Positions 1 through 64,000 of a DNA stretch of 64,000 bases are shown piece after piece (position 1 is the stretch's first letter; the number at the start of each line of letters is the position of its first letter). Made by a program: the position numbers and the translations under genes. This DNA comes from Lysobacterales bacterium (lineage in GTDB: Bacteria; Pseudomonadota; Gammaproteobacteria; Xanthomonadales; SZUA-5): the NCBI GenBank assembly GCA_022844165.1, contig JALHMH010000002.1, positions 32,001 through 96,000 of the forward strand. The letters are read 5' to 3'. The notes below the pieces were generated by a model. The model was not told the DNA's origin. It was given only the letters and a program-made list of their open reading frames with translations, and searched no databases.

Positions 1-359
1 GCGCTGTCGAACAGTGTCTCGATCCGCGGGATCACTCGACGGGCGAAAAAATCCGCGTTGACCTCGACCACCTTTGCGGCCAGCAGCAGGGCGTCATCGG
101 GCGCCAGTCCGTCGACCCAGGCACGCGTCTTGCCGCTGCCGATGGCGACCGCATCAAGCAGCGCATCACCGTGTTCGGCGAGCAGTTGCAGCCAGTCGAT
201 CGGATCTCGCTGCAGGTGAACGGCGAGGCCACCCACTGCCCGCAGCATTGCCGGCAGCTGGCCGACCTTGAGCGGATAGAGGATGACCGTGTCGCTGGCC
301 ACCGACACCTTGGTGCCCTGCGGGATCAGTCGTTCAAGTTCATCGGTTGGCATGCTCAT
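1..359 (-). CDS. Putative tail assembly chaperone (DUF6631-like), truncated by window edge
   Basis: Not in ORF track; read manually from ATG at 359: MSMPTDELERLIPQGTKVSVASDTVILYPLKVGQLPAML...EVNADFFARRVIP; immediately downstream of tail tube gene. Confidence 0.7.
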   Translation of the reverse strand, partial: MSMPTDELERLIPQGTKVSVASDTVILYPLKVGQLPAMLRAVGGLAVHLQRDPIDWLQLLAEHGDALLDAVAIGSGKTRAWVDGLAPDDALLLAAKVVEVNADFFARRVIPRIETLFDS

Positions 360-367
360 GGCTGGCC

Positions 368-1138
368 TCACAACTGCACAATGCGACCGAACTGCCCCAG
401 CACCGCATCGAGCGGTTTGGTGTTGTCCGCCAACAGCGAGCCTTCGAGTTCGAACTTGTTGTACTCGTCCGAGATCAGGTTCAGTTCCTTCAGCGGATCG
501 AAGGCCACCCGATAGAGTTCAACGAGCACCTTGGCATTGCCCTGCGCGGTGTTGAGGCCTTCCAGGCGCAGGAAACGCTCGGGCAGCGGCTGCGTGAAGA
601 TGCCGATCTCGGTGGTCACGCCGAACCCGTAGCTGGCCTTCAGCGGCGCCGTGAACGGTGTGGGCGTCGCGGCGCCGTCATCCAGTCGCAGCAGTTGGAC
701 CGCGCCGAAGTCGAGGTCGGCGGTGTAGTCAGTGCCGAGCACCAGCGTCTTCGCCGGCGTCGCGCTGTCTTTCAGCACCAGGGTCGACACCTTGGGATGG
801 GCCAGCAGATAGCGGTGGCCGACGGCCAGCGGAGCGCCGATCGGCTCGACCTGCACGGTGCCGCTCTGCGTGTCGATGTGGTTGCCGTAGAGCGCCAGGG
901 ACAGGTTCTCCTTGGTGAACTCTTCGATGGTCAGCATGATCGTCGCCGACTTCTGCTTGACCATGCGGTGATCGAGCGTGCGCTGGCCGGTCTGCGATTC
1001 GAAGTGTTCGAGCACATCGGTCTTCAGCGACAGCTTGAGTTCGGCGACGTTGCCAGGCGAGCGCACTTCGATCGGGTTGCCGGCCGCGTCGCGCCGGCCA
1101 AGGTAGACGCGGCCCTGGAATGAGGCATAAGTGGACAT
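368..1138 (-). CDS. Phage major tail (tube) protein
   Basis: MSTYASFQGRVYLG...GNVAELKLSL; AGGAG RBS before ATG 1138; position after head-completion genes. Confidence 0.8.
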   Translation of the reverse strand: MSTYASFQGRVYLGRRDAAGNPIEVRSPGNVAELKLSLKTDVLEHFESQTGQRTLDHRMVKQKSATIMLTIEEFTKENLSLALYGNHIDTQSGTVQVEPIGAPLAVGHRYLLAHPKVSTLVLKDSATPAKTLVLGTDYTADLDFGAVQLLRLDDGAATPTPFTAPLKASYGFGVTTEIGIFTQPLPERFLRLEGLNTAQGNAKVLVELYRVAFDPLKELNLISDEYNKFELEGSLLADNTKPLDAVLGQFGRIVQL

Positions 1139-1195
1139 GAGGACTCCTGCCATCGGCGCGAAGCCGATGGATCGTTGGGGTTTCAGGTAGGTGGC

Positions 1196-1636
1196 TCAGC
1201 CGAGCTGCGAGAGATCGGCGGCGAGCGTTCGGTAGGTGATGCGGTAGCGCTGCGGGATGGCCGCCGCGGTGGCGTCGGCGTCTTCAATATCGAACTCGGC
1301 GTCGAGCTCGCGAACTCCGAGCGCCAGGCCGGCCAGGTTCACATCCAGCATCACCGCCGCATGCGCAGCGGTGAGTAGCCCGTCGGCCTCCGTCTCGGCG
1401 ACCAGCGGCGGAATCGCCCTGGCCAGCGCGGTGATGCGGACCGTGAGTTCGCGCGTCACCCGATCGTTGGCACGCTCGGTGATCTGATCGGCTTCCGGAA
1501 ACAGCACCAGGGCCGGACAGTGCTCGCGCTCGATGGCCACCGTGGGTGATCGATGGAGGCTGGCGTTATGCGCGGCGGCCACCACCCCGAGCACGCCCGC
1601 CAGGCGCTGAAGGATCTGCTCGCGGATCGAGTTCAT
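1196..1636 (-). CDS. Putative tail terminator/completion protein
   Basis: 146 aa MNSIREQIL...YRITYRT; synteny between head-tail joining and tube genes. Confidence 0.6.
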   Translation of the reverse strand: MNSIREQILQRLAGVLGVVAAAHNASLHRSPTVAIEREHCPALVLFPEADQITERANDRVTRELTVRITALARAIPPLVAETEADGLLTAAHAAVMLDVNLAGLALGVRELDAEFDIEDADATAAAIPQRYRITYRTLAADLSQLG

Positions 1637-1639
1637 GGA

Positions 1640-1963
1640 TCACAGGCGCGTCAGCTTGGTGCGCAGTTCGGCACCGTCGCCAACGGCTCGGATCTCGCGC
1701 ACCTGGTAGCGCTGGCCTTCCAGTTCCACGGTCTCGCCGGCTTTGAGGCCGAGGAAGATTGTGCACGGGTAGCTGATGGTGGTTTCCTTGCTGCGACTCA
1801 AATTCTCGAGAATCGAGTCATCGGGTGCGCGCAGGCCGACGTGATGCACCAACGGCATATCGGGCGGGTTGCGCAGCCAGGCGCACCGCTTCAGCAGGCC
1901 CGCGTTAGCGGCGGACGCGTAGACGCGACCAACCAGATCCATCGGTGGCGTGAGCTCGTTCAT
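1640..1963 (-). CDS. Head-tail joining protein (gpFII-like)
   Basis: C-terminal 107 aa of ORF 1640..2431; ATG overlaps capsid stop (ATGA); GETVELEGQRYQVREI motif. Confidence 0.7.
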   Translation of the reverse strand: MNELTPPMDLVGRVYASAANAGLLKRCAWLRNPPDMPLVHHVGLRAPDDSILENLSRSKETTISYPCTIFLGLKAGETVELEGQRYQVREIRAVGDGAELRTKLTRL

Positions 1964-2961
1964 GCGGTCAGCTTCACCAGCACGCCCGGCCGGTGACACA
2001 TCGGCAGCGGATTGCTCTGCGTGTGCAGATCGGTACCGCGCTCGAACTTGCGCGGCTCCTGCTTCGCATAGAGCGGCTGGCCGAGCGTGTTCACCGTCTC
2101 GTTGAAATCGGCCGGTGCCACGTAGGTTGCGAAGGTGTCGACCGTGCCCATCGGGAAGCAGTGCGCTTCGCCGGCGGCGATGAAGCGTCGGGTACGGCCC
2201 TCGACGTCGGTGGCCTGTCCTCGGTACTCCTCGAAGGTCAGCCCACCGAAGGTGAAGCCCGAGCGCAAGTCCTGTACCAGTCCTGCACCCTGCTGCCAGT
2301 TCTCGAAGGCCTTCTGCACCCTGTCGTGGCCCGTGAAGGCGTCGAAGAACTCGGGACTGCAGAGCACATGGGCGCCGGTCATGATCTCGCCGCGCAGGCT
2401 GTCCTCGATGTGCCGCAGCACGTCCGCACACTTGGCCTTGATGTTGGTGGTCGGCGTCGTCAGGGCGAAGCTGATCACCTTGGGCGTGATGTCGAACTCG
2501 GCATAGAGGTCGTAGAGCTCAGACCCATCGGAGTCCAGGATCACGCCCTTCAAGGCGCTCATGCGCAGATGCTCCAGCGTGATCGCATGCTTGCTGCGCA
2601 TGGTCTCCAGGTGCTGCGCGATCACGTTGGCGACGGTCTCCAGTTCAGTCTCCGACCCGAAGCCGCGGATGCCGTTGACCTCTTCCGGCAGCACCACGTC
2701 ATCGTGCGGAATGTGCGGCACGACGAACGAGCGCATCTTGCGCTTGCCGCGCACGCCTACCGTGCCCGGTGAGCCGGGCGGCAGCGTCGGCAACAGGGCC
2801 AGGACGCCGTTGCGCTCCTCGACCAGCACCTGGCGAAAGCGCACCGACTTCTCCGGCATCAGGCGCAGGGATTCCAGCTTGCCGTAGCGATTCGGGATCT
2901 GGTTGATGGCCGCCGTGAGGTTGGCCATCGAGAACGCGGGGTTGTGAAAAGGGTTCTGCAT
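1960..2961 (-). CDS. Major capsid protein, lambda gpE family
   Basis: 333 aa, FSMANLTAAIN...HIPHDD...LHTQSNPLPMCHRP; follows decoration protein. Confidence 0.92.
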   Translation of the reverse strand: MQNPFHNPAFSMANLTAAINQIPNRYGKLESLRLMPEKSVRFRQVLVEERNGVLALLPTLPPGSPGTVGVRGKRKMRSFVVPHIPHDDVVLPEEVNGIRGFGSETELETVANVIAQHLETMRSKHAITLEHLRMSALKGVILDSDGSELYDLYAEFDITPKVISFALTTPTTNIKAKCADVLRHIEDSLRGEIMTGAHVLCSPEFFDAFTGHDRVQKAFENWQQGAGLVQDLRSGFTFGGLTFEEYRGQATDVEGRTRRFIAAGEAHCFPMGTVDTFATYVAPADFNETVNTLGQPLYAKQEPRKFERGTDLHTQSNPLPMCHRPGVLVKLTA

Positions 2962-2962
2962 C

Positions 2963-3334
2963 TCAGACTCCAGTGCGGACCAGCACGCCCAACGCTCGCA
3001 ATTGCGCGACCGCGGTGGCCTTCTGTTCGGGGGTAATGCCGGCGGGCCACTGCAGCGCGCGGTCGGACACGATCGCGTGGCGACAGACCATCAGTGCATC
3101 GCGCTCGGCCAGGGTGGCGTCGGCATCGACGATAAGCACGCCGACCGCGACCTTGGTGCTGTCGCTGGCGGCGGGCGCCAGGGCCTTGAGGGTCCCGGTC
3201 GGCGTGAACGCGGCCACGGCGCCGAGGCGCAGGTTGGATCCGGCAGCCACAGTGACTGTGTCACGCGAGTACAACTGCGGCGCTTCGAACTTGAGCAGAT
3301 CGCCCAGGTTCTGACTTTCGAGGATGGCGGGCAT
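2963..3334 (-). CDS. Head decoration protein (gpD-like)
   Basis: 123 aa, LGDLLKFE..YSRDTVTV, between protease and capsid. Confidence 0.85.
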   Translation of the reverse strand: MPAILESQNLGDLLKFEAPQLYSRDTVTVAAGSNLRLGAVAAFTPTGTLKALAPAASDSTKVAVGVLIVDADATLAERDALMVCRHAIVSDRALQWPAGITPEQKATAVAQLRALGVLVRTGV

Positions 3335-3337
3335 TGA

Positions 3338-4672
3338 TCAGCCTTTGCGCAGTTTGGCGACTGCAGCGAGTACGGGGTTATGGGTGGGCGAGGCGGCGGC
3401 CGCTGCGGGATCCGAAGGCGTGGCGCTCGTCCGATGACCCATCGGCGGCAACAGCGAGCCGATCTCGGGGCCTGCGGCCAGTTCCGACAGGAGTGTGCGA
3501 CGCACTTGGTCCACACCAGCGTTGGCGTCGAGGAAGCCGAGCGCACGGTCAGCGCGACCGGCGAGCACGCACATCTCGACGATCAGACGGGCGTCGGCGA
3601 AGCTGCGGGTGACTTGGGCCGCGGCAGTCGGTGTGGCAGGCGTAGATGGCGTAGCCGGCGCCACCTCGACCTTCTCGTTGTCCTCGTCGGGAACGTCGAT
3701 GGGCTCCGACACGTCGGGCGCGGAGGCGGGAAGAGCCGGTTTGTTCGGAAAGGGAATGTCGTTGGGTACGGTCGACATGGTGATGTCCTTGATCGTGGGG
3801 GTGGGGGTCAGCAGTGCGGTGTGATGCCCCAGCCGGCTAATCGGCTTGGGGTGCGCAAGGAACTGGGCGAACTCGGCCAGCGTGTCGTCGAAGCCGCCGA
3901 CCGCGTCGGCAAGGCCGGCGTGCACCGCGTCGTCGGCGAAGTACAAGCCGGCCTCAGTCGCACGGATCGCGTCGGTATCGAGCCCGCGCATCAGGGCAAC
4001 GTGGTCGACGAACAGGTCGTAGAGCCGATCCACCTCGCGCTGCAACCGAATCAGTGCTTCCGGCGCCAGCACCGCATGGGGCGAGAGATCGGCCTTGTGC
4101 GCGCCAGCGAGAACCGGCGTGTAGCGATAGCCCTGTTGCGCATCGCGGACGGACTGATCGATGTGCATGGCAATCACGCCGATCGAGCCGACGCCTGCGG
4201 TCCGCGTGACCACGACCCGATTGGCGGCGGCTGCGATCGCGTAGGCCGCCGACAGTGCGGAGTCGACGGCCACGGCCCAGACCGGCTTGTGCTGCGCCAG
4301 CGCGCGCACGTGCTCGGCCAGTTCGAACACGCCGCCGGCTTCGCCACCGGGTGAATCGATCTCGAGCAGAACGCCGCGGACGGCCGTATCCACGGATGCG
4401 GCCTGAAGCCGCGCCGCCAGTTCGGAGTAGCTGGTCAGGCCGGAGGCCGCTTCCAGTCCGTTGGTGCGACGGACCAGCGTGCCGAATACCGGGATCACGG
4501 CGATCGACGATTGCGTGCGCACACTCGGCGCGATGACCGGCTCGAATGCGGCAACGCTGACTTGCGGTGCGCCAACGCGCTCTCCGAGCACCGCGAGCAG
4601 AACATCGAGTTTGGCGCGCGCGAGCAGCAGTGGCGTGCCGATCAATCGGCCCGCCAGATGAGGAAGGAACAT
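3338..4672 (-). CDS. S49 family prohead protease/scaffold (gpC/Nu3-like)
   Basis: DSPGGE, SAAY, GSIGV S49 motifs; Pro/Ala-rich C-terminal scaffold region. Confidence 0.92.
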   Translation of the reverse strand: MFLPHLAGRLIGTPLLLARAKLDVLLAVLGERVGAPQVSVAAFEPVIAPSVRTQSSIAVIPVFGTLVRRTNGLEAASGLTSYSELAARLQAASVDTAVRGVLLEIDSPGGEAGGVFELAEHVRALAQHKPVWAVAVDSALSAAYAIAAAANRVVVTRTAGVGSIGVIAMHIDQSVRDAQQGYRYTPVLAGAHKADLSPHAVLAPEALIRLQREVDRLYDLFVDHVALMRGLDTDAIRATEAGLYFADDAVHAGLADAVGGFDDTLAEFAQFLAHPKPISRLGHHTALLTPTPTIKDITMSTVPNDIPFPNKPALPASAPDVSEPIDVPDEDNEKVEVAPATPSTPATPTAAAQVTRSFADARLIVEMCVLAGRADRALGFLDANAGVDQVRRTLLSELAAGPEIGSLLPPMGHRTSATPSDPAAAAASPTHNPVLAAVAKLRKG

Positions 4673-4675
4673 GGT

Positions 4676-6163
4676 TCAGGCGCCTGGGATAGATGTGGTG
4701 TCGGACAAACGCTCGGGGTCGCGGCGCGGATCGGTATCGAGCACCAAGCCGAGTTGATCTGCGCGCTGGTTGTCGGCGGCGATCTCGCGATCGATGTCTT
4801 CGGCGTCGTAGCCGAAGGCGCTGATCGCTTCCGAGCGGCTGAGCAGCCCGCCACGAATCGCGGTCTTCACCGCGTTGAACTCTTTCTGCGGATCCACCCA
4901 CTGCCAGCCTTGCGGGATCCATTTGACCGCCTGCATCTCACGCTGCCGGCGCGCGTAGTCAGCGATCGGCAATGACCCTTCCAGCACAACCTGGGTCATC
5001 CAGGCCTTCCAGATCGGGCGGCACAACTGGTGCACGATCACGCCGTGCTGGATCGCCTCGACCCGGCGCCGAAACTCCAGCAGGCCGGCGCGAATCGAGC
5101 TGTAGTTCACCTGGGTCAGGTCCCCGGTGAGTTGCTCGTAGGTCACGCCCATCGCCGCCGCCACCGCGCGGAACTGCATGCGCAGGAATTCGGCATAGCT
5201 TGCGCCCACATCGGCGGGCTGGCTGAACTTGACGTCCTCACCCGCCTCCAGGATCTGCATCGTCCCCGGCTCCAGACCCGCCAGCGCGATGCCGCTCGCA
5301 TCCGCCAGGCCTTCGCCGATCAACGGGTCCTCGGGCTGCACGCGCGTGATGAACCCAGCGAACATCGCCGCCGTCTTCTTGCGGACCAGTTCTGCATCGT
5401 CGTACTGATCCAACTCATTGAGCTTGACCAGCGCGCGGGCCAGCCAGGGCTCGCCGCGGATCTGCCCCGGACGCAGCGGACGGAACAGATGCACGATCTC
5501 CTGCGCCGGGACGCGCACGGTCTCGGAGCCGCTGCTGGTCGACATCGGCGCCAGCGCACCGTCTTCCGAATGCTGGCGGTAGAGGTGATAAGCCACGCGG
5601 CGGCCGAGCGCATCGAACTCGATGCCCGCACGAATGGTGTTCCCGGTCGCGGTGCTCGTGTTCAACGTCACCGGCAAATGTTCCGGTTCGAGCAGTTGCA
5701 GTTGCAGACCTACGACCAGACCGTCCTCCGGTCGTCGTGGACGCAGGCGAATCAGACACTCGCCACCCTCGAGCATGGCCCGGCACGCGAGTGCTTGAAG
5801 CCCGTAGAAGTCAGTGAGCCCTGCGGCGTCGGCTTCGGCGACCCACGCCGACCACAAGCGATGAATGGCCTCGCGCAGCGTCTGATCGGCCACCATCGAC
5901 TGCGGCTTGATGCCGGTGCCGATCGCGTTGGACACATAGGACTCCAGTGCGGCATTGGCCCAGGCATTGCGCCGCGCGATGTCGCGACTCTTGGCGCGCA
6001 ACTCGGTCTGCGTCGCCAGCATCGCGGCCACGGCGCCCGGGTTGCCAGGCGACCAGGCCAGCGAGCGCCGACCGCGGCCAGCGGCGTCATGCACGGGAAG
6101 TCCGAGCCACTTGCGGGTGGTTTGCGCGACGCTGGCCAACCAGCCGCGGGACGGGCGCGCCAT
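4676..6163 (-). CDS. Portal protein, lambda family
   Basis: RPGQIRGEPW, LTGDLTQVNYSSIRAG, WVDPQKE motifs; start at 6163 overlaps gpW stop. Confidence 0.93.
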   Translation of the reverse strand: MARPSRGWLASVAQTTRKWLGLPVHDAAGRGRRSLAWSPGNPGAVAAMLATQTELRAKSRDIARRNAWANAALESYVSNAIGTGIKPQSMVADQTLREAIHRLWSAWVAEADAAGLTDFYGLQALACRAMLEGGECLIRLRPRRPEDGLVVGLQLQLLEPEHLPVTLNTSTATGNTIRAGIEFDALGRRVAYHLYRQHSEDGALAPMSTSSGSETVRVPAQEIVHLFRPLRPGQIRGEPWLARALVKLNELDQYDDAELVRKKTAAMFAGFITRVQPEDPLIGEGLADASGIALAGLEPGTMQILEAGEDVKFSQPADVGASYAEFLRMQFRAVAAAMGVTYEQLTGDLTQVNYSSIRAGLLEFRRRVEAIQHGVIVHQLCRPIWKAWMTQVVLEGSLPIADYARRQREMQAVKWIPQGWQWVDPQKEFNAVKTAIRGGLLSRSEAISAFGYDAEDIDREIAADNQRADQLGLVLDTDPRRDPERLSDTTSIPGA

Positions 6164-6384
6164 CACAGCCCCTTGCTGGTCGTCACGCGGATCTGCCGCG
6201 GCGCGCCCGGCCACAGCCCGCTGTCCCGCGCCTGCTCAAACAATCCGCGCTTGACCTCGCGGATCGCCGCCTTGAGCTCCTCGACCGAGCGGTACTCAAC
6301 CATCTTGTCCTCGAAACGCACGCGACTCTCGCCGCGCGCGAGGGCCTGCTCAAGCGCAGCGAGGTGGGCTTCGGTGTAGGCCAT
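6163..6384 (-). CDS. gpW-like head completion protein
   Basis: 73 aa, LEQALARGESRVRFEDKMVEYRSVEEL directly upstream of portal. Confidence 0.85.
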   Translation of the reverse strand: MAYTEAHLAALEQALARGESRVRFEDKMVEYRSVEELKAAIREVKRGLFEQARDSGLWPGAPRQIRVTTSKGL

Positions 6385-6827
6385 CAGGCGTAAACCACGA
6401 CATTCACTTCCGCCGAATCCACCGGTGTGCCGCTGGTGGTGACCACCGACAGTTCGAGTGATTGCGCCGTCTTGGCGTCGCCACGGACTCGTGCGATGGC
6501 CAGCTTGATCGACGTCTGTTGCCCGCCATTGCGCGCGAATGCCTGCCAGCAGTAGTCCGCGTAGGGCATTTCCGCCTGGAAATGCACCCGATAGCGACCG
6601 ACGCCCTGGCGTTCGACGCGTGCGATGTTGAATCCGGATCGAAGCACAGCGACCTGCGCTTGCGTGGCAAAGCAGGCCCAGGCCTTGGCCACGCCGGGAT
6701 GTCCCGGCGTGACCACGGTCTCACCCGGCGGAAGGCGCCCTTCGAGAGCGCCGATCCGCTGGCGAGCAGCCTTGAGCTCGAGCGCAATCCGCGTTGCCAG
6801 ACTCGCGATGTTGCGAACGAGGCTCAT
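6384..6827 (-). CDS. Hypothetical virion protein with fibre-like C-terminal domain
   Basis: Start re-called at ATG 6827 (MSLVRNIASLATRIALELKA); AKAWACF...FNIARVERQGVGRYRVHF. Confidence 0.6.
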   Translation of the reverse strand: MSLVRNIASLATRIALELKAARQRIGALEGRLPPGETVVTPGHPGVAKAWACFATQAQVAVLRSGFNIARVERQGVGRYRVHFQAEMPYADYCWQAFARNGGQQTSIKLAIARVRGDAKTAQSLELSVVTTSGTPVDSAEVNVVVYA

Positions 6828-6831
6828 CGGC

Positions 6832-7338
6832 TCAGGCCGCCAGCGCGTCGCGGAACACGACGACGAAGTCGACCTCGGTGTCGCCGACCGCCTCAGCCGA
6901 GACCGCGCCGATGTTCTGGCGGGCCTGCGCCTGGGAATCGACGGTGAGGTCCTGCGGCTCGTCGAAGCGCACACGCGACTCCAGCGCACGCGTCAGCGCA
7001 GCGATGCCCGAGGCGTCGCCGGCCAGCGCATCCTGAAGTTCCTTCAGCGTGTCGAAGGCGCCGTCGGCACCGCCCAGGATGTCAGCCTTGAGTTGGTCGA
7101 GGCGGCGGACAATGCCGGACGCGGAGAAGGTGGTGCTGACGGCGTTCGGGTTCTCGTCGTCGATGATGTTCAAGCCCGGCGTGACATCGATCAGCGCGCG
7201 GACTTCGTTGATCGCGGCCACCAGGTTCGACTGGTCGCGCGTGGTGAGTTCGGTGGGATTGCCAAGATCGCGGCGGATGGCCTTGAACTCGGCGGCGAGT
7301 CGGAGAATCAGGGATTCGATACGGGAGACGAGCGACAT
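6832..7338 (-). CDS. Hypothetical virion protein (possible head fibre)
   Basis: 168 aa; LTTRDQSNLVAAINEV and GAFDTLKELQDAL motifs typical of phage fibre proteins. Confidence 0.6.
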   Translation of the reverse strand: MSLVSRIESLILRLAAEFKAIRRDLGNPTELTTRDQSNLVAAINEVRALIDVTPGLNIIDDENPNAVSTTFSASGIVRRLDQLKADILGGADGAFDTLKELQDALAGDASGIAALTRALESRVRFDEPQDLTVDSQAQARQNIGAVSAEAVGDTEVDFVVVFRDALAA

Positions 7339-7378
7339 GGGTGTTGGTAGTCCTGTGGTGTGGGATTGAGGATCTGGC

Positions 7379-9334
7379 TCAGCTTCCGCCCAGCCAGCGA
7401 CTGCGAATCAGGCGTCGGCCCGATCGCTTCGTGGCGGTAGCGGCCCGGTCGGCCAGATCGGCGACCGGGAGTTCGGTGGATGACAAAGGAGTGATGCGTT
7501 CGGCGACGCCAAGCTGGCGCTGCAGTTCGATCCAATGGCGCTCTTCGAAGCGATCAAGACCCGCCGCAGCGGCAGCGGCTCGGGCGTAGACCAGGCAGTC
7601 CAGCGCCTCGTTGCGCTCGCGCAGCTTCTGCCACTCCCTCACGGGAAAGCCGTTGCGATTGCGCCGGGTGACCAGCTGCTCGGCGCAGAGTTGCTGCACG
7701 AACTCAGCGTCGACTTTCGGCAGGTGGATGTAGCCGGGTGGATAGGCCACGTCGCCCTGAGCGTCGGTCTCGACGGACTTCTTCAGACACGTCGTGATCT
7801 CGAGCTTGGCGATGCCGGTGGCCACCGCGTACACCTTGATGCCGCGCTTTAGCTTCTTTCCGCCGACGCTGATATCGACCGCAGTGGGCGTGCCGATCAA
7901 TGCAGCGCCCCGCGCCACGCCCTTGACCGCCATCAGTCGCGCATCCTTGCGGGCGCGGACGAAGGCGTAGACCTGTTGGGTGGCGAATCCGGAGTCGATC
8001 GCGAAGCGCGCCAGCGGAACCTCGGCGCCGCTCTCGTGGGTCCAGCGCTCGTCGATCAGCTCGGCGAGTTGCTTCCACACCGCATCGTGATGGGTCTCGC
8101 CCATCATCACGCGATGCTCGATCAGCCAACATTCCTTGCCAGGTCCGTAGGCCCAGATCGAGGCTTCGATGCGGTCTTTCTGGATGTCCGCCGCACCTAC
8201 AAGCAGCAGTCCACTCGCGGGGATGCGACCGATCGGGTAGTCCTCACGCCGCTCCAGCAGACGCTGCCAATCGGGTGCATCGCCGTCCTCGACCCAGGTC
8301 TCACCGAGTTCGGTGTTCTTGAAGGTCTTCAGCGCATTGGCGGAACCCTGCGCGGCTTCCCAAGCGGCGGCAATCTGCGCCCAACTTCGCCAACCGAGCG
8401 GCGAGTACAGCGAGGACAGATGGAAGCCGACAGTCTTGCTCGCAGGTTTCTCGGCGGTCGCCCGCCAAGATCCGGCGCCGAGCATCGCCGTCTTGTGGTG
8501 CTCCGCGATCGGCTCGGCGCACGACTCGCAGTGGTAGCGAACCGATTGCGGCTGGCCCCAGTCCCAGCGCAACTGCTCGAAGCGCAGGTGCTGGGCGTGC
8601 CCACAATGCGGACACGGCACGAAGTAGCGGCGCTGATCCGATGCCTCGAACTCGCGCTCAACCGCTGACGCATCGGCGATGGTTGGCGTCGAGACGATGA
8701 AGATCTTGCGCCGCGCGAAGGTACGCGTGCGCGCTTCGGCCAGTTGAATCGCATCGCCTTCGCCCTCGACGTCGCGCGGATAACCGTCGACCTCGTCGAG
8801 AAACAGGTAGCGCACTGGCATCGAGCGCAAACCCACCGCTGAGTTGGCGCCGGTGAGCACCAGCACGCCGCCCCGAAACTCCTTGGCGAGCACCGTGTTG
8901 CCCGCATCGCGCGAGCGCGACGGTGCGATCAAGGTGCGCAGCGCCGGGCTCTCCTCGATCAGCGGATCGATCCGCTGCTTTGAGTAGCGCTTGGCCATCT
9001 CGACGGTCGGCGCCACCGCCATCATCGGACCAGGCGCCAGGTGGATCACGTAGCCGATCAGGTTGATCAGGGCTTCGGTGCCGCCGACCTGACTGCCCTT
9101 CATGAACACCACGCGCTCGACCGGGCTGGTGGGCGACAGGCAATCCATGATGTCGCGCAGATACGGTGTGCGATTGGTGCGCCAGCGCCCCGGCTCGGAA
9201 GCCGACTTGCTCGACAGCATCCGGTGTCGATCCGCCCAGTCCGACACCGAGAGCGTCGGGTCCGGCGTCAGCCCTTCGCGCCACGCCTGTTCGATCGCCT
9301 GCTCGGCATCGACTTCCACAGCGGGCCCGCTCAT
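7379..9334 (-). CDS. Terminase large subunit, gpA family
   Basis: TPYL, KGSQVGGTE Walker A, LFLDEVD Walker B, STPT, CPHC/CESC zinc motifs, RNEALDC. Confidence 0.96.
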   Translation of the reverse strand: MSGPAVEVDAEQAIEQAWREGLTPDPTLSVSDWADRHRMLSSKSASEPGRWRTNRTPYLRDIMDCLSPTSPVERVVFMKGSQVGGTEALINLIGYVIHLAPGPMMAVAPTVEMAKRYSKQRIDPLIEESPALRTLIAPSRSRDAGNTVLAKEFRGGVLVLTGANSAVGLRSMPVRYLFLDEVDGYPRDVEGEGDAIQLAEARTRTFARRKIFIVSTPTIADASAVEREFEASDQRRYFVPCPHCGHAQHLRFEQLRWDWGQPQSVRYHCESCAEPIAEHHKTAMLGAGSWRATAEKPASKTVGFHLSSLYSPLGWRSWAQIAAAWEAAQGSANALKTFKNTELGETWVEDGDAPDWQRLLERREDYPIGRIPASGLLLVGAADIQKDRIEASIWAYGPGKECWLIEHRVMMGETHHDAVWKQLAELIDERWTHESGAEVPLARFAIDSGFATQQVYAFVRARKDARLMAVKGVARGAALIGTPTAVDISVGGKKLKRGIKVYAVATGIAKLEITTCLKKSVETDAQGDVAYPPGYIHLPKVDAEFVQQLCAEQLVTRRNRNGFPVREWQKLRERNEALDCLVYARAAAAAAGLDRFEERHWIELQRQLGVAERITPLSSTELPVADLADRAATATKRSGRRLIRSRWLGGS

Positions 9335-9870
9335 CCGTCAATCCGAATCGAGAGCGTGCCCAACTCCTCGAGGTGCCGGCGGACTTCGCGTTCGATCAGC
9401 ACATGCACCTGATGCGCATCGCAGCCGAGTTCGGCGGCCATCTGCGCCGAGATGCGCGCGGGCCAGTTCAGCCACGCATCGCGCTCCGTGCGCGCGAGCT
9501 TGAACACGTGCGCGATGGCCTGGTTGCGGTCGACCAGTTCGCCCTTGAGGCGAGCCAGTCGCACCTTGTTCGTTTGCGCCTTGACCACCTCGTTGACCGT
9601 GCGCGCCTGGAGCAACGACGCGCCACCGGTCGGCAACGTGGCAGTGGCATCGCCAGTCGGCGCGCTGTCGGCCGGTACGGGCGCACGTGCGGCCTGTGCG
9701 CGTGTGCCCACGCGTGGTGCCTCGGTGTTGCGCGACCACTGCGCATCGGCGCGCGCGGCGTCGAGCGTGCCGTCGGCCTCTGGCGTGATGCGCCCCGCAG
9801 TGATGGCTTTGCGGACCGCGGCGTCTGACACGCCTCGGTGGCGCGCATACGCGCGGATCGACAGTCCCAT
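9331..9870 (-). CDS. Terminase small subunit (Nu1-like)
   Basis: N-terminal HTH (SIRAYARHRGVSDAAVRKAI), KGELVD motif, overlaps terL start. Confidence 0.8.
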   Translation of the reverse strand: MGLSIRAYARHRGVSDAAVRKAITAGRITPEADGTLDAARADAQWSRNTEAPRVGTRAQAARAPVPADSAPTGDATATLPTGGASLLQARTVNEVVKAQTNKVRLARLKGELVDRNQAIAHVFKLARTERDAWLNWPARISAQMAAELGCDAHQVHVLIEREVRRHLEELGTLSIRIDG

Positions 9871-9982
9871 CGGCTCTTTTCAATCCAGACAAACGTTCGA
9901 CGAAAAGCGCTTGGCTTCACTCCCGAACAGCGTGTTCATGTGTCCCGCAGCAAGCACATCCACGCCACCACGGAGCACCTCC

Positions 9983-10234
9983 ATGAGCACGACAACCCGC
10001 GACCGCCAGGAGATCGTCGATGAACTCGGCGAGATCCAGTCGCAGATCCTCGAACTGGTCGAGCAGGCCCGCGCACTCCTGCGCAACAACCAATACCAGG
10101 GGGCGCTGGCGCGCGCCGAGTCCTACTGGATCGCGCACGTCACCACCGCGATCAGCAACAACCACGGCTACCTCGGCAAATCGATGGTGAGCCTGCAGGA
10201 CACCATCGAGGAAATCGAGAACGACGAAGACTGA
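9983..10234 (+). CDS. Small hypothetical protein (cassette 1)
   Basis: MSTTTRDRQEIVDELGEIQ..., 83 aa; GGAG RBS; motif copy 1 upstream. Confidence 0.75.
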   Translation: MSTTTRDRQEIVDELGEIQSQILELVEQARALLRNNQYQGALARAESYWIAHVTTAISNNHGYLGKSMVSLQDTIEEIENDED

Positions 10235-10242
10235 CGCCCTGC

Positions 10243-10267
10243 GCCGGGCGGGGACCTCCCGCCCGGC
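10243..10267 (+). terminator. GC-rich hairpin after cassette 1
   Basis: GCCGGGCGGG-GACCT-CCCGCCCGGC perfect 10-bp stem; no clear U-tract. Confidence 0.45.
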
Positions 10268-10350
10268 CTGGTCATCGGATTGCGCTTGGCTTCACCCGCG
10301 AACAGCGCGTTTATCACGCACCACACCCAACCCAACCACGGAGCACCACC

Positions 10351-10941
10351 ATGAGCGCGAATCCACTGACCCCCGCCCAACACTTCATCCTGGCCGCCGC
10401 CATCGAACACACCGACGGCCGCATCGAACGCTTCCCGGACAACATCAAGGGTGGCGCGCGCAGCAAGGTGCTGGACGGCCTCTTTAATCGCGCACTGATC
10501 ACGCCCAACGGCGATGGCTGGAGCGTCGCCGCCGAAGGCTACGACGCACTGGGCGCGCCGCGTCCACGTGCCAACGCGCGGCGGATCTCCATCTTCGAAG
10601 CCAAACTGGACGCGATCATCGCCGCCGCCGAAGGAACGGACGCGCCGGAAGCCCATCGCGAGCCCGACGACGTCGCCATCGAAGGCGAAGTTGCCACCGC
10701 CGAGGCGTCCTTCACGGCCCCAGCCACGACGCCGCGCACGCGCGAGAACAGCAAGCAGGCGGAGGTCATCCGCATGCTCCGCCGCCCCGAAGGCGCGACG
10801 ATCCGCCAGATCTGCGAGGCCACCGGATGGCAGCAGCACACGGTGCGCGGGACGTTTGCCGGCGCCTTCAAGAAGAAGCTCGGCATGACCCTGACCTCCG
10901 ATAAGCACCCGGGCGCAGAACGGGTCTACCGCGCCGCCTGA
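10351..10941 (+). CDS. DUF3489-like protein with C-terminal HTH
   Basis: SKQAEVIRMLRRPEGATIRQICEATGWQQHTVRG signature. Confidence 0.85.
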   Translation: MSANPLTPAQHFILAAAIEHTDGRIERFPDNIKGGARSKVLDGLFNRALITPNGDGWSVAAEGYDALGAPRPRANARRISIFEAKLDAIIAAAEGTDAPEAHREPDDVAIEGEVATAEASFTAPATTPRTRENSKQAEVIRMLRRPEGATIRQICEATGWQQHTVRGTFAGAFKKKLGMTLTSDKHPGAERVYRAA

Positions 10942-11032
10942 AACAGGATCGGGAAGCCGGGCGAAAACGCTTGGCTTCCCGATTGAACAGCGCGTTCATG
11001 GGCTCGTCGCCAAACCACTCCGGAGCCCCGCC

Positions 11033-11245
11033 ATGAGCACCACCGACCTCTTCACCCGCATCGCCCAGACGCATCTTTCCATCGAAACCCTGGAGACGCG
11101 CCACCGCGACAGCCTGGACTTTCACGACGTCGGCGTCTGGTGCGTGCGTGACGCCCTGCAGGCCGCGTACGACGCTGGACTGGCGGAAGGCCGCAGGAAC
11201 GCCACGGCAGCGCGCGTTGCGGCGACGGCCGAGTCCAAGCAATAG
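11033..11245 (+). CDS. Small phage protein (DUF6900-like)
   Basis: IETLETRHRDSLDFHDVGVWCVRDALQAAY. Confidence 0.75.
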   Translation: MSTTDLFTRIAQTHLSIETLETRHRDSLDFHDVGVWCVRDALQAAYDAGLAEGRRNATAARVAATAESKQ

Positions 11246-11310
11246 ATGCTTGGCTTCGGACGCGAACAGCGCGTTCATGTCCCTACACCACCACAACCAC
11301 GGAGCGCCCC

Positions 11311-11631
11311 ATGATTGAGAACTTGAAAGTCCGATTCGTCCGCAAGCCGCAAGACCTCGACGACGTGCTCGGGAGCATCCACGGCGAGTGGGCGAATCGC
11401 ATCGAGATCCAAACGCGCAAGGCGCTGACCGAAGTCGAGTACGACGAGTTCGCCAGCACCCCGCTCGCAGACCGCGAATGGCTGGCGGGACTGGGTGGCT
11501 ACCTCGAAGGCAGCGGGCGCCGCGTCGTCGAGGTGACGGCGCCGAATCGCACCACGCTCTATGTCGACCCTTCCGGATCGACCTACGGGCGCTACGTTGG
11601 CCTCCGCGTCGACTGGGGGCCCGTGCCATGA
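11311..11631 (+). CDS. Hypothetical phage protein
   Basis: 106 aa, RBS GGAG, motif copy 4 upstream; YVDPSGSTYGRYVG. Confidence 0.75.
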   Translation: MIENLKVRFVRKPQDLDDVLGSIHGEWANRIEIQTRKALTEVEYDEFASTPLADREWLAGLGGYLEGSGRRVVEVTAPNRTTLYVDPSGSTYGRYVGLRVDWGPVP

Positions 11632-11840
11632 CGAGCAACGTGGATTTTCATCTGCAGCAACTGCACCCCTTGGTCGGCGGCACCATCACCGCATTGGCCC
11701 GAACCGGCCCCGGCGAAGACGCCTTCGAGGAAGAGTTCTTCGGGCTGGTCGTCACGCTGCCGAACGGCCAGCGACGGACGCTGATTCTGCTGTCCGATGC
11801 CGAGGGCAACGGCCCGGGGAGTTTCGAGATCGTCGATTGA
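11628..11840 (+). CDS. Small hypothetical protein
   Basis: MTSNVDFHLQQL...DAEGNGPGSFEIVD, ATGA overlap with upstream gene. Confidence 0.65.
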   Translation: MTSNVDFHLQQLHPLVGGTITALARTGPGEDAFEEEFFGLVVTLPNGQRRTLILLSDAEGNGPGSFEIVD

Positions 11841-11945
11841 ACGAGCTCGAACTTGTTCGAAGATTCTCCGGCAGAACGCTTGGCTTTGAGGTCGAACAGC
11901 GCGTTCATGGGCTCGTCGCCACCCACCCACGCCAAGGAGTCCACC

Positions 11946-12311
11946 ATGACCCAGACCGCCAACATCCCCGCCAGCCGCAACGAAGGCTGGGGCCTATACG
12001 GCACGATGAACGAGCATGCCGAGGCCGCATGGCCACTGGCCATGAGCGCCGTCGCCAACGCCACCGGCGAGTCCCTCGACACCGTGCGCGCGTTTCTCGA
12101 CAGCCGATTTGGCCGCCACTACGCCGACAGCGTCCTGGATGCTTTCGACGACAGCCGCAGCCTGACAGACGCCATCGACGCCGCCACGCGCAAGTGGATG
12201 GAGTGGACGATTGACCGCCATACCAGCAGGAACTACGGCATCCCGCGCGGGCTGCCTTACCTGACAGGCTTTGTGATCCACTGCGGAATCTGCGACGAAA
12301 TGGCCGCCTGA
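11946..12311 (+). CDS. Hypothetical phage protein
   Basis: MTQTANIPASRNEGWGLYGTM...FLDSRFGRHYAD; AAGGAG RBS; motif copy 5 upstream. Confidence 0.75.
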   Translation: MTQTANIPASRNEGWGLYGTMNEHAEAAWPLAMSAVANATGESLDTVRAFLDSRFGRHYADSVLDAFDDSRSLTDAIDAATRKWMEWTIDRHTSRNYGIPRGLPYLTGFVIHCGICDEMAA

Positions 12312-12535
12312 TGAATACGCCCGCCACCGAACGGGAGCAGGCGCTGCGTTGGCTGATCGCCAACCGGCGTCCGGACGTCTCCATCGAACAGGCCGTGCGC
12401 TTGATGTGCACGGTGCTGCCCCGCGATCTCACCACGATGCAACTGCTGCGGCGCATCGCGGAGGAGGAAGACGCCAAAGCGCCTTCGCAGCGATTCAGCA
12501 GGCGCATGCATCCTGGTCTGCCGCCTCGCGGATAG
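12311..12535 (+). CDS. Small hypothetical protein
   Basis: 74 aa, translationally coupled (TGATG); converges on MTase. Confidence 0.55.
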   Translation: MNTPATEREQALRWLIANRRPDVSIEQAVRLMCTVLPRDLTTMQLLRRIAEEEDAKAPSQRFSRRMHPGLPPRG

Positions 12536-13736
12536 CCTCCTTGCCGGTGAAGTCTTCCCAACGCTGCACGATCACGTCGGCGTATTTCGGATCCAACTCC
12601 ATCACACGCGCCACGCGCCCGGACTTCTCCGCGGCGATCAGCGTGGTGCCGGAGCCGCCGAACGGATCGAGCACCACGTCGCCCGGGCGCGAGCTGTTGC
12701 GCAATGCGCGCTCGACCAGCTCGACCGGCTTCATGGTCGGATGCAGATCGTTCTTCTGCGGCTTCTTGATCTGCCAGACATCACTCTGGTCACGGTCGCC
12801 GCACCAATGGCGCTGCGCGCCCTCGGGCCACCCGTACAGGATCGGCTCGTACTGGCGCTGGTAGTCGGCGCGGCCCAGCGTAAAAGTGTGCTTGGCCCAG
12901 ATGATGAAGGTCGACCACTTGCCGCCTGCGGCGCGGAATGCGGCCTGCAGTACGTCGAGTTCGCTTGAGGACATAGCCACGTAGATGCCGCCGCGACAGT
13001 GGGCCAGGATCGGCGTCAGCGCCGCCAGCAGGAAATCGTAGAAGCCGTCACCGAGATTGTCGTTGAGGATCGCGCGGTCCTTCCCGCGCAGCTTGTCCTT
13101 CGCACTGTTGGCGTAGTTCACGTTGTAGGGCGGGTCGGTGAACACCATGTCTACCGCCTCGCCATCAAGCAGCGTGTCGTAGCTCGCGGCCACCGTCGCA
13201 TCGCCACAGAGCAGACGGTGCGGACCCAGTCGCCAGACGTCGCCGGGGCGCGATACCGGCGTCTCGCCGACCTCGGGCACCGCATCCTCATCGGTCTGGC
13301 CCTCGTTGACCGGCTCGTCGCCCGCCATCAACTCGGCCAGCGCATCGGCGTCGAAGCCGGTCAGGTCAAGATCGAAGCCTTCGTCCTGCAGGTCGGCCAA
13401 CTCCACGCGGAGCATGGCTTCGTCCCACTCGGCGTTCTCGGCGATGCGGTTGTCGGCGATGACCAGGGCGCGACGTTGGGTCGCCGTGAGGTGGTCGAGC
13501 ACGACCACCGGCACTGATGCCAGGCCGAGCTTCTGCGCGGCGGCCAGTCGTCCATGGCCGGCGACAATGACCCCATCGCTGCCGGCAAGAATTGGGTTTG
13601 TGAAGCCAAATTCCGCAATGCTCGCGGCGATCTGCGCGACCTGCGCGTCCGAATGGGTGCGCGCGTTGCGGGCATAGGGGATCAGTTTGTCGGTGGGCCA
13701 GGGCGCGATCTTGTCGGCCAGCCACGACACGCTCAC
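12495..13736 (-). CDS. ParB-N-fused N6A/N4C DNA methyltransferase
   Basis: N-terminal ParB (AGHGRL), TDPPYN catalytic motif, HPTMKP, DPFGGSGTT SAM motif. Confidence 0.93.
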   Translation of the reverse strand: MSVSWLADKIAPWPTDKLIPYARNARTHSDAQVAQIAASIAEFGFTNPILAGSDGVIVAGHGRLAAAQKLGLASVPVVVLDHLTATQRRALVIADNRIAENAEWDEAMLRVELADLQDEGFDLDLTGFDADALAELMAGDEPVNEGQTDEDAVPEVGETPVSRPGDVWRLGPHRLLCGDATVAASYDTLLDGEAVDMVFTDPPYNVNYANSAKDKLRGKDRAILNDNLGDGFYDFLLAALTPILAHCRGGIYVAMSSSELDVLQAAFRAAGGKWSTFIIWAKHTFTLGRADYQRQYEPILYGWPEGAQRHWCGDRDQSDVWQIKKPQKNDLHPTMKPVELVERALRNSSRPGDVVLDPFGGSGTTLIAAEKSGRVARVMELDPKYADVIVQRWEDFTGKEAIREAADQDACAC

Positions 13737-15145
13737 GGTGCCTCCGGCGCGGCGCGCGCGGCGCGCGCAGCGGCGACGCCCGCAAAGGGTTGTCCGGTGG
13801 CCTGAAGGTGCACCGGCTCGTTTGGAAAGTGCTGCTGAAACCGGCGAATGGCCACGTCGACATACTCGGGCGCGATCTCCACGGCGCGCGCCAGGCGTCC
13901 GGTGCGCTGCGCGGCGAGGATCGTCGTGCCGGAGCCGCAGAACGGTTCGAACACGATCTCACCCTCAGCCGTGTAGGCCTCGATGACGAACTGGGGCAGG
14001 GCCACCGGGAACACCGCGGGATGGTCGATGCCTTCGCCGATCTTGCCCTTATGGCGCATGACCCGGATCACCGAGTCGGGAATGCGATGGTCCTGCGTCG
14101 GTTGGCCGGCATGGGTCCAACCACCGACATCGCCGTCCTTGCCGCGCAGGGCGGTCGACGAGCCATCGGCGCGCAGGTGCGTGTCTTGTCCTGCGAACTT
14201 GCAGGGCACGGTCTTGTTCGGTTTGCGGGTGTCGCGATTGAAATGGAAGACGAACTCGAAGCTCGGCGCTAGGCGACCGGCCCAGTCGCCCGGCATACCC
14301 GGACCCTGATCCCAGACGTACCACGCGAAGCGACGCCAGCCCTGTGTGCGCATCCAGCCGAGCCACGCATCCCAGTACGGGATGAACTCGTTGTCTCGAT
14401 GGATCAGGCCGAGGTTCACCAGGACCTGGCCATCGTCGGCCATCGGCAGAGGTACGAACACGCCGCGCATCAGTGCATCCCAATCGGCAATGCCGCCGGA
14501 GGTGTAGTCGCGCTGGTTGCCATAGGGCGGCGAGGTGAAGCACAACTGCGCGCGGTCATCCTGCATCAGCAAGTCGATCACGCTGCGGTCCGCGGCATCG
14601 CCGCAGATCAGGCGGTGCGCGCCGAGCAGCCAGACGTCGCCCGGGCGCGATACCGCGACGGTCGGTGCATCGGGCACCTCGTCGGCGGCATCGTCATCCT
14701 GCGGGGCTTCGTCGCTCTCCTCCGGATCGCCGGCATCGGTGTCGTTGAGCAGGGAATGCAGTTCGGCATCGTCGAAGCCCGTCAACGCCAAATCGAATCC
14801 GGCGTCGGTCAGCTCGGCCAGTTCTACCGTCAACAGTTCCTCGTCCCAACCAGCGTCCAGCGCCAGACGATTGTCGGCAATGACATAGGCGCGCTTCTGC
14901 GCCGGCGACAGGTGCGCTAGCTCGATCACTGGCACGTCGGCCAAGCCCAGCTTGCGCGCGGCCGCCAAACGTCCGTGACCCGCGATGACACCCTGGACCG
15001 CATCCACCAGGATCGGCGTCGTCCAGCCGAACTCGGCGATGCTCGCGGCGATCTTGGCGATCTGCGCATCGCTATGCGTGCGCGGATTGCGGGCGTAGGG
15101 AATCAGCGTCTCGACCTGGCGGTACTCGACGTGGAGCGGGTTCAC
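13733..15145 (-). CDS. ParB-N-fused DNA methyltransferase (SPPY, likely N4C)
   Basis: GTG start 15145 (NPLHVEYRQVETL); AGHGRL, TSPPY, HPAVFP, EPFCGSGTT. Confidence 0.92.
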   Translation of the reverse strand: MNPLHVEYRQVETLIPYARNPRTHSDAQIAKIAASIAEFGWTTPILVDAVQGVIAGHGRLAAARKLGLADVPVIELAHLSPAQKRAYVIADNRLALDAGWDEELLTVELAELTDAGFDLALTGFDDAELHSLLNDTDAGDPEESDEAPQDDDAADEVPDAPTVAVSRPGDVWLLGAHRLICGDAADRSVIDLLMQDDRAQLCFTSPPYGNQRDYTSGGIADWDALMRGVFVPLPMADDGQVLVNLGLIHRDNEFIPYWDAWLGWMRTQGWRRFAWYVWDQGPGMPGDWAGRLAPSFEFVFHFNRDTRKPNKTVPCKFAGQDTHLRADGSSTALRGKDGDVGGWTHAGQPTQDHRIPDSVIRVMRHKGKIGEGIDHPAVFPVALPQFVIEAYTAEGEIVFEPFCGSGTTILAAQRTGRLARAVEIAPEYVDVAIRRFQQHFPNEPVHLQATGQPFAGVAAARAARAAPEAP

Positions 15146-15161
15146 GCGGATGCGGGTCCTG

Positions 15162-15197
15162 AAAACGAAAAACCCGCCGACGAAAGCCGTGGCGGGT
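15162..15197 (-). terminator. Intrinsic terminator upstream of methyltransferase genes
   Basis: Minus strand ACCCGCC-ACGGCTTTCGTC-GGCGGGT followed by TTTTCGTTTT. Confidence 0.65.
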
Positions 15198-15218
15198 GGA
15201 GTGGAATCGATGGTGGGG

Positions 15219-15326
15219 TGCGAACCTGCGAACCGCGCGAACCGTGCGAACCTCAGTTCGCAACCAGACGCTAGGGAAGCGTCGCGCTCGTCCCCCCCCG
15301 TATGGAACATCCCACAGGAAGGACCC
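15219..15326 (-). other. cos packaging site (cosQ-cosN-cosB-like)
   Basis: Minus strand GGGTCCT (lambda cosQ), then TACG-GGGGGGGACGAG-CGCG matching the lambda TACG-12mer-CGCG frame, then one inverted plus four direct GCGAAC(C) repeats. Confidence 0.75.
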
Positions 15327-15615
15327 CTTTTTCTCCGGCAGCGTGGCGTCAAAGCCACTGTGGCTTCATCGCCACTCCGGTCGTCTCGCCAGAGCCTCGT
15401 CCGAGGGGTTCAGAGCCAGCATGGATCGAAATCTACCATCGCCATCGGCTTTTGTTGCACGCCGAAAAACGGGCCGACTTGGCACTTGTCCGCAGTCGTC
15501 CGCAGCGGTTCGAAGGCATCGGAAACCGCATCCGATCATCCCCAGCAACCCGCAATCGTCCGCTCGAACCCGATCGACTTGGTGTTCGTACTCACCTGTC
15601 GTACGTTCAACCCCA

Positions 15616-15709
15616 GAGTGGCAGATGAGGCGGTTTATGTCGTTAACGCCTCGCGTGTGCGCGTACACGGTATGGAGGGTAACGACATAACCTGCCTCAT
15701 CTGCCACTC
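15616..15709. repeat. Long imperfect inverted repeat (hairpin)
   Basis: GAGTGGCAGATGAGGC..TTATGTCGTTA pairs with TAACGACATAA..GCCTCATCTGCCACTC (16-bp and 11-bp perfect blocks). Confidence 0.85.
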
Positions 15710-16051
15710 GGGTGGGTCCGGTGACCCTGTTCAGGGCGTTTCCGTCGCTTCGCCTTCTCCCGTGCCAGGTTATTGGGCTGGGGGTCGTGGGGGGCACGTT
15801 CGTCAGATCGGGCCAGGACTCCGCGTACTGCTCCGACTCTTGGCAACTGAACGACCCTCACGTTCGATATTCAAGCCAGGTCCACTAGACTGCCTGCCAC
15901 GTGCCGCAAAGATTGCGAAACACAGCGAATCGCAGTTTCAAGGAATGTACGGCAAGGCCGATCTGTCTCAGCACGAGTGAACCATGGACGAAGTCCATAC
16001 GCTGTTCGGGAACGATTCGGATTGAGGCGGGCAGGCACTGGGAGCGGTTGG

Positions 16052-17968
16052 ATGGGGCGAGCATATCGTGATGAATTGACTGAATTGGCGGCGACCCAAG
16101 CGGGGGTGCCAGCGGAAGTGCCGGCACGACTCGCGGCGCTGGCGTCCCAGGCAAGCGATTTCGGACTGGTGGTGGTCGCCTCCGGCGGCGCCAAGGTCGT
16201 TGCCGAGTGGGCCAGTCGGTTGCAGCGCATGACTTTCGGGTGTGCAGCAGTTGCGATGACTCCCCTGGAATACGCCGCCCTTCCAGTGCCGGTGCGCGCG
16301 ACGACATGGCTGATTTCCGCTGGCGGGCGGCATGCAGACATTTTGCAGGCCGCTCGCTCGGCCGCCTCACGCGGCGACGCCTGTGTCGTCGGACTGATTG
16401 GCCAGCCGGAGTCGCCGCTGCAGGCGCTGCTCAAGTCCGAGTTACGAAGCGACGTCGTCGATTTCGGATTGCCGCCCGGGCAGGATGGCTTCTTGGCCAC
16501 CAACAGTGTCTGGGCAATGGCATGTGCGCTCGCGAGAGCCTATTCCCGATGGCTGCCAGTGGCTGGTGCTTTGGACAACGTCCAGTGCGAGCGCCTGTTG
16601 GCTTGGGGTGCGGAAGCGGCGCGGGCCGTCACGACCGTCGAGCTAGTCGGTCGCGAAGTAGTGGTGCTACACGACGCATGGACGAGCTTGGGTGCACAGG
16701 ACCTCGAGGCCCGCTTGACGGAGACGTCTCTGGCGAACCTGTGGATCTCGGATTTCCGCAATTTCGGCCATGGCCGGCACTTCTGGTTTGCCGATCGCAC
16801 CGACCGGACGTTGCTCGTGTCGCTAGGCTCACCCGCTTCGGCAAGCGTCTCGGCGCCCACACTGGACGTGCTTCCCGAAACTCTGTCTACGCTACCTTTA
16901 TGTATGCCCGACGATGGCATTGCCGGCGCGTTGGCCAGTCTTGCGTGGTCGATGCACATCACCGCCCGATGGGCGTCGGAAATCGGGCGTGACCCTGGCA
17001 GGCCCGGTGTTCCCCGCTTTGGCGAACGGCTCTATGAAGGCGGCTTTCCTTACCCGGACACAGTCAAAGTGGACGTTGATCAATACGCGCTCCTGCGCAA
17101 GTCCCCGCAAGCGTCGGTAACTGATGTTGCCGGAAACTGGCGCAAGGCGCTGGGGGACGCGCGTTCGCTCATGCGCGACACGCCGGTTTCCGCCGTGGTC
17201 ATGGACTACGACGGAACGATGGTGGACAGTCCCAAACGCTATCAACCTTTGGACGAATGCCTTGCCGTCGAGTTGCGCCGACTGCTCGACCTCGGCGTGA
17301 TTATTGGCGTGGCGACCGGACGCGGGGATTCGATCCAGAAGGAACTGCGTTCCGCGCTACCCGACGCGCGCCACTGGGCGCGAGTGATCGTCGGCTACCA
17401 CAACGGCGCCAAAGTGATGCGCCTAAATGAACCTGCGCCCGAACTGGATGGGGCTCCCGCCCACCCGGATCTGCGCAGCGCGTGTGACGTGCTCACCCGA
17501 GAAGTGGCAATGCGGAGCTTGGGAACGTTGCGTTGCCGCGAGCACCAACTCACCGTAACGGCGGTTGCCGGCCAGTCGCTCGCGCGCGCATGGAGAGCGA
17601 CGCGCGAGTGCTTGGACCGTAATGGCTTGGACGCCGTGCGTGTCTGGCTGAGTTCCCATTCCGTCGACGTCCTGTCCCCTTGCTGTTCCAAGCTTCATGT
17701 GGTTTCACGCGTCGCACAGGTGGCCGCCTGTTCGCCGCTAGAGGTATTGCGCATCGGCGATCGAGGTGCGTGGCCCGGCAACGATTGGGAACTTCTCGCC
17801 GCGCCACTGGGCGTGTCCGTCGATGAGTGCTCCAGCGACCCGACCGCGAGTTGGAGCCTTTTGCCGCCGACCCTGAAGGGAATGCGGGCCACGACGCACT
17901 TGCTGCGGTGCCTGCAGGTCGACGACCGGGGCCAGGTGCGATTCACTGAGGAGGTCAGCAGCGCATGA
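16052..17968 (+). CDS. SIS-SIS sugar-phosphate domain / HAD-IIB phosphatase fusion
   Basis: SIS-like ISAGGRHADIL..GQPESPL and NFGHGRH; HAD motifs DYDGT, ATGR, K, IGDRG..GND; start re-called at MGRAY. Confidence 0.8.
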   Translation: MGRAYRDELTELAATQAGVPAEVPARLAALASQASDFGLVVVASGGAKVVAEWASRLQRMTFGCAAVAMTPLEYAALPVPVRATTWLISAGGRHADILQAARSAASRGDACVVGLIGQPESPLQALLKSELRSDVVDFGLPPGQDGFLATNSVWAMACALARAYSRWLPVAGALDNVQCERLLAWGAEAARAVTTVELVGREVVVLHDAWTSLGAQDLEARLTETSLANLWISDFRNFGHGRHFWFADRTDRTLLVSLGSPASASVSAPTLDVLPETLSTLPLCMPDDGIAGALASLAWSMHITARWASEIGRDPGRPGVPRFGERLYEGGFPYPDTVKVDVDQYALLRKSPQASVTDVAGNWRKALGDARSLMRDTPVSAVVMDYDGTMVDSPKRYQPLDECLAVELRRLLDLGVIIGVATGRGDSIQKELRSALPDARHWARVIVGYHNGAKVMRLNEPAPELDGAPAHPDLRSACDVLTREVAMRSLGTLRCREHQLTVTAVAGQSLARAWRATRECLDRNGLDAVRVWLSSHSVDVLSPCCSKLHVVSRVAQVAACSPLEVLRIGDRGAWPGNDWELLAAPLGVSVDECSSDPTASWSLLPPTLKGMRATTHLLRCLQVDDRGQVRFTEEVSSA

Positions 17969-19074
17969 AGACCAATACGGCGCTGCGCCTGCTCGCTGGC
18001 GTGATGGACTGGACGGACGAAGAGGCACGGGAAGAGTTTCGGTGGATGGACCTAATGGCTCGCCTGAAATACGACGGCTACCGTGAGTTTTTGGCGGGAA
18101 TGCGATTCTTGGAGAGTTTGGTGGCGTGGCTGCAGCAGTTCTCGCAGTCTGACCGCGCGGCGGCGTACGCCTTTGTGCGAAAGCGACTCGTGTTCGTGAG
18201 CCCTGCGGAGCGCCAGCGGCTAGTCGAACTGCTGTACTCAACGGTCGTCTGGCCGGTACTGGTGAAGTCGGCCATGCAGTCGACCTCAGCCAAGTCCTGG
18301 GAAGTGCTCGTCAATGATGCCGCCCGGCAGCACATGCAGCGCGACTTGCGCTCGACCTTGTTTCTTGCGCTGAGCGACGGCGCACGACTGGACGCATTTC
18401 GCCATGCGAATGCCGGTCGGATTTCCAACGAGCAGGTCGTGGTGACAGTTGAGCCCTCCGACGACAAATGCAACGATCTGCTCGAGGAGTTGCGAAAGGA
18501 CGTGAGCGACCCGGTCGCGGTGTTTCGTCGGATCGTGTTAGTGGATGATTTCACCGCCTCGGGCACGTCGTTGGTGCGCAGTGAATCCGGCAAGTGGAAG
18601 GGCAAGTTGCCGAAATTTTTGCGCGCCATCAACCGCGTCAAGTTGGCGAGTGGACCTTTCGAACTGCTGGTTCACCACCTCATCGGAACGCCGAAGGCGC
18701 GAGATCACCTTGCCGCGGCGATCGACGGCTGCCGCGCGTCCGAGCCGAACTTATGGGCCAAGGTTGAAAACGCCGTTGTCCCTTCGTTCGGCCTGTTGTA
18801 CCCGGAAACCCTGCCACTCGACGCGACCACCGATTCGGACTTTGTTGCGCTCACCCAAGCCTATTACGACGCGGGTATCGAGACTAGCCATACGCTCAAA
18901 GGTGGCGTGAAGCACCTCGGGCTGGGGTATGCCGGCTGCGCGTTGCCCCTGGTGCTGGACCACAATACCCCCAATAACAGCGTCGCCCTACTTTGGGCGG
19001 AGACTGAAGTTGGCAAGTACGTCGGCCCGCGCCAAGTTCGTCCGCTCTTCCGTCGCCGACAGCGGCACTCCTAG
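17965..19074 (+). CDS. Phosphoribosyltransferase-like protein
   Basis: PRPP-binding loop IVLVDDFTASGTS; C-terminal LGY..CALPLVLDHNTPNNS; ATGA coupling. Confidence 0.75.
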   Translation: MKTNTALRLLAGVMDWTDEEAREEFRWMDLMARLKYDGYREFLAGMRFLESLVAWLQQFSQSDRAAAYAFVRKRLVFVSPAERQRLVELLYSTVVWPVLVKSAMQSTSAKSWEVLVNDAARQHMQRDLRSTLFLALSDGARLDAFRHANAGRISNEQVVVTVEPSDDKCNDLLEELRKDVSDPVAVFRRIVLVDDFTASGTSLVRSESGKWKGKLPKFLRAINRVKLASGPFELLVHHLIGTPKARDHLAAAIDGCRASEPNLWAKVENAVVPSFGLLYPETLPLDATTDSDFVALTQAYYDAGIETSHTLKGGVKHLGLGYAGCALPLVLDHNTPNNSVALLWAETEVGKYVGPRQVRPLFRRRQRHS

Positions 19075-19081
19075 GAACAAG

Positions 19082-21019
19082 ATGGCCAGCCCGTTCGACA
19101 AACGCGCAGTAGAGAAGGTCCGCTACGACCACGCCTTGCTACCCTACGTGGCCCCGGCGCCATTTGACATGCACCTGCGTCCGCATGCTGAGAGCGACGC
19201 GTTGTTTGATCGCCTGGTGATCGTAAGTGGCACGCCAGGGAGCGGTAAGACCACGTTGGCACATCTGTTCCGGCTGCCGACGCTTCGAACGCTTCAGGAT
19301 ATGGCTGAGACGTCGCCGCAGCTGGGCGATCTCCGTGACGCGCTGGCAAATTGCAAGGCATACGAAGGCAAGGTCCCGCGCGTTGCCGGGTCTCGCCTGT
19401 CGATGGAGGCAGTGTATCGCGACTGCTGGGAATGTCCGTACGATCCACCGATTCGTCACCGCCTGTTGCGATCGTTGATCAACGCTCGCGCGATGCTCAT
19501 TTGGATGCAGGGTTTCACCGACGCCAAGATTCCGCTGGAATCGGTCCATCTAGTGGGCCGCCGTGGCACGCCCGGCGAACTCGATAGCATCGGGGGTGAA
19601 ACGGCACGCGAGGCCAGGGATAGGGCCATCGCGGTCGAGCGCGCCGTCATCCGGGTGTGTGGCGCCCTGCTGCCTCCATCGATGGACCAGTTTCCGCCCG
19701 AGCTCAACGATGCATATGCCCCGATCGACCTGCTGGACCGCTTTACGGTGCCGCTCGAAGATCGGGACTGCGAGATCCTGCCGCTGCTGGTGCTCGATGA
19801 CTTACAGCATCTGCACGTGGAGCAGCAGAAGTATTTGATGCGCTGGCTAGCGGGGCGCGAGGTGCGCATTGCCCGCTGGATGCTTACGCGATTCGACTCC
19901 TTCGGTCCGGAGCAGATTTTGTACGGCAAGCCCATGGCACAGGGGCTAGCGGATGCGACAGAACCCGGCGTGCAGTTGGGGCGCGATGTCCTCGAAATCA
20001 GGCTCCAGAGCGAACGCGGCAAGTCGCGCACAGACTTTCGAAGGGTCGCACAGCAGTTGTGCAAGCGTTACCTGGCGCAAATCCCCGTCATGCAGACTCG
20101 TGGTGCGACGGATATTCGGCAAATGCTCGAGGAGCGTCTTGAAAACATCACCAAGGCACAGCTGAAGGCCGCCGACGCTGCGATGGAGCAGGTGATCAAG
20201 ACCGCCCACTTGCCGGCAGTCCGGGTCAGGGACATCAGACAACACGTCAGCATTTACCTGGAGGACCGGGCCGTGCGGGGCGTTGAGGCCGAGGCGGTGG
20301 GGCGAGCGATGACGGCCATCCTGGTTAGTCGGCAAGGTAAGAAGGTGCGCCAAAGTTCCATTTTCGATGGTGAGGTCGACGCGGAGATCGAGGACCACAT
20401 CGTGCGCCCAACGTCCAGTGTCGAGCACGGAGCCCGCGTTCACCTGTGGCATAAAGCCGAGATCCCCTACTTGTACGGCTTCGAAAACCTCGCCGACCTG
20501 GCCAACGAGAATACCGAGCGTTTTTTGGATTTTGCCGGACAACTGGTCAACCTGCTCCTCACGCGGGTGATCCGATCAGCCGAAGCCCGGCTGGCTCCAA
20601 TGCAGCAGTTCAACGCCTTGCGCACGCATTCGCAGGCGATGATCGCTGGCTGGAATTTTCCTGAGTCCAGCCTGGTCCGCCAACTGGCAAGCGGAATCGC
20701 CGAGGAGTGCGTGGAAAAGTCGCTCGAGCCCAACGCTAGCTTGGGCGGAGGCGCTAGCGCCTTCGGGATCCCAATGACAGAGTTCATCCGCATTGCGCAA
20801 GACCAGCCGGACCTGGCGCGCATATTGCAGTTCGGTGTCGCGTACAACGTGTTCGCGCTGACGCCGGACCAACGGGCGAAGAACAAGGACTGGTGTCTGA
20901 TCGAACTGTCGGGTCCGGTCCTTCTTTCGCACGGGCTGACCCTCCAGCGAGGAGGCTTTCTCGAGCGCCGCGTGGCGGACATGGAGCGAATCGTGAAGCG
21001 CGAGGAGGGCCGGGCATGA
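19082..21019 (+). CDS. ORC/CDC6-like P-loop ATPase
   Basis: Walker A GTPGSGKT, Walker B LLVLDD, long helical C-terminus; start re-called at MASPF. Confidence 0.75.
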   Translation: MASPFDKRAVEKVRYDHALLPYVAPAPFDMHLRPHAESDALFDRLVIVSGTPGSGKTTLAHLFRLPTLRTLQDMAETSPQLGDLRDALANCKAYEGKVPRVAGSRLSMEAVYRDCWECPYDPPIRHRLLRSLINARAMLIWMQGFTDAKIPLESVHLVGRRGTPGELDSIGGETAREARDRAIAVERAVIRVCGALLPPSMDQFPPELNDAYAPIDLLDRFTVPLEDRDCEILPLLVLDDLQHLHVEQQKYLMRWLAGREVRIARWMLTRFDSFGPEQILYGKPMAQGLADATEPGVQLGRDVLEIRLQSERGKSRTDFRRVAQQLCKRYLAQIPVMQTRGATDIRQMLEERLENITKAQLKAADAAMEQVIKTAHLPAVRVRDIRQHVSIYLEDRAVRGVEAEAVGRAMTAILVSRQGKKVRQSSIFDGEVDAEIEDHIVRPTSSVEHGARVHLWHKAEIPYLYGFENLADLANENTERFLDFAGQLVNLLLTRVIRSAEARLAPMQQFNALRTHSQAMIAGWNFPESSLVRQLASGIAEECVEKSLEPNASLGGGASAFGIPMTEFIRIAQDQPDLARILQFGVAYNVFALTPDQRAKNKDWCLIELSGPVLLSHGLTLQRGGFLERRVADMERIVKREEGRA

Positions 21020-22089
21020 GTCCACGCTGGGATCCGTGCATCTCGCACCGAGACGATGCAGCCCGGCAGTTCATCGCTGACTACTTCAGTCAGATCGATC
21101 GCGACGTGCTGCTTGTGTGCGGTGCCGGCTTCGATCCGCGGGCCACCACGAACGCGACACTCTTGCAAATGGCGGCCCCAGGGCGCCTGCGGGCGCACCT
21201 CATCCGAGAACACCGCCCGCGGCCGGATGTGCCGTTGTTGCGCAACGCCGATACCAATCAGGCCGCGCTCCAAGCGCTGATGCCTCGCAGCCAGGTCCAT
21301 CGGGTCGACATCTTCTCTGAAGACGAGAAGACGGTAGTGGCGGGAAAGCGCGTCGTTGACATGTTTCACCGGCTGCCTCTGGCCGGCGCAACCGATATCG
21401 TGGTCGATGTGAGCGCACTTTCGACGGGTGTCAGTTTCCCGCTGATCCGGTACCTGGTGGGCCGGGCCGATACGACGGCGGGGTTTCCCAATGTGCATGT
21501 CTTGGCGCTCACCAGTCCGACGACTGACGATGCGGTACGCACCGAGCTCATGGACCAGCATCAGATGGTTCCGGGCTTCGGTGAAGAGCTGATGACCACC
21601 GCGGGAGCGAATAGGCCCAAATTGTGGCTGCCGCAATTGGGCAAACGAGCGACTTCGGCATTGGACGTCATTCAAAATCGCATGCGCTTCGACGAGATTT
21701 GCCCGATCTTGCCGTTCCCAGCGCGCAGTCCCCGAGCCGTGGAAGAGTTGGTCGAAGCCTATCGCGTCCAAATCTCCGAGACCTGGTTGGTCGACGATCG
21801 CGACCTTCTATATGCGGCGGAGGATGATCCGCTTGACCTGTACCGCACAATTCTGCGGATTGACACGCTGCGCGGTGCGGCGTTCCGGATCGAAGGCGGC
21901 TCGATGACAGTCCTGTCGCCGCTGGGGACCAAGGCGATGGCCTTGGGTGCGCTGCTGGCGGCGCTGGAACGCGACTTACCTATCGTTTATGTCGAGGCTC
22001 AGCGGTATAAGATGGCGCATCTGCCCGGGGTCCAGGCGTACGGCCTGATTCACCTCTGGCTCACCGGTCAGGCGTACCCTGCCCCATAG
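21016..22089 (+). CDS. Hypothetical protein, possibly tandem Rossmann/CARF-like
   Basis: 357 aa from MSPRW (ATGA overlap); motifs GAGFDPR, IVVDVS, SPLGTKAMALG. Confidence 0.7.
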   Translation: MSPRWDPCISHRDDAARQFIADYFSQIDRDVLLVCGAGFDPRATTNATLLQMAAPGRLRAHLIREHRPRPDVPLLRNADTNQAALQALMPRSQVHRVDIFSEDEKTVVAGKRVVDMFHRLPLAGATDIVVDVSALSTGVSFPLIRYLVGRADTTAGFPNVHVLALTSPTTDDAVRTELMDQHQMVPGFGEELMTTAGANRPKLWLPQLGKRATSALDVIQNRMRFDEICPILPFPARSPRAVEELVEAYRVQISETWLVDDRDLLYAAEDDPLDLYRTILRIDTLRGAAFRIEGGSMTVLSPLGTKAMALGALLAALERDLPIVYVEAQRYKMAHLPGVQAYGLIHLWLTGQAYPAP

Positions 22090-22110
22090 CCTTCGCAACG
22101 GACTTGCCGC

Positions 22111-23106
22111 ATGCCACGCCTCGTCGGAACGGGCCTCCTTGCGCTTGACCTGATCGTGCAACACGATGCCGACGGCCAGCGACTTTCGGCCAGCGGCGGC
22201 GGGACCTGCGGCAACGTGTTGGCCATCCTGGCGCGGTTGGGCTGGCAAGCAAGTTGGCTAGGTGCTATGGAGCCATCGGCGTCCGGTCGCATCGTGCTCG
22301 ACGAGATGCATCGTGGCGGCGTTCGTACGCACATCAGCCGAGAAGTCGCGCCCGCTCCGATATTTGCGCACCACATCCACACGGATGCCAACGGGCACGC
22401 AAGGCACTGGTTTTCCGACGCATGTCCAGTCTGCTCCCGACGCCTGCCGCGCTACGCGCGCCCGTCCGATGCGTGGCTGCGCCGCCAGTCAAGTCACGTG
22501 CGTGACGCCGATGTGTTCTTCGCGGATCGGCTTTCGGCCGGCGCGCTGGATCTCGCCCAACTGGCACACGAGCGCGGCGCACTGGTGGTTTACGAGCCAT
22601 CGAGCGCGTCCGATGCGCCTTGGATGGCGGACATGATGGCGATCGCGGACGTGGTGAAATTTTCGAGCGATCGCGCGAGTGCGTTGCGAGGCAAGGCACC
22701 GCCCAACCAGCGGGTGCTGTGGGTTGAAACCCGCGGAAATGAAGGCTTGCGTTGGTCGCTTGGGCGTGCGGGCGCGCTCAACGCCGTCACGGCTGCCGTC
22801 CACAATTCTGCGGCGATTGACGCGTGTGGCGCGGGCGATTGGTTTACCAGTGCGCTGCTCTTCGGTCTGGCACAGGCGCAGAAAAAACCTGCAGACCTGA
22901 CTTTTGATCAATTGGCGGCCTTGATGCAGCGTGCCGCCGGTGTGGCCGCATGGAGCTGTGGCTTCCTGGGCGCGCGAGGCGGCCTGTACGACGCGCCCGT
23001 GCGCGCTCTCTTTGACCAGTTGCACGCCACTCCATCTCACGCCCCGGCGCCTTTGCCAAGGCCGATTCCCCGGGTTGATGCCGCAGACCATTGCGTTTAC
23101 GCCTGA
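22111..23106 (+). CDS. PfkB family carbohydrate/nucleoside kinase
   Basis: GGGTCGNV..LARLG and DACGAGDWF signatures; CPVC insert. Confidence 0.9.
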   Translation: MPRLVGTGLLALDLIVQHDADGQRLSASGGGTCGNVLAILARLGWQASWLGAMEPSASGRIVLDEMHRGGVRTHISREVAPAPIFAHHIHTDANGHARHWFSDACPVCSRRLPRYARPSDAWLRRQSSHVRDADVFFADRLSAGALDLAQLAHERGALVVYEPSSASDAPWMADMMAIADVVKFSSDRASALRGKAPPNQRVLWVETRGNEGLRWSLGRAGALNAVTAAVHNSAAIDACGAGDWFTSALLFGLAQAQKKPADLTFDQLAALMQRAAGVAAWSCGFLGARGGLYDAPVRALFDQLHATPSHAPAPLPRPIPRVDAADHCVYA

Positions 23107-23110
23107 GGCG

Positions 23111-23458
23111 CTAGCCCGCCGCCTCCAAGTCCAAAAGATCGGCCACGGCCCGCAGGACCGCGGCCGTGGCGCTGGCTGAGCCGGCACCGCGCAGAGCTCG
23201 CAAGTGATGCTCAAGCGCGTTCGAGCCAGCCTGAGCGGTCGGACATTGCGAATTAACGAAAATATCGAGTCTTTTCAGCGTTGGGGTCCATGCTGGCGGA
23301 TCGGCGTTGAGTGCGCGCAGGACTGCGCTAGCGCTGACGTCGATTTTGCCCGCCAGCGCGGTAGGAGACAGCCCAGTCTTCTGCAGAAAATCCCTCACCG
23401 CTGCTACTGTTGCGATCGCGTTTTCATCGCTTGTCGAAGGAGTCCGGCCGCGCGGCAT
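23111..23458 (-). CDS. XRE-like HTH regulator
   Basis: LSPTALAGKIDVSASAVLRAL HTH; divergent from NADAR. Confidence 0.65.
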   Translation of the reverse strand: MPRGRTPSTSDENAIATVAAVRDFLQKTGLSPTALAGKIDVSASAVLRALNADPPAWTPTLKRLDIFVNSQCPTAQAGSNALEHHLRALRGAGSASATAAVLRAVADLLDLEAAG

Positions 23459-23472
23459 GCGAGATGTTCCAC

Positions 23473-23504
23473 TTGACTATTTCAACTATTAATGCAATTA
23501 ATAG
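23473..23504. promoter_or_regulatory. Divergent AT-rich promoter with palindromic operator
   Basis: TTGACT at 23473; perfect palindrome CTATTAAT-GCA-ATTAATAG 23486-23504. Confidence 0.65.
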
Positions 23505-23521
23505 CACATTTATAGCAATAA

Positions 23522-24031
23522 ATGCAAACCATGCCGAGCGAGATCCAGTTCTACCGGGCCAATGAGCGCCCCTACGGCGCTTTCAGCAACCTTTACCGCC
23601 GCGATTTCGAGTTCGAAGACGAGGTATTTCCGACGGCCGAGCACGCTTACCAAGCTGGGAAGGCGCGAAAGCCTGAGGTCCGTGCTTGGCTCATGGCAGC
23701 GCCTTCCCCGGCGCTGCTGGCCATGGCGGCCCATGGCCTCTACTACTGGGACATCTCTCCGGGCTGGTCTACGAAGAAGTTCGATCGGATGAAACGAATC
23801 CTGCAAGCGAAGTTCTCGCAGCACACGGATCTGAGGCACCTCCTCTTGGGCACTGGCGACGTGAGGCTAGTTGAGTCTGCGACGGTGGATTCCGCGGTCA
23901 ACCGGCTTTGGGGCGAAGTCAATGGTGTGGGGAAGAACAAGCTTGGCCAGTTGCTGATGGAAGTTCGCGCCGAGCTTCGCGAAACGCACGGCAGCACGCA
24001 CACGCGCGAGCTACAGCTGGCGAGCGCCTGA
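23522..24031 (+). CDS. NADAR (YbiA-like) family protein
   Basis: FSNLY, TAEHAYQAGK, AKFSQH, LLGTGD.RLVES, WG..GKNKLGQLLMEVR. Confidence 0.9.
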   Translation: MQTMPSEIQFYRANERPYGAFSNLYRRDFEFEDEVFPTAEHAYQAGKARKPEVRAWLMAAPSPALLAMAAHGLYYWDISPGWSTKKFDRMKRILQAKFSQHTDLRHLLLGTGDVRLVESATVDSAVNRLWGEVNGVGKNKLGQLLMEVRAELRETHGSTHTRELQLASA

Positions 24032-24100
24032 CACGGCTCCAGCCAGTTTGGGGGCCATGGGCATCAATAAAGGGGCGCCGTGTGGCTGGCCCAAAGTGGG

Positions 24101-24499
24101 TCACGTGTGCTCGGCTATCACCGAATTCAACGCCCCATTCCACCGCCTCCAAGCCGTCGTCCGATCACACCCCATCCAGACGCAGATGTCCTTCCACGGC
24201 TCATGGCTGGCGCGCTTCCATAGTAGATGCCGCTGATCTTCTTCGAGCGCGCTGACCCACTCGAAGCAGGCGAGCATGCGGTCGATGGCGGCGCCGCTGG
24301 GTGGGAAGAACACGGGCTTGTCGTCGGCTGCGAACTTTTCGCTGGCGCTGCGCGGGATCTGGGGCCAGATCGAGGCGTAGCCGCGGGGGCCGGCGGGTGG
24401 GAGTTTGCGGGCGGTGCGTGAGGCTTCTTCGAGCATGGCGGCGAGTTCCTTGGTGGTTGCCGGCATGCGGATCTTGGTGACGGGGCGGGTGAGGCTCAT
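24101..24499 (-). CDS. DUF6362-like protein, putative late-gene regulator
   Basis: EEASRTARKLP..GYASIWP; C-terminal HTH WKDICVWMGCDRTTAWRRW; last early gene (lambda Q position). Confidence 0.7.
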   Translation of the reverse strand: MSLTRPVTKIRMPATTKELAAMLEEASRTARKLPPAGPRGYASIWPQIPRSASEKFAADDKPVFFPPSGAAIDRMLACFEWVSALEEDQRHLLWKRASHEPWKDICVWMGCDRTTAWRRWNGALNSVIAEHT

Positions 24500-24978
24500 G
24501 CAGCCTCCTTGGCGTTGGCTGCCTTGGCGCGCGCCGAGACGCACAGCAGCAGCGCGATCGCGTCGGCCTCGTTGTCGTCCTTTGGTGCAAACCCGCGCCG
24601 CTCGACCGCAGCGATTACCGCGGCTTTGTTGGCGTTGCCGCTGCCCGTCACCGAGCGCTTGATCGTGCCGACTGGCACGCCGGCATAGGGGATCTGGTGT
24701 TGCTCGCACCAGGCGCTCAGCTGACCCAGCAGTCCGCCATAGACGTGGGCTGCGTCGACGCCTTGATGCCGGCGCACTTCCTCGAAACGGACCTCGCCGA
24801 TCGCGGTCAGTTGGTGCATCTCATCGAGCCAGCGACGAAAGCGCAGGTAGCGCATGCCGCCGCCCTCAAATCGCTGCGGCCGAAAACTCTGCGTACCGCT
24901 GGTGACGGCGCCGCCGGGGTTGGCAATCGCCCAGCCGGTTTGGGTGCCTAGGTCGAGTGCCAGGATCGTGGGGTTCAT
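24496..24978 (-). CDS. RuvC-like Holliday junction resolvase
   Basis: ILALDLGTQTGWA, FEEV, DNEADA. Confidence 0.85.
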   Translation of the reverse strand: MNPTILALDLGTQTGWAIANPGGAVTSGTQSFRPQRFEGGGMRYLRFRRWLDEMHQLTAIGEVRFEEVRRHQGVDAAHVYGGLLGQLSAWCEQHQIPYAGVPVGTIKRSVTGSGNANKAAVIAAVERRGFAPKDDNEADAIALLLCVSARAKAANAKEAA

Positions 24979-24996
24979 GGTGTCCTCCGGGTAGGG

Positions 24997-27318
24997 TCAG
25001 TCGTCGCGGTAGGGCAGCGGGCCGACGGGTTTGGGGCGTAACGAGATGCCGACAAATCCGCGCGTGCCGCCGCTGAACTTGGCGCGCTCGAATCGGCGGT
25101 TGGTCAGGAGTTCGGAGAAGCGCTTGATCGAGCCGGCGAACTCGCCGGCCTTCTCGGCCCAAGTGCGCCAGTCCTCAAACAGATCCGCGGCGGTGGCGCG
25201 CGCGACGCGTTCGACGAAGCAGCGATCCTCGATCCAGCGACCCAGCGCGTCTTCGCTTTCGAAGTAGTCGTCGGTGGCCTCGACCACGCAGCGTGGCGGG
25301 CGCAGGCCCTTGCGTTGCCACGCCAGGCAACCCTCGACCATCCAGGCGAGCACTGCATCGCGCTCGCGCCAGATCTTGTCTTCGAGTTGTTTGTCGCGCC
25401 GGTCGGGCGGCACGGTGATGGTGAACGGGATCAGCTGCAGGCGGCGGCGCATGGCCTCGTCGAGGTTGCGGATCGAGGGCTTGTGATTGCCGGCGATCAG
25501 CAACTTGAACTGCGGGATGTACTCGAAGAAGTCCTGGCGCATGAACCGCGCCGAGACCTTGTCGCCGCCGGTCAGCGTCTTGATCTTGCTTTCGTTCCAG
25601 CGCCGACCCTGTTCGGTTTCGACCGAGGACACCAGGCGCGCGCCGCGCAGACCCGCAAGGTCGGTCGGGTGCCGATCCGATCGGGTCTCCATGAACATCT
25701 CCATTGGCGCGTGCGTGGCGTACTCCGCCAGCAAGGCGCTCAGCGTGTTGACGAACACGCTCTTGCCGTTGGCGCCCGTACCATAGAGGAAGAACAGCGC
25801 GTGTTCGCTGGTCTTGCCGGTCAGGCAGTAGCCGCAGATGCGCTGCAGGTAGTCGATCAACTCGCTGTCGCCACCGGTGCACTCGACCAGGAACTTGCGC
25901 CAGGTCGGACATGCGCCAGCGTCACCCAAGCGCGCGGCCGCCAGCTTGGTCATGCGGTCGGCGCGGTCATGAGGCCGCACGCTGCCGTTGCGTAGGTCGA
26001 CGACGCCACCCAACGTGTTCAGCAACCAGGGATCGGCGTCCCATTCGTCCGCATTGGCGGCGTGCAGGCGATCGCTGCGGGCCAAGCGTTCGACGCCGGC
26101 GACGGTACCGCTCGCTGCCAGCTTGGCCGCGAGTCGCGGCGAGTCCGCCTCCAGGGCGTGCTGGCGACAGACCGCGCGGATCAGGTCGGTGGCGCGCAGC
26201 GTGGCTTCGGGTACCCAGCGCATGCCGGTCCACACCAGCCACTGACCCCAGGCCGCCACATAGCGCCAGTCCGGCGCGTAGCGCGCGGTGAAGTGCAGCG
26301 CCATGCCGTCTTCGGTGCCCCAGACCGCGGCTGGTGTCTGTGCCGCGTTGTCCGATGCGCCGGGCAAGTCCGGCCCCTGAATCGCCATGCGCTCAGCGTC
26401 GCGAATGAACGCCGGCACATCGACTTGCTCGACGACCGCGTCGGCGCAGTCCCAACCCTCACTGCGGTCCTCCGGCGGCAGAAGAATCGCGCAACTGCGC
26501 GCGCCGACCGCGACGATGGCCTCGCTGGCGGCGATTGCGTAGTCCCAGCCCGGACTGTCCTTGTCGGGCCAGATCAGCACGTCCTTGCCGGCCAGCGGCG
26601 ACCAGTCCGTCTTGTCGACCGGGGCGCGGGCACCGTGCATAGCGGTGGTCGCGCAAAGTCCCAGATCGATCAGCGCCTGTGCGCATTTCTCGCCCTCGAC
26701 CAGGACGATGGTCTCGGCGCGCGCCAGCGCCGGCTGGTTGTACAGCGGCCGTGGATCCAACCCTTCGAACCGGCCCGTGCGCACGTTCCAAGGCCTGAAC
26801 TCCTTGCGACCGGGCTCGGGCTCATAGCGATAGACGCACGCCAGCAACGCGCCGTCGGCGGCCAGATAGTCCCACTTGGCGGTTGGCGGCCCGAGGTCCG
26901 GCGCGTCGACTGAGCGTGTGCGAGCACGTTGTGGCGCCGCTCGAACCGACACCGAATCGCTCAAGTCCGTAGGCGCTGTACCCAACCACTGCGCCGCGCG
27001 CTCCAGCACCTCCCGAAAATCACTCCTTGCCGACAGTCCCTGCGCCTGCGCAAACAACTCGATGTGATCGCCACCCTGCGAGGTGGCGAAGTCATACCAC
27101 TGCCCGCGCTTGGGTCCATCCAGCGACACCGACAGCGAGTCGCCCGGCTCGCCGCGCGCATTGCCGATCTGGAACTTGCCCGCGCGGAACACGCCCGCCG
27201 GCAGATAGGTGCGCAGCATCGATTCCAGTCGATCGAGCAGACCGTCGCGGATCGAGTCCGCGTCGATGCTGCGCCGCGTCGGCTCCGCCGCGTCATTGAA
27301 GTCCAGCACCTGGGTCAT
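24997..27318 (-). CDS. Primase-helicase, P4/D5 family
   Basis: Toprim VEGEK/WPDKD; SF3 helicase GTGANGKS, KTLTGGD. Confidence 0.92.
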   Translation of the reverse strand: MTQVLDFNDAAEPTRRSIDADSIRDGLLDRLESMLRTYLPAGVFRAGKFQIGNARGEPGDSLSVSLDGPKRGQWYDFATSQGGDHIELFAQAQGLSARSDFREVLERAAQWLGTAPTDLSDSVSVRAAPQRARTRSVDAPDLGPPTAKWDYLAADGALLACVYRYEPEPGRKEFRPWNVRTGRFEGLDPRPLYNQPALARAETIVLVEGEKCAQALIDLGLCATTAMHGARAPVDKTDWSPLAGKDVLIWPDKDSPGWDYAIAASEAIVAVGARSCAILLPPEDRSEGWDCADAVVEQVDVPAFIRDAERMAIQGPDLPGASDNAAQTPAAVWGTEDGMALHFTARYAPDWRYVAAWGQWLVWTGMRWVPEATLRATDLIRAVCRQHALEADSPRLAAKLAASGTVAGVERLARSDRLHAANADEWDADPWLLNTLGGVVDLRNGSVRPHDRADRMTKLAAARLGDAGACPTWRKFLVECTGGDSELIDYLQRICGYCLTGKTSEHALFFLYGTGANGKSVFVNTLSALLAEYATHAPMEMFMETRSDRHPTDLAGLRGARLVSSVETEQGRRWNESKIKTLTGGDKVSARFMRQDFFEYIPQFKLLIAGNHKPSIRNLDEAMRRRLQLIPFTITVPPDRRDKQLEDKIWRERDAVLAWMVEGCLAWQRKGLRPPRCVVEATDDYFESEDALGRWIEDRCFVERVARATAADLFEDWRTWAEKAGEFAGSIKRFSELLTNRRFERAKFSGGTRGFVGISLRPKPVGPLPYRDD

Positions 27319-28070
27319 CGCTGACTCCAGCAGCGATCCTGGAACGCGCAGGACTTGCAGACAAAGTGCGTCGACGACGTCGCGCAGCGCGGTAGCAACT
27401 CGTGCGCTGCGGTGGCGTCGAGCACGCGCACGGCGCGATCGCTCATGCGCTGCGCCAGCTCCGCATCAAACTCGACAGACTCGAAGTGCAGCGACTGGTT
27501 GTCTTTGTTGATCGCGGTGAACAGCGCCGGATTGGCACTGATGCCCGGGATCAGGGGTTCCAGGTAGGCCTGGTAGAGCGCGATTTGCGCCGCATAGACC
27601 GGCTTGGAGCGCGCGACGCCGTGTTTGACGGTGTCCTTCCAGCTGGCGTCGTGCATGGTCTTGCATTCCCACAGCATCGGCAGCGCACATCCAAAATGCG
27701 CAGGCGCCGCCACCACGATGCCGTCGACATGGCCGCGAAGGCGTCCGCCTGCCGCCGCGAACCCGATCTGATCGCCGCCCTCGGTGCGCGTCACGAGATC
27801 AAACCCGGCCGCGCGCAGCCAGCGAATGGCCAGATCCTCGAACATATGACCGGCATCGAACACGCGCAGCAGCGAGCCTTTGAACTCGCGCCCGGCGTCG
27901 GCCGGTGCCCCGGCGTATTCATACTGCAGTTGCCGCTCGCAGGCGGCGCCGACACGCCTGGCGCCAAGGTAATCCCGCGGCGTCTGGGCGGCACGTTCTG
28001 CCTGCAGCGCCGTGTCGATGGCAGCGCTGATCTGCTCGGACAGGGTCGGTCGATGATTGAAGTCGAGCAT
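27315..28070 (-). CDS. PD-(D/E)XK (Cas4-like) exonuclease
   Basis: GHVDG, WECKT, QIALY, N-terminal Cys plus CKSC..C cluster. Confidence 0.8.
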   Translation of the reverse strand: MLDFNHRPTLSEQISAAIDTALQAERAAQTPRDYLGARRVGAACERQLQYEYAGAPADAGREFKGSLLRVFDAGHMFEDLAIRWLRAAGFDLVTRTEGGDQIGFAAAGGRLRGHVDGIVVAAPAHFGCALPMLWECKTMHDASWKDTVKHGVARSKPVYAAQIALYQAYLEPLIPGISANPALFTAINKDNQSLHFESVEFDAELAQRMSDRAVRVLDATAAHELLPRCATSSTHFVCKSCAFQDRCWSQR

Positions 28071-28552
28071 CAGAAGGGCGCCTCGTCGTCTGGGTGCGTC
28101 AGGCCCCGTGCCGCAAAGTGCGCGCGTTCGATGGCCAGCGTTTCCTCGCCAACCTGGCGCATGGCGGACTGGTAGGCGCTGACGATCGCCTGCACCAAGC
28201 GCAGGATTTCTGGTTTGGAGTAGTCGGCCAGCGCGCGCTCCATGCCGATCTCGGCGACCACATCGCCGAGCGCGCCCAGGCAGCGTTCGCGCGCCTGCGC
28301 TTCCATCTTCTGCATGCGGTCAGGTGCCAACATGGGTACCTCCCACTGCTGACACAGCGCGATGTAGACGCTTGAGCAGGTCATCGAGCAGAACCGTGCT
28401 GACCGCATCGCTATCGGTGTCCGGTTCAACCTCCGCCAAGTGTCGCTGGTGGGCTGATAGCGCAGCCCAGAGGCTGGACTGCTGCAGATCGCGCAACTGA
28501 GGCGCGGCGGCGATGAATTCGACTCGGGGAAAGGTATCGAGGATGAGCGCAT
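28070..28552 (-). CDS. Hypothetical phage protein (DUF6511-like)
   Basis: CAIC...FCSMTC zinc finger, ends DDEAPF. Confidence 0.65.
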   Translation of the reverse strand: MRSSSIPFPESNSSPPRLSCAICSSPASGLRYQPTSDTWRRLNRTPIAMRSARFCSMTCSSVYIALCQQWEVPMLAPDRMQKMEAQARERCLGALGDVVAEIGMERALADYSKPEILRLVQAIVSAYQSAMRQVGEETLAIERAHFAARGLTHPDDEAPF

Positions 28553-30232
28553 TCATGCGGCGCTCCGCAAATCACCGCTGTGCGCTTGCCAGATCAACCG
28601 CTGGATCGCGCTGCGATTGAACCGAAAGCACAGATGGGCGCTTGCCTGGTAGCGCGTCAGGCCGAAGTCCTGCCGAGCCGCCGGCGGCAGATGCGCCAGT
28701 TGCTTGTCGGTCGGTGGCTCGCCGAGCCAGCGCTTGGTCTTGTGCGCGGCGTCGGCCGCCTCGTGGGCATTGAGCCAGTCATCGGCCTTCGCCAGACCAA
28801 TCAACCGATCACCATGCGCGAGCAGCCGCACCGGTTCACCGCTGGCGGCGCCGATGGCATACCAGCGACCGTCGATCCCGAATACGCCGGCCCAGGACTC
28901 AAAACCTGCCGCGACCAGCGTGTCGCCGGCACCGAACAGATCGACCCAACTGAAGTTGGAGCCGCTCAAGAGATCGATCTCGGTCATCGCAAACGCGCCG
29001 ACCGGCAAGCGCGCGTCCGGGCGCTCGGTTGGTTCCCAGACATAACCGCACAGTGGGCATTCGGTTACGCGCAGTGGCACCGAGCCCGCGCAGTTGGGAC
29101 ATTCCTTGGTGGGCGCTTCGCCCGGTTCCCGGCCATCAAGATGCGTGTCTTCTTCCAGCCGACCATGCATCAGCGAGGCCGTGCCGAAGTCGAGAACAAC
29201 GCAGTCGGTCTTGTCGACGTGCGGGTGCTCGGCGGGATCGACCGTGCGAAGCCCGCGCCCGACCATCTGGATCAGCGTCGACTTGTGCGAACTGGGGCGC
29301 AGCAGCACGATGCAACTGGTCGGCGTGTAGTCATAGCCTTCGGTCAGCACCGCGACGTTGACGACGACCTGGATTGGGCCGCGCTCGTAGGCGGTCAGAC
29401 GCGCCTTGCGTTCGGCGGCGGGCAGCTCGCCATGGATGACGACGGAGGAGATGCCGGCGGCGCCGAACGCGCGCGCCACGTCTTCGGCATGGGCGACGGT
29501 CGAGCAGAACACGAGGGTCTTGCGACCGTCGGCCTGGGCGCGCCAGTGCGCGATCACCTGCTGCGTGATCGGCACCGTATTGAGGATCGCCTCGACCGCC
29601 GACATATCGAAGTCGCTGGCGTTGCGTCGGACCTGGCTCAGTTCGTCCTGGACGCCAAGATCGACCACAAAGGTGCGCGGGCGGACAAGATGGCCCGATG
29701 CGATCAGCTCCACCAAGCGGATGTGATCGGCGACATTGGAGAACACGGCCCGCAAGCCCACGCCGTCGCCGCGGTTGGGCGTGGCGGTGACCCCGAACAC
29801 CTGCAATCGGTTGTTCTTCGATCGCGCGGCGTCGAGGATGCGGCGATAGCTCGCGGCGGTCGCGTGGTGCGCCTCGTCGACCACGATCAGATCGAGCATG
29901 GGCATTTGCGCGAGGTTGGCCTCGCGGGTCAACGTCGGCACCATTGCGAAGGTCGCGCGGCCGGACCAGGACTTGGCGTCAGCGTCGACGACCGAGGTCG
30001 ACACGCCCGGATTGACGCGGGCGAACTTGGCCTGGTTCTGGGCCGTCAGCTCGTCGCGGTGCGCCAGCACGCAAGCCTTGGCATCGGGCTCGGCCAGCAC
30101 GCGACCGACGACGGCCGACAGCATGACCGTCTTGCCACTGCCGGTCGGCGCGACGGCGAGGGTGTTCTGGTGCTGGCGGAGCGCAGCGAGGGAGCGCTCG
30201 ACCAGGGCCGCTTGGCGCGGACGAAGGATCAC
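28553..30232 (-). CDS. SF2 DEAH helicase
   Basis: APTGSGKT, DEAHH, TATP, QMVGRGLR. Confidence 0.93.
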   Translation of the reverse strand: MILRPRQAALVERSLAALRQHQNTLAVAPTGSGKTVMLSAVVGRVLAEPDAKACVLAHRDELTAQNQAKFARVNPGVSTSVVDADAKSWSGRATFAMVPTLTREANLAQMPMLDLIVVDEAHHATAASYRRILDAARSKNNRLQVFGVTATPNRGDGVGLRAVFSNVADHIRLVELIASGHLVRPRTFVVDLGVQDELSQVRRNASDFDMSAVEAILNTVPITQQVIAHWRAQADGRKTLVFCSTVAHAEDVARAFGAAGISSVVIHGELPAAERKARLTAYERGPIQVVVNVAVLTEGYDYTPTSCIVLLRPSSHKSTLIQMVGRGLRTVDPAEHPHVDKTDCVVLDFGTASLMHGRLEEDTHLDGREPGEAPTKECPNCAGSVPLRVTECPLCGYVWEPTERPDARLPVGAFAMTEIDLLSGSNFSWVDLFGAGDTLVAAGFESWAGVFGIDGRWYAIGAASGEPVRLLAHGDRLIGLAKADDWLNAHEAADAAHKTKRWLGEPPTDKQLAHLPPAARQDFGLTRYQASAHLCFRFNRSAIQRLIWQAHSGDLRSAA

Positions 30233-30244
30233 GGGGCGCCTCCG

Positions 30245-30853
30245 TTACTGCGCCCAGGCGGGTCGCGTCGGGACGCTGGCGCGCGCCGCCGCAGGCGGGG
30301 GCAATGGCGAGCCCGATCCGCCACCGGTCACTGGCGCGGCTCCGTGTCCACCGTGCATCAGGGCCGCGTAGTCCTTGTGCTCCGGACCCACCGCGCCCTT
30401 GACGACGTTCTTCTCGCCCTGCCGATCGTCGCGCTCGACGTCGATCTTGGCGACGAACTCCAGACCGTCGAGATTCGCGAAGCTCTCGATGCGACGCTTG
30501 GCCTGCGCGGCTGGACTGTCGTCATCGGCGCGCAGTCCGTGCGCCGAGTTGAGGATGCCCTTGATGAAGGCGCGCCCCATTTTCATCCAGGCGTCGCCCT
30601 TCTCGGAATGCAGCCCGATCAGCGTCCACAGCTTGCGCCGCGCATAGGGACCCTCGAGGACGGTGTACTCGCAGTCCAGATACACCGCGCCGGTGTCGGC
30701 GCTGCGGCGCGCGTAGCCGCCCGTCCAGCCCTTGGCCGGATCGTTGTGGCCGCCGGGGCGGATGAACAGGCGCACCTTGGCGAGCGCGCCCTTGGGGATC
30801 AGCGGCTGGTTCTGCGCCGAGTCTTCGGCGCTGTTGAAATCGAAGTAGCTCAT
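30245..30853 (-). CDS. Putative ssDNA-binding protein
   Basis: OB-fold-like YLDCEYTVLEGPYARRKLW, C-terminal RPAWAQ; follows Sak4-like ATPase. Confidence 0.6.
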   Translation of the reverse strand: MSYFDFNSAEDSAQNQPLIPKGALAKVRLFIRPGGHNDPAKGWTGGYARRSADTGAVYLDCEYTVLEGPYARRKLWTLIGLHSEKGDAWMKMGRAFIKGILNSAHGLRADDDSPAAQAKRRIESFANLDGLEFVAKIDVERDDRQGEKNVVKGAVGPEHKDYAALMHGGHGAAPVTGGGSGSPLPPPAAARASVPTRPAWAQ

Positions 30854-30864
30854 GGTCGGGTTCC

Positions 30865-31812
30865 TCAGGCGAAGGTGGGCGTCGCCGCCGGGGATTCGGC
30901 GGGCGTGGGCAGGGCAGGGGCGGGGGCAGGCGGCGTGACGGGGCCGGCAGTGAAGTCCAGGCGCGGCGCGCCACCTGGACGCGGGCCGGCGATCTTGGCC
31001 ATCAGCCGCGCGAGGTTCGGTTCCTCGATCAGGTCCAGCCGGCCGGAACGGTCCTTGGCCGGAAATCCCCAGGGGTTCAGGGTCTGACAGATGAAGGCGC
31101 GGTAGCTGGACCCGTCGTCAGCCTTGAGTTCGGCCAGCGTGATCACCTCATCGAGGATCCCCGGCAGCTCCAGCCCGGTCTTGGCGCCCTCGATCTGCAG
31201 CGAGTAGATGCGCCGGTTGAACTCGTCGAGCTTCTCGTCGAGCAGGCAGCAGAACCAGACGTTCTTGCCGCGGGCGTGCTGCAGGTGGGTGAGCCACTGG
31301 ATCATCTCGCTGCCGAGCAGGCCGTACGCGCCGCGCGCGTCGGGCTTGCCGGTGCGATCCGAGTAGGCCTGCGGCTGTCCCTTGCACCACTGCAGGCACA
31401 GGCGTGCAGCGACGCTGATCGAGTCGACAAAGATCGTCTGGTAGCGATCGATGGCGCCGGGGTCGCCGAAGCGCTGGCACACCGCCTCGAAGTGGGCCGA
31501 ACTAAAGGGCTGGTCATCACGCAGCGCCGGGTTGGGTCCGCCGATGAACACCCCAAAATCGCGGCACTCGGACCAGGTGCGCGGTCGCACCGCATCACCG
31601 GTCCAGCCCTCGACGGCCAGATCGCCAGCCTCCAGGTCAAAGAACAGCGTCGCGTGCGGATCCAGCGTCCACAACTGGCTGGTCTTGCCCAGGCCCGACT
31701 TGCCGGCCAGCACGCCCTTGATCCCGCGGCGCTCGGCGAGCCGCTGATCGGCCGTGATGATCGGCAACCCAGGGGTGGTGGCAACCGCGCGAAGCGTGGC
31801 GACGGTGCTCAT
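30865..31812 (-). CDS. AAA_24 / Sak4-like ATPase
   Basis: GKSGLGKT, FVDSI, AKDRSGRL. Confidence 0.85.
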   Translation of the reverse strand: MSTVATLRAVATTPGLPIITADQRLAERRGIKGVLAGKSGLGKTSQLWTLDPHATLFFDLEAGDLAVEGWTGDAVRPRTWSECRDFGVFIGGPNPALRDDQPFSSAHFEAVCQRFGDPGAIDRYQTIFVDSISVAARLCLQWCKGQPQAYSDRTGKPDARGAYGLLGSEMIQWLTHLQHARGKNVWFCCLLDEKLDEFNRRIYSLQIEGAKTGLELPGILDEVITLAELKADDGSSYRAFICQTLNPWGFPAKDRSGRLDLIEEPNLARLMAKIAGPRPGGAPRLDFTAGPVTPPAPAPALPTPAESPAATPTFA

Positions 31813-32309
31813 GCCGACACCTGCGCGCGGCGATCCAGTTCATCGGCCTGCACCACCAGCTTGAAGCTCGGCTTGCCGGTCTTGACCGTGCGTGCCGGCT
31901 CGAAGGCCTTGCGCAGCGACTCGGCCCAGGCATTGAACTTGGACTCGGAGACCCGGTAGGCGATCTCGATGAACTCAGCCGGATCCTCTCCGCCCTTGGC
32001 GATCTGCTGGGCGATGGTGGCGAGTCGCTCCTGGTCCCACTCGACGCGCTTGGGCAGGTCCGCGGTGACCTTGACGGTGCCGTCCTCGAAGGTCACGGCG
32101 CCGGTGTCCTTGCCAGCCTTGAGGCGCAACAGCTGGGCGCGATCGGCGTACTTCAGTTCCAGCGCGCGGTCCAGATGTTCGACAACGTTTTTGGCCGCCG
32201 TCAGTGCGCGCACTGCCTCGTGCTTGAGGACGAACAGCTCCTCGGCGCTCTTGCGGGACAGGTGGCCGGCCGGGCGAGTGGCGGCAATGTGCAGAGGCGT
32301 CGTGCTCAT
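31809..32309 (-). CDS. Hypothetical phage protein
   Basis: MSTTPLHI...KRVEWDQ...ARTVKTGKPSF; ATGA coupling. Confidence 0.75.
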   Translation of the reverse strand: MSTTPLHIAATRPAGHLSRKSAEELFVLKHEAVRALTAAKNVVEHLDRALELKYADRAQLLRLKAGKDTGAVTFEDGTVKVTADLPKRVEWDQERLATIAQQIAKGGEDPAEFIEIAYRVSESKFNAWAESLRKAFEPARTVKTGKPSFKLVVQADELDRRAQVSA

Positions 32310-32530
32310 GCCGCACCTCCGACCAGGACCGACTCGCTGGTGCTGCGGCGCAGGCAACGGCGCTCGTAGGCCTCGACGTCGGTGATGCGGTAGACCACGC
32401 GTCCGGGCAGCTTGACGTAGACCGGGCCGATACCGATCGAGCGCCAGCGCTCCAGCGTGGTCTCGGCGATGGTCCAGCGCTCGGACAGCTCGCGCTGGCT
32501 CAGGTGTTTGAGGGTGGGTTCGAGGCTCAC
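32306..32530 (-). CDS. AlpA/excisionase-like HTH protein
   Basis: GTG start after GAAGGAG; LSQRELSERWTIAETTLERWRSIGIGP..VVYRITDVEAYE. Confidence 0.85.
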   Translation of the reverse strand: MSLEPTLKHLSQRELSERWTIAETTLERWRSIGIGPVYVKLPGRVVYRITDVEAYERRCLRRSTSESVLVGGAA

Positions 32531-32780
32531 GTTCACTCCTTCGGGTTGGTGAGTACGGTGAGCGACAGATTGACGACCACGGGGCGGGCAAAGCCCCGGC
32601 CAAACCCCCGGGCAAATCACGCAAATCGTGGTTGGCTGCATCAGCCGGCAATTGCCCGCGATCACCCGCAATTGCGGGGCTGTCAGGCAGGCGGTGGCTG
32701 GCCAGACTGGTGCCCTGGTGATCAGTTGGAGATTGAGAGTGCTAGGCCGGACCGACTTGCAGCAAACCCCACCCGAACGC

Positions 32781-32933
32781 ATGAGCAGCCACGAGCAGCT
32801 GGTCGCGGCGGCCGCATTGATCGCCACCGGCCTGGTGCGCCTGCGTGCATCCGGAGAGCGCGAATTTGGACTTGAACTGCCTGCCAACCAGCGCGTGTAT
32901 GCGAACTCCAACTCACGCCAGGAGACGCCATGA
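32781..32933 (+). CDS. Small hypothetical protein upstream of DUF2924 gene
   Basis: 50 aa MSSHEQLVAAAALIATGLVRLR; stop overlaps next start. Confidence 0.4.
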   Translation: MSSHEQLVAAAALIATGLVRLRASGEREFGLELPANQRVYANSNSRQETP

Positions 32934-33400
32934 CCGCCACCCAACCCCTCGGCACTTCAGTGCTCGCTGAGATCGCGCGCCTGGCCGATCTGCCGTGGGT
33001 TGACCTCAAAGGACTGTGGGTGCGCCTCTTTGGGCGCGAGCCCGCCAGCTCACACCGGCGCTATGTGGAGCGGCGCATCGCGCATCGTCTGCAGGAACGC
33101 GCACTGTCCGAAGACCCCGCCGGCAAGTCGCTGCTGAAGCGCAACCGCGAGCGCATCGACGTGCTGATCAAGGCCCACAGCCACGGCGCGGCCGAGGTCT
33201 TGACGCGCCCGGGGACGGAGTTGATCCGCGTCTACCGGGGAATCGAACACGTGGTCCGCGTGCTCGAGCAGGGCGTCGAGTGGAATGGCCAGCACTACAC
33301 CAGCCTCACTGCCGTGGCGCATGCGATCACCGGGATGCGCTGGTCGGGGCCGGTGTTCTTCGGGCTGAAGACCAACTCCCGCAAGCGAGTAGGCGCATGA
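32930..33400 (+). CDS. DUF2924-like protein
   Basis: PGTELIRVYRG, SLTAVAHAITGMRWSGPVFFGL; adjacent to serine recombinase. Confidence 0.88.
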   Translation: MTATQPLGTSVLAEIARLADLPWVDLKGLWVRLFGREPASSHRRYVERRIAHRLQERALSEDPAGKSLLKRNRERIDVLIKAHSHGAAEVLTRPGTELIRVYRGIEHVVRVLEQGVEWNGQHYTSLTAVAHAITGMRWSGPVFFGLKTNSRKRVGA

Positions 33401-34746
33401 GCTGGGTCGATTCGACGCCACGACGAACGCGCTGCGCGGTCTACACGCGCAAGTCCACCGAGGAGGGACTGGAGCAGCCGTTCAACTCGATCGACGCGCA
33501 GAAGGAGTCGGGCCACGCCTATATCGTCAGCCGTCGCTCGGAAGGCTGGATCCCGATCGCGGACGATTATGATGATCCGGCGTACTCGGGCGGCAGCATG
33601 GAGCGTCCGGCGCTGCAGCGATTGTTCTCCGACATCGAGTCGGGCAAGGTTGATGTGGTGGTCGTCTACAAGCTCGATCGATTGTCGCGCAGCTTGGCCG
33701 ACTTCTGCCGGATGATCGAGATCTTCGATCGCCACAGCGTCAGCTTTGTGTCGGTCACGCAGAGCTTCAACACCGGCGATTCGATGGGGCGGCTGATGTT
33801 GAACGTCCTGCTGTCGTTCGCGCAGTTCGAGCGCGAGGTGACCTCCGAGCGCATCCGCGACAAGTTCGTGGCCAGCAAGAAGCGCGGCTACTGGATGCAC
33901 GGCATTCCGCCATTGGGCTATGACGTTGTCGAGCGCCGACTGGTCGTGAATCCTGGTGAGGCGCGTTCGGTTCGCCGCATCTTCGAAGGTTTCGTCGAGA
34001 CCGGTTCAGCCACCAAAGTCGTGGCCGAGTTGCGCGCCGAGGGCATCACGACGAAGGCGTGGACGACCAAGGCGGGGCGCCAGCGCAGCGGCCGATCCAT
34101 ACACAAGGTCGCGCTTACCGCCATGCTGAAGAACCGCGTCTACCTGGGTGAGCTCAAGAGTCGCGGAAGCTGGGTGCTGGGCACGCACGAGCCGATCATC
34201 GATCAGGCGCTTTGGGATCGCGCGCAAGCGGTGTTTACGGTCAACCCACGGCGACGCGCCAACCTGACACGCTCGCGAACGTCCTATCCGCTGAAGGGCA
34301 TCATCGTCGACGAGGACGGGCGGGCGATGGTCGGTTGGCACACGACCAAGCCGAACGGAAAGCGCTACTGCTATTACCTCAGCCAAACCGAGATCAAGGT
34401 CGGGTCCGGCATTGCGCCGCTGCCGAGGATTCCGGCGGCCGAGATCGAAGGTCTGGTGCTCGACCAACTGCGCGAGATGCTGCGCGCGCCGGAACTGATC
34501 GAACGCATCTGCGCACAGGCAAGCAGCCTGGAATCAGGCCTCGACGAGGCGCAGACCGTCGTAGCGTTGACGCAGATCGATCGCATCTGGGCGAGCTTGT
34601 TCCCCGCGGAACAAGCGCGCCTGATGCGCCTGTTGGTTGAGCGCGTCATCGTCGGCCCCGGGTCGGTCGAAGTCCGCATGCGACCCAGCGGGTTCGCGCA
34701 TCTGGTCCGCGAGTTCAACAGCCAGCAGCAGGAACTCAGCACATGA
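33397..34746 (+). CDS. Large serine recombinase (integrase)
   Basis: CAVYTRKS catalytic motif, YKLDRLSRS, FAQFERE, PPLGYD. Confidence 0.95.
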   Translation: MSWVDSTPRRTRCAVYTRKSTEEGLEQPFNSIDAQKESGHAYIVSRRSEGWIPIADDYDDPAYSGGSMERPALQRLFSDIESGKVDVVVVYKLDRLSRSLADFCRMIEIFDRHSVSFVSVTQSFNTGDSMGRLMLNVLLSFAQFEREVTSERIRDKFVASKKRGYWMHGIPPLGYDVVERRLVVNPGEARSVRRIFEGFVETGSATKVVAELRAEGITTKAWTTKAGRQRSGRSIHKVALTAMLKNRVYLGELKSRGSWVLGTHEPIIDQALWDRAQAVFTVNPRRRANLTRSRTSYPLKGIIVDEDGRAMVGWHTTKPNGKRYCYYLSQTEIKVGSGIAPLPRIPAAEIEGLVLDQLREMLRAPELIERICAQASSLESGLDEAQTVVALTQIDRIWASLFPAEQARLMRLLVERVIVGPGSVEVRMRPSGFAHLVREFNSQQQELST

Positions 34747-35153
34747 GCCACCAGCGCATCCAGGTGCTCGGGCCAGCCCAACGGGTCATCAGCAGCGACG
34801 GTCGCCTGACGGTGACCGTTCCGATCAAGATGCGCCTCGGCGGCATCCGCCAGGTGAAACCACCGGACGGCCCGCCCCAGCTCCTCACCAGCCTTCAGAA
34901 CTCGTTGATCCAGGCGCATCGGTGGCAACGCATGCTCGATCGCGGTGAGGTCACCCAGATCGGCGAACTGGCGCGACAGGAAAAGCAGGACCATGCCTAT
35001 GTGTCGCGCCTGCTCAACCTGACGACGCTATCGCCTTGGATCGTCGAGGCGATTCTGGATGATCGGGTGGATGACGGCATCGGCGTGAAGGACCTCGCGA
35101 TCAACCCGCCGATGCTGTGGTCAGACCAGTGCTTGCCTCAGGCCGGGCGCTGA
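34743..35153 (+). CDS. Recombinase-associated hypothetical protein
   Basis: YVSRLLNLTTLSP.IVEAIL HTH-like motif; ATGA coupling. Confidence 0.75.
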   Translation: MSHQRIQVLGPAQRVISSDGRLTVTVPIKMRLGGIRQVKPPDGPPQLLTSLQNSLIQAHRWQRMLDRGEVTQIGELARQEKQDHAYVSRLLNLTTLSPWIVEAILDDRVDDGIGVKDLAINPPMLWSDQCLPQAGR

Positions 35154-36046
35154 CCACTGCGCTCGAACCGCATGGAGGTGCTCTCGAGCAGATCATCCTC
35201 AGGATCTTCGGGTTCGGTGAGCGTTGGGTCGAGTTTCGGCAACACGAGCAGCAGCATCGTGCTGTCGTGATCGTGCGACACCAGGGTGTGCTCGGTGAGC
35301 CGGGTGCCGTCGGGTTCGTTCGGAAACCATGCGCTGGCATCAAGACAGGCGCTGGCGCCGATGCCATCGCAACGGGAGTGGTGGGCCAACGAGGCGGCGG
35401 GCACTTCGACAACTTGCCGCTTCGATCGCAGAAACGCTCCCGAACGAAATGCGCGCTTGCTGGCCCAGGACTCGGTGACCGCGCCGTCGCGCGCGAATGC
35501 GACGACGACGCGCTGATCGCTGACTTCCGCACATTGGCGCGCTGCTGCCGTCAACGAAACGCCGTATCGATCGGCACAGTGCTTGACCAGTTCGAAGTCG
35601 AATCGCTGTCCATCGACCTGTCGCCTGAGGTCATCGAGCGGCATCAGCAGGGTGGACGCGAAGGCGTCGGCTTCGCGCTCGATGTCGATCTCCGTCTGGC
35701 CGGAGACGTCCGACTCGCTGCACTCGAACGACGTCCGCAGATCACGATGTAGCGCGTAGTGACCGAACTCGTGCGCGATCGTGAAGCGCGCCCGCGATGG
35801 CCGGCGGTCGGCGTTGAATTTGATGCGCCAGTACTTGCCACGTGGGTGTTGCTGCAGCGCGCCTTCGAAGCCGCCGAGACCCTTGTGCCCATCGATCTTG
35901 GTGATCGGTGATGCCGGGCACCACTGCTGGGACAACTCGCGCGCGACCGCCTCGACATCCACCGGGAAGCGGTCGCGACCGAGCACTTGGGTCAGCACCA
36001 GGCTGACGGCATTGGCCGCTGCGCGCGGCGATTTGGGCAAGCTCAC
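35138..36046 (-). CDS. ImmA/IrrE family metallopeptidase
   Basis: RFTIAHEFGH, EREADAFASTLLMP. Confidence 0.92.
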   Translation of the reverse strand: MSLPKSPRAAANAVSLVLTQVLGRDRFPVDVEAVARELSQQWCPASPITKIDGHKGLGGFEGALQQHPRGKYWRIKFNADRRPSRARFTIAHEFGHYALHRDLRTSFECSESDVSGQTEIDIEREADAFASTLLMPLDDLRRQVDGQRFDFELVKHCADRYGVSLTAAARQCAEVSDQRVVVAFARDGAVTESWASKRAFRSGAFLRSKRQVVEVPAASLAHHSRCDGIGASACLDASAWFPNEPDGTRLTEHTLVSHDHDSTMLLLVLPKLDPTLTEPEDPEDDLLESTSMRFERSGQRPA

Positions 36047-36363
36047 GCGTCGTCCCAGGTGTCGAGGATCTTGCGGATCCGCTTTTTGTCGTCCGGGTCG
36101 AGTTGTTGGTACTTGCGGAAGAACGCCTGGTCGGTCACGTCCTCGGTGGGATCGGTGCCGGCGGGGCCGAGTAGGTGCTCGGTGGTGACGTTAAGCGCGC
36201 CGGCGATGCGCATGAGCAAGTCCGCGCCGGGGTTCGGCTCGTCGCGGTTTTCCAGTTCCCACATGTAGCTTTTGGAACTGCTGACCTTTTCGGCGAGGTC
36301 TTCCAGGCTGAGCTTCAGCGCCTTGCGGGCGGCGCGGATCTTGTCGCCAAGGGCAGAGGGCAT
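36043..36363 (-). CDS. XRE family repressor
   Basis: MPSALGDKIRAARKALKLSLEDLAEKVSSSKSYMWELEN. Confidence 0.9.
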   Translation of the reverse strand: MPSALGDKIRAARKALKLSLEDLAEKVSSSKSYMWELENRDEPNPGADLLMRIAGALNVTTEHLLGPAGTDPTEDVTDQAFFRKYQQLDPDDKKRIRKILDTWDDA

Positions 36364-36398
36364 GGGTGGCACTTTGGGTCGCGGGGGCGCGGATTGTA

Positions 36399-36481
36399 TC
36401 GCCATAACGAACGAAAGCAAACCCGGTTGACATGCCACCGTGTGCTTCTGAGAGAATCCACAACCGTTCGCTATGGCGAAC
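36399..36481. promoter_or_regulatory. Divergent promoter with two operators
   Basis: TCGCCATAACGAACG (36399) and its 14/15 inverted copy (36465), the latter a palindrome GTTCGC-N4-GCGAAC; TTGACA at 36427. Confidence 0.7.
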
Positions 36482-36522
36482 TTTCTGTCATCTTCTCCCT
36501 CTCCGCTCGCAAGGACCCGCGC

Positions 36523-37764
36523 ATGGCCGCATTCAATCACCGTCATCTGTTTCGAGCCGTGTCGCCGTCGTTGTGGCGGGTCTATGCGCAGGCTCGGCGG
36601 CTGCCGATCGAGGTCGACGAAGCTGCCGATGACACTGGCTTCTACGCTTCGCTGACCCAAGCGTTCGACGCGTTGCCGGCGGAAGCCTCGGCACCATTGC
36701 TCACCGAATTGCGCCGCGTGCATGCGCTCAGCGATCGCCGCGGCGTCGACGCGCTGCTGAATGCCTCCGAGCACCCCGAGCCGGTGCGCGAGGACTTCGC
36801 CAGCATGCGCAACGACAGCGAACGCGCGCTGTGGGCGCTGCTGACCTGGCCGAACACCTTCGACACCGCCGAAACGCTGCTGATCGTCGATCTCGCCGTC
36901 GGCAAGCGCGGCTGGAAGCGCCAGGACGTGCGCGTCTCAGTGCCGATCTCGCGCCAACCTGAGCACCTTGCGCTGCTGGAATCCGCGGTGCGCGATCTGT
37001 TCGCCAAGCGCGAAGGTGCGCAGCGCGCCTGCAAGATCGAGGTGTGCGAACGCCACGTCGACGCCGGCGTGCAGTTGAACATATACCTCGAAGACGACCC
37101 GAACGACCTCGTGGAGTTTGTCGGCGCCGAACTGCGCCGGCGGCCGACGCGACCGGTCGCCAACTTTGCGCTGGTCTACTACCCCCACCTCGGCGTCGTC
37201 GACACCGTCGGCCGTGGCGGCAAGTGCACGCACGACGCACTGGTCGAGCAGTTCTCCGAGTACCTGCTTGGTCGCCGCGTGAAGCCGGAGTCCCTCAAGA
37301 CTGCGGTGTTCCATCTCGGGCGACTGCGCAACGGCCTCGAGATCCGCGACGGGTCTCTCAACCTCGCCGACGAGGGCATCCAGGTCGTTCGCCTGCGGCA
37401 GGTTCGTTTGCTGAGCATCGTGCCGCCGTTCGGCGAACTGCGCATCCAGGCCAAGCCCTCGCCGCACCTGCCATGCGCCGTCGAGTTCGCGCGTGCGCAT
37501 TTCCGGGAGCACGACCCAATGCGCCGCGGCTTTGCGATCTCCGAAGCGATCATCGTCATCCACTTCGCCCCGTCGGCGCCGGGCAAGGCAGGGCGCGTGC
37601 TCGTTCTGCGACTGAAGCGCGACGGCGTGTCCAACCTGCCAGATCTCGATCCCGCCGACGCCGCACTCGTGACCCGCCCGCTGGCGGCATGGGGTGTCAG
37701 TGATGCTGTGCCGGCGGACGACAACGCTCGCGTCGAAGAAGAAGCCGTCGATGCCGAAGGTTGA
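36523..37764 (+). CDS. Hypothetical prophage protein
   Basis: 413 aa from MAAFNHRHLF, AAGGA RBS, divergent from XRE. Confidence 0.75.
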   Translation: MAAFNHRHLFRAVSPSLWRVYAQARRLPIEVDEAADDTGFYASLTQAFDALPAEASAPLLTELRRVHALSDRRGVDALLNASEHPEPVREDFASMRNDSERALWALLTWPNTFDTAETLLIVDLAVGKRGWKRQDVRVSVPISRQPEHLALLESAVRDLFAKREGAQRACKIEVCERHVDAGVQLNIYLEDDPNDLVEFVGAELRRRPTRPVANFALVYYPHLGVVDTVGRGGKCTHDALVEQFSEYLLGRRVKPESLKTAVFHLGRLRNGLEIRDGSLNLADEGIQVVRLRQVRLLSIVPPFGELRIQAKPSPHLPCAVEFARAHFREHDPMRRGFAISEAIIVIHFAPSAPGKAGRVLVLRLKRDGVSNLPDLDPADAALVTRPLAAWGVSDAVPADDNARVEEEAVDAEG

Positions 37765-38677
37765 TCTCGCGTTCCGGCTGCTCTGCGACTGGCTGGCCGC
37801 TGGCGCGCCTGCCTTGCATCCGGCAGTCCTGGCCGACGTCGACACCGTTGCGGGTTATCGGCATCTACTCGATCTCGGCCTCGCCAAGGCAGACGCCAGA
37901 CTGCTGGACGACATCACCTGCCCCTGGTGCAGCATTGGGACGTTGCATCAGGTCTGTCGAGCCCGCGGCGGAGGCAACGCGTACCGAGGGCTGTGCCTCA
38001 GTTGCGGCTGGCAGAACATCCCGGCCGCGCAACTGAGCCCCCTCCGCTTGGATCTGCCAAAAATCGCACGAGCGGCGGCAGCAGCCTTGGGTCTGGCATC
38101 GCGGTTCGAAACGCAGGAGATCGGCCAGGGGAAACTCTGGCGAATCGGCGAACGCGAGATCGCGCGCAAGCGCCACCGAGTCTGGTTCGCGCCGATGGTC
38201 GATCAAGACATCGCCCGCGCGCTCAGCGGTGAGGCGGGAATTCTGGTGTGCGTCGACGCGCCGACGCAGCTGTCGCCATCAATGGCCAGGCTGGCGCTAG
38301 TCCCGTTACGTGCCTGCGCTCACTTGCGCAAGGCCGGACTCGTCATCGAAGACCTCGAAGCCCCCGTCGGGTCAACCGGAACCAGCGAAATCGGGACGTC
38401 TCTTGCCTGCCTGAAGGATCGAGTGGTCCATGTAAACGGCGAGCGCATTGCGGTCTCACCGCAGGTGCGGAGATTCCTGGAAGTGCTAGTTGCCGCCGAC
38501 GCCAAGCCCGTCCACAAGTCGACCCTCGCCGACGCTCTCGAGATCGACGTCGACAAGTTCTCGCCTCATCAGATCTTCAAGAAGCACAAGATAGTGAAGG
38601 ATGCGTTCGTTGAAGGGGACGGCGCGGGAAGATACTGGCTGCGACCGTTGCCCGACGAGGCGCATTTCCATTCGTGA
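37751..38677 (+). CDS. Hypothetical protein with zinc ribbon and C-terminal wHTH
   Basis: CPWC...CLSCG; C-terminal OmpR-like segment VNGERIAVSPQVRRFL..GRYWL. Confidence 0.7.
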   Translation: MPKVDLAFRLLCDWLAAGAPALHPAVLADVDTVAGYRHLLDLGLAKADARLLDDITCPWCSIGTLHQVCRARGGGNAYRGLCLSCGWQNIPAAQLSPLRLDLPKIARAAAAALGLASRFETQEIGQGKLWRIGEREIARKRHRVWFAPMVDQDIARALSGEAGILVCVDAPTQLSPSMARLALVPLRACAHLRKAGLVIEDLEAPVGSTGTSEIGTSLACLKDRVVHVNGERIAVSPQVRRFLEVLVAADAKPVHKSTLADALEIDVDKFSPHQIFKKHKIVKDAFVEGDGAGRYWLRPLPDEAHFHS

Positions 38678-38860
38678 CTTCGCTGCGGTAGTCGCGCATG
38701 CCCGCGCCCTGTCCGGGCAGGTACGCTCCCCAGGTCCAATGAGGCCACCGGCCCCGGACGAGCGTCCGTATGCCAAGTGTCAACGCGAAGTGATACGATC
38801 TGGGTGTCCAGTCGACGTTGCCGAATCGTGGTTAGAACCAACCTGACATTGCTATCACGC

Positions 38861-39226
38861 ATGCGCCGGTTGAGGGTTCTCATGCTCGTTTTTGCGCTTT
38901 TTTTCGTCGCGAAGAGCGGGATTGCCTGCGGATGTCTGCCAATCGAAGCTGTCCAGGACGGCGATCTTGCTGTCGCAGTGGTCGCAAAATTCGCGGCCGC
39001 TGTCGCGGTGAGCGATGTGTTGGACTCGGACCCCATCCCCGAGGATGTGACGACGAAAGGTTGCTGTAAGCACTGTTGCTGCCAACAGCCTTCGCTTCCA
39101 CCATCCATGGTTCACCTCGTGAGCTTCGCGGTACTCCCCGCGGCTCACCTTCAGCTTCCGGCGCCGGATTCATCGAATTGGGCAACGAGCCCGTTCCGAC
39201 CTCCAATCACCACGCGGCTTGCGTGA
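38861..39226 (+). CDS. CopL/CzcI-like small Cys-rich protein
   Basis: Signal-like N-terminus, CCKHCCC, C-terminal FRPPI. Confidence 0.55.
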   Translation: MRRLRVLMLVFALFFVAKSGIACGCLPIEAVQDGDLAVAVVAKFAAAVAVSDVLDSDPIPEDVTTKGCCKHCCCQQPSLPPSMVHLVSFAVLPAAHLQLPAPDSSNWATSPFRPPITTRLA

Positions 39227-39280
39227 ATTCGGGTGCGCCGCGCAAGACGCGGTGCTCGGAAGTGAATTTGAGGTTGCCGC

Positions 39281-40222
39281 ATGAATCCGTTGTCCGCTCT
39301 GCACGCTTGGCGCGTGTTATGTCCCGTGATTGCAGCCGTGCTGCTCGTTACCCAGTCTGCCTGCGCTGAGCCGCTTGCATATGCGATCAATTCCGACAGT
39401 TTTTCAGAGTCGCAGCACGATCATCTCCTTCGCGTTGACCTGACGACGGGTGAATTTGAGGACATGGGATCGCTTCGTTTGGGCAGCGCGGCCGCGCCGT
39501 TTCTGGATGTGGAAGGACTCGCGCTTGATCCAGAAGGCCAGCTATGGGCGGTAGACGACGGCACCAAGACATTCTTCCGGATCGACATTGCTACGCTCCG
39601 CGCGGCGATTCCTGGAAGCCAGATCGGCAACCTCGGGCTACCGACGGGAATCACCGCCGGGCTGGATCTTGGGTTGACATTCGCATGTGACGGCACGGCG
39701 TTCATGTCCGGCGAAGTCAGCAAGACGCTCTATCGCATCGACCCGAGCAGTGGACGGGCTACGCCGATCGGTGCCCTTGGCGCGTTGGGCTACAAGATCA
39801 CTGATCTTGCTGTGTACGGCGATCTGATGGTCGGCTTGGGTTCTGAAGGCGACGAGGGCATTTACTCGATTGATCTTGTCAGCGGAACTGCACTACCGAT
39901 CGGAAACTTTTCCGACACGGCGCGATTCAACGACGGGGGCATCGGATTCGATGCTGACGGTCGACTGTGGGCTGTTGTTGAGGAAGGTGGCGCAGTCCCC
40001 AGCCGCGTCTACCGTATCGATTTGGCCACAGGGCGGGAGAACCTGATCAGCCCGACCACGCCCGGTATAGAAAGCCTCGCACTCACCCCGCCGCAATGTC
40101 CCGCAGCAGCAGAGCCATTGCCGCAGGAAGTCTCGGCCCTGGGATCGAAATCCGTCGGCATGCTGATCCTTGGATTTGCATTCCTCGGCATTGTCGCGCT
40201 GACCCGAAGACTGTCGGCGTGA
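39281..40222 (+). CDS. Secreted beta-propeller protein with C-terminal TM/sorting signal
   Basis: Signal peptide; repeated (Y/F)RID..TG and GLALDP/GIGFD blades; ends in TM helix plus RR. Confidence 0.7.
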   Translation: MNPLSALHAWRVLCPVIAAVLLVTQSACAEPLAYAINSDSFSESQHDHLLRVDLTTGEFEDMGSLRLGSAAAPFLDVEGLALDPEGQLWAVDDGTKTFFRIDIATLRAAIPGSQIGNLGLPTGITAGLDLGLTFACDGTAFMSGEVSKTLYRIDPSSGRATPIGALGALGYKITDLAVYGDLMVGLGSEGDEGIYSIDLVSGTALPIGNFSDTARFNDGGIGFDADGRLWAVVEEGGAVPSRVYRIDLATGRENLISPTTPGIESLALTPPQCPAAAEPLPQEVSALGSKSVGMLILGFAFLGIVALTRRLSA

Positions 40223-40346
40223 GGCTCTCAACCTGTACGGATGCAATCCATTCGCATCAATGTAATTGTGTACGGGGACCAAGGTCGACTAACCTGCGCG
40301 AATGCTGACGCCACGCTCCCGTTCAGGACTTGCGCGATTTCGGGCC

Positions 40347-40673
40347 ATGCGCTGGCCCGCGCTGGTCATGTTGTTGCTGATCCTGGTGCAGAGCATCGGC
40401 GTGGCTGCGTGCGTGGACCACGATCTGCGCGCGGATTCGGGCTCGACGACCATCGTCGTCGATGCATTGGACAATGACAACTCGGGCGCCGGCCAGCAAG
40501 TTCTGCACACCAGTGCCTGCAGTCATTGCGTGTGCCCACATTTTGCCGCACTGCCCGCCGTACACCTGCCAGCCCTGGCGGATTTGTCCGCTCACGACGC
40601 CATCGCCAGCCTCTCGTGGCTGCACACCAGCGCGCTCCTCGAAGAAGCTCTGCGACCCCCTGCTGCCGTCTGA
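40347..40673 (+). CDS. CzcI/DUF2946-like leader protein
   Basis: Signal-like N-terminus, CSHCVCPH, C-terminal LRPP; directly before czcC. Confidence 0.65.
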   Translation: MRWPALVMLLLILVQSIGVAACVDHDLRADSGSTTIVVDALDNDNSGAGQQVLHTSACSHCVCPHFAALPAVHLPALADLSAHDAIASLSWLHTSALLEEALRPPAAV

Positions 40674-40736
40674 CATGACATCCGCCTGATCGGCGCGCGT
40701 TCGCGCGCCTGACGTTGCGAATCATGAAGGACGACC

Positions 40737-42026
40737 ATGCGAACCTCGTTATGCCTGCGCATTGGCGCAGTGCTGCTGTTTTTCCTTGTGGCCCCGACCC
40801 AGGCGCACAGCCAGAGCGAAGGGACAAGCCCTGACACATCCGGACGACTCCCGGAAAACGCCCAGGCTGCGCTCCAGGCCGCGTGGGCGCGGCATCCCAC
40901 TGCAGAAGTGGCGAGCCGCGAACTCAGCGCCGCGCAGGCTCGCGCCCGTGCGGCTGGCCAGCCCGTTTACAACCCGGAAATCGAGTTCGGCGCGGAACGT
41001 GCGGACGTCGATACCGTCGAAGCGGGTATCTCGCTGACCCTCGATATCGGCGGCAAGCGACGCGCCCGATCCGACCTCGGCAGCGCTGAACTGGCGGTCG
41101 CCGGGGCGCGCTACGCACTCGCCCGGCGCGACTTCCAGCAGCAATGGCTGAGCGCGTGGTTTGCGCTAGGTACTGCTACCGAACGCGCCGAAATCGCGAG
41201 CCGTCAGCTGTCGCTGATCGAGCGCTTTGCCGACCTCGCCGAGCGGCAGCTCCGCGTCGGTGATGTTTCGACGCTGGAACGCGACCTCGCCCTGCTCGCC
41301 CGAGAAGAGGCCCGCGTGCAGTCTGCGACGCTGACGGGTCAGGCGGCGCAGGCGCGTGCGGCGATGCGGATCGCTGGCGGCGATCCTTCAGTGGTTCCCC
41401 CTGACGCCAGCGGCGTGCCGTTTCCGCAGCCCGTGCGGATCGACGATTCGCGGATTGCCGCGCTGCCTGAAGCAGTCCTGGCGGCAAACCAGAGTCTCGC
41501 GGCCGAGGCACGCGTCGTTTCGGCAGAACGCGATCGGCGCGCCGATCCAACGGTCAGCCTGCGTGGTGGCCAGGTCGACACCGGCTTCGATACCGAGCCC
41601 GTGATCGGATTGACGGTGTCGATTCCGCTGCATGTCCGCAACGACTTCCGTGCCGAAGTCGATGCGGCCCGCGGCGATGCCGACAGCCTTGCCGCACAGG
41701 TCCGCTTCGTGGAACTGGAGCTGCGGGCACGAGCGCAACAATCCGCCGAGGTTTATGTCGCGTTGCTGGATGCCTGGAAGCAATGGCAATCGAGCGGCGC
41801 CAGTGCGACGGGCGAACGCGCGGAACTGCTGGAACGCCTGTGGAAGGCCGGGGAACTCAGCACCTCCGACTATCTGGTGCAGCTCAAGCAGGCACTCGAT
41901 ACCGCACTCGCCGGCGCTGAGCTGCGCGGCGAATTGCTGCGCGCAACGCTCGACCATCTTTCTGCAGCCGGTCGTCTCGATGACTGGACCGGCATGCCCC
42001 CTGTTTCTGGAGACCTGATCCGATGA
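40737..42026 (+). CDS. czcC: Heavy-metal efflux outer membrane factor
   Basis: TolC-family helical repeats, first gene of CBA operon. Confidence 0.85.
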   Translation: MRTSLCLRIGAVLLFFLVAPTQAHSQSEGTSPDTSGRLPENAQAALQAAWARHPTAEVASRELSAAQARARAAGQPVYNPEIEFGAERADVDTVEAGISLTLDIGGKRRARSDLGSAELAVAGARYALARRDFQQQWLSAWFALGTATERAEIASRQLSLIERFADLAERQLRVGDVSTLERDLALLAREEARVQSATLTGQAAQARAAMRIAGGDPSVVPPDASGVPFPQPVRIDDSRIAALPEAVLAANQSLAAEARVVSAERDRRADPTVSLRGGQVDTGFDTEPVIGLTVSIPLHVRNDFRAEVDAARGDADSLAAQVRFVELELRARAQQSAEVYVALLDAWKQWQSSGASATGERAELLERLWKAGELSTSDYLVQLKQALDTALAGAELRGELLRATLDHLSAAGRLDDWTGMPPVSGDLIR

Positions 42027-43219
42027 TTTCGCAACGATGGATATTGCTCGGCCTGTTGGCCGCACTGACGCTGCTGGGCGCTTGTTCTGCTGATCAGGGC
42101 GAGGCGCCGAGAGACGGTGCCTCAGCCGCGGCGACGCAGGGACACGATGAGCACGAGGACAGCGAGAAGGGCCATGAAGATGAGTCTGACGGTGGCCACG
42201 ACGAGCACACGGAAGGCGAAGAAAGTCACGAGGATGAGGAAGCGTCACCATTGACCATGTCCGCCGAGCAGCTCGAAGCTGCCGGCGTGCGCTTCGAGAC
42301 CCTGGCGCCGATGGCGCTCGGCGAAGAACTGCGCGCGCCGGGCGAAGTGCTGGAAAACGCCTACGGGACCACATTGATCACGCCGAGCATTCCGGGACTG
42401 GTGGTCAAACGCCACGCGCGGCTGGGCGACGAGGTCAAGGCCGGGACGCTGCTGGTGACGCTTTCGAGCGTCGAGGTCGCGCAGGCGCAAGGCGAATTGC
42501 AACTGGCCGAGCAGGAATGGAAGCGCGTGTCTGCGCTGGGCGAGGAGGCCGTTTCCGGCCGCCGCTATTCCGAGGCGCGGATTGCCGTGGAGCAGGCGCG
42601 CGCCAAGGCCCGTGCCTATGGCATTGGCGGAAATGGCGGCGGCGGCCAGTTCTCGTTGTCCGCGCCGCACGACGGGCGCATCACCGAAGACGCGTTCACG
42701 GTCGGTGAGCGCGTCGAACCGGGACACACGCTGTTCCGACTGGTCGATGAGTCGATCGTGTGGGTCGACGCGAAACTGACTCCAGAAACCGCACGCCGCG
42801 TCCAGGTCGGCACCGAGGCCACGATCGTTGTCGAGGGCGCCAGGCTTCCAGGCAGAGTCACCCAACAAGCCCACCGCACCGCCGAGGCGACACGCAACGC
42901 GATCGTGCGCATTGAAGTCGCGAACATCGGTGATCGATTGCACTCTGGCGATTACGTCGACGCGCTGCTCAAGGTCGGCGGCGACGGCGAAATGCAGCTA
43001 GCGGTGCCCACCGGCGCACTCGTGCAGTTGGAGGGCGAAACGGTCGTGTTTCGCCGGACTTCAGACGGCGTCGAGCCAGTCGAAGTGCAGGTCGGAGCCG
43101 TCGTCGGTGGCTTCACCGTCGTTGGGGCAGGCCTCAGCCCGGGCGACAGTGTCGCCATCGAAGGCGCATTCACGCTCAAGTCGCGCCAGCTCAAGTCGCA
43201 GATTGGGGAGGACGAATGA
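42023..43219 (+). CDS. czcB: Efflux RND periplasmic adaptor
   Basis: Lipoprotein signal, His/Glu-rich N-terminus, MFP lipoyl/barrel motifs. Confidence 0.88.
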   Translation: MISQRWILLGLLAALTLLGACSADQGEAPRDGASAAATQGHDEHEDSEKGHEDESDGGHDEHTEGEESHEDEEASPLTMSAEQLEAAGVRFETLAPMALGEELRAPGEVLENAYGTTLITPSIPGLVVKRHARLGDEVKAGTLLVTLSSVEVAQAQGELQLAEQEWKRVSALGEEAVSGRRYSEARIAVEQARAKARAYGIGGNGGGGQFSLSAPHDGRITEDAFTVGERVEPGHTLFRLVDESIVWVDAKLTPETARRVQVGTEATIVVEGARLPGRVTQQAHRTAEATRNAIVRIEVANIGDRLHSGDYVDALLKVGGDGEMQLAVPTGALVQLEGETVVFRRTSDGVEPVEVQVGAVVGGFTVVGAGLSPGDSVAIEGAFTLKSRQLKSQIGEDE

Positions 43220-43364
43220 GCATTGAACTGGCCCTTGTGGGAACGGCCGCTGTAGGAGCACCCATGGCCGCAATTGCGAGCGCAGTGGCGCAGGCTCCAC
43301 TCTCCAAGTGCGTAGTTAGTGCACCAGAGCAAGCACCCGCCCACCCGCGCGAAGCAGGTGCATC

Positions 43365-46300
43365 ATGCTGAATGCCTTGGTCGAAGTTTCGCTGCGCTAC
43401 AAATTTCTGGTGTTGATCGGGTTCCTGGTGATCGGATTCCTCGGGCTGCGTGCGGTCAACACGGTCCCGATCGATGCCTTTCCGGATGTGACGCCGGTGC
43501 AGGTCAATATCTATACCGAGTCGCCGGGCCTCGCGGCCGAAGACGTCGAACAACTCATGACCTTTCCGGTCGAATCGGCATTGGCCGGACTGCCCAAGGT
43601 GCAAGAAATCCGCTCCGTGAGTCTTTTCGGCTTGTCCTATGTCTCGGTCTATTTCGAAGACGACATGGACATTTATTTCGCGCGTCAGCTGGTCAACGAG
43701 AGGCTCCAGGAAGTCGGCGACCGCCTGCCCGAGGGCTTTGGCAAACCGTCGATGGGACCGAATACTGCGAGTCTGGGTCAGGTGCTCTGGTACACGGTCG
43801 AGCGCAAGCCCGGCGTCAGCGAGGAGCAGGTCAGCGACATGGACCTGCGCACGCTGCAGGACTGGATCGTCCGGCTGGTGTTGCGCACGGCTCCGGGCGT
43901 CGATGATGTGATGTCCTGGGGCGGCGGCGAGCGCGAATTCCAGGTGCTGATCGACCCACAGCGGCTTTACGCGCGCGGGCTGGGCTTCGGCGACGTGCTC
44001 GATGCGCTGCCGATCAACAACGGCCAGGTCGGCGGCAACGTCATGGACGTCGGCGCCGAGCAGTACCTGGTGCGCGGCCTCGGTCTGGTCAAGTCGGCCG
44101 AGGACATCGGCGCGATCGTGCTCAAGGCGGAAGACGGCGTCCCGGTCTACGTGCGCGATGTCGCACGCGTGGTCGAGGCGCCGGCGCCGCGCTTTGGTGC
44201 GGTCACCCGCGATGGTGAAGAAGTGGTGCTCGGCATGGCGCTGGCGCGACTGGGTGAAAACGCCAAAGCGGTGGTCGAAGCGGTCGAGGGCAAGCTCGGC
44301 ATTGTCCGTGATGCGATGCCCGAAGGTGTCGACATCAAGCCCATCTATGCGCGCACCGAGCTGGTCAACAAGGCGGTGAGTACCGCCGTCTGGGCCTTGA
44401 TCGAGGGCTCGATCCTGGTCGCCATCATCCTGTTCCTGTTTCTGGGTGAGTTCCGATCTGCCGTGGTGGTGATCGTGGCGCTGCCAATGGCCATGCTGAT
44501 CGCGTTCATCGGCATGCAGCAGTTCGGACTGTCGGCGAACCTGATGTCGCTTGCGGGCCTCGCCATCGGCATCGGCATGATGGTCGATGGCGCCGTGGTG
44601 ATCGTCGAAAATGCCTTTCGCATCATGGCCGAACGCCGCGAGCACGGTGGTCCGGTGGATCGAACTTCGGCCGTGCTTGCCGCGGCGCGCGAGGTCGCCA
44701 ATCCGATCGCGTTCGCGATCATCATCATCATCGTGGTGTTCCTGCCGCTGTTCAGCCTCGAAGGCCTCGAGGGCAAGATGTTCAAGCCGATGGCCTTCAA
44801 CATCGCCTTCGCGATGGCCGGTTCGCTGATCCTTGCCCTGACCCTGATCCCGGTCCTGGCGGCGCTGATCCTCAAGCCCAAGGAAGAGCGCGACACCTGG
44901 CTGGTGCGCGCCGTCAAGCGCATCTATGTGCCCTTGCTTGGGCATGCGCTGGTGAGAAAAGGCGTGGTCGTCACCTTCGCGATGGTCGCCCTGGTCGGCA
45001 GCCTCGCGCTGTTCCCCTTCCTCGGCAAGGAGTTCATGCCGCAGTTGCAGGAAGGCTCGATCATGTGGCGCGTGACCGGCATTCCGTCGACGTCGCTCGA
45101 CACCTCTATCGAGACCAGCAAGCGCATCGCCGATGCCTTCAAGGAATTCCCGGAGGTCGATACCACCCTGGCGATGATCGGTCGCGCCGAGAAGGGCGAA
45201 ACCGCCGACGTCAACTACATGGAGATCTACACGGCGCTGACACCGCTCGATCAATGGACGCCAGGGCGCGACATCAAGGAGTTGGAAGAGTTGATGAAGG
45301 AGAAGCTCGAAGAGGTGGTACCGAACACCGTGCCGAGCTACACCCAGCCGATCCAGATGCGCGTCGAAGAGTTGATTTCGGGCGTACGTGCGACCCTCGC
45401 ATTGAAGCTGTACGGCGAGGACCTGAAGGAACTCGATCGCATCAGCGCAGAGTTGAAGGAAGTCCTCGAAGGCATTCCGGGCGTGGCCGATCTCTCGCTT
45501 GAAGCCAACATCGGCAAGCCGCAGATCCAGATCGAGGTCAACCGTCAGGAACTCGCCCGCCACGGCATGAACGCCGAGGAGGTGCTGACCATCGTCCGCA
45601 ATGGCCTCGGCGGTGAGCCGGTGAGCGTGCTGCTCGATGGCGTCAAGCGCTTCGATATCTCGGTGCGGCTGGAGGATGCAACGCGCAACTCGATCGAGGC
45701 GCTGCGGCGGATTCCGTTGCGCACCGCGACCGGTGCGCTGGTGCCGCTCTCGGAAGTCGCCGAGGTCACCATCGCCGAGGGTTACTCCTTCGTCCGCCGC
45801 GAGCAGTTGCAGCGTTACGCGGTGATCCAGATGGATGTGCGCGGTCGCGATGTCGACAGTTTCGTCAAGGAAGCCTCTGCTGCGATCGAACAGAAGGCGG
45901 ATCTGCCCGCGGGCTACTGGATCGAGTGGGGCGGCGCTTTCGAAAATCAGCAGCGCGCGCTGACCAAGCTGGCGGTGATTGTTCCGGTCACCATCTTCTT
46001 CATCTTCGTGCTGCTCTACACCGCGTTCAACTCGGTCAAGTACGCGGCCCTGATTCTGGCCAATGTTCCCTTCGCGACCATCGGTGGCCTGCTGGCGCTG
46101 TTCCTGACCGGCCAGTACCTCTCGGTACCCTCGGCGATCGGCTTCATCGCCGTGTTCGGCGTAGCCATGCTCAACGGCATCGTGCTGGTCAGCTTCTTGA
46201 ACGAGCTACGCGACAAGGGCTTGTCGGTTCGCGAGGCCGTCGTGCAAGGCACCACCTTGCGCCTGAGACCGGTGTTGATGACCGCGAGCGTGGCCGTCCT

Positions 46301-46484
46301 GGGTCTGGTGCCGATGCTGATTTCCACCGGGGTGGGCGCGGAAACCCAACGACCATTGGCCACGGTGGTCGTCGGCGGGCTGATCACATCGACCCTGCTC
46401 ACCCTGTTACTGCTGCCGGTGCTTTACGAGTGGCTGGAGAACCGTGCCGAACGGCGTGCTGCATTGGAGGAGGCGTCACCATGA
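43365..46484 (+). CDS. czcA: CzcA family heavy-metal RND transporter
   Basis: IDAFPDVT, GMMVDGAVVIVEN, RLRPVLMT. Confidence 0.93.
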   Translation: MLNALVEVSLRYKFLVLIGFLVIGFLGLRAVNTVPIDAFPDVTPVQVNIYTESPGLAAEDVEQLMTFPVESALAGLPKVQEIRSVSLFGLSYVSVYFEDDMDIYFARQLVNERLQEVGDRLPEGFGKPSMGPNTASLGQVLWYTVERKPGVSEEQVSDMDLRTLQDWIVRLVLRTAPGVDDVMSWGGGEREFQVLIDPQRLYARGLGFGDVLDALPINNGQVGGNVMDVGAEQYLVRGLGLVKSAEDIGAIVLKAEDGVPVYVRDVARVVEAPAPRFGAVTRDGEEVVLGMALARLGENAKAVVEAVEGKLGIVRDAMPEGVDIKPIYARTELVNKAVSTAVWALIEGSILVAIILFLFLGEFRSAVVVIVALPMAMLIAFIGMQQFGLSANLMSLAGLAIGIGMMVDGAVVIVENAFRIMAERREHGGPVDRTSAVLAAAREVANPIAFAIIIIIVVFLPLFSLEGLEGKMFKPMAFNIAFAMAGSLILALTLIPVLAALILKPKEERDTWLVRAVKRIYVPLLGHALVRKGVVVTFAMVALVGSLALFPFLGKEFMPQLQEGSIMWRVTGIPSTSLDTSIETSKRIADAFKEFPEVDTTLAMIGRAEKGETADVNYMEIYTALTPLDQWTPGRDIKELEELMKEKLEEVVPNTVPSYTQPIQMRVEELISGVRATLALKLYGEDLKELDRISAELKEVLEGIPGVADLSLEANIGKPQIQIEVNRQELARHGMNAEEVLTIVRNGLGGEPVSVLLDGVKRFDISVRLEDATRNSIEALRRIPLRTATGALVPLSEVAEVTIAEGYSFVRREQLQRYAVIQMDVRGRDVDSFVKEASAAIEQKADLPAGYWIEWGGAFENQQRALTKLAVIVPVTIFFIFVLLYTAFNSVKYAALILANVPFATIGGLLALFLTGQYLSVPSAIGFIAVFGVAMLNGIVLVSFLNELRDKGLSVREAVVQGTTLRLRPVLMTASVAVLGLVPMLISTGVGAETQRPLATVVVGGLITSTLLTLLLLPVLYEWLENRAERRAALEEASP

Positions 46485-46801
46485 AGCAGATCAAGGCATT
46501 CGTGCATCGGGGCCGCGTCGCCGACATCGTGCACAACTTGCGTGAGGCAGGGTTCACGCGGATCGGACTGATCGACGTCAAGGGCCTGCTGCACGCGCTA
46601 TCGGCGCGCGAGCAGGAGTACTCCGTCGAACTTGGCGAGCAGGTGACCTCGGAGATCCAGATCGAACTGTTCTGCGAGGACGACCAGGTGGACACCGCGG
46701 TTGCTCTGGTGCGCCAGCACGGCCGGACCGGCAAACGCGATGCCGGCTTTGTCTATGTCAGCAGCGTCGATGCGGCATTCCCCATCGATTCGCGCGACTG
46801 A
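46481..46801 (+). CDS. P-II-like protein
   Basis: MKQIKAFV...GRTGKRDAGFVYV. Confidence 0.8.
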   Translation: MKQIKAFVHRGRVADIVHNLREAGFTRIGLIDVKGLLHALSAREQEYSVELGEQVTSEIQIELFCEDDQVDTAVALVRQHGRTGKRDAGFVYVSSVDAAFPIDSRD

Positions 46802-46813
46802 GGCGCGCAACGG

Positions 46814-49018
46814 ATGAACGATGACCACGAGAAACGCGGCGCTGCGGCGTCTGGCGCTTTAGTCGGGGCGCCGCGCCACGGCGCCGAGGCTGTCGACACC
46901 AAGCTGCTGGAATCGATCTTCAGGATCGAGGCGATGGATTGCCCGACTGAAGAAGCGCTGCTGCGCAAGCGCCTGGCCGGAATGCCGGGCGTGGTCGACC
47001 TCAGTTTTGACCTGATGCGCCGCCAGTTGACGGTGCAGCATTCGCTGTCGAGCATCGATCCGATCATCGAAGCGGTGGCCTCGTTGGGCATGGAGGCGGA
47101 GCCCGCGGTGTCCGGCGCACCCAGCGAAGCGCTGGCCGTTGCGCCAGCGGAACCCCGGGAGTCGTGGTGGCCACTGGCTATCGCGGGCGCAGCGGCGCTG
47201 GTCTCGGAAGCGGCCGAGTGGTTTGGTCTGGCAACGCCCTTCCTGCCCGCAGCGCTGTCGCTTGCAGCCCTTGCCCTGGCCGGTCTTGGCACCTACCGCA
47301 AGGGCTGGATCGCGATTCGCAACCTCACGCTCAACATCAATGCGCTGATGAGCATTGCCGTCACCGGAGCGATGTTGATCGGACAATGGCCGGAAGCGGC
47401 GATGGTGATCGTGCTGTTTGCCCTCGCGGAACGGATCGAAGCGGCGTCCCTCGATCGCGCTCGCAATGCCATTCGCGGGTTGATGGCGATGACCCCGGAC
47501 ATCGCGACCGTGCGTCAGACGGATGGCAGTTGGCAGACGGTGGTGGCGCGCACAGTGGCCCTCGGCAGTGCGGTGCGCTTGAAACCCGGCGAGCGCGTGG
47601 CGCTGGACGGCATCGTCAGCGCCGGCCATTCCGCCGTCGACCAGTCGCCGATCACCGGCGAGAGTGTCCCGGTCGACAAGACCGTAGGCGATTCGCTGTT
47701 TGCCGGCTCCATCAACCAGAGCGGCGAACTGGAATTCACGGTGACCGCCAAGGCGGATGAATCGACGCTCGCGCGCATCATCCACGCGGTCGAATCCGCG
47801 CAGGGAACAAGGGCGCCGACGCAACGCTTTGTCGATCAATTTGCCCGCGTGTACACGCCCGTGGTTTTCGCCGTTGCGTTCCTGTGCGCCCTCGGGCCAC
47901 CGCTGTTGCTCGGCGGCGACTGGCTGGCCTGGATCTACAAGGCCCTGGTGTTGCTGGTCATCGCTTGTCCGTGCGCGCTGGTCATTTCGACGCCTGTCAC
48001 CATTGTCAGCGGCCTCAGCGCTGCGGCGCGCCGCGGCATCCTGATCAAGGGCGGTGTCTACCTCGAGCAGGGCCGGCACATGAAGTGGCTGGCACTCGAC
48101 AAGACCGGCACGATCACTGTCGGCAAACCCGCGCTCACGGATTTCGAGCTGGTGTCCGGGGCCGAACGGGACGCGTTGACCATCGCCGTCAGCCTGGCCT
48201 CACGCTCGGATCATCCGGTGTCCAAAGCGGTCGCAGAGTCGCAGCAGGCCAGGACCGTCACGATCCAGGCGGTCGATGCGTTCGAGGCCTTGCTGGGTCG
48301 CGGCGTCAAAGGGCGCATCGGCGGGCGGCTTTTCCATCTCGGCAATCACCGCCTGATCGAAGAACTGAAGCTCTGCGGCAGTGCCCTCGAAGCGCGCCTG
48401 AATGTGCTGGAATTGCAGGGAAAGACCGCCGTGCTGGTTGCCAGCGAACAGGCAGTGCTGGCCCTGTTCGGCGTCGCCGACACGGTCAAGGAATCCAGCC
48501 GTGAGGCCATCGGGCAGTTGCACGCACTCGGCATCAAGACGCTGATGCTGTCCGGCGACAACCAGCACACTGCAGCCGCCATCGCCAAGCAGGTGAATAT
48601 CGACGACGCCAAAGGCAATCAGTTGCCCGAGGACAAGGTCACCGCGATTGCCGCGATGATCGGCAGGGAGGGCCTGGTCGGCATGGTCGGCGACGGCATC
48701 AACGACGCACCTGCATTGGCGCGTTCCGACATCGGCTTTGCGATGGGAGCCGCCGGTACCGACACCGCGATCGAAACCGCCGACGTCGCCATCATGGATG
48801 ACGACCTGCGAAAGATTCCCGAGTTCGTTCGGCTCTCCAAAGCCACCGCTGCGGTGTTGAAGCAAAACATCGCGCTGGCGCTCGGCGTCAAGGCGATTTT
48901 CCTCGGCCTGACCGTGGTCGGCATGGGCACCATGTGGATGGCTGTGTTTGCCGACATGGGCACCAGCTTGATCGTCGTCCTCAACGGCCTCAGGCTACTT
49001 CGACCGCAGGCCACATGA
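46814..49018 (+). CDS. Zn/Cd/Pb P1B-type ATPase (CadA/ZntA-like)
   Basis: MDCPTEE, TGES, CPC, DKTGT, HP, GDGINDAP. Confidence 0.93.
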   Translation: MNDDHEKRGAAASGALVGAPRHGAEAVDTKLLESIFRIEAMDCPTEEALLRKRLAGMPGVVDLSFDLMRRQLTVQHSLSSIDPIIEAVASLGMEAEPAVSGAPSEALAVAPAEPRESWWPLAIAGAAALVSEAAEWFGLATPFLPAALSLAALALAGLGTYRKGWIAIRNLTLNINALMSIAVTGAMLIGQWPEAAMVIVLFALAERIEAASLDRARNAIRGLMAMTPDIATVRQTDGSWQTVVARTVALGSAVRLKPGERVALDGIVSAGHSAVDQSPITGESVPVDKTVGDSLFAGSINQSGELEFTVTAKADESTLARIIHAVESAQGTRAPTQRFVDQFARVYTPVVFAVAFLCALGPPLLLGGDWLAWIYKALVLLVIACPCALVISTPVTIVSGLSAAARRGILIKGGVYLEQGRHMKWLALDKTGTITVGKPALTDFELVSGAERDALTIAVSLASRSDHPVSKAVAESQQARTVTIQAVDAFEALLGRGVKGRIGGRLFHLGNHRLIEELKLCGSALEARLNVLELQGKTAVLVASEQAVLALFGVADTVKESSREAIGQLHALGIKTLMLSGDNQHTAAAIAKQVNIDDAKGNQLPEDKVTAIAAMIGREGLVGMVGDGINDAPALARSDIGFAMGAAGTDTAIETADVAIMDDDLRKIPEFVRLSKATAAVLKQNIALALGVKAIFLGLTVVGMGTMWMAVFADMGTSLIVVLNGLRLLRPQAT

Positions 49019-49063
49019 CCGGCCAGCCTTGATCCCAACGAACCATCTGCACGTCACCGAATC

Positions 49064-49405
49064 ATGAATCAGAAGCTGCGCACTGCATTCGATCTGGAAA
49101 TGGCATCCGCCGCCGCGGCGGAAAGCAGAGGCGACATGGATCGCGCATTCGTTCACCTGGAACGCGCCCACATCCTTGGACAGCGACACACGTGGCCTCA
49201 CGTCCGCTCGCATCTTGCCATGCTGCGGATCGGTTGGCGGCGACGTGACCGGCGCGAGATTGTGGGTCAATTCCCTCGCATTCTCGCTGCCCTGGTGTTC
49301 TCGCGGATCTGGGTTCCGCTCGGGAACACGGGTGGCGCCAACGTCAGTCCAATCAAGCCGATGCCAATCCCGTCTGACTTGGCCGAGATACTCAGGATGG
49401 ACTGA
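49064..49405 (+). CDS. DUF3703-like protein
   Basis: HLERAHILGQ, PLGNTGGANVSP. Confidence 0.85.
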   Translation: MNQKLRTAFDLEMASAAAAESRGDMDRAFVHLERAHILGQRHTWPHVRSHLAMLRIGWRRRDRREIVGQFPRILAALVFSRIWVPLGNTGGANVSPIKPMPIPSDLAEILRMD

Positions 49406-49492
49406 CGCGGTCGGCGGCGTGCTCAACATCGGCGCAGGCGGTCAGGCAGAGCGCCATTGGCGACCGAGGTGATAGAGGCTGGCGCTGCTGGC

Positions 49493-50992
49493 CTATGATG
49501 CGGCAGCTCGCACGTCCAGCACCGCCATCATCCCCGCGTCCTCATGAGGCAGCAGATGGCAATGGAACATCCGCTTGCCTGGCAGCATCTGCTGTGTCTT
49601 GATGGTGACCGTTTCTCCGGCAGGTACATTGACAGTGTCGAACCATCCCGGCAAGGCGGCTGCAATGGGAACACCGCGCACCGTGCGACCGACCAGCTGA
49701 AATTGGGTGCCATGGATGTGGATCGGGTGATCCATGAAGCTCGCGTTGACGATCTCCCACAGCTCGACTCGACCGACCACCGTTTCGAGGTCGACACGAT
49801 CCATGTCAAAACGTTTGCCGTTGATGAGGAAAGCGCCCGTCATGCCCATGCCAGCGCCGGAAAGCGCCACCTGCTGCTGGACCGTCGCGGGTCCCAGCGC
49901 GACGATCGGTCGCAGGATTCGTGGCAGTTCAACGGGCGCGAGCGCAACCGCTCCGCTCGTTTGAACCGTCATCAGCTCAATGTCCGAACCGCCATTCATG
50001 GCGCCGCCGTACCCGAGGTCGCGCAGCGCGTAACGGGTCGACCGGCGTGTATTCATCGACACCACGATCTCGACCCGTTGGGCGGGAGCAAGGAGCCATT
50101 CGGACAGCCCCGGCAGGGGCTGGTCAAGGAGTCCCCCGTCGGTTCCAACGACGGCAAAGTAGTGCCCGTCGAGACTCAAGCGCAAGTAGCGATCCGCGGT
50201 GGCATTGATGATCCGCCAGCGCTCGGTGGCGCCCGGTGTCACCGTGTGGACCGGAAGCCTCCGTCCGTTCACCAGCAATTCGCTCATGCCGGGCATCATC
50301 ATCGCGCCCATGCCGGACATGGATGTCGAGCCCGTAATGACCTGAGCGTTTGAGTCGAGTCCGAGCGACGTGACCATCAAGGTCCGTTCGGAGAGCCCCT
50401 GCAGCGGATCGTCGCTGCTGCGAACGATGAGCGGGGCCGCGAGACCATGGCCGACCTGCAAGGTATTGGTCTCGTGTGCATGCGGGTGATACCAGTAGGT
50501 GCCGGCGCTGCCGATCGGCACCTCAAACGTGTAGAGCCGATCGGTGTGGGGGTCGACCGGATCCATGGGACTGCCATCCTGATCTGCAGGAACCGCGAGA
50601 CCGTGCCAGTGGATGGTCGATTCGAGGTCGAGCCGATTGGCGAACGTGATCGCGACTCGCTGTCCCTCGCGCAGTTCGATCACCGGACCCGGGTATTGTC
50701 CGTTGTACCCCCATAACTCGGTCGTGCGGTCGGAGACAAGCGACGCGTTGTACGGGGAAGCCACCAGTGTGCCCTCGAAATCGCCGAGCACCGCGCTCTG
50801 GTTCGCGAGAGTGCCCAGGTGCGGAAGCGGGAGCCCGGTAGGCAATCCCGATCTGAACGGTGGCAGGCGACCCATCATTGCGCCCATGCCGCCGCGCGGC
50901 ATGCCCCCCATCTGAGCCGATACACTCTGGGCCAGGGCCAGCGCCGAAAGAGCGCCTGTTGATGCGATGTTGAGGAAGCTGCGGCGACGCAT
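49493..50992 (-). CDS. Tat-exported multicopper oxidase
   Basis: MRRRSFL Tat motif; HWHG, WYHPH, HPIHIHG, HCHLLPHED..MM. Confidence 0.93.
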   Translation of the reverse strand: MRRRSFLNIASTGALSALALAQSVSAQMGGMPRGGMGAMMGRLPPFRSGLPTGLPLPHLGTLANQSAVLGDFEGTLVASPYNASLVSDRTTELWGYNGQYPGPVIELREGQRVAITFANRLDLESTIHWHGLAVPADQDGSPMDPVDPHTDRLYTFEVPIGSAGTYWYHPHAHETNTLQVGHGLAAPLIVRSSDDPLQGLSERTLMVTSLGLDSNAQVITGSTSMSGMGAMMMPGMSELLVNGRRLPVHTVTPGATERWRIINATADRYLRLSLDGHYFAVVGTDGGLLDQPLPGLSEWLLAPAQRVEIVVSMNTRRSTRYALRDLGYGGAMNGGSDIELMTVQTSGAVALAPVELPRILRPIVALGPATVQQQVALSGAGMGMTGAFLINGKRFDMDRVDLETVVGRVELWEIVNASFMDHPIHIHGTQFQLVGRTVRGVPIAAALPGWFDTVNVPAGETVTIKTQQMLPGKRMFHCHLLPHEDAGMMAVLDVRAAAS

Positions 50993-51136
50993 GGGTCGCT
51001 CCCGACGTTTGCAGTGCAAGAAGGATCCGCCGTTCGCAAGCCACTCGTTTGACGGTGATCAATGTCGATGCAGTGGACGCATCTTCAGCTACTCAGTTGC
51101 GCTTTGCGTTCCAACGATCGCCAGCTTAATCGCGAT

Positions 51137-51161
51137 GTCGGCGCCCGAGTTGGGCGCCGAC
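51137..51161. terminator. Perfect hairpin (terminator or REP-like)
   Basis: GTCGGCGCCC-GAGTT-GGGCGCCGAC just after stop of 51175 gene. Confidence 0.45.
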
Positions 51162-51174
51162 CTGAACCGCGACG

Positions 51175-51567
51175 TCAGTTATCCAACACAGCCATGTCGC
51201 CGACTTGGGCTTGTCCGGTGACGACCGCCGCGTGCGCATAGTGGTCGTCGAAGACGTCGACGATTCGGACTTGCCCCACTTGTTCGCGGCGGAATGGTGG
51301 GGCTTTCGGATTACCGCCAGTGGTGCGCATATGCCTGATCACGTTGAGGATCTGACCGCTTTCGGCTCCGTTTTGCCGGCCGACACACACCACAACCCCG
51401 CTCTCATCTGTCGACAAAACCTGCCCCTGCATGACGAATTCATGGCGCACCGATGTTCCTCCTGCGCATCCCGCCACCGAGGCGACGGCCACGGCCGCCC
51501 ATATCCAGCCCAGGCAATGCCGGCGGACGCCTGAAAACAGGCGGGTCGAGTTCGTTTTTGCGTTCAT
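51175..51567 (-). CDS. Uncharacterised lipoprotein (paralog A)
   Basis: VAGC lipobox; MQGQVLS..VVVCVG..DDHYA. Confidence 0.75.
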   Translation of the reverse strand: MNAKTNSTRLFSGVRRHCLGWIWAAVAVASVAGCAGGTSVRHEFVMQGQVLSTDESGVVVCVGRQNGAESGQILNVIRHMRTTGGNPKAPPFRREQVGQVRIVDVFDDHYAHAAVVTGQAQVGDMAVLDN

Positions 51568-51663
51568 GTTGGATCTCCGTGTAATGTCGCCTGAGCGAAA
51601 TGCTTCAGACGCCGTAGCTCATCCTTTCGTTTGGCAATCACTGTCCGCCGTGCCGGCGGATTT

Positions 51664-51894
51664 TCAATCTTCGGTTCGCGGTTCGTCCGCGCTCTCGACG
51701 AGCAGCAACATTGCAGCCAGTCCGAGGCCAATCGCCGTATGGCCGACCAGCGTATGAATCTCGCTGCGCTCAAAGACAAAGGCATCGGCGATCGTCAAAA
51801 TGACACCGATCAGCACGATTACGCGAAAGGCAATTCGATGATTTCCGATGAACAGCAGAGTCGGAAGCAAGACCCTGTTTCTGAAAGTCGCCAC
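51664..51894 (-). CDS. Small 2-TM membrane protein
   Basis: AAGGAG RBS; paralog at 62814. Confidence 0.6.
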   Translation of the reverse strand: MATFRNRVLLPTLLFIGNHRIAFRVIVLIGVILTIADAFVFERSEIHTLVGHTAIGLGLAAMLLLVESADEPRTED

Positions 51895-51912
51895 GATATT
51901 CTCCTTGTCAGG

Positions 51913-52575
51913 TTATGGATTCGGATTGGTTTCGAGAGCTTTTTGACTGGGCTGGATCCTGCCTGCATGGCAAGGGCGGGTGCTGATCGGCACGAGGCTT
52001 GCCACCGTGCCTTCGGGTTGATCGCGAGCACCGAGCCAGGGACAAAGGCCACTCTCTTCCGCACCCAGTGCACTGTTGAATTTCGCGCTCATGTTCTGGA
52101 AGGAGATCCATGCGGTCAGCGCCACGATTTCGTGGTCATCGAATTGCTGCCGCAGTGACGCGGCCTGCGCTGGCCCCACGCGCCGCTGGGTGTCCGTCAT
52201 GGCTTCGGCGTAGTCCAAGGCGACGCGCTCGCGCTCCGAGTAAAGGTCACTGTCCTGCCAGCTCCCCACGGCTTCTGCTTTTGCACTGGAGCCAGTCGCG
52301 TGGAGCAGGTTGTAGGCATTCAGGTCGACACAGAATGCGCACCCGTTGAGTTGCGCAACCCGCGCCGAAACAAGACTGCGCAACGCTGCATCAACGGGAA
52401 ACGCCCTTCTTTGGAAAAGTCCGAGCAGCAACAACATGCCGCCGAAGGGTCCGGGGAGCCGTCCCCATAACCAGGAAGGTGGCAGTGTTCGACCGTACTT
52501 GCGCGCCTGCCGGCGAAAGAACCATCGCAGGTAGAACGGGTAGTCGCCGAATTGCTTGGCGGGGATCCAGGACAT
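51913..52575 (-). CDS. Carboxymuconolactone decarboxylase/AhpD family protein
   Basis: RVAQLNGCAFCVDL, ERERVALDYAE. Confidence 0.85.
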   Translation of the reverse strand: MSWIPAKQFGDYPFYLRWFFRRQARKYGRTLPPSWLWGRLPGPFGGMLLLLGLFQRRAFPVDAALRSLVSARVAQLNGCAFCVDLNAYNLLHATGSSAKAEAVGSWQDSDLYSERERVALDYAEAMTDTQRRVGPAQAASLRQQFDDHEIVALTAWISFQNMSAKFNSALGAEESGLCPWLGARDQPEGTVASLVPISTRPCHAGRIQPSQKALETNPNP

Positions 52576-52581
52576 TGGTAG

Positions 52582-53127
52582 TCACCTGTTGTGATGACTG
52601 AACGGTGTGGATTTGCCATCCAAGTCGACGAGATAGACCGTGTAGGGCTGTACCTCGCCCGCTGGAGCCTCCATGCCGGGCGAGCCCAGCACCATGCCTG
52701 GAACGGTCAATCCCCGAGCCTTCGGTTTCTCGGTTAGCAGTCGTTGGATGTCGGCTGCAGGGACGTGGCCCTCGATGAAGTAGCCGCCGACGACCGCGGT
52801 GTGGCAAGACCCGCCGCCAACCGGAACCCCCATAGCGACTTTGAGTGGATTGAGGTCGTTCATCGACACCACCGAGACCGAGAATCCCGCGCGTTTCGCG
52901 TGGTCAACCCAAAGGCCGCAGCAGCCGCAACTGGGGCTCTTGTGCACCGTCATTGCCGGCAGGGAATCGACGGAGGGCGAGTCGGTGACTTCGGCGCCCG
53001 GCAGACTCGGGACCGTCATGGTCGCGGCCGCCGATGCGGCGTGGGTCTGCTGAATGCTGCTTTCGCTACTGCAGGCTGCGAGTACGCCAAGCAAAGAGAG
53101 TGCGAGCAGATGTGTTGATCGGATCAT
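52582..53127 (-). CDS. DUF411 (CopG-like) metal-binding lipoprotein
   Basis: KSPSCGCC, SCHT, EGHVP, GSPGME. Confidence 0.88.
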   Translation of the reverse strand: MIRSTHLLALSLLGVLAACSSESSIQQTHAASAAATMTVPSLPGAEVTDSPSVDSLPAMTVHKSPSCGCCGLWVDHAKRAGFSVSVVSMNDLNPLKVAMGVPVGGGSCHTAVVGGYFIEGHVPAADIQRLLTEKPKARGLTVPGMVLGSPGMEAPAGEVQPYTVYLVDLDGKSTPFSHHNR

Positions 53128-53234
53128 GTGGGTTCCCCTCGGTAAGGCGCCGCAATGCGGCGCCGCTGGTTCGGTTTTGACGCCCGACCTCATGCCATTG
53201 GCCGTGGTGGGATCGGCTGCCAGTTGGGCGGTGC

Positions 53235-53621
53235 TCAGTTGTCCAGTTCCACCATGTCGCCGGTCTTGACTTCTCCGGTCACGATCGAGACGCGCGCGTA
53301 ATGGTCATCGTAGACATCGACGATGCGCACCTGCCCGACTTGGGCACGGCTGAAGGGAGCGCCTTCAACGATCGCCATTTCTGCGAAGTGCCTTATGACA
53401 TTGAGTACCTGTCCGTCGTGCGCGCCATCACGCTTGCCGATGCAAACGACGATTTCGTTGGCGTCCACGGACAACACTTGGCCTTGCATGAACTGGTGGC
53501 GGATTGCGCTGTCTCCGGTACAACCGGCCAGCGCCGTTGCCGCCACAAGGCCGACGAGCCATCCGAATCTGCGACGATTCTTGTTGACGGTGCGGTTGAT
53601 GCATGTGTGATTCCTATCCAT
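53235..53621 (-). CDS. Uncharacterised lipoprotein (paralog B)
   Basis: LAGC lipobox; MQGQVLS..IVVCIG..DDHYA. Confidence 0.75.
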   Translation of the reverse strand: MDRNHTCINRTVNKNRRRFGWLVGLVAATALAGCTGDSAIRHQFMQGQVLSVDANEIVVCIGKRDGAHDGQVLNVIRHFAEMAIVEGAPFSRAQVGQVRIVDVYDDHYARVSIVTGEVKTGDMVELDN

Positions 53622-54010
53622 GACAGATCTCCGAGCTGACATAGCGGCCGGATCGGCCGCGGGGGATTTCGGGCCAACTTGAGGCCCAGGTATTGCCGAT
53701 CGCTGGCTCGACTCGCTTTGTCGGCACAAGCGAGACATCAACGCGGCCGCCGGGGCCGCATTGAGTGTTGTGATTGGGGAAAGCGTTGATTTCGCCGTGA
53801 GCAACATCCAATGGGATGCCATCGGCGGTCCAGCGCTCGTTCGGTTCGCAAATTCCACGTGCAGGAACTCCACCGCAGACGGCCCGGGGGCCGACATCGC
53901 ACGGTGAACGCTCAGGGGAGAAGTCGCTGAAGCGACGAAGACTAGATCCGGCGTTCAACCGTCCCGATACAGCTGCCAGCAGCAAGCCAGCAGCAACGGG
54001 TGCGGTGCGC

Positions 54011-54442
54011 CTAGATCAACAACACTCGGTAGATGCTGCCGTGGCGGTCACGGATCGCATCCGCTGTTCGCGGATCGCGCGCTGGGCCCGAGTTGCGATC
54101 CAGCCGCAGGAGGGCTATTTCGGCGCCACCGCCTGCCAGCGCAGGAAAGACCGGCGGCACGATGTCGCGGAGCTGCTTGTCAGCGTCGTCGCAATGCGCG
54201 CGGCACGCAATCTGGTTCAAGTCCGGCAACGCGCTGCCCATCGTGTCTGACGACATATGGGAGTGCAAGGACGAGTCTTGAGAGTCAGAGACTTGGGTTG
54301 AATGCGTGCCGTGCAGGCCGGGTGCCGCCCGACACAGATGTTCGGCCATCGCGATCTGATTGAGCAACATGGCGAGCACCGCCCACAACGCCAGCCATCG
54401 CCGACGCGGTTGACGAAATTGCTGGAGTGCCCTCGATGCCAC
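54011..54442 (-). CDS. Small secreted His/Cys protein
   Basis: HLC, CRAHC, ends VLLI; paralog of 54668. Confidence 0.6.
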   Translation of the reverse strand: MASRALQQFRQPRRRWLALWAVLAMLLNQIAMAEHLCRAAPGLHGTHSTQVSDSQDSSLHSHMSSDTMGSALPDLNQIACRAHCDDADKQLRDIVPPVFPALAGGGAEIALLRLDRNSGPARDPRTADAIRDRHGSIYRVLLI

Positions 54443-54667
54443 AGCCGCTTCCTAGCATTAGACAGCTTGATCGTAGCGTGATCGATCCGCAGCGTCCTTG
54501 CGCTGGATCAAGCACCGTGCGCGGTTCTTGCGCTGGAATGCGAGAACTGAGTTGAGACCGGCGTGCGCCCAATTCCCAAGCCGGCTCGCCTCCCCGTGGG
54601 TTCTTGATCAATATCAACTTGCGGGTCCGGCGAGTGCGCGTATCCTCTTGGCAAGAAGGATCGGAAC

Positions 54668-55063
54668 ATGCGCGTGCCTCGTTTGGGTCTGAAATCGTTG
54701 CGTCGTCGCCTCCCGCGCTGGCTGATGCCGGTGCTGGCGATCTTGCTGTTGTGCCAGCAGGTAACGATTGCCGCGCACCTGTGTTCGATGCCGGCGCCGG
54801 TGACTATGGATGCTTCCGGTGGCTGCCATGACGACATGGGCAGTGGCGACCCGGCGATGTCGCCGGACTGCACCGCCCATTGCGCCGATCCAACCAAGCA
54901 CGTCACCGATGCCGTTGCGCTTGGCGTTCCGCCGCTACCGCCGATGATTTCCCGGCATGCGCTGTTAGTTGCAGCCGTAGCAACGGCAAGCCGTTCCACG
55001 TCCGACGATCCCGCCTCGCGGAATTGGCCACGGTTACGCGCGAGCACCATCCTGCTGATCTAA
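54668..55063 (+). CDS. Small secreted His/Cys protein leading the cus operon
   Basis: HLC, GCH, CTAHC, PPLPP, ends ILLI. Confidence 0.65.
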   Translation: MRVPRLGLKSLRRRLPRWLMPVLAILLLCQQVTIAAHLCSMPAPVTMDASGGCHDDMGSGDPAMSPDCTAHCADPTKHVTDAVALGVPPLPPMISRHALLVAAVATASRSTSDDPASRNWPRLRASTILLI

Positions 55064-55159
55064 CTCCCTTTCCGTGATTGGCTGCGGGCCATGGGCCCGT
55101 GGCTGCGCGTGCCCGGCGTTGACGCCGGGTGTCTGCCATCGCGTAGCGGAGCTTGATCC

Positions 55160-56422
55160 GTGAAAACCTCGATATTGTGGCCGCATGCACGCCGCCAGGC
55201 GTGCGCGCTGGCGTTGTTCCTTGCGTTGCCTGTCGCTGCGGCCAGCCCACCAGGCGCCGATCTCGATTCAGTGCATTCGTGGCTGCGGCAGCACAACTCC
55301 GCGCTGTTGGCGCGTACGCTGGATGCGGAGGCTGCTGCCGAGCGGATCGGGCCTGCCGGCGCGCTGCCCGATCCGATGTTCGAAATGGAACTCGACGGCA
55401 TCGACTTCGATCGCCCGCGCGCCCTGCCGGCGCAGGTGGAAACCACCGTGTACCGCGTGCGTCAGCAGTTCCCCCTGTGGGGCAAGCGCGCGTTGGCGCG
55501 CGAAGTCGCGACGCACGAGGCCGCGGCCGCCGGCTTTCGCCGCGAGGCCACGCTGCTGGAACTGGTAGAGCAGGCGGACATGGCCTGGCTCACCTGGTGG
55601 CATGCGCAGGCCAGCGCAACTGCGATCGACCGCGTACTCGGTGTGATGGCGCAGATGCGCGAGTTGGCGCGCACCCGCTACGCCGCCGGGCTGGCGCCAC
55701 AGCAGGACGCCATTCGCGCAGACGTGGAGCTGACTTCCATGCGGCGCATGCAGATCGAGTTGGTGGCGCAGGGCGCGCGGGCGCGCTCGACACTGAATGC
55801 CCGGCTCGGTCGGAATCCGCAGGACGTGCTGACGACACCGGCGGGCGAACCCGAGATTGCGCTCGATTTGCCGCTCGACGAACTGCTAGCGGACGCCGCC
55901 GAGCGCCACCCGATGACGCAGGCCGAAGCATCGATGCGCGCCGCCCGCTTGGGGATGGCCGAGGAAGTTCGTCGCGAGCGTCTGCCGGACATCGGGGTTG
56001 GTCTCGGGCTGATGCAGATGGGCGACCGAGCTGAGGGCTGGGAGCTGATGTTCGAGGTTGAGATCCCCCTGCAGCAGGGTGCGCGCCGCCAGCGCGAGCG
56101 TGCTGCAGACCTGCGAGCGGAAGCCGCCGGTGCACGTGAGCAGGCCATTGTCGATGAACTACGCGGGCGTGTCGGCGCCGCGTATGCCATGTGGCAGTCG
56201 GCTGGCGAGCAGGAAAGTCTCGTCTCTGGGCAATTGCTGCCTCAGGCGCAGGCCGGGTTGGAGTCGGCGCTCGCTGGCTATCAGGTCGGCGCGGTCGATT
56301 TCGACACGCTGCTGCAGGCGCTGACGCTGACGCTCAATGCCGAGCGCGACCGCCTGGACGCCCGGCGCGATCGCTTGCTGGCCGCCGTTGAACTGAAACT
56401 GCTGCAGGGAAAACTGCCATGA
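55160..56422 (+). CDS. TolC family outer membrane factor (CusC-like)
   Basis: ALPDPM motif, TolC helical repeats, overlaps cusB start. Confidence 0.85.
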   Translation: MKTSILWPHARRQACALALFLALPVAAASPPGADLDSVHSWLRQHNSALLARTLDAEAAAERIGPAGALPDPMFEMELDGIDFDRPRALPAQVETTVYRVRQQFPLWGKRALAREVATHEAAAAGFRREATLLELVEQADMAWLTWWHAQASATAIDRVLGVMAQMRELARTRYAAGLAPQQDAIRADVELTSMRRMQIELVAQGARARSTLNARLGRNPQDVLTTPAGEPEIALDLPLDELLADAAERHPMTQAEASMRAARLGMAEEVRRERLPDIGVGLGLMQMGDRAEGWELMFEVEIPLQQGARRQRERAADLRAEAAGAREQAIVDELRGRVGAAYAMWQSAGEQESLVSGQLLPQAQAGLESALAGYQVGAVDFDTLLQALTLTLNAERDRLDARRDRLLAAVELKLLQGKLP

Positions 56423-57789
56423 GTACTCCAAGAATCGTGACACTCGTTGCGGTGGTGGCCGCGCTGTCGGCCGCTGGCGGGTGGTGGCTGGGACAACGGC
56501 GGGCGGATACGCCCGAAGTGACCATCTCGAAGGCCGAACCGGCGCAGCCGCAAATCCTCTACTACCGCAACCCGATGGGCCTGCCCGACACGTCGCCGGT
56601 TCCAAAGAAGGACTCGATGGGCATGGATTACGTGCCGGTGTATGCGGGCGAGGCGCCGTCGACGCCGGGTACCGTAGTAATGTCGCCGGAGAAGGTGCAG
56701 TTGATCGGCGTGCGTACCGTCACGGTCGAACTGGCGCCGATGCAGCAGTCGCTGCGTGCCAGCGGCAGCATCGCCATCGATCAAGCACGTCAGTGGGTGA
56801 TCGCACCGAAGTTCGAAGGCTGGGTGCAAACGCTTGCAGCCAACCAGGTCGGCATGCGCGTGCGCCGCGGCCAGGCGCTGATGAGTGTCTACAGTCCCGA
56901 ACTGCGCTCGGCGCAAAACGAGTACCTGATCGCCCAGCGCGCCGCCGCGACCATGGCGGCGGCCGATCCGGCCAGCGCGGCGAGCATGCGCGATCTGTCC
57001 GGCGCGACGCTGGAGCGCCTGCGTAACTGGGGTATCGGTGGCGGCAGCCTGGAACGGCTGAAGGGTGGTCAGGTCGATCCCTACCTGACGTTGACGGCGC
57101 CGGCTGACGCAGTGATCACCGACAAGCCGGCAGTGCAGGGCATGCGCTTCATGGCCGGCGAGATGCTGTTGTCGCTGGCCGATCTGTCGCGCGTGTGGCT
57201 GGTGGCGAATGTGCCGGCCAGCGACTCGGCGCAACTGGTGCTCGGCCAGTCCGTGCAGTTCCGCACGTCGGCATTGCCCGGACGCACGTTCGACGGGACG
57301 ATCAGTTTCATCGCGCCGACCTTCGACGAAGCCAGTCGCACGCTGACGGTGCGCGTCGAACTCGACAATGCCGAGGGCGTCCTGCGGCCCGGCCTTTTCG
57401 GCGATGTCGAATTCCACGCAGATACCGGCCCGGCAGTACTCACCGTGCCGCGCTCGGCCGTGCTCGACAGCGGCACCCGCCAGGTGGTGTTCGTCGAACT
57501 CGCCGCCGGCCGCTTCGAGCCGCGCGCAGTGGCGATCGGCCGTCGCAGCGGCGATCGCGTCGAGATCAACGACGGCCTGGTGGAAGGCGAATCGGTGGTG
57601 TCGGCGGCGAACTTCCTGATCGATGCGGAGAGCAATCTCGGCGCGGCGCTGGACGGATTGAAAGCACCGGATCACGCGGGGCATGGCACCGCGCCCGCGG
57701 GGCGCGGGGACGAGCAAGACGCAGGTGACGCCGAGCCAGACCAGACGCCGGCCGACGGCGGACACCAGCACGCCCCGCAAGGAGGCTGA
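56419..57789 (+). CDS. cusB: Cu/Ag efflux periplasmic adaptor
   Basis: YYRNPM...KDSMGMDYVPVY Met motif, YSPEL, FLIDAES. Confidence 0.88.
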   Translation: MSTPRIVTLVAVVAALSAAGGWWLGQRRADTPEVTISKAEPAQPQILYYRNPMGLPDTSPVPKKDSMGMDYVPVYAGEAPSTPGTVVMSPEKVQLIGVRTVTVELAPMQQSLRASGSIAIDQARQWVIAPKFEGWVQTLAANQVGMRVRRGQALMSVYSPELRSAQNEYLIAQRAAATMAAADPASAASMRDLSGATLERLRNWGIGGGSLERLKGGQVDPYLTLTAPADAVITDKPAVQGMRFMAGEMLLSLADLSRVWLVANVPASDSAQLVLGQSVQFRTSALPGRTFDGTISFIAPTFDEASRTLTVRVELDNAEGVLRPGLFGDVEFHADTGPAVLTVPRSAVLDSGTRQVVFVELAAGRFEPRAVAIGRRSGDRVEINDGLVEGESVVSAANFLIDAESNLGAALDGLKAPDHAGHGTAPAGRGDEQDAGDAEPDQTPADGGHQHAPQGG

Positions 57790-57790
57790 A

Positions 57791-60700
57791 ATGCTCTCCC
57801 GCCTGATCGAATGGTCGTTGCGCAACATCTTCCTGGTGTTGCTGGGCACGCTTGCGATCACCGCCGCCGGCATCTACGCGGTGTCGCGCACGCCGCTGGA
57901 CGCGCTGCCGGATTTGTCCGACGTGCAGGTGATTGTCTACACCGAGTACCCCGGCCAGGCGCCGCAGGTGGTCGAGGACCAGGTCACCTATCCGTTGACC
58001 ACGGCGATGCTGGCGGTGCCGAAATCGCGCGTGGTGCGCGGCTTCTCGTTCTTCGGCTCGTCGTTCGTCTACGTGATCTTCGAGGATGGCACTGATCTCT
58101 ACTGGGCGCGTTCGCGGGTACTGGAGTACCTGAACTTTGCGGCGGGGCGCCTGCCGCCGGGCGTGACGCCAACGCTGGGTCCCGATGCCACCGGCGTCGG
58201 TTGGGTCTACCAGTACGCGCTCGAAGGCAAGGACCGCTCGCTGGACGAGCTGCGCGCGATCCAGGACTGGTACGTGCGCTACCAACTGACCAAGGCGCAC
58301 GGCGTCGCCGAAGTCGCCAGTCTCGGTGGTTTCGTGCGCCAGTATTCGGTCACCGTCGATCCGGCCAAGCTGCGCCAGTTCGGTGTGCCGCTGATGCAGG
58401 TCGGCGAGGTGATCAAGGCCAGCAACCGCGACGTCGGCGGTCGCAGCGTCGAGATCAGCGAGACCGAGTACATGGTGCGCAGTCGCGGCTACCTGCGTGG
58501 CATCGCCGATATCGAGCAACTGGTGTTGCGCGCCGAAGGTGGCACGCCGGTGCTGATCCGCGATGTCGCCACCGTGGAACTGGCCGCCGATGAGCGTCGC
58601 GGCATCGCCGAGCTCAATGGCGAAGGCGAGGTGGTGTCCGGTGTGGCCATCGCGCGCTCTGGCGAGAACACGCTGGCGGTGATTCACAACCTCAAGGACA
58701 AGATCGCCGAGATCAGCAGCGGCCTGCCCGATGGCGTCGCCATCCGCAGCGTCTACGACCGCTCCGATCTGATCCACCGCGCAATCGCCACGCTGCAGAC
58801 CACGCTGATCGAGGAAAGCATCATCGTCGCGCTGGTGTGCATCGTGTTCCTGTTCCACGTGCGCAGCGCGCTGGTGGCTATCGTCATGCTGCCGATTGGC
58901 GTGCTGATCGCCTTCCTGGCGATGCACGCGCTCGGCATGAACTCCAACATCATGAGCCTCGGCGGTATCGCCATTGCCATAGGCGCGATGATCGACGCCG
59001 CGATCGTGATGATCGAGAACGCGCACAAACACATCGAGCGCGGCGGCGACCGCAGCCGACTGCAACTGATCATCGACGCTTGCAAGGAGGTCGGTCCGTC
59101 GTTGTTCTTTGGCCTTTTGATCATCACCGTGTCGTTCGTGCCGGTGTTTGCGCTGGAAGCGCAAGAGGGCCGCTTGTTCAAGCCGCTCGCCTACACCAAG
59201 ACCTTTGCGATGGCCGGCGCCGCGGTGCTGTCGGTGACGCTGGTGCCGGTGCTGATGTACCTGTTCGTGCGCGGCCGCATCCTTGCCGAATCAAAGAATC
59301 CGCTGAACCGCTTGCTGATCGCGATCTACCGTCCGGTGATCGCCTTCGTGCTGCGTTTCCAGAAGGGAGTGATCGCGCTGGCAGTGGTGGTGCTGATCGC
59401 GACCGCGTGGCCGGCCAGCCGGCTCGGCTCGGAGTTCATGCCGAGCTTGAACGAAGGCAGCCTGCTGTACATGCCGTCCTCGTTGCCGGGCATGAGCGTC
59501 ACCCAGGCCGGCCAGTTGCTGCAGACCCAGGACCGCATCATCAAGTCCTTCCCCGAGGTCGAATCGGTGTTCGGCAAGGCCGGGCGCGCACTGACCGCCA
59601 CCGATCCGGCGCCGCTGGAGATGTTCGAGACGGTGATCAACCTGAAGCCGCAGGATCAGTGGCGGCCGGGGATGACGCAAGACCAGTTGATCGCCGAAAT
59701 GGACAGCGCGCTCAAGTTTCCCGGCGTTGCCAACTCCTGGACGATGCCGATCAAGGCGCGCACCGACATGCTCTCCACCGGCATCCGTACACCGATCGGC
59801 ATCAAGGTGTTCGGCAAGGATTTGCAGCAGATCGAGACCGTCGCGCGCGACATCGAGCGCGTCGTGCGCGCCGTGCCCGGCACCACCAGCGCCTATGCCG
59901 AACGCCTGACCGGCGGCTTTTATCTGGACATCGAGCCGGACCTGACGCAACTGGCGCGCTATGGGTTGTCGGTCGGTGCCATCCAGGATGTGGTCGCCGC
60001 CGCACTCGGCGGCGAAATGGTCACCACCACGGTGGAGGGCCGCGAGCGCTTCGGCGTGATCGTGCGCTATCCGCGCGAATTGCGCGATTCGCCCGAACGC
60101 ATCGCCCGCGAAGTGCTCATTGCGACCATGGATGGCGCGCAGATCCCCCTCGGCGAACTCGCGCATGTGGGCCTGAGCCAGGGCGCACCCTCGATCCGCA
60201 CCGAGAACGCGCTGCTCAGCGCCTACATCTACGTCGACCTGCGCGGTCGCGACATCGGCAGCTATGTCGGCGATGCGCAGCGGGCGGTGGCCGAGCAGGT
60301 GGTCTTCCCGCCAGGGACTTACGCTACCTGGAGCGGCCAGTTCGAGTACATGCAGCGCGCGCAGGCCACGATGAAAGTGGTCATTCCGCTGACGCTCGGC
60401 ATCATCTTCCTGCTGCTGTATCTCAATTTCCGCCGCATCACCGAATCGCTGATCGTGATGTTCTCGGTACCGTTCGCGCTGGTCGGCGGCGTCTGGCTGA
60501 TGTGGGCGCTGAGCTACAACCTGAGCGTCGCGGTGGCCGTCGGATTCATCGCGCTTGCGGGCGTTGCCGCGCAGACCGGCGTGGTCATGCTGATCTATCT
60601 TGATCACGCACTGGCGGCGCGCGCCGCCGCGCGCAAGGCCGCCGGCGAGACGCTGATGGCGGCCGATCTGATCGACGCCATTGTCGAAGGTGCGGTCGAA

Positions 60701-60922
60701 CGCGTGCGCCCGAAGATGATGACCGTCACCGCGATCATCGCCGGCCTGCTGCCGATCATGTGGAGCACCGGCACCGGCTCGGAAGTCATGCGCCGCATCG
60801 CGGCGCCGATGGTCGGCGGGATGCTCTCGTCGACAGTGCTGACGCTGGTGGTGATACCAGCGGTGTATGCCTTGGTGAAGAGGCGTCAGACCTTGCAGAG
60901 AGATTCGAGCACGGCGCGGTAA
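57791..60922 (+). CDS. cusA: Cu/Ag RND transporter
   Basis: DALPDLSDVQV, GPDATGVGW, GAMIDAAIVMIEN, Met sites LYMP/PLEM/WTMP. Confidence 0.93.
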   Translation: MLSRLIEWSLRNIFLVLLGTLAITAAGIYAVSRTPLDALPDLSDVQVIVYTEYPGQAPQVVEDQVTYPLTTAMLAVPKSRVVRGFSFFGSSFVYVIFEDGTDLYWARSRVLEYLNFAAGRLPPGVTPTLGPDATGVGWVYQYALEGKDRSLDELRAIQDWYVRYQLTKAHGVAEVASLGGFVRQYSVTVDPAKLRQFGVPLMQVGEVIKASNRDVGGRSVEISETEYMVRSRGYLRGIADIEQLVLRAEGGTPVLIRDVATVELAADERRGIAELNGEGEVVSGVAIARSGENTLAVIHNLKDKIAEISSGLPDGVAIRSVYDRSDLIHRAIATLQTTLIEESIIVALVCIVFLFHVRSALVAIVMLPIGVLIAFLAMHALGMNSNIMSLGGIAIAIGAMIDAAIVMIENAHKHIERGGDRSRLQLIIDACKEVGPSLFFGLLIITVSFVPVFALEAQEGRLFKPLAYTKTFAMAGAAVLSVTLVPVLMYLFVRGRILAESKNPLNRLLIAIYRPVIAFVLRFQKGVIALAVVVLIATAWPASRLGSEFMPSLNEGSLLYMPSSLPGMSVTQAGQLLQTQDRIIKSFPEVESVFGKAGRALTATDPAPLEMFETVINLKPQDQWRPGMTQDQLIAEMDSALKFPGVANSWTMPIKARTDMLSTGIRTPIGIKVFGKDLQQIETVARDIERVVRAVPGTTSAYAERLTGGFYLDIEPDLTQLARYGLSVGAIQDVVAAALGGEMVTTTVEGRERFGVIVRYPRELRDSPERIAREVLIATMDGAQIPLGELAHVGLSQGAPSIRTENALLSAYIYVDLRGRDIGSYVGDAQRAVAEQVVFPPGTYATWSGQFEYMQRAQATMKVVIPLTLGIIFLLLYLNFRRITESLIVMFSVPFALVGGVWLMWALSYNLSVAVAVGFIALAGVAAQTGVVMLIYLDHALAARAAARKAAGETLMAADLIDAIVEGAVERVRPKMMTVTAIIAGLLPIMWSTGTGSEVMRRIAAPMVGGMLSSTVLTLVVIPAVYALVKRRQTLQRDSSTAR

Positions 60923-61030
60923 CGGCGCCGTCGGATATCCCCCTCGGCGACCGGCTCGACGGGTGGATGAGGGAAGCCGGCCGCGCACGCCCGCCGCATG
61001 CGGGTGCAAGTTCCCCAAACGGAGAGCAAC

Positions 61031-61408
61031 ATGAACATCCAGATGAACATCACCAACCCGATACGCCATGTCCGGTTGCTGATTGCCTTGATCCTGTTGG
61101 CCCTTTTGTCCGCCTGTGCCAGCAACAGTCCCACGCGCCACTTCTTCATGCAGGGACAGGTGCTGTCGGTGCAAGACCAGAATGTGGTCGTGTGCGTCGG
61201 CAAAGCCCACGGCGCCGAAGTGGGCCAGGTGCTGAGTGTTTATCGCAACGAGCAAGCTCACGCTGCGCCGAAAGCGCCGCCAGCAGGCTTCAAGCGGGTA
61301 CCGATGGGCCAGGTGCGGATCGTGGAAGTGTTCGACGAGCACTACGCGCGGGCCGAGGTGGTGTCCGGCGAGATTCACGCCAACGACACTGCGGAACTGG
61401 AGCGATAG
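61031..61408 (+). CDS. Uncharacterised lipoprotein (paralog C)
   Basis: LSAC lipobox; MQGQVLS..VVVCVG..DEHYA; GGAG RBS. Confidence 0.75.
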   Translation: MNIQMNITNPIRHVRLLIALILLALLSACASNSPTRHFFMQGQVLSVQDQNVVVCVGKAHGAEVGQVLSVYRNEQAHAAPKAPPAGFKRVPMGQVRIVEVFDEHYARAEVVSGEIHANDTAELER

Positions 61409-61506
61409 GCGGGGCTTCGGCCGCTGCGTCGCTGGCTGGCGACGCGGCGTTCATACCGGCCGGCGCGCGTGCGCCAGCCGGTACCTGCATCCAAAGGAAA
61501 TCAGCC

Positions 61507-61701
61507 ATGAACCGGAACTGGAAAATGGTGGGCTTGTCTGCCGCACTCGTGATTGCGTTCGTGGTCTTGCGCGAACACTGGGGCCATGTGCTGGGCGCGC
61601 TTCCGTACCTAGTGCTGCTGGCTTGCCCGTTGCTGCATCTGTTCCATGGACACGGCGATCACGCGCACCACGACCATTCGACGGATGACCGCAAGCCCTG
61701 A
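61507..61701 (+). CDS. DUF2933-like membrane protein
   Basis: EHWGH..LPYLVLLACPLLHLFHGHG. Confidence 0.85.
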   Translation: MNRNWKMVGLSAALVIAFVVLREHWGHVLGALPYLVLLACPLLHLFHGHGDHAHHDHSTDDRKP

Positions 61702-62158
61702 GCCCGCCTCGCTGGCGGATGCGCTGGGTCGGGCAGTCACGTATGCGGTCGTTACGTTGCCGATGTTTGCCCTTTGGGAACTCGCGCACGCACCGCTGTA
61801 CACGCTATGGATCGACGCCGGTCCCGCGGCAGCCTGGCAAGCTGCTCTGCATTGCACGTTGGGCGATGCAGTGATCGCGTTTGCCTGCGCGCTGGCAGCG
61901 CCGCTTCTCACCCGCGTGTCGCCCTGGATGCGCCATGTCCATCGCACCGACATGGTTGTAGTGACTCTGGGATTGGCAACGACAATCGCGATTGAGTGGA
62001 TCAGCACGCAATGGCTCGGCCGCTGGACTTACCGCGAGTCGATGCCCGTCGATCCAATCCTTGGCATTGGCCTGAGTCCGCTCGCGCAGTGGATCGTGGT
62101 TCCGTTGCTGGCGCTTTGGATCCTGCGACGAAAGGGCGACCCCAGGCGTATCGGCTAG
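61685..62158 (+). CDS. Hypothetical membrane protein
   Basis: WELAHAPLY, HCTLGD, GRWTY..MP, GLSPLAQW; 4 hydrophobic segments. Confidence 0.7.
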   Translation: MTASPEPASLADALGRAVTYAVVTLPMFALWELAHAPLYTLWIDAGPAAAWQAALHCTLGDAVIAFACALAAPLLTRVSPWMRHVHRTDMVVVTLGLATTIAIEWISTQWLGRWTYRESMPVDPILGIGLSPLAQWIVVPLLALWILRRKGDPRRIG

Positions 62159-62821
62159 CTAGGGCCGAGTGCCGCGGTACAGCCCTATTCGGCCGACGGG
62201 AACAGCCAGTGTGTGCAGGGTTGATACGTCAACAAAGCCTGCGTCGTGCATGAACTCGGGCAACCGGCCCTCCGCGTGGTCGCGGGTGTTGGCATAGCCG
62301 TCAAGCAAGCGCACCAGCTGAAATGCGGTTCGGCCCAGCCATGAGTTCGGCCGGCCGAAATCGGCGACCAGCACCCTACCGCCAGGGCGCAGCACGCGCC
62401 AAACCTCGCGGAGACTGCGTCGCTTGTCGTTGGGCTGGAGGTGGTGGAAGAAGAGCGAAGAGAGCGCTACGTCGAACGAGCCATCGGCGAACGGCAGTGC
62501 ATCGGCCCAGGCAGGCGCAAGGTCCAGCGAGATGCCTGCGGCGGTGGCCTTGGCCTGCGCTTGGCGCAGCATGGCTGGGTCGGCATCGACACCGGCGATT
62601 CGCGCGCCGGGCACTCGCGAGGCCAACTGCAGCAGCAGGGTGCCGGTGCCACAGCCCAGGTCCAGAACCCTTTCGCCGGGTGTGACAGCGGCGTGCGTCA
62701 ATAGAGACGCCTTCATCCGGGCTTCGCGCACCGTCAACGCCACCAGACGGTCGTACCATGGCGTGAGGAACGGGAAGCGCAACGCCGGAACGAAGTCCCG
62801 GTGGGGCAAATTGCTACTCAT
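62159..62821 (-). CDS. Class I SAM-dependent methyltransferase
   Basis: VLDLGCGTG, LPFADGSFD, LRPGG. Confidence 0.9.
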   Translation of the reverse strand: MSSNLPHRDFVPALRFPFLTPWYDRLVALTVREARMKASLLTHAAVTPGERVLDLGCGTGTLLLQLASRVPGARIAGVDADPAMLRQAQAKATAAGISLDLAPAWADALPFADGSFDVALSSLFFHHLQPNDKRRSLREVWRVLRPGGRVLVADFGRPNSWLGRTAFQLVRLLDGYANTRDHAEGRLPEFMHDAGFVDVSTLHTLAVPVGRIGLYRGTRP

Positions 62822-63017
62822 CGGATGCTGCCGTCAAAGCCAGCGCACCCAGCAGTGCGATCAGCAGCACCGGATGAAGGAGCATGAGGTGCACGAAGTT
62901 GCGTTCAACCAGAAAGCCGTCCACAAACAGGGACACGATCGCCACGAGCATCAGGATCCGCAATGGCTGTCGCCTTCGCTGGGTCCAGCGCAACAAGGTT
63001 GGGAGAGTGTTGGTCAT
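62814..63017 (-). CDS. Small 2-TM membrane protein
   Basis: MTNTLPTLL...; paralog of 51664. Confidence 0.6.
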   Translation of the reverse strand: MTNTLPTLLRWTQRRRQPLRILMLVAIVSLFVDGFLVERNFVHLMLLHPVLLIALLGALALTAASDE

Positions 63018-63097
63018 GAAAAGTCCGCCTTCGAAGGTCCGATAGGCCGAGCAGCTTGCCGCGATCGAGCCTGTTTGGCTTGAACAAAGCGGCGGAA

Positions 63098-63850
63098 TCA
63101 AGCCGTTCGCAAGGCAGCCAGAATGGCGCTGGGCGGCACGCCGAAGTGTCTTTGCATGGTTCGGCTCAGATGGGCAGCGTCCGAAAATCCGGCGTCTTGC
63201 GCCGCCCGACTCAAGTCCGCGCCCGCGGCGGCACTCATCAAGGCCCGGCGCAATCGCAGCCAGCGCAAGTAGGGTCGCAGAGGCATCCCCACCAGCGCGC
63301 GAACCCGATGTCTGAAATGACTGGGCGACAGCGAGGCTTCGCTTGCGAATTCCGCCAGTGTGCTGTTCAACTCGCTGCGGGCCGGCAGGCCTTCAAGAAG
63401 ATCTCGGACGCGGTCGGAGCGGCGGCCATCTGGAGCCGGCACCGACTTGGGTAACCCGAGTGCCGCGAGCAGCGGGCCCAGATCTGCGTCGGTCGACAAC
63501 GGCCAGACGCCGAGCGCGGCATCGCGCTGTCGCTCCGTGAGCAGACACAATCCCCGCACGCAGGCCAGCGCCAAAGTCCGTCCCGTATGAGACTCGCGTT
63601 CGACGTACAGCAGCGCCGCGGCACCGGGCCAGACGCGGTGCGGCACGTCCGCGTCGATCAGCACTCCGGGCGCAGTGATGTCGCCTTGACCATGAGCGGA
63701 AACGGTGACCGTTTCGCGGGGAGCGAGGACCAGTTGCAGGGCATGGTGGGTATGTACCCGGTTGTCGCCCATGTCGCCGGAAAACACCGCCCAGCCTGTG
63801 CCCAGCGCAATGCGCCCGGACCAGGCAGGCGATTTCTCGTGGTGCGTCAT
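63098..63850 (-). CDS. AraC family transcriptional regulator
   Basis: N-terminal HTHH cupin; AGFSDAAHLSRT..FG. Confidence 0.9.
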   Translation of the reverse strand: MTHHEKSPAWSGRIALGTGWAVFSGDMGDNRVHTHHALQLVLAPRETVTVSAHGQGDITAPGVLIDADVPHRVWPGAAALLYVERESHTGRTLALACVRGLCLLTERQRDAALGVWPLSTDADLGPLLAALGLPKSVPAPDGRRSDRVRDLLEGLPARSELNSTLAEFASEASLSPSHFRHRVRALVGMPLRPYLRWLRLRRALMSAAAGADLSRAAQDAGFSDAAHLSRTMQRHFGVPPSAILAALRTA

Positions 63851-63863
63851 TGCTCGTGGCCTT

Positions 63864-64000
63864 TCACTGGCCCTTCCGCAGCCTCAGCGCGTTGGCCACC
63901 ACCGACACCGACGACAGGCTCATCGCCAGTGCCGCGATCATCGGACTCAGCAGCAAGCCGAAGCTCGGGTACAGCAGCCCGGCAGCGATCGGCACGCCGA
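63864..64000 (-). CDS. 3' end of Cu-type P1B ATPase (CopA-like), truncated by window edge
   Basis: Manual read: [44 protein letters not shown]. Confidence 0.85.

Follow-up and report, generated by a model that had tools for sequence, protein, structure and literature searches.

A prophage of a Lysobacterales bacterium carries a compact group of genes on the strand opposite to the prophage genes (ORF listing; PHROGs), which raises the question of what these genes do, and for whom. Within the window (the whole stretch of 64,000 nucleotides that was analysed), the ORF listing confirmed the observation of five co-oriented, translationally coupled genes at 16052-23106 (+ strand), after which a divergent HTH/NADAR pair follows. 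The gene layout agrees with that of an earlier note on this DNA, made from the sequence alone, and its junctions were confirmed: start and stop codons overlap by 4 nt at 17965 and at 21016, and the intergenic gaps are 7 nt (19075-19081) and 21 nt (22090-22110). We refer to the five genes as the cassette. The cassette and its surroundings are as follows.

1960-6214, - strand: portal, protease and major head protein (PHROGs)
7379-9334, - strand: large terminase (PHROGs)
12495-15358, - strand: two ParB-methyltransferases (PHROGs)
16019-24043, no strand: limits of the mobile module, i.e., cassette, HTH and NADAR (blastn of the window against loci L001 and L002)
16052-17968, + strand: SIS-HAD (ORF listing)
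17965-19074, + strand: PRTase (ORF listing)
19082-21019, + strand: ATPase (ORF listing)
21016-22089, + strand: CARF (ORF listing)
22111-23106, + strand: PfkB (ORF listing)
23111-23458, - strand: HTH (ORF listing)
23522-24031, + strand: NADAR (ORF listing)
24101-24709: DUF6362 protein (Pfam; the sole annotation obtained)
24496-24978, - strand: RuvC-like resolvase (PHROGs)
24997-27318, - strand: primase (PHROGs)
28553-30232, - strand: helicase (PHROGs)

Conservation and mobility of the cassette

All five genes are present in 69 of the 80 loci that were fetched, which come from many phyla, and 6 of the 11 loci with fewer genes end at a contig end. Of the 61 loci that were recovered completely from other genomes, 57 share the five-gene order and its tight coupling (median gaps of -4, 9, 1 and -4 nt), a recurrence that is far beyond chance. 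Only three gene orders occur among the 61 loci (57, 3 and 1), the PRT-ORC-CARF trio is contiguous in all of them, and the ORC-CARF gap is at most 25 nt in 61 of 61. The four-gene core was also found in all 9 plasmid loci that were inspected, even where CARF identity is 26-30%.

When aligned by blastn to close relatives, the window matches L001 only at 16028-23993 (73.7%), its flanks being unaligned save for two short stray matches, and matches L002 only at 16019-24043 (79.7%), with unaligned flanks. The earlier description of a self-contained mobile unit in a prophage moron position is supported. Its patchy occurrence among relatives (1 of 59 related genomes) further favours a mobile-defence reading. 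The cassette is present in 19 plasmid records, 9 of them typed as conjugative, and in one plasmid it lies within the conjugation gene block. On plasmids it lies next to Shedu, SIR2, caspase, SLATT-like, integrase and transposon genes, and its neighbours also include genes for DUF4231 and DUF4145 proteins and Tn7-like and IS66 genes. In a tally of 129 of 304 flank ORFs from 16 of 39 dereplicated loci, counted without a background comparison, we found AbiEii-like AAA_21, RES, patatin, SLOG, AriA, AbiLi and HEC-01.

Housekeeping genes also occur in the flanks (AcrB, D-Tyr-tRNA deacylase and ABC transporters), which counts against a defence reading.

The CARF gene was found in none of 50,697 phage records, and a prophage is therefore an unusual home. 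Thus, the cassette is not typically phage-borne, contrary to its initial portrayal as a prophage system. The 8-kb cassette is a conserved mobile unit, with gene content kept across many bacterial phyla.

Encoded proteins and their relatives

The core encodes a SIS-HAD sugar-phosphate enzyme, a PRTase-CE protein, an AAA+ ATPase resembling ORC/Cdc6, and a stand-alone tandem-CARF protein. The SIS-HAD ORF is open from 15977, and homologues start aligning at the ATG at 16052. The protein has a SIS-like domain (residues ~1-340) and a HAD-IIB phosphatase domain (~380-600), whose motifs DYDGT (D385, D387), TGR (422-424), K547 and GD..ND (569-578) are without variation in 20 sequences; the Pfam model Hydrolase_3 scores 20.4 bits, slightly below its cut-off of 20.9. 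Pfam gave no SIS match for this protein, and the SIS assignment of the N-terminal part is weakly suggested by a profile match to double-SIS proteins in the PDB (8eol, 3hba; E 1.3e-3). The loops GSGG and SAGG..D are conserved in the homologue alignment, and the closest Atlas clusters are labelled 'SIS domain-containing' (scores 0.90-0.93).

The PRTase, the putative effector of the cassette, belongs to Pfam family PRTase-CE (PF24390; E 3.4e-16, 60.3 bits, cut-off 27). The residues of its PRPP loop VDDF..GT (D194, D195, G200, T201) and of HNTPNN (333-338) show little or no variation. The PADLOC model PRTase_III-A matches residues 317-366 only (E 1.2e-10), and passages of PMC13712802 describe PRTase-CE models as marking type III-A retron effectors. 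These effectors, such as Retron-Eco11, are in the same Pfam family group as the cassette PRTase. According to passages of PMC12746101, activation of Retron-Eco11 lowers PRPP by ~50% and causes abortive infection, and its effector has a retron-specific motif, 'Gx14PNNxP'. The cassette PRTase carries a G-x14-PNN-x-V stretch; on the basis of those passages, both share the PRPP-binding loop and the Gx14PNN motif. However, the cassette has no reverse transcriptase or ncRNA (by Pfam, none of the seven proteins is a reverse transcriptase), the N-terminal region of its PRTase (residues 1-90) differs, as does the basic C-terminal tail RPLFRRRQRH, and its PRTase partner is the ATPase-CARF pair. In Ter systems, as set out in passages of PMC7824862 and PMC5512222, PRTases and HAD phosphoesterases are proposed to make a threat signal, derived from a nucleoside or nucleotide, that serves resistance to phages and plasmids. 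The likeness to the cassette is one of described PRTase and HAD content. By contrast, the cassette lacks TerB, TerD, TerC and TelA, and its sensor is CARF.

The ATPase is a member of PF24389 (E 3.8e-8, 33 bits, cut-off 27), an ORC/Cdc6-like AAA+ family that is found in 74-98% of the members of its Atlas clusters. The homologue alignment shows no variation in Walker A (GTPGSGKT) or Walker B (DD). Its AF2 model (pLDDT 86.2) best matches Cdc6 (1fnn_A, E 5.8e-4) and ORC1 (7jgr_A) in Foldseek, then Apaf-1 and CED-4; these matches are Cdc6/ORC/STAND-like only, with no effector-like domain (nuclease, pore or protease).

PfkB (PF00294; E 4e-13, 49.8 bits) falls in a fructokinase-like branch. Its motifs GGTCGN and GAGD (D243) are invariant, and its profile matches the sugar kinase PH1459, fructokinase and ketohexokinase in the PDB (E ~1e-14). 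The small HTH protein (Pfam HTH_31, E 0.0063, under the cut-off) is a possible regulator of this copy, its tblastn matches being confined to 4 of 80 loci, namely close relatives and L078. NADAR was matched by PF08719 (E 5e-26) and TIGR02464 (83.3 bits, cut-off 73.7). It lies next to the cassette in 4 of 80 genome loci, being absent from the other 76, and in 4 of 9 plasmid loci. In these four plasmid loci and L078 its identity is 67-75%, and the other cassette parts in the four plasmid loci are 22-43% identical. PfkB is missing from 2 of 9 plasmid loci, and in both of these NADAR is translationally coupled upstream of SIS-HAD, within the operon. PfkB and/or NADAR are accessory parts, absent from part of the loci. 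Because NADAR recurs with distant cassette variants, the earlier idea that PRTase and NADAR 'write' and 'erase' gains support. Passages of PMC9503650 describe NADARs as ribosyl N-glycosidases that stand in for Macro domains in DarT-like toxin-antitoxin pairs. As far as these passages go, DarT-NADAR and DarTG pairs resemble the cassette in setting a NADAR N-glycosidase beside an enzyme that makes N-ribosyl bonds. In the cassette, however, the writer would be a PRPP-dependent PRTase rather than an NAD-dependent ADP-ribosyltransferase, and NADAR is optional.

Pairing of the CARF protein with the ATPase

The fourth gene, previously described as 'unknown', in fact belongs to a catalogued CARF family. 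PADLOC CARF6 model PDLC01916 matches it over positions 2-344 of 345 (E 5.9e-94). A VIA-align search of 48,161 chains with its AF2 model (pLDDT 77.9, pTM 0.83) is topped by Can1 (6sce_A; Z 13.3, 233 residues aligned, rmsd 3.4), which likewise has two CARF domains per chain. Csm6 (Z 11.7), Can2 (10.0), Card1 (9.9), Csx1, Cam1, Csa3 and Cap5-SAVED follow, each of the top 24 entries is a CARF or SAVED protein, and the stand-alone CARF ring nuclease Sso2081 scores Z 7.7. Conserved loops lie after strands 1 and 4 of each half (GAGFDPR, D-x-S-A-L-S-x-G, S-P-L-G-S-K). Full-length matches among the 150 best of 822 representatives have ~340-400 aa (one has 572 aa, and shorter rows are fragments), and these lengths indicate no fused effector domain. 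The gene product is a stand-alone tandem-CARF protein. It differs from the CARF/SAVED sensors of type III CRISPR-Cas and CBASS in this respect, in its constant neighbours (PRTase, ORC-like ATPase and sugar-phosphate enzymes), and in that neither the cassette nor the host genome encodes a Cas10 or CD-NTase. Searches of the host genome (99.97% complete) for SMODS, Csm1 and Cmr2 found none, hence no Cas10 or SMODS cyclase.

The CARF protein is predicted to dock onto the ATPase at its AAA+ core. Complex models with ATPase residues 8-643 scored 0.82, 0.82 and 0.81, and the best of three controls scored 0.00. Of 80 solved complexes, 58 come up to this mark, as do 2 of 110 mismatched pairs; the score is the model's own confidence and not a measured value. 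The runs share at least 92% of their contacts, and partner pLDDT is at least 88. No solved relatives of either protein were found by sequence, and the score is therefore unlikely to come from model memory. On the ATPase side, the predicted interface is more conserved than average (0.76 vs 0.63; 7 of 24 residues invariant; permutation p 0.005). The CARF side is no more conserved than average (0.60 vs 0.63, p 0.70), which counts against the pairing model. The predicted complex gives indirect support to the earlier proposal of gating by the ATPase. Passages of PMC4012209 describe RtcR as combining CARF, an NtrC-type AAA+ ATPase and HTH, and so, as far as they go, RtcR also joins CARF to an AAA+ ATPase, a pairing that in the cassette is a predicted contact. 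However, the cassette has two separate proteins, an ATPase of the ORC/Cdc6 clade rather than NtrC, and no visible sigma-54 activator or HTH output.

Possible functions

The analysis shows directly what the genes encode, that their catalytic motifs are intact, that the cassette is conserved and mobile, and that the host genome lacks a canonical cyclase. The best explanation, to which we give about an even chance, is an abortive-infection-type anti-phage or anti-plasmid conflict system, here a moron, in which a CARF-gated ATPase controls a PRPP-consuming PRTase. In RtcR, the CARF domain serves as a brake. By analogy with that CARF, which is in cis, the tandem CARF on the modelled AAA+ core could be a ligand-gated brake or switch. 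The ORC-like ATPase would sense DNA or protein of the invader and then license the PRTase. By transferring phosphoribosyl groups to a base or amine, the PRTase would use up PRPP and nucleotide supply would collapse, as the related PRTase effector of Retron-Eco11 is reported to bring about. SIS-HAD, PfkB and NADAR may act on (phospho)ribosyl or sugar-phosphate compounds to make, recycle or clear the phosphoribosyl product. The ligand of CARF may be this product itself, whose clearance could provide an off-switch or self-protection.

It is rather unlikely that the ORC-like ATPase is instead the effector (e.g., by loading onto DNA and blocking replication) of a second-messenger or 'guard' pathway, in which PRTase, PfkB and SIS-HAD make a new phosphoribosyl-derived molecule sensed by the tandem CARF. 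The signal could rise on infection, or the loss of a constant signal to a phage enzyme could be the trigger. The catalytic motifs are intact in all four enzymes, and since neither cassette nor genome has a cyclase partner for CARF, the CARF ligand must have another source. The predicted CARF-ATPase contact would suit direct ligand control, and an isomerase, kinase and phosphatase set follows the logic of sugar-1-phosphate and ADP-heptose synthesis. Panoptes is a precedent for a decoy-signal design. However, PRTase-CE relatives in retrons are effectors rather than signal makers in passages of PMC12746101, PfkB can be dispensed with in 2 of 9 plasmid loci, which would be unexpected if its biosynthetic step were obligatory, and the ATPase model lacks an effector-like domain. 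We think it improbable that the cassette serves the synthesis or salvage of some specialised metabolite of nucleoside or sugar-phosphate type (such as a cofactor variant or the precursor of a nucleoside antibiotic), with CARF-ATPase as regulator and no immunity. Four of the seven proteins are enzymes that act on small molecules, PfkB is nearest to fructokinases and ketohexokinases, NADAR exceeds the cut-off of a riboflavin-intermediate N-glycosidase model, and transport and sugar genes adjoin some loci. Yet the conserved unit has no transporter, export pump, tailoring enzyme or resistance gene, its flanks vary, its distribution is extremely patchy, and CARF and PRTase-CE come from families otherwise known in immune systems.

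The cassette is always on or beside mobile elements, even within conjugation genes, and might benefit the prophage or plasmid, by stabilising or protecting it, and not the cell, although we give this little probability. As an addiction system, PRTase would be the toxin and NADAR or HAD the antidote; as a counter-defence device, CARF would be a sponge or ring nuclease and NADAR a signal eraser, clearing host immune nucleotides. Ring nucleases such as Sso2081 are among stand-alone CARF proteins, and passages of PMC9503650 propose that phage NADARs counter ADP-ribose-derived signals. However, the CARF gene is absent from the phage records, NADAR is absent from most genome loci, and seven genes over 8 kb with an ATPase are large for a sponge or addiction pair. 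An ordinary sugar-utilisation operon that landed in the prophage by chance, as the PfkB kinase and HAD sugar phosphatase annotations might suggest, was already disfavoured in the earlier note and is scarcely credible. Pfam gave no transporter or catabolic signature among the proteins, there is no glycosidase or catabolic regulator, the linkage to CARF, ORC-like ATPase and PRTase-CE is obligatory across phyla, and no cassette turned up in 58 of the 59 related genomes.

As the earlier note held, the combination is not a named system: no PADLOC system model matched, and NCBIfam likewise gave none. Individually, SIS-HAD, ATPase and PfkB had no PADLOC match, and PRTase, ATPase and CARF had none in NCBIfam. 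We found no description of the gene set in the literature, where coverage of likely sources was incomplete. Nonetheless, the parts are not unrecognised, in that PF24390 and PF24389 are already Pfam families and CARF6 is in PADLOC. Of the earlier interpretation, the mobile cassette stands, and the 'unknown' gene, the unrecognised parts and the typical phage home do not. If the conflict-system reading is true, this candidate would be an immune system that does without the cyclase by which the signal is usually made.

Gene layout, prophage setting and module edges

The cassette consists of five plus-strand genes that are tightly coupled: at 17965 and at 21016 stop and start overlap by 4 nt, and the other two junctions have gaps of 7 and 21 nt. 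This arrangement, its orientation opposite to the adjoining phage genes and the HTH/NADAR pair that follows it had been read from the sequence in an earlier note, and our ORF map and the PHROGs matches reproduce all three. The relevant features are listed below.

Features of the module and its surroundings
1960-9334, minus strand: major head protein, protease, portal and large terminase (PHROGs)
12495-13736 and 13733-15358, minus strand: two tandem, overlapping ParB-N/DNA-methyltransferase fusions (phrog_498, E 7.6e-166 and 1.1e-112)
16052-17968, plus strand: SIS-HAD gene (ORF open from 15977; homologues start at the ATG at 16052)
17965-19074, plus strand: PRTase-CE gene (ORF map, PF24390)
19082-21019, plus strand: ORC/Cdc6-like ATPase gene (ORF map, PF24389)
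21016-22089, plus strand: CARF gene (ORF map, PADLOC CARF6)
22111-23106, plus strand: PfkB gene (ORF map, Pfam)
23111-23458, minus strand: small HTH gene (ORF map)
23522-24031, plus strand: NADAR gene (ORF map, PF08719)
24101-24709: DUF6362 protein (Pfam)
24496-24978, minus strand: RuvC-like resolvase (PHROGs)
24997-27318, minus strand: primase (PHROGs)
28553-30232, minus strand: helicase (PHROGs)
33016-34746: large serine recombinase, likely the prophage integrase

Because its neighbours are minus-strand phage genes, we place the cassette within a prophage, between the replication and the methylase/packaging blocks and in the opposite orientation. The large serine recombinase is probably the prophage end. 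Genes beyond roughly 40 kb look like host genes; they include metal-resistance stretches at 40737-51019 and 57683-60922, with an outer-membrane factor, an HlyD-type adaptor, two AcrB-type pumps, a P-type ATPase with an HMA domain and a multicopper oxidase. The ParB-N/DNA-methyltransferase pair that adjoins the cassette is a typical phage anti-restriction or self-methylation pair.

The edges of the mobile unit could be mapped by comparison with the two closest cassette loci from other genomes (L001 and L002). In blastn searches of the window, only 16028-23993 and 16019-24043 align, and the flanks are unrelated. The cassette, the HTH gene and the NADAR gene are therefore transferred as one 8-kb piece. 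A repeat search revealed no flanking direct repeat at the module edges. A 21-nt inverted pair near both edges (16039-16059 and 24131-24151, 81% complementary) is probably due to chance, as it is 1 of 148 such pairs in the region.

Outside the mobile module, the 690-nt gap between the ParB-methylase genes and the cassette contains a near-perfect hairpin of 100 nt (15616-15711). Its arms (15618-15645 and 15680-15707) have 2 mismatches, and its folding energy is -69.4 kcal/mol (z -7.3), which none of 200 shuffled sequences matched in stability. Rfam searches of 15300-16100 gave only sub-threshold matches to miRNA models, attributable to the long hairpin, and no riboswitch. A scan of 15300-24200 found 0 promoter sites (1.2 expected) and 8 terminator-like sites (7.1 expected), and is uninformative because these counts are close to expectation.

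Conservation and distribution of the cassette

A scan using one genome per species detected at least 216 CARF relatives, and the best 80 loci were retrieved. According to their record titles, these loci belong to Alpha-, Beta- and Gammaproteobacteria, Planctomycetota, Acidobacteriota, Myxococcota, Nitrospirales, Binatia, Poribacteria and Entotheonella; plasmid matches add two Actinomycetota. When the window's proteins were compared with the 80 loci by tblastn, CARF and PfkB were found in all 80, the ATPase in 79, the PRTase in 75 and SIS-HAD in 70. The earlier note had made its proposal hinge on whether the homologues occur together, and all five genes do so in 69 of the 80 loci. Six of the other 11 are interrupted by a contig end inside the cassette, and five lack a gene or carry a truncated one despite the DNA being present (L019, L046, L049, L056 and L076). 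Four of these are decayed copies with missing or truncated upstream genes. The fifth, L049, is also decayed: at 762-2786 its PRTase gene leads directly into the CARF gene, and the ATPase gene is missing.

Gene order is equally constrained. The order SIS-HAD, PRTase, ATPase, CARF, PfkB occurs in 57 of the 61 fully recovered loci; in three the PfkB gene comes first, and in one the SIS-HAD gene lies between CARF and PfkB. The PRTase-ATPase and ATPase-CARF gaps are at most 25 nt in all 61, and the CARF gene always directly follows the ATPase gene.

The CARF gene is also present on 19 plasmids, nine of them typed as conjugative. We inspected nine of the 19 plasmid records. The genes for SIS-HAD, PRTase, ATPase and CARF are present in every one, also where CARF identity drops to 26-30%. 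PfkB is present in seven of the nine and a NADAR gene lies directly beside the cassette in four; in the two loci without PfkB, NADAR is the first gene of the operon and overlaps the start of SIS-HAD. From the inspected plasmid loci, the core is four genes, and PfkB and NADAR are accessories that replace or supplement each other. The window's copy carries both.

Occurrence among relatives of the host is sporadic. A search of 59 genomes from the host's genus, family and order found the CARF gene in the window's genome alone (1 of the 44 genomes with a completeness of 90% or more), and the phage collection searched has no record that contains it. The family itself is large, with at least 1166 relatives in 90% clusters, all without a name, and 822 representatives in 50% identity clusters, of which 394 reach an E-value of 1e-30 or lower. 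In the best 150 of the 822, full-length matches are approximately 340-400 amino acids, shorter ones are fragments, and one has 572 amino acids.

Annotated neighbours vary. They include Tn7-like genes and a recombinase together with a Shedu nuclease and a UvrD-like helicase; further ones are SIR2 and an integrase, as well as a caspase, DUF4145, DUF4231 and IS66, and integrases recur elsewhere. On one plasmid, the cassette is flanked by the conjugation genes themselves. A tally of flanking genes (129 of 304 flank ORFs, from 16 of 39 dereplicated loci, with crude ORF calling) yielded no conserved neighbour. Defence-type families (AAA_21, RES, patatin, SLOG, a DUF1156 methylase, AriA, AbiLi and HEC-01) were mixed with housekeeping families. 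Since the tally counts families rather than proteins and has no background set, we do not claim enrichment near defence genes.

Fourteen public runs from 11 studies contain near-identical module copies (81-98% of sampled words). They are metagenomes of activated sludge, bioreactors, wastewater and drinking water, with one run lacking an organism label; five of the runs may be the source sample. Two RNA libraries from one sample (X16 and X18) yielded short exact contigs on the cassette at a depth of about 2-4, and a third (X20) a 1531-nt contig on 22401-23931 with 60 differences and a depth of 15.1. These contigs are a hint of cassette expression in the metatranscriptome libraries; they show neither strand nor level, DNA carry-over could contribute to them, and bins without cover are uninformative.

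Encoded proteins and a predicted ATPase-CARF complex

The gene that the earlier note had listed as unknown encodes a protein matching the PADLOC model CARF6 over its full length (PDLC01916, E 5.9e-94; residues 7-356 align with positions 2-344 of the 345 in the model), and also PDLC01910 (E 1.7e-89). It has no match in Pfam, and its sequence profile gave 0 hits in the PDB. Can1 is a cA4-activated nuclease with two CARF domains within one chain. When an AlphaFold2 model of the protein (pLDDT 77.9, pTM 0.83) was aligned with 48,161 chains using VIA-align, Can1 was the top match (Z 13.3, rmsd 3.4, 233 aligned positions, model residues 30-331). Fifteen chains reach Z >= 8, and the 15 entries shown are all CARF-domain proteins; Can1 is followed by Csm6, Can2, Card1, Csx1-Crn2, Cam1, Csa3, Cdn1, the ring nuclease Sso2081 and Cap5-SAVED. 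A Foldseek search of the same model against the PDB returned only generic two-Rossmannoid matches (cation-chloride transporter C-terminal domains and methyltransferases, TM ~0.25), so that the structural CARF signal comes solely from VIA-align. Given Can1 as the best fold match, the protein is a tandem-CARF pseudo-dimer without an effector domain. It has no output domain of its own, and conserved pocket-loop residues are present at the putative ligand pocket between the two CARF units.

The ORC-CDC6 ATPase matches PF24389 (E 3.8e-8, 33 bits, cut-off 27), and its Walker A (GTPGSGKT) and Walker B (DD) motifs are invariant in 20 diverse homologues. The closest structures to its model (pLDDT 86.2) in Foldseek are archaeal Cdc6 and eukaryotic ORC1/Cdc6, then Apaf-1 and CED-4; Cdc6 or ORC chains take the five top ranks (E-values from 5.8e-4 to 2.6e-3, but TM only 0.22-0.26 over the whole model). 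The C-terminal half of the model, the expected place of a winged-helix DNA-binding domain, is helical, with a small sheet at 561-610. Sequence profiles against the PDB matched P-loop stretches only, and found no solved relative of the ATPase or CARF family.

We predicted the complex of one pair, the ATPase (residues 8-643) with CARF. Its scores were 0.82, 0.82 and 0.81, and the best of three controls reached 0.00; 58 of the 80 solved complexes attain this mark, as do 2 of the 110 mismatched pairs. The runs share at least 92% of their contacts, and partner pLDDT is at least 88. The predicted CARF contact lies on the AAA+ core, at ATPase residues 110-120, 137-141, 184-199 and 244-247, beside Walker B. 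Conservation on the ATPase side of this interface is above the whole-protein level (p 0.005), and the CARF side shows none above that of the protein as a whole (p 0.70). The prediction supports a putative binding of the ATPase to CARF. A CARF unit that controls an AAA+ ATPase is the architecture of RtcR, as described in the accessible part of PMC4012209.

The PRTase matches PF24390 (PRTase-CE; E 3.4e-16, 60.3 bits, cut-off 27, residues 54-364). Its PRPP loop VDDF..GT is intact, and D194, D195, G200 and T201 are invariant or nearly so in 20 diverse homologues. A sequence profile gave only chance-level rows in the PDB. Near the C-terminus is G-x14-PNN-x-V, in the same stretch that PADLOC PRTase_III-A models match, and this fits the 'Gx14PNNxP' motif that the available portion of the Retron-Eco11 study (PMC12746101) describes as specific to retron-associated PRTases. 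The seven genes occupy the whole module, and none of their proteins matched an RT family, so that in this respect the module is not a type III-A retron.

The C-terminal end of SIS-HAD is a HAD-IIB (Cof-type) phosphatase with the motifs DxDGT, TGR, K and GD..ND invariant in 20 sequences, and Hydrolase_3 scores 20.4 bits, just under the cut-off of 20.9. The N-terminal half has no Pfam SIS match at E 0.01. It does have a PDB profile match to the double-SIS structures 8eol and 3hba (E 1.3e-3), conserved loops, and Atlas feature matches of 0.87-0.93 to SIS clusters. This half may be SIS-like, the weakest of the gene assignments.

PfkB exceeds its Pfam cut-off (E 4e-13, 49.8 bits versus 25.8), and its GG and GAGD motifs are intact, with G30, G31 and G240-x-G242-D243 invariant in 20 diverse homologues. 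An alignment of the family (A6) displays additional conserved residues, H99, C105 and C108. Most members also have a C-terminal CPxC, which is reduced in the window's copy. These residues suggest a zinc-binding insert, which is not known from ordinary PfkB kinases.

NADAR passes the cut-offs of both PF08719 (E 5e-26, 92.3 bits versus 35.1) and TIGR02464, the riboflavin-intermediate N-glycosidase model (83.3 versus 73.7). Against the anti-phage NADAR model NF053876 it scores 55.8 bits, far under the cut-off of 240. Linked NADARs in four plasmid loci (L083, L084, L089 and L090) and one further locus (L078) are 67-75% identical to that at 23522-24031, and the other cassette proteins of the four plasmid loci are 22-43% identical to the window's. 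The high NADAR identity would reflect either much stronger constraint or recent exchange.

Proposed working and significance

Parts of the cassette are already catalogued, namely CARF6 in PADLOC and PF24389 and PF24390, which are consecutive Pfam accessions. The combination had not been recognised as a named system in the earlier note, and in PADLOC v2 and NCBIfam r20 no named defence system model covers the gene set. PADLOC returned only single-part matches (CARF6, PRTase_III-A and PDC-M42C) and none for SIS-HAD, the ATPase or PfkB; NCBIfam r20 has no model for PRTase, ATPase or CARF. The CARF census of Makarova et al. 2020 reportedly defines the numbered CARF families. The searchable literature, which lacks this census and Burroughs et al. 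2015, yielded no description of the gene set, nor did the accessible parts of PMC13092281, PMC13581612, PMC8195603 and 10.64898/2026.10.19.760177. An earlier computational mention of the neighbourhood is possible, because the likeliest sources lay outside the literature searched.

CARF and SAVED sensors are known to receive cyclic oligonucleotides that Cas10 or CD-NTases synthesise. No such synthase is among the cassette proteins, and the host genome (99.97% complete) has no match to SMODS CD-NTase, Csm1 or Cmr2. The missing cyclase bears on how the CARF protein works, not on its fold. We class the cassette as a putative conflict system that is centred on CARF, uses a non-canonical set of enzymes and lacks a cyclase. 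The defence role proposed in the earlier note is plausible, and the case for it gains from the identification of CARF, the mobility of the cassette, its link with NADAR and the predicted pairing of CARF with the ATPase.

We give an even chance to a conflict-system model in which the PRTase is the most likely effector. This role is assigned by analogy: PRTase-CE relatives are effectors of type III-A retrons, and Retron-Eco11 needs an active PRPP loop for defence, its activation lowering PRPP and aborting infection (available part of PMC12746101). The remaining enzymes all have ribosyl or sugar-phosphate chemistry. PfkB kinase plus a double-SIS enzyme resembles FrlD/FrlB, and an isomerase-kinase-phosphatase set resembles the ADP-heptose route. 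YbiA-type NADARs act on N-(5-phosphoribosyl)amines, the kind of bond that a PRTase makes. According to PMC9503650, NADARs cleave N-ribosyl bonds and, in DarT-like pairs, take the place of Macro domains as the eraser. These enzymes would accordingly make, recycle or clear the PRTase product, which may be the CARF ligand or whose clearance may be the reset.

The same enzymes could instead build a messenger, with the ATPase as effector, a rival that we consider rather unlikely. A specific form of signalling seems rather unlikely: the PRTase would make a new, non-cyclic phosphoribosyl-derived messenger with help from the isomerase-phosphatase and the kinase, NADAR would clear it, and the tandem CARF would read it and directly gate the ORC-like ATPase. 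This would be the first CARF pathway independent of Cas10 and CD-NTases and, if true, would reveal immune second messengers of a new class, along with a new control of an origin-recognition-type ATPase.

In this cassette, a CARF family that is well conserved is tied to a different enzyme set and an ORC-like ATPase, in a genome without a Cas10 or CD-NTase cyclase. The module is compact (8 kb) with mapped edges, and hence directly clonable and testable. As an immune system, if it is one, the cassette would introduce a new PRPP-based chemistry of signalling or depletion, would link retron-type PRTase effectors to a non-retron sensor, and would allow CARF control in trans of an AAA+ switch to be tested.
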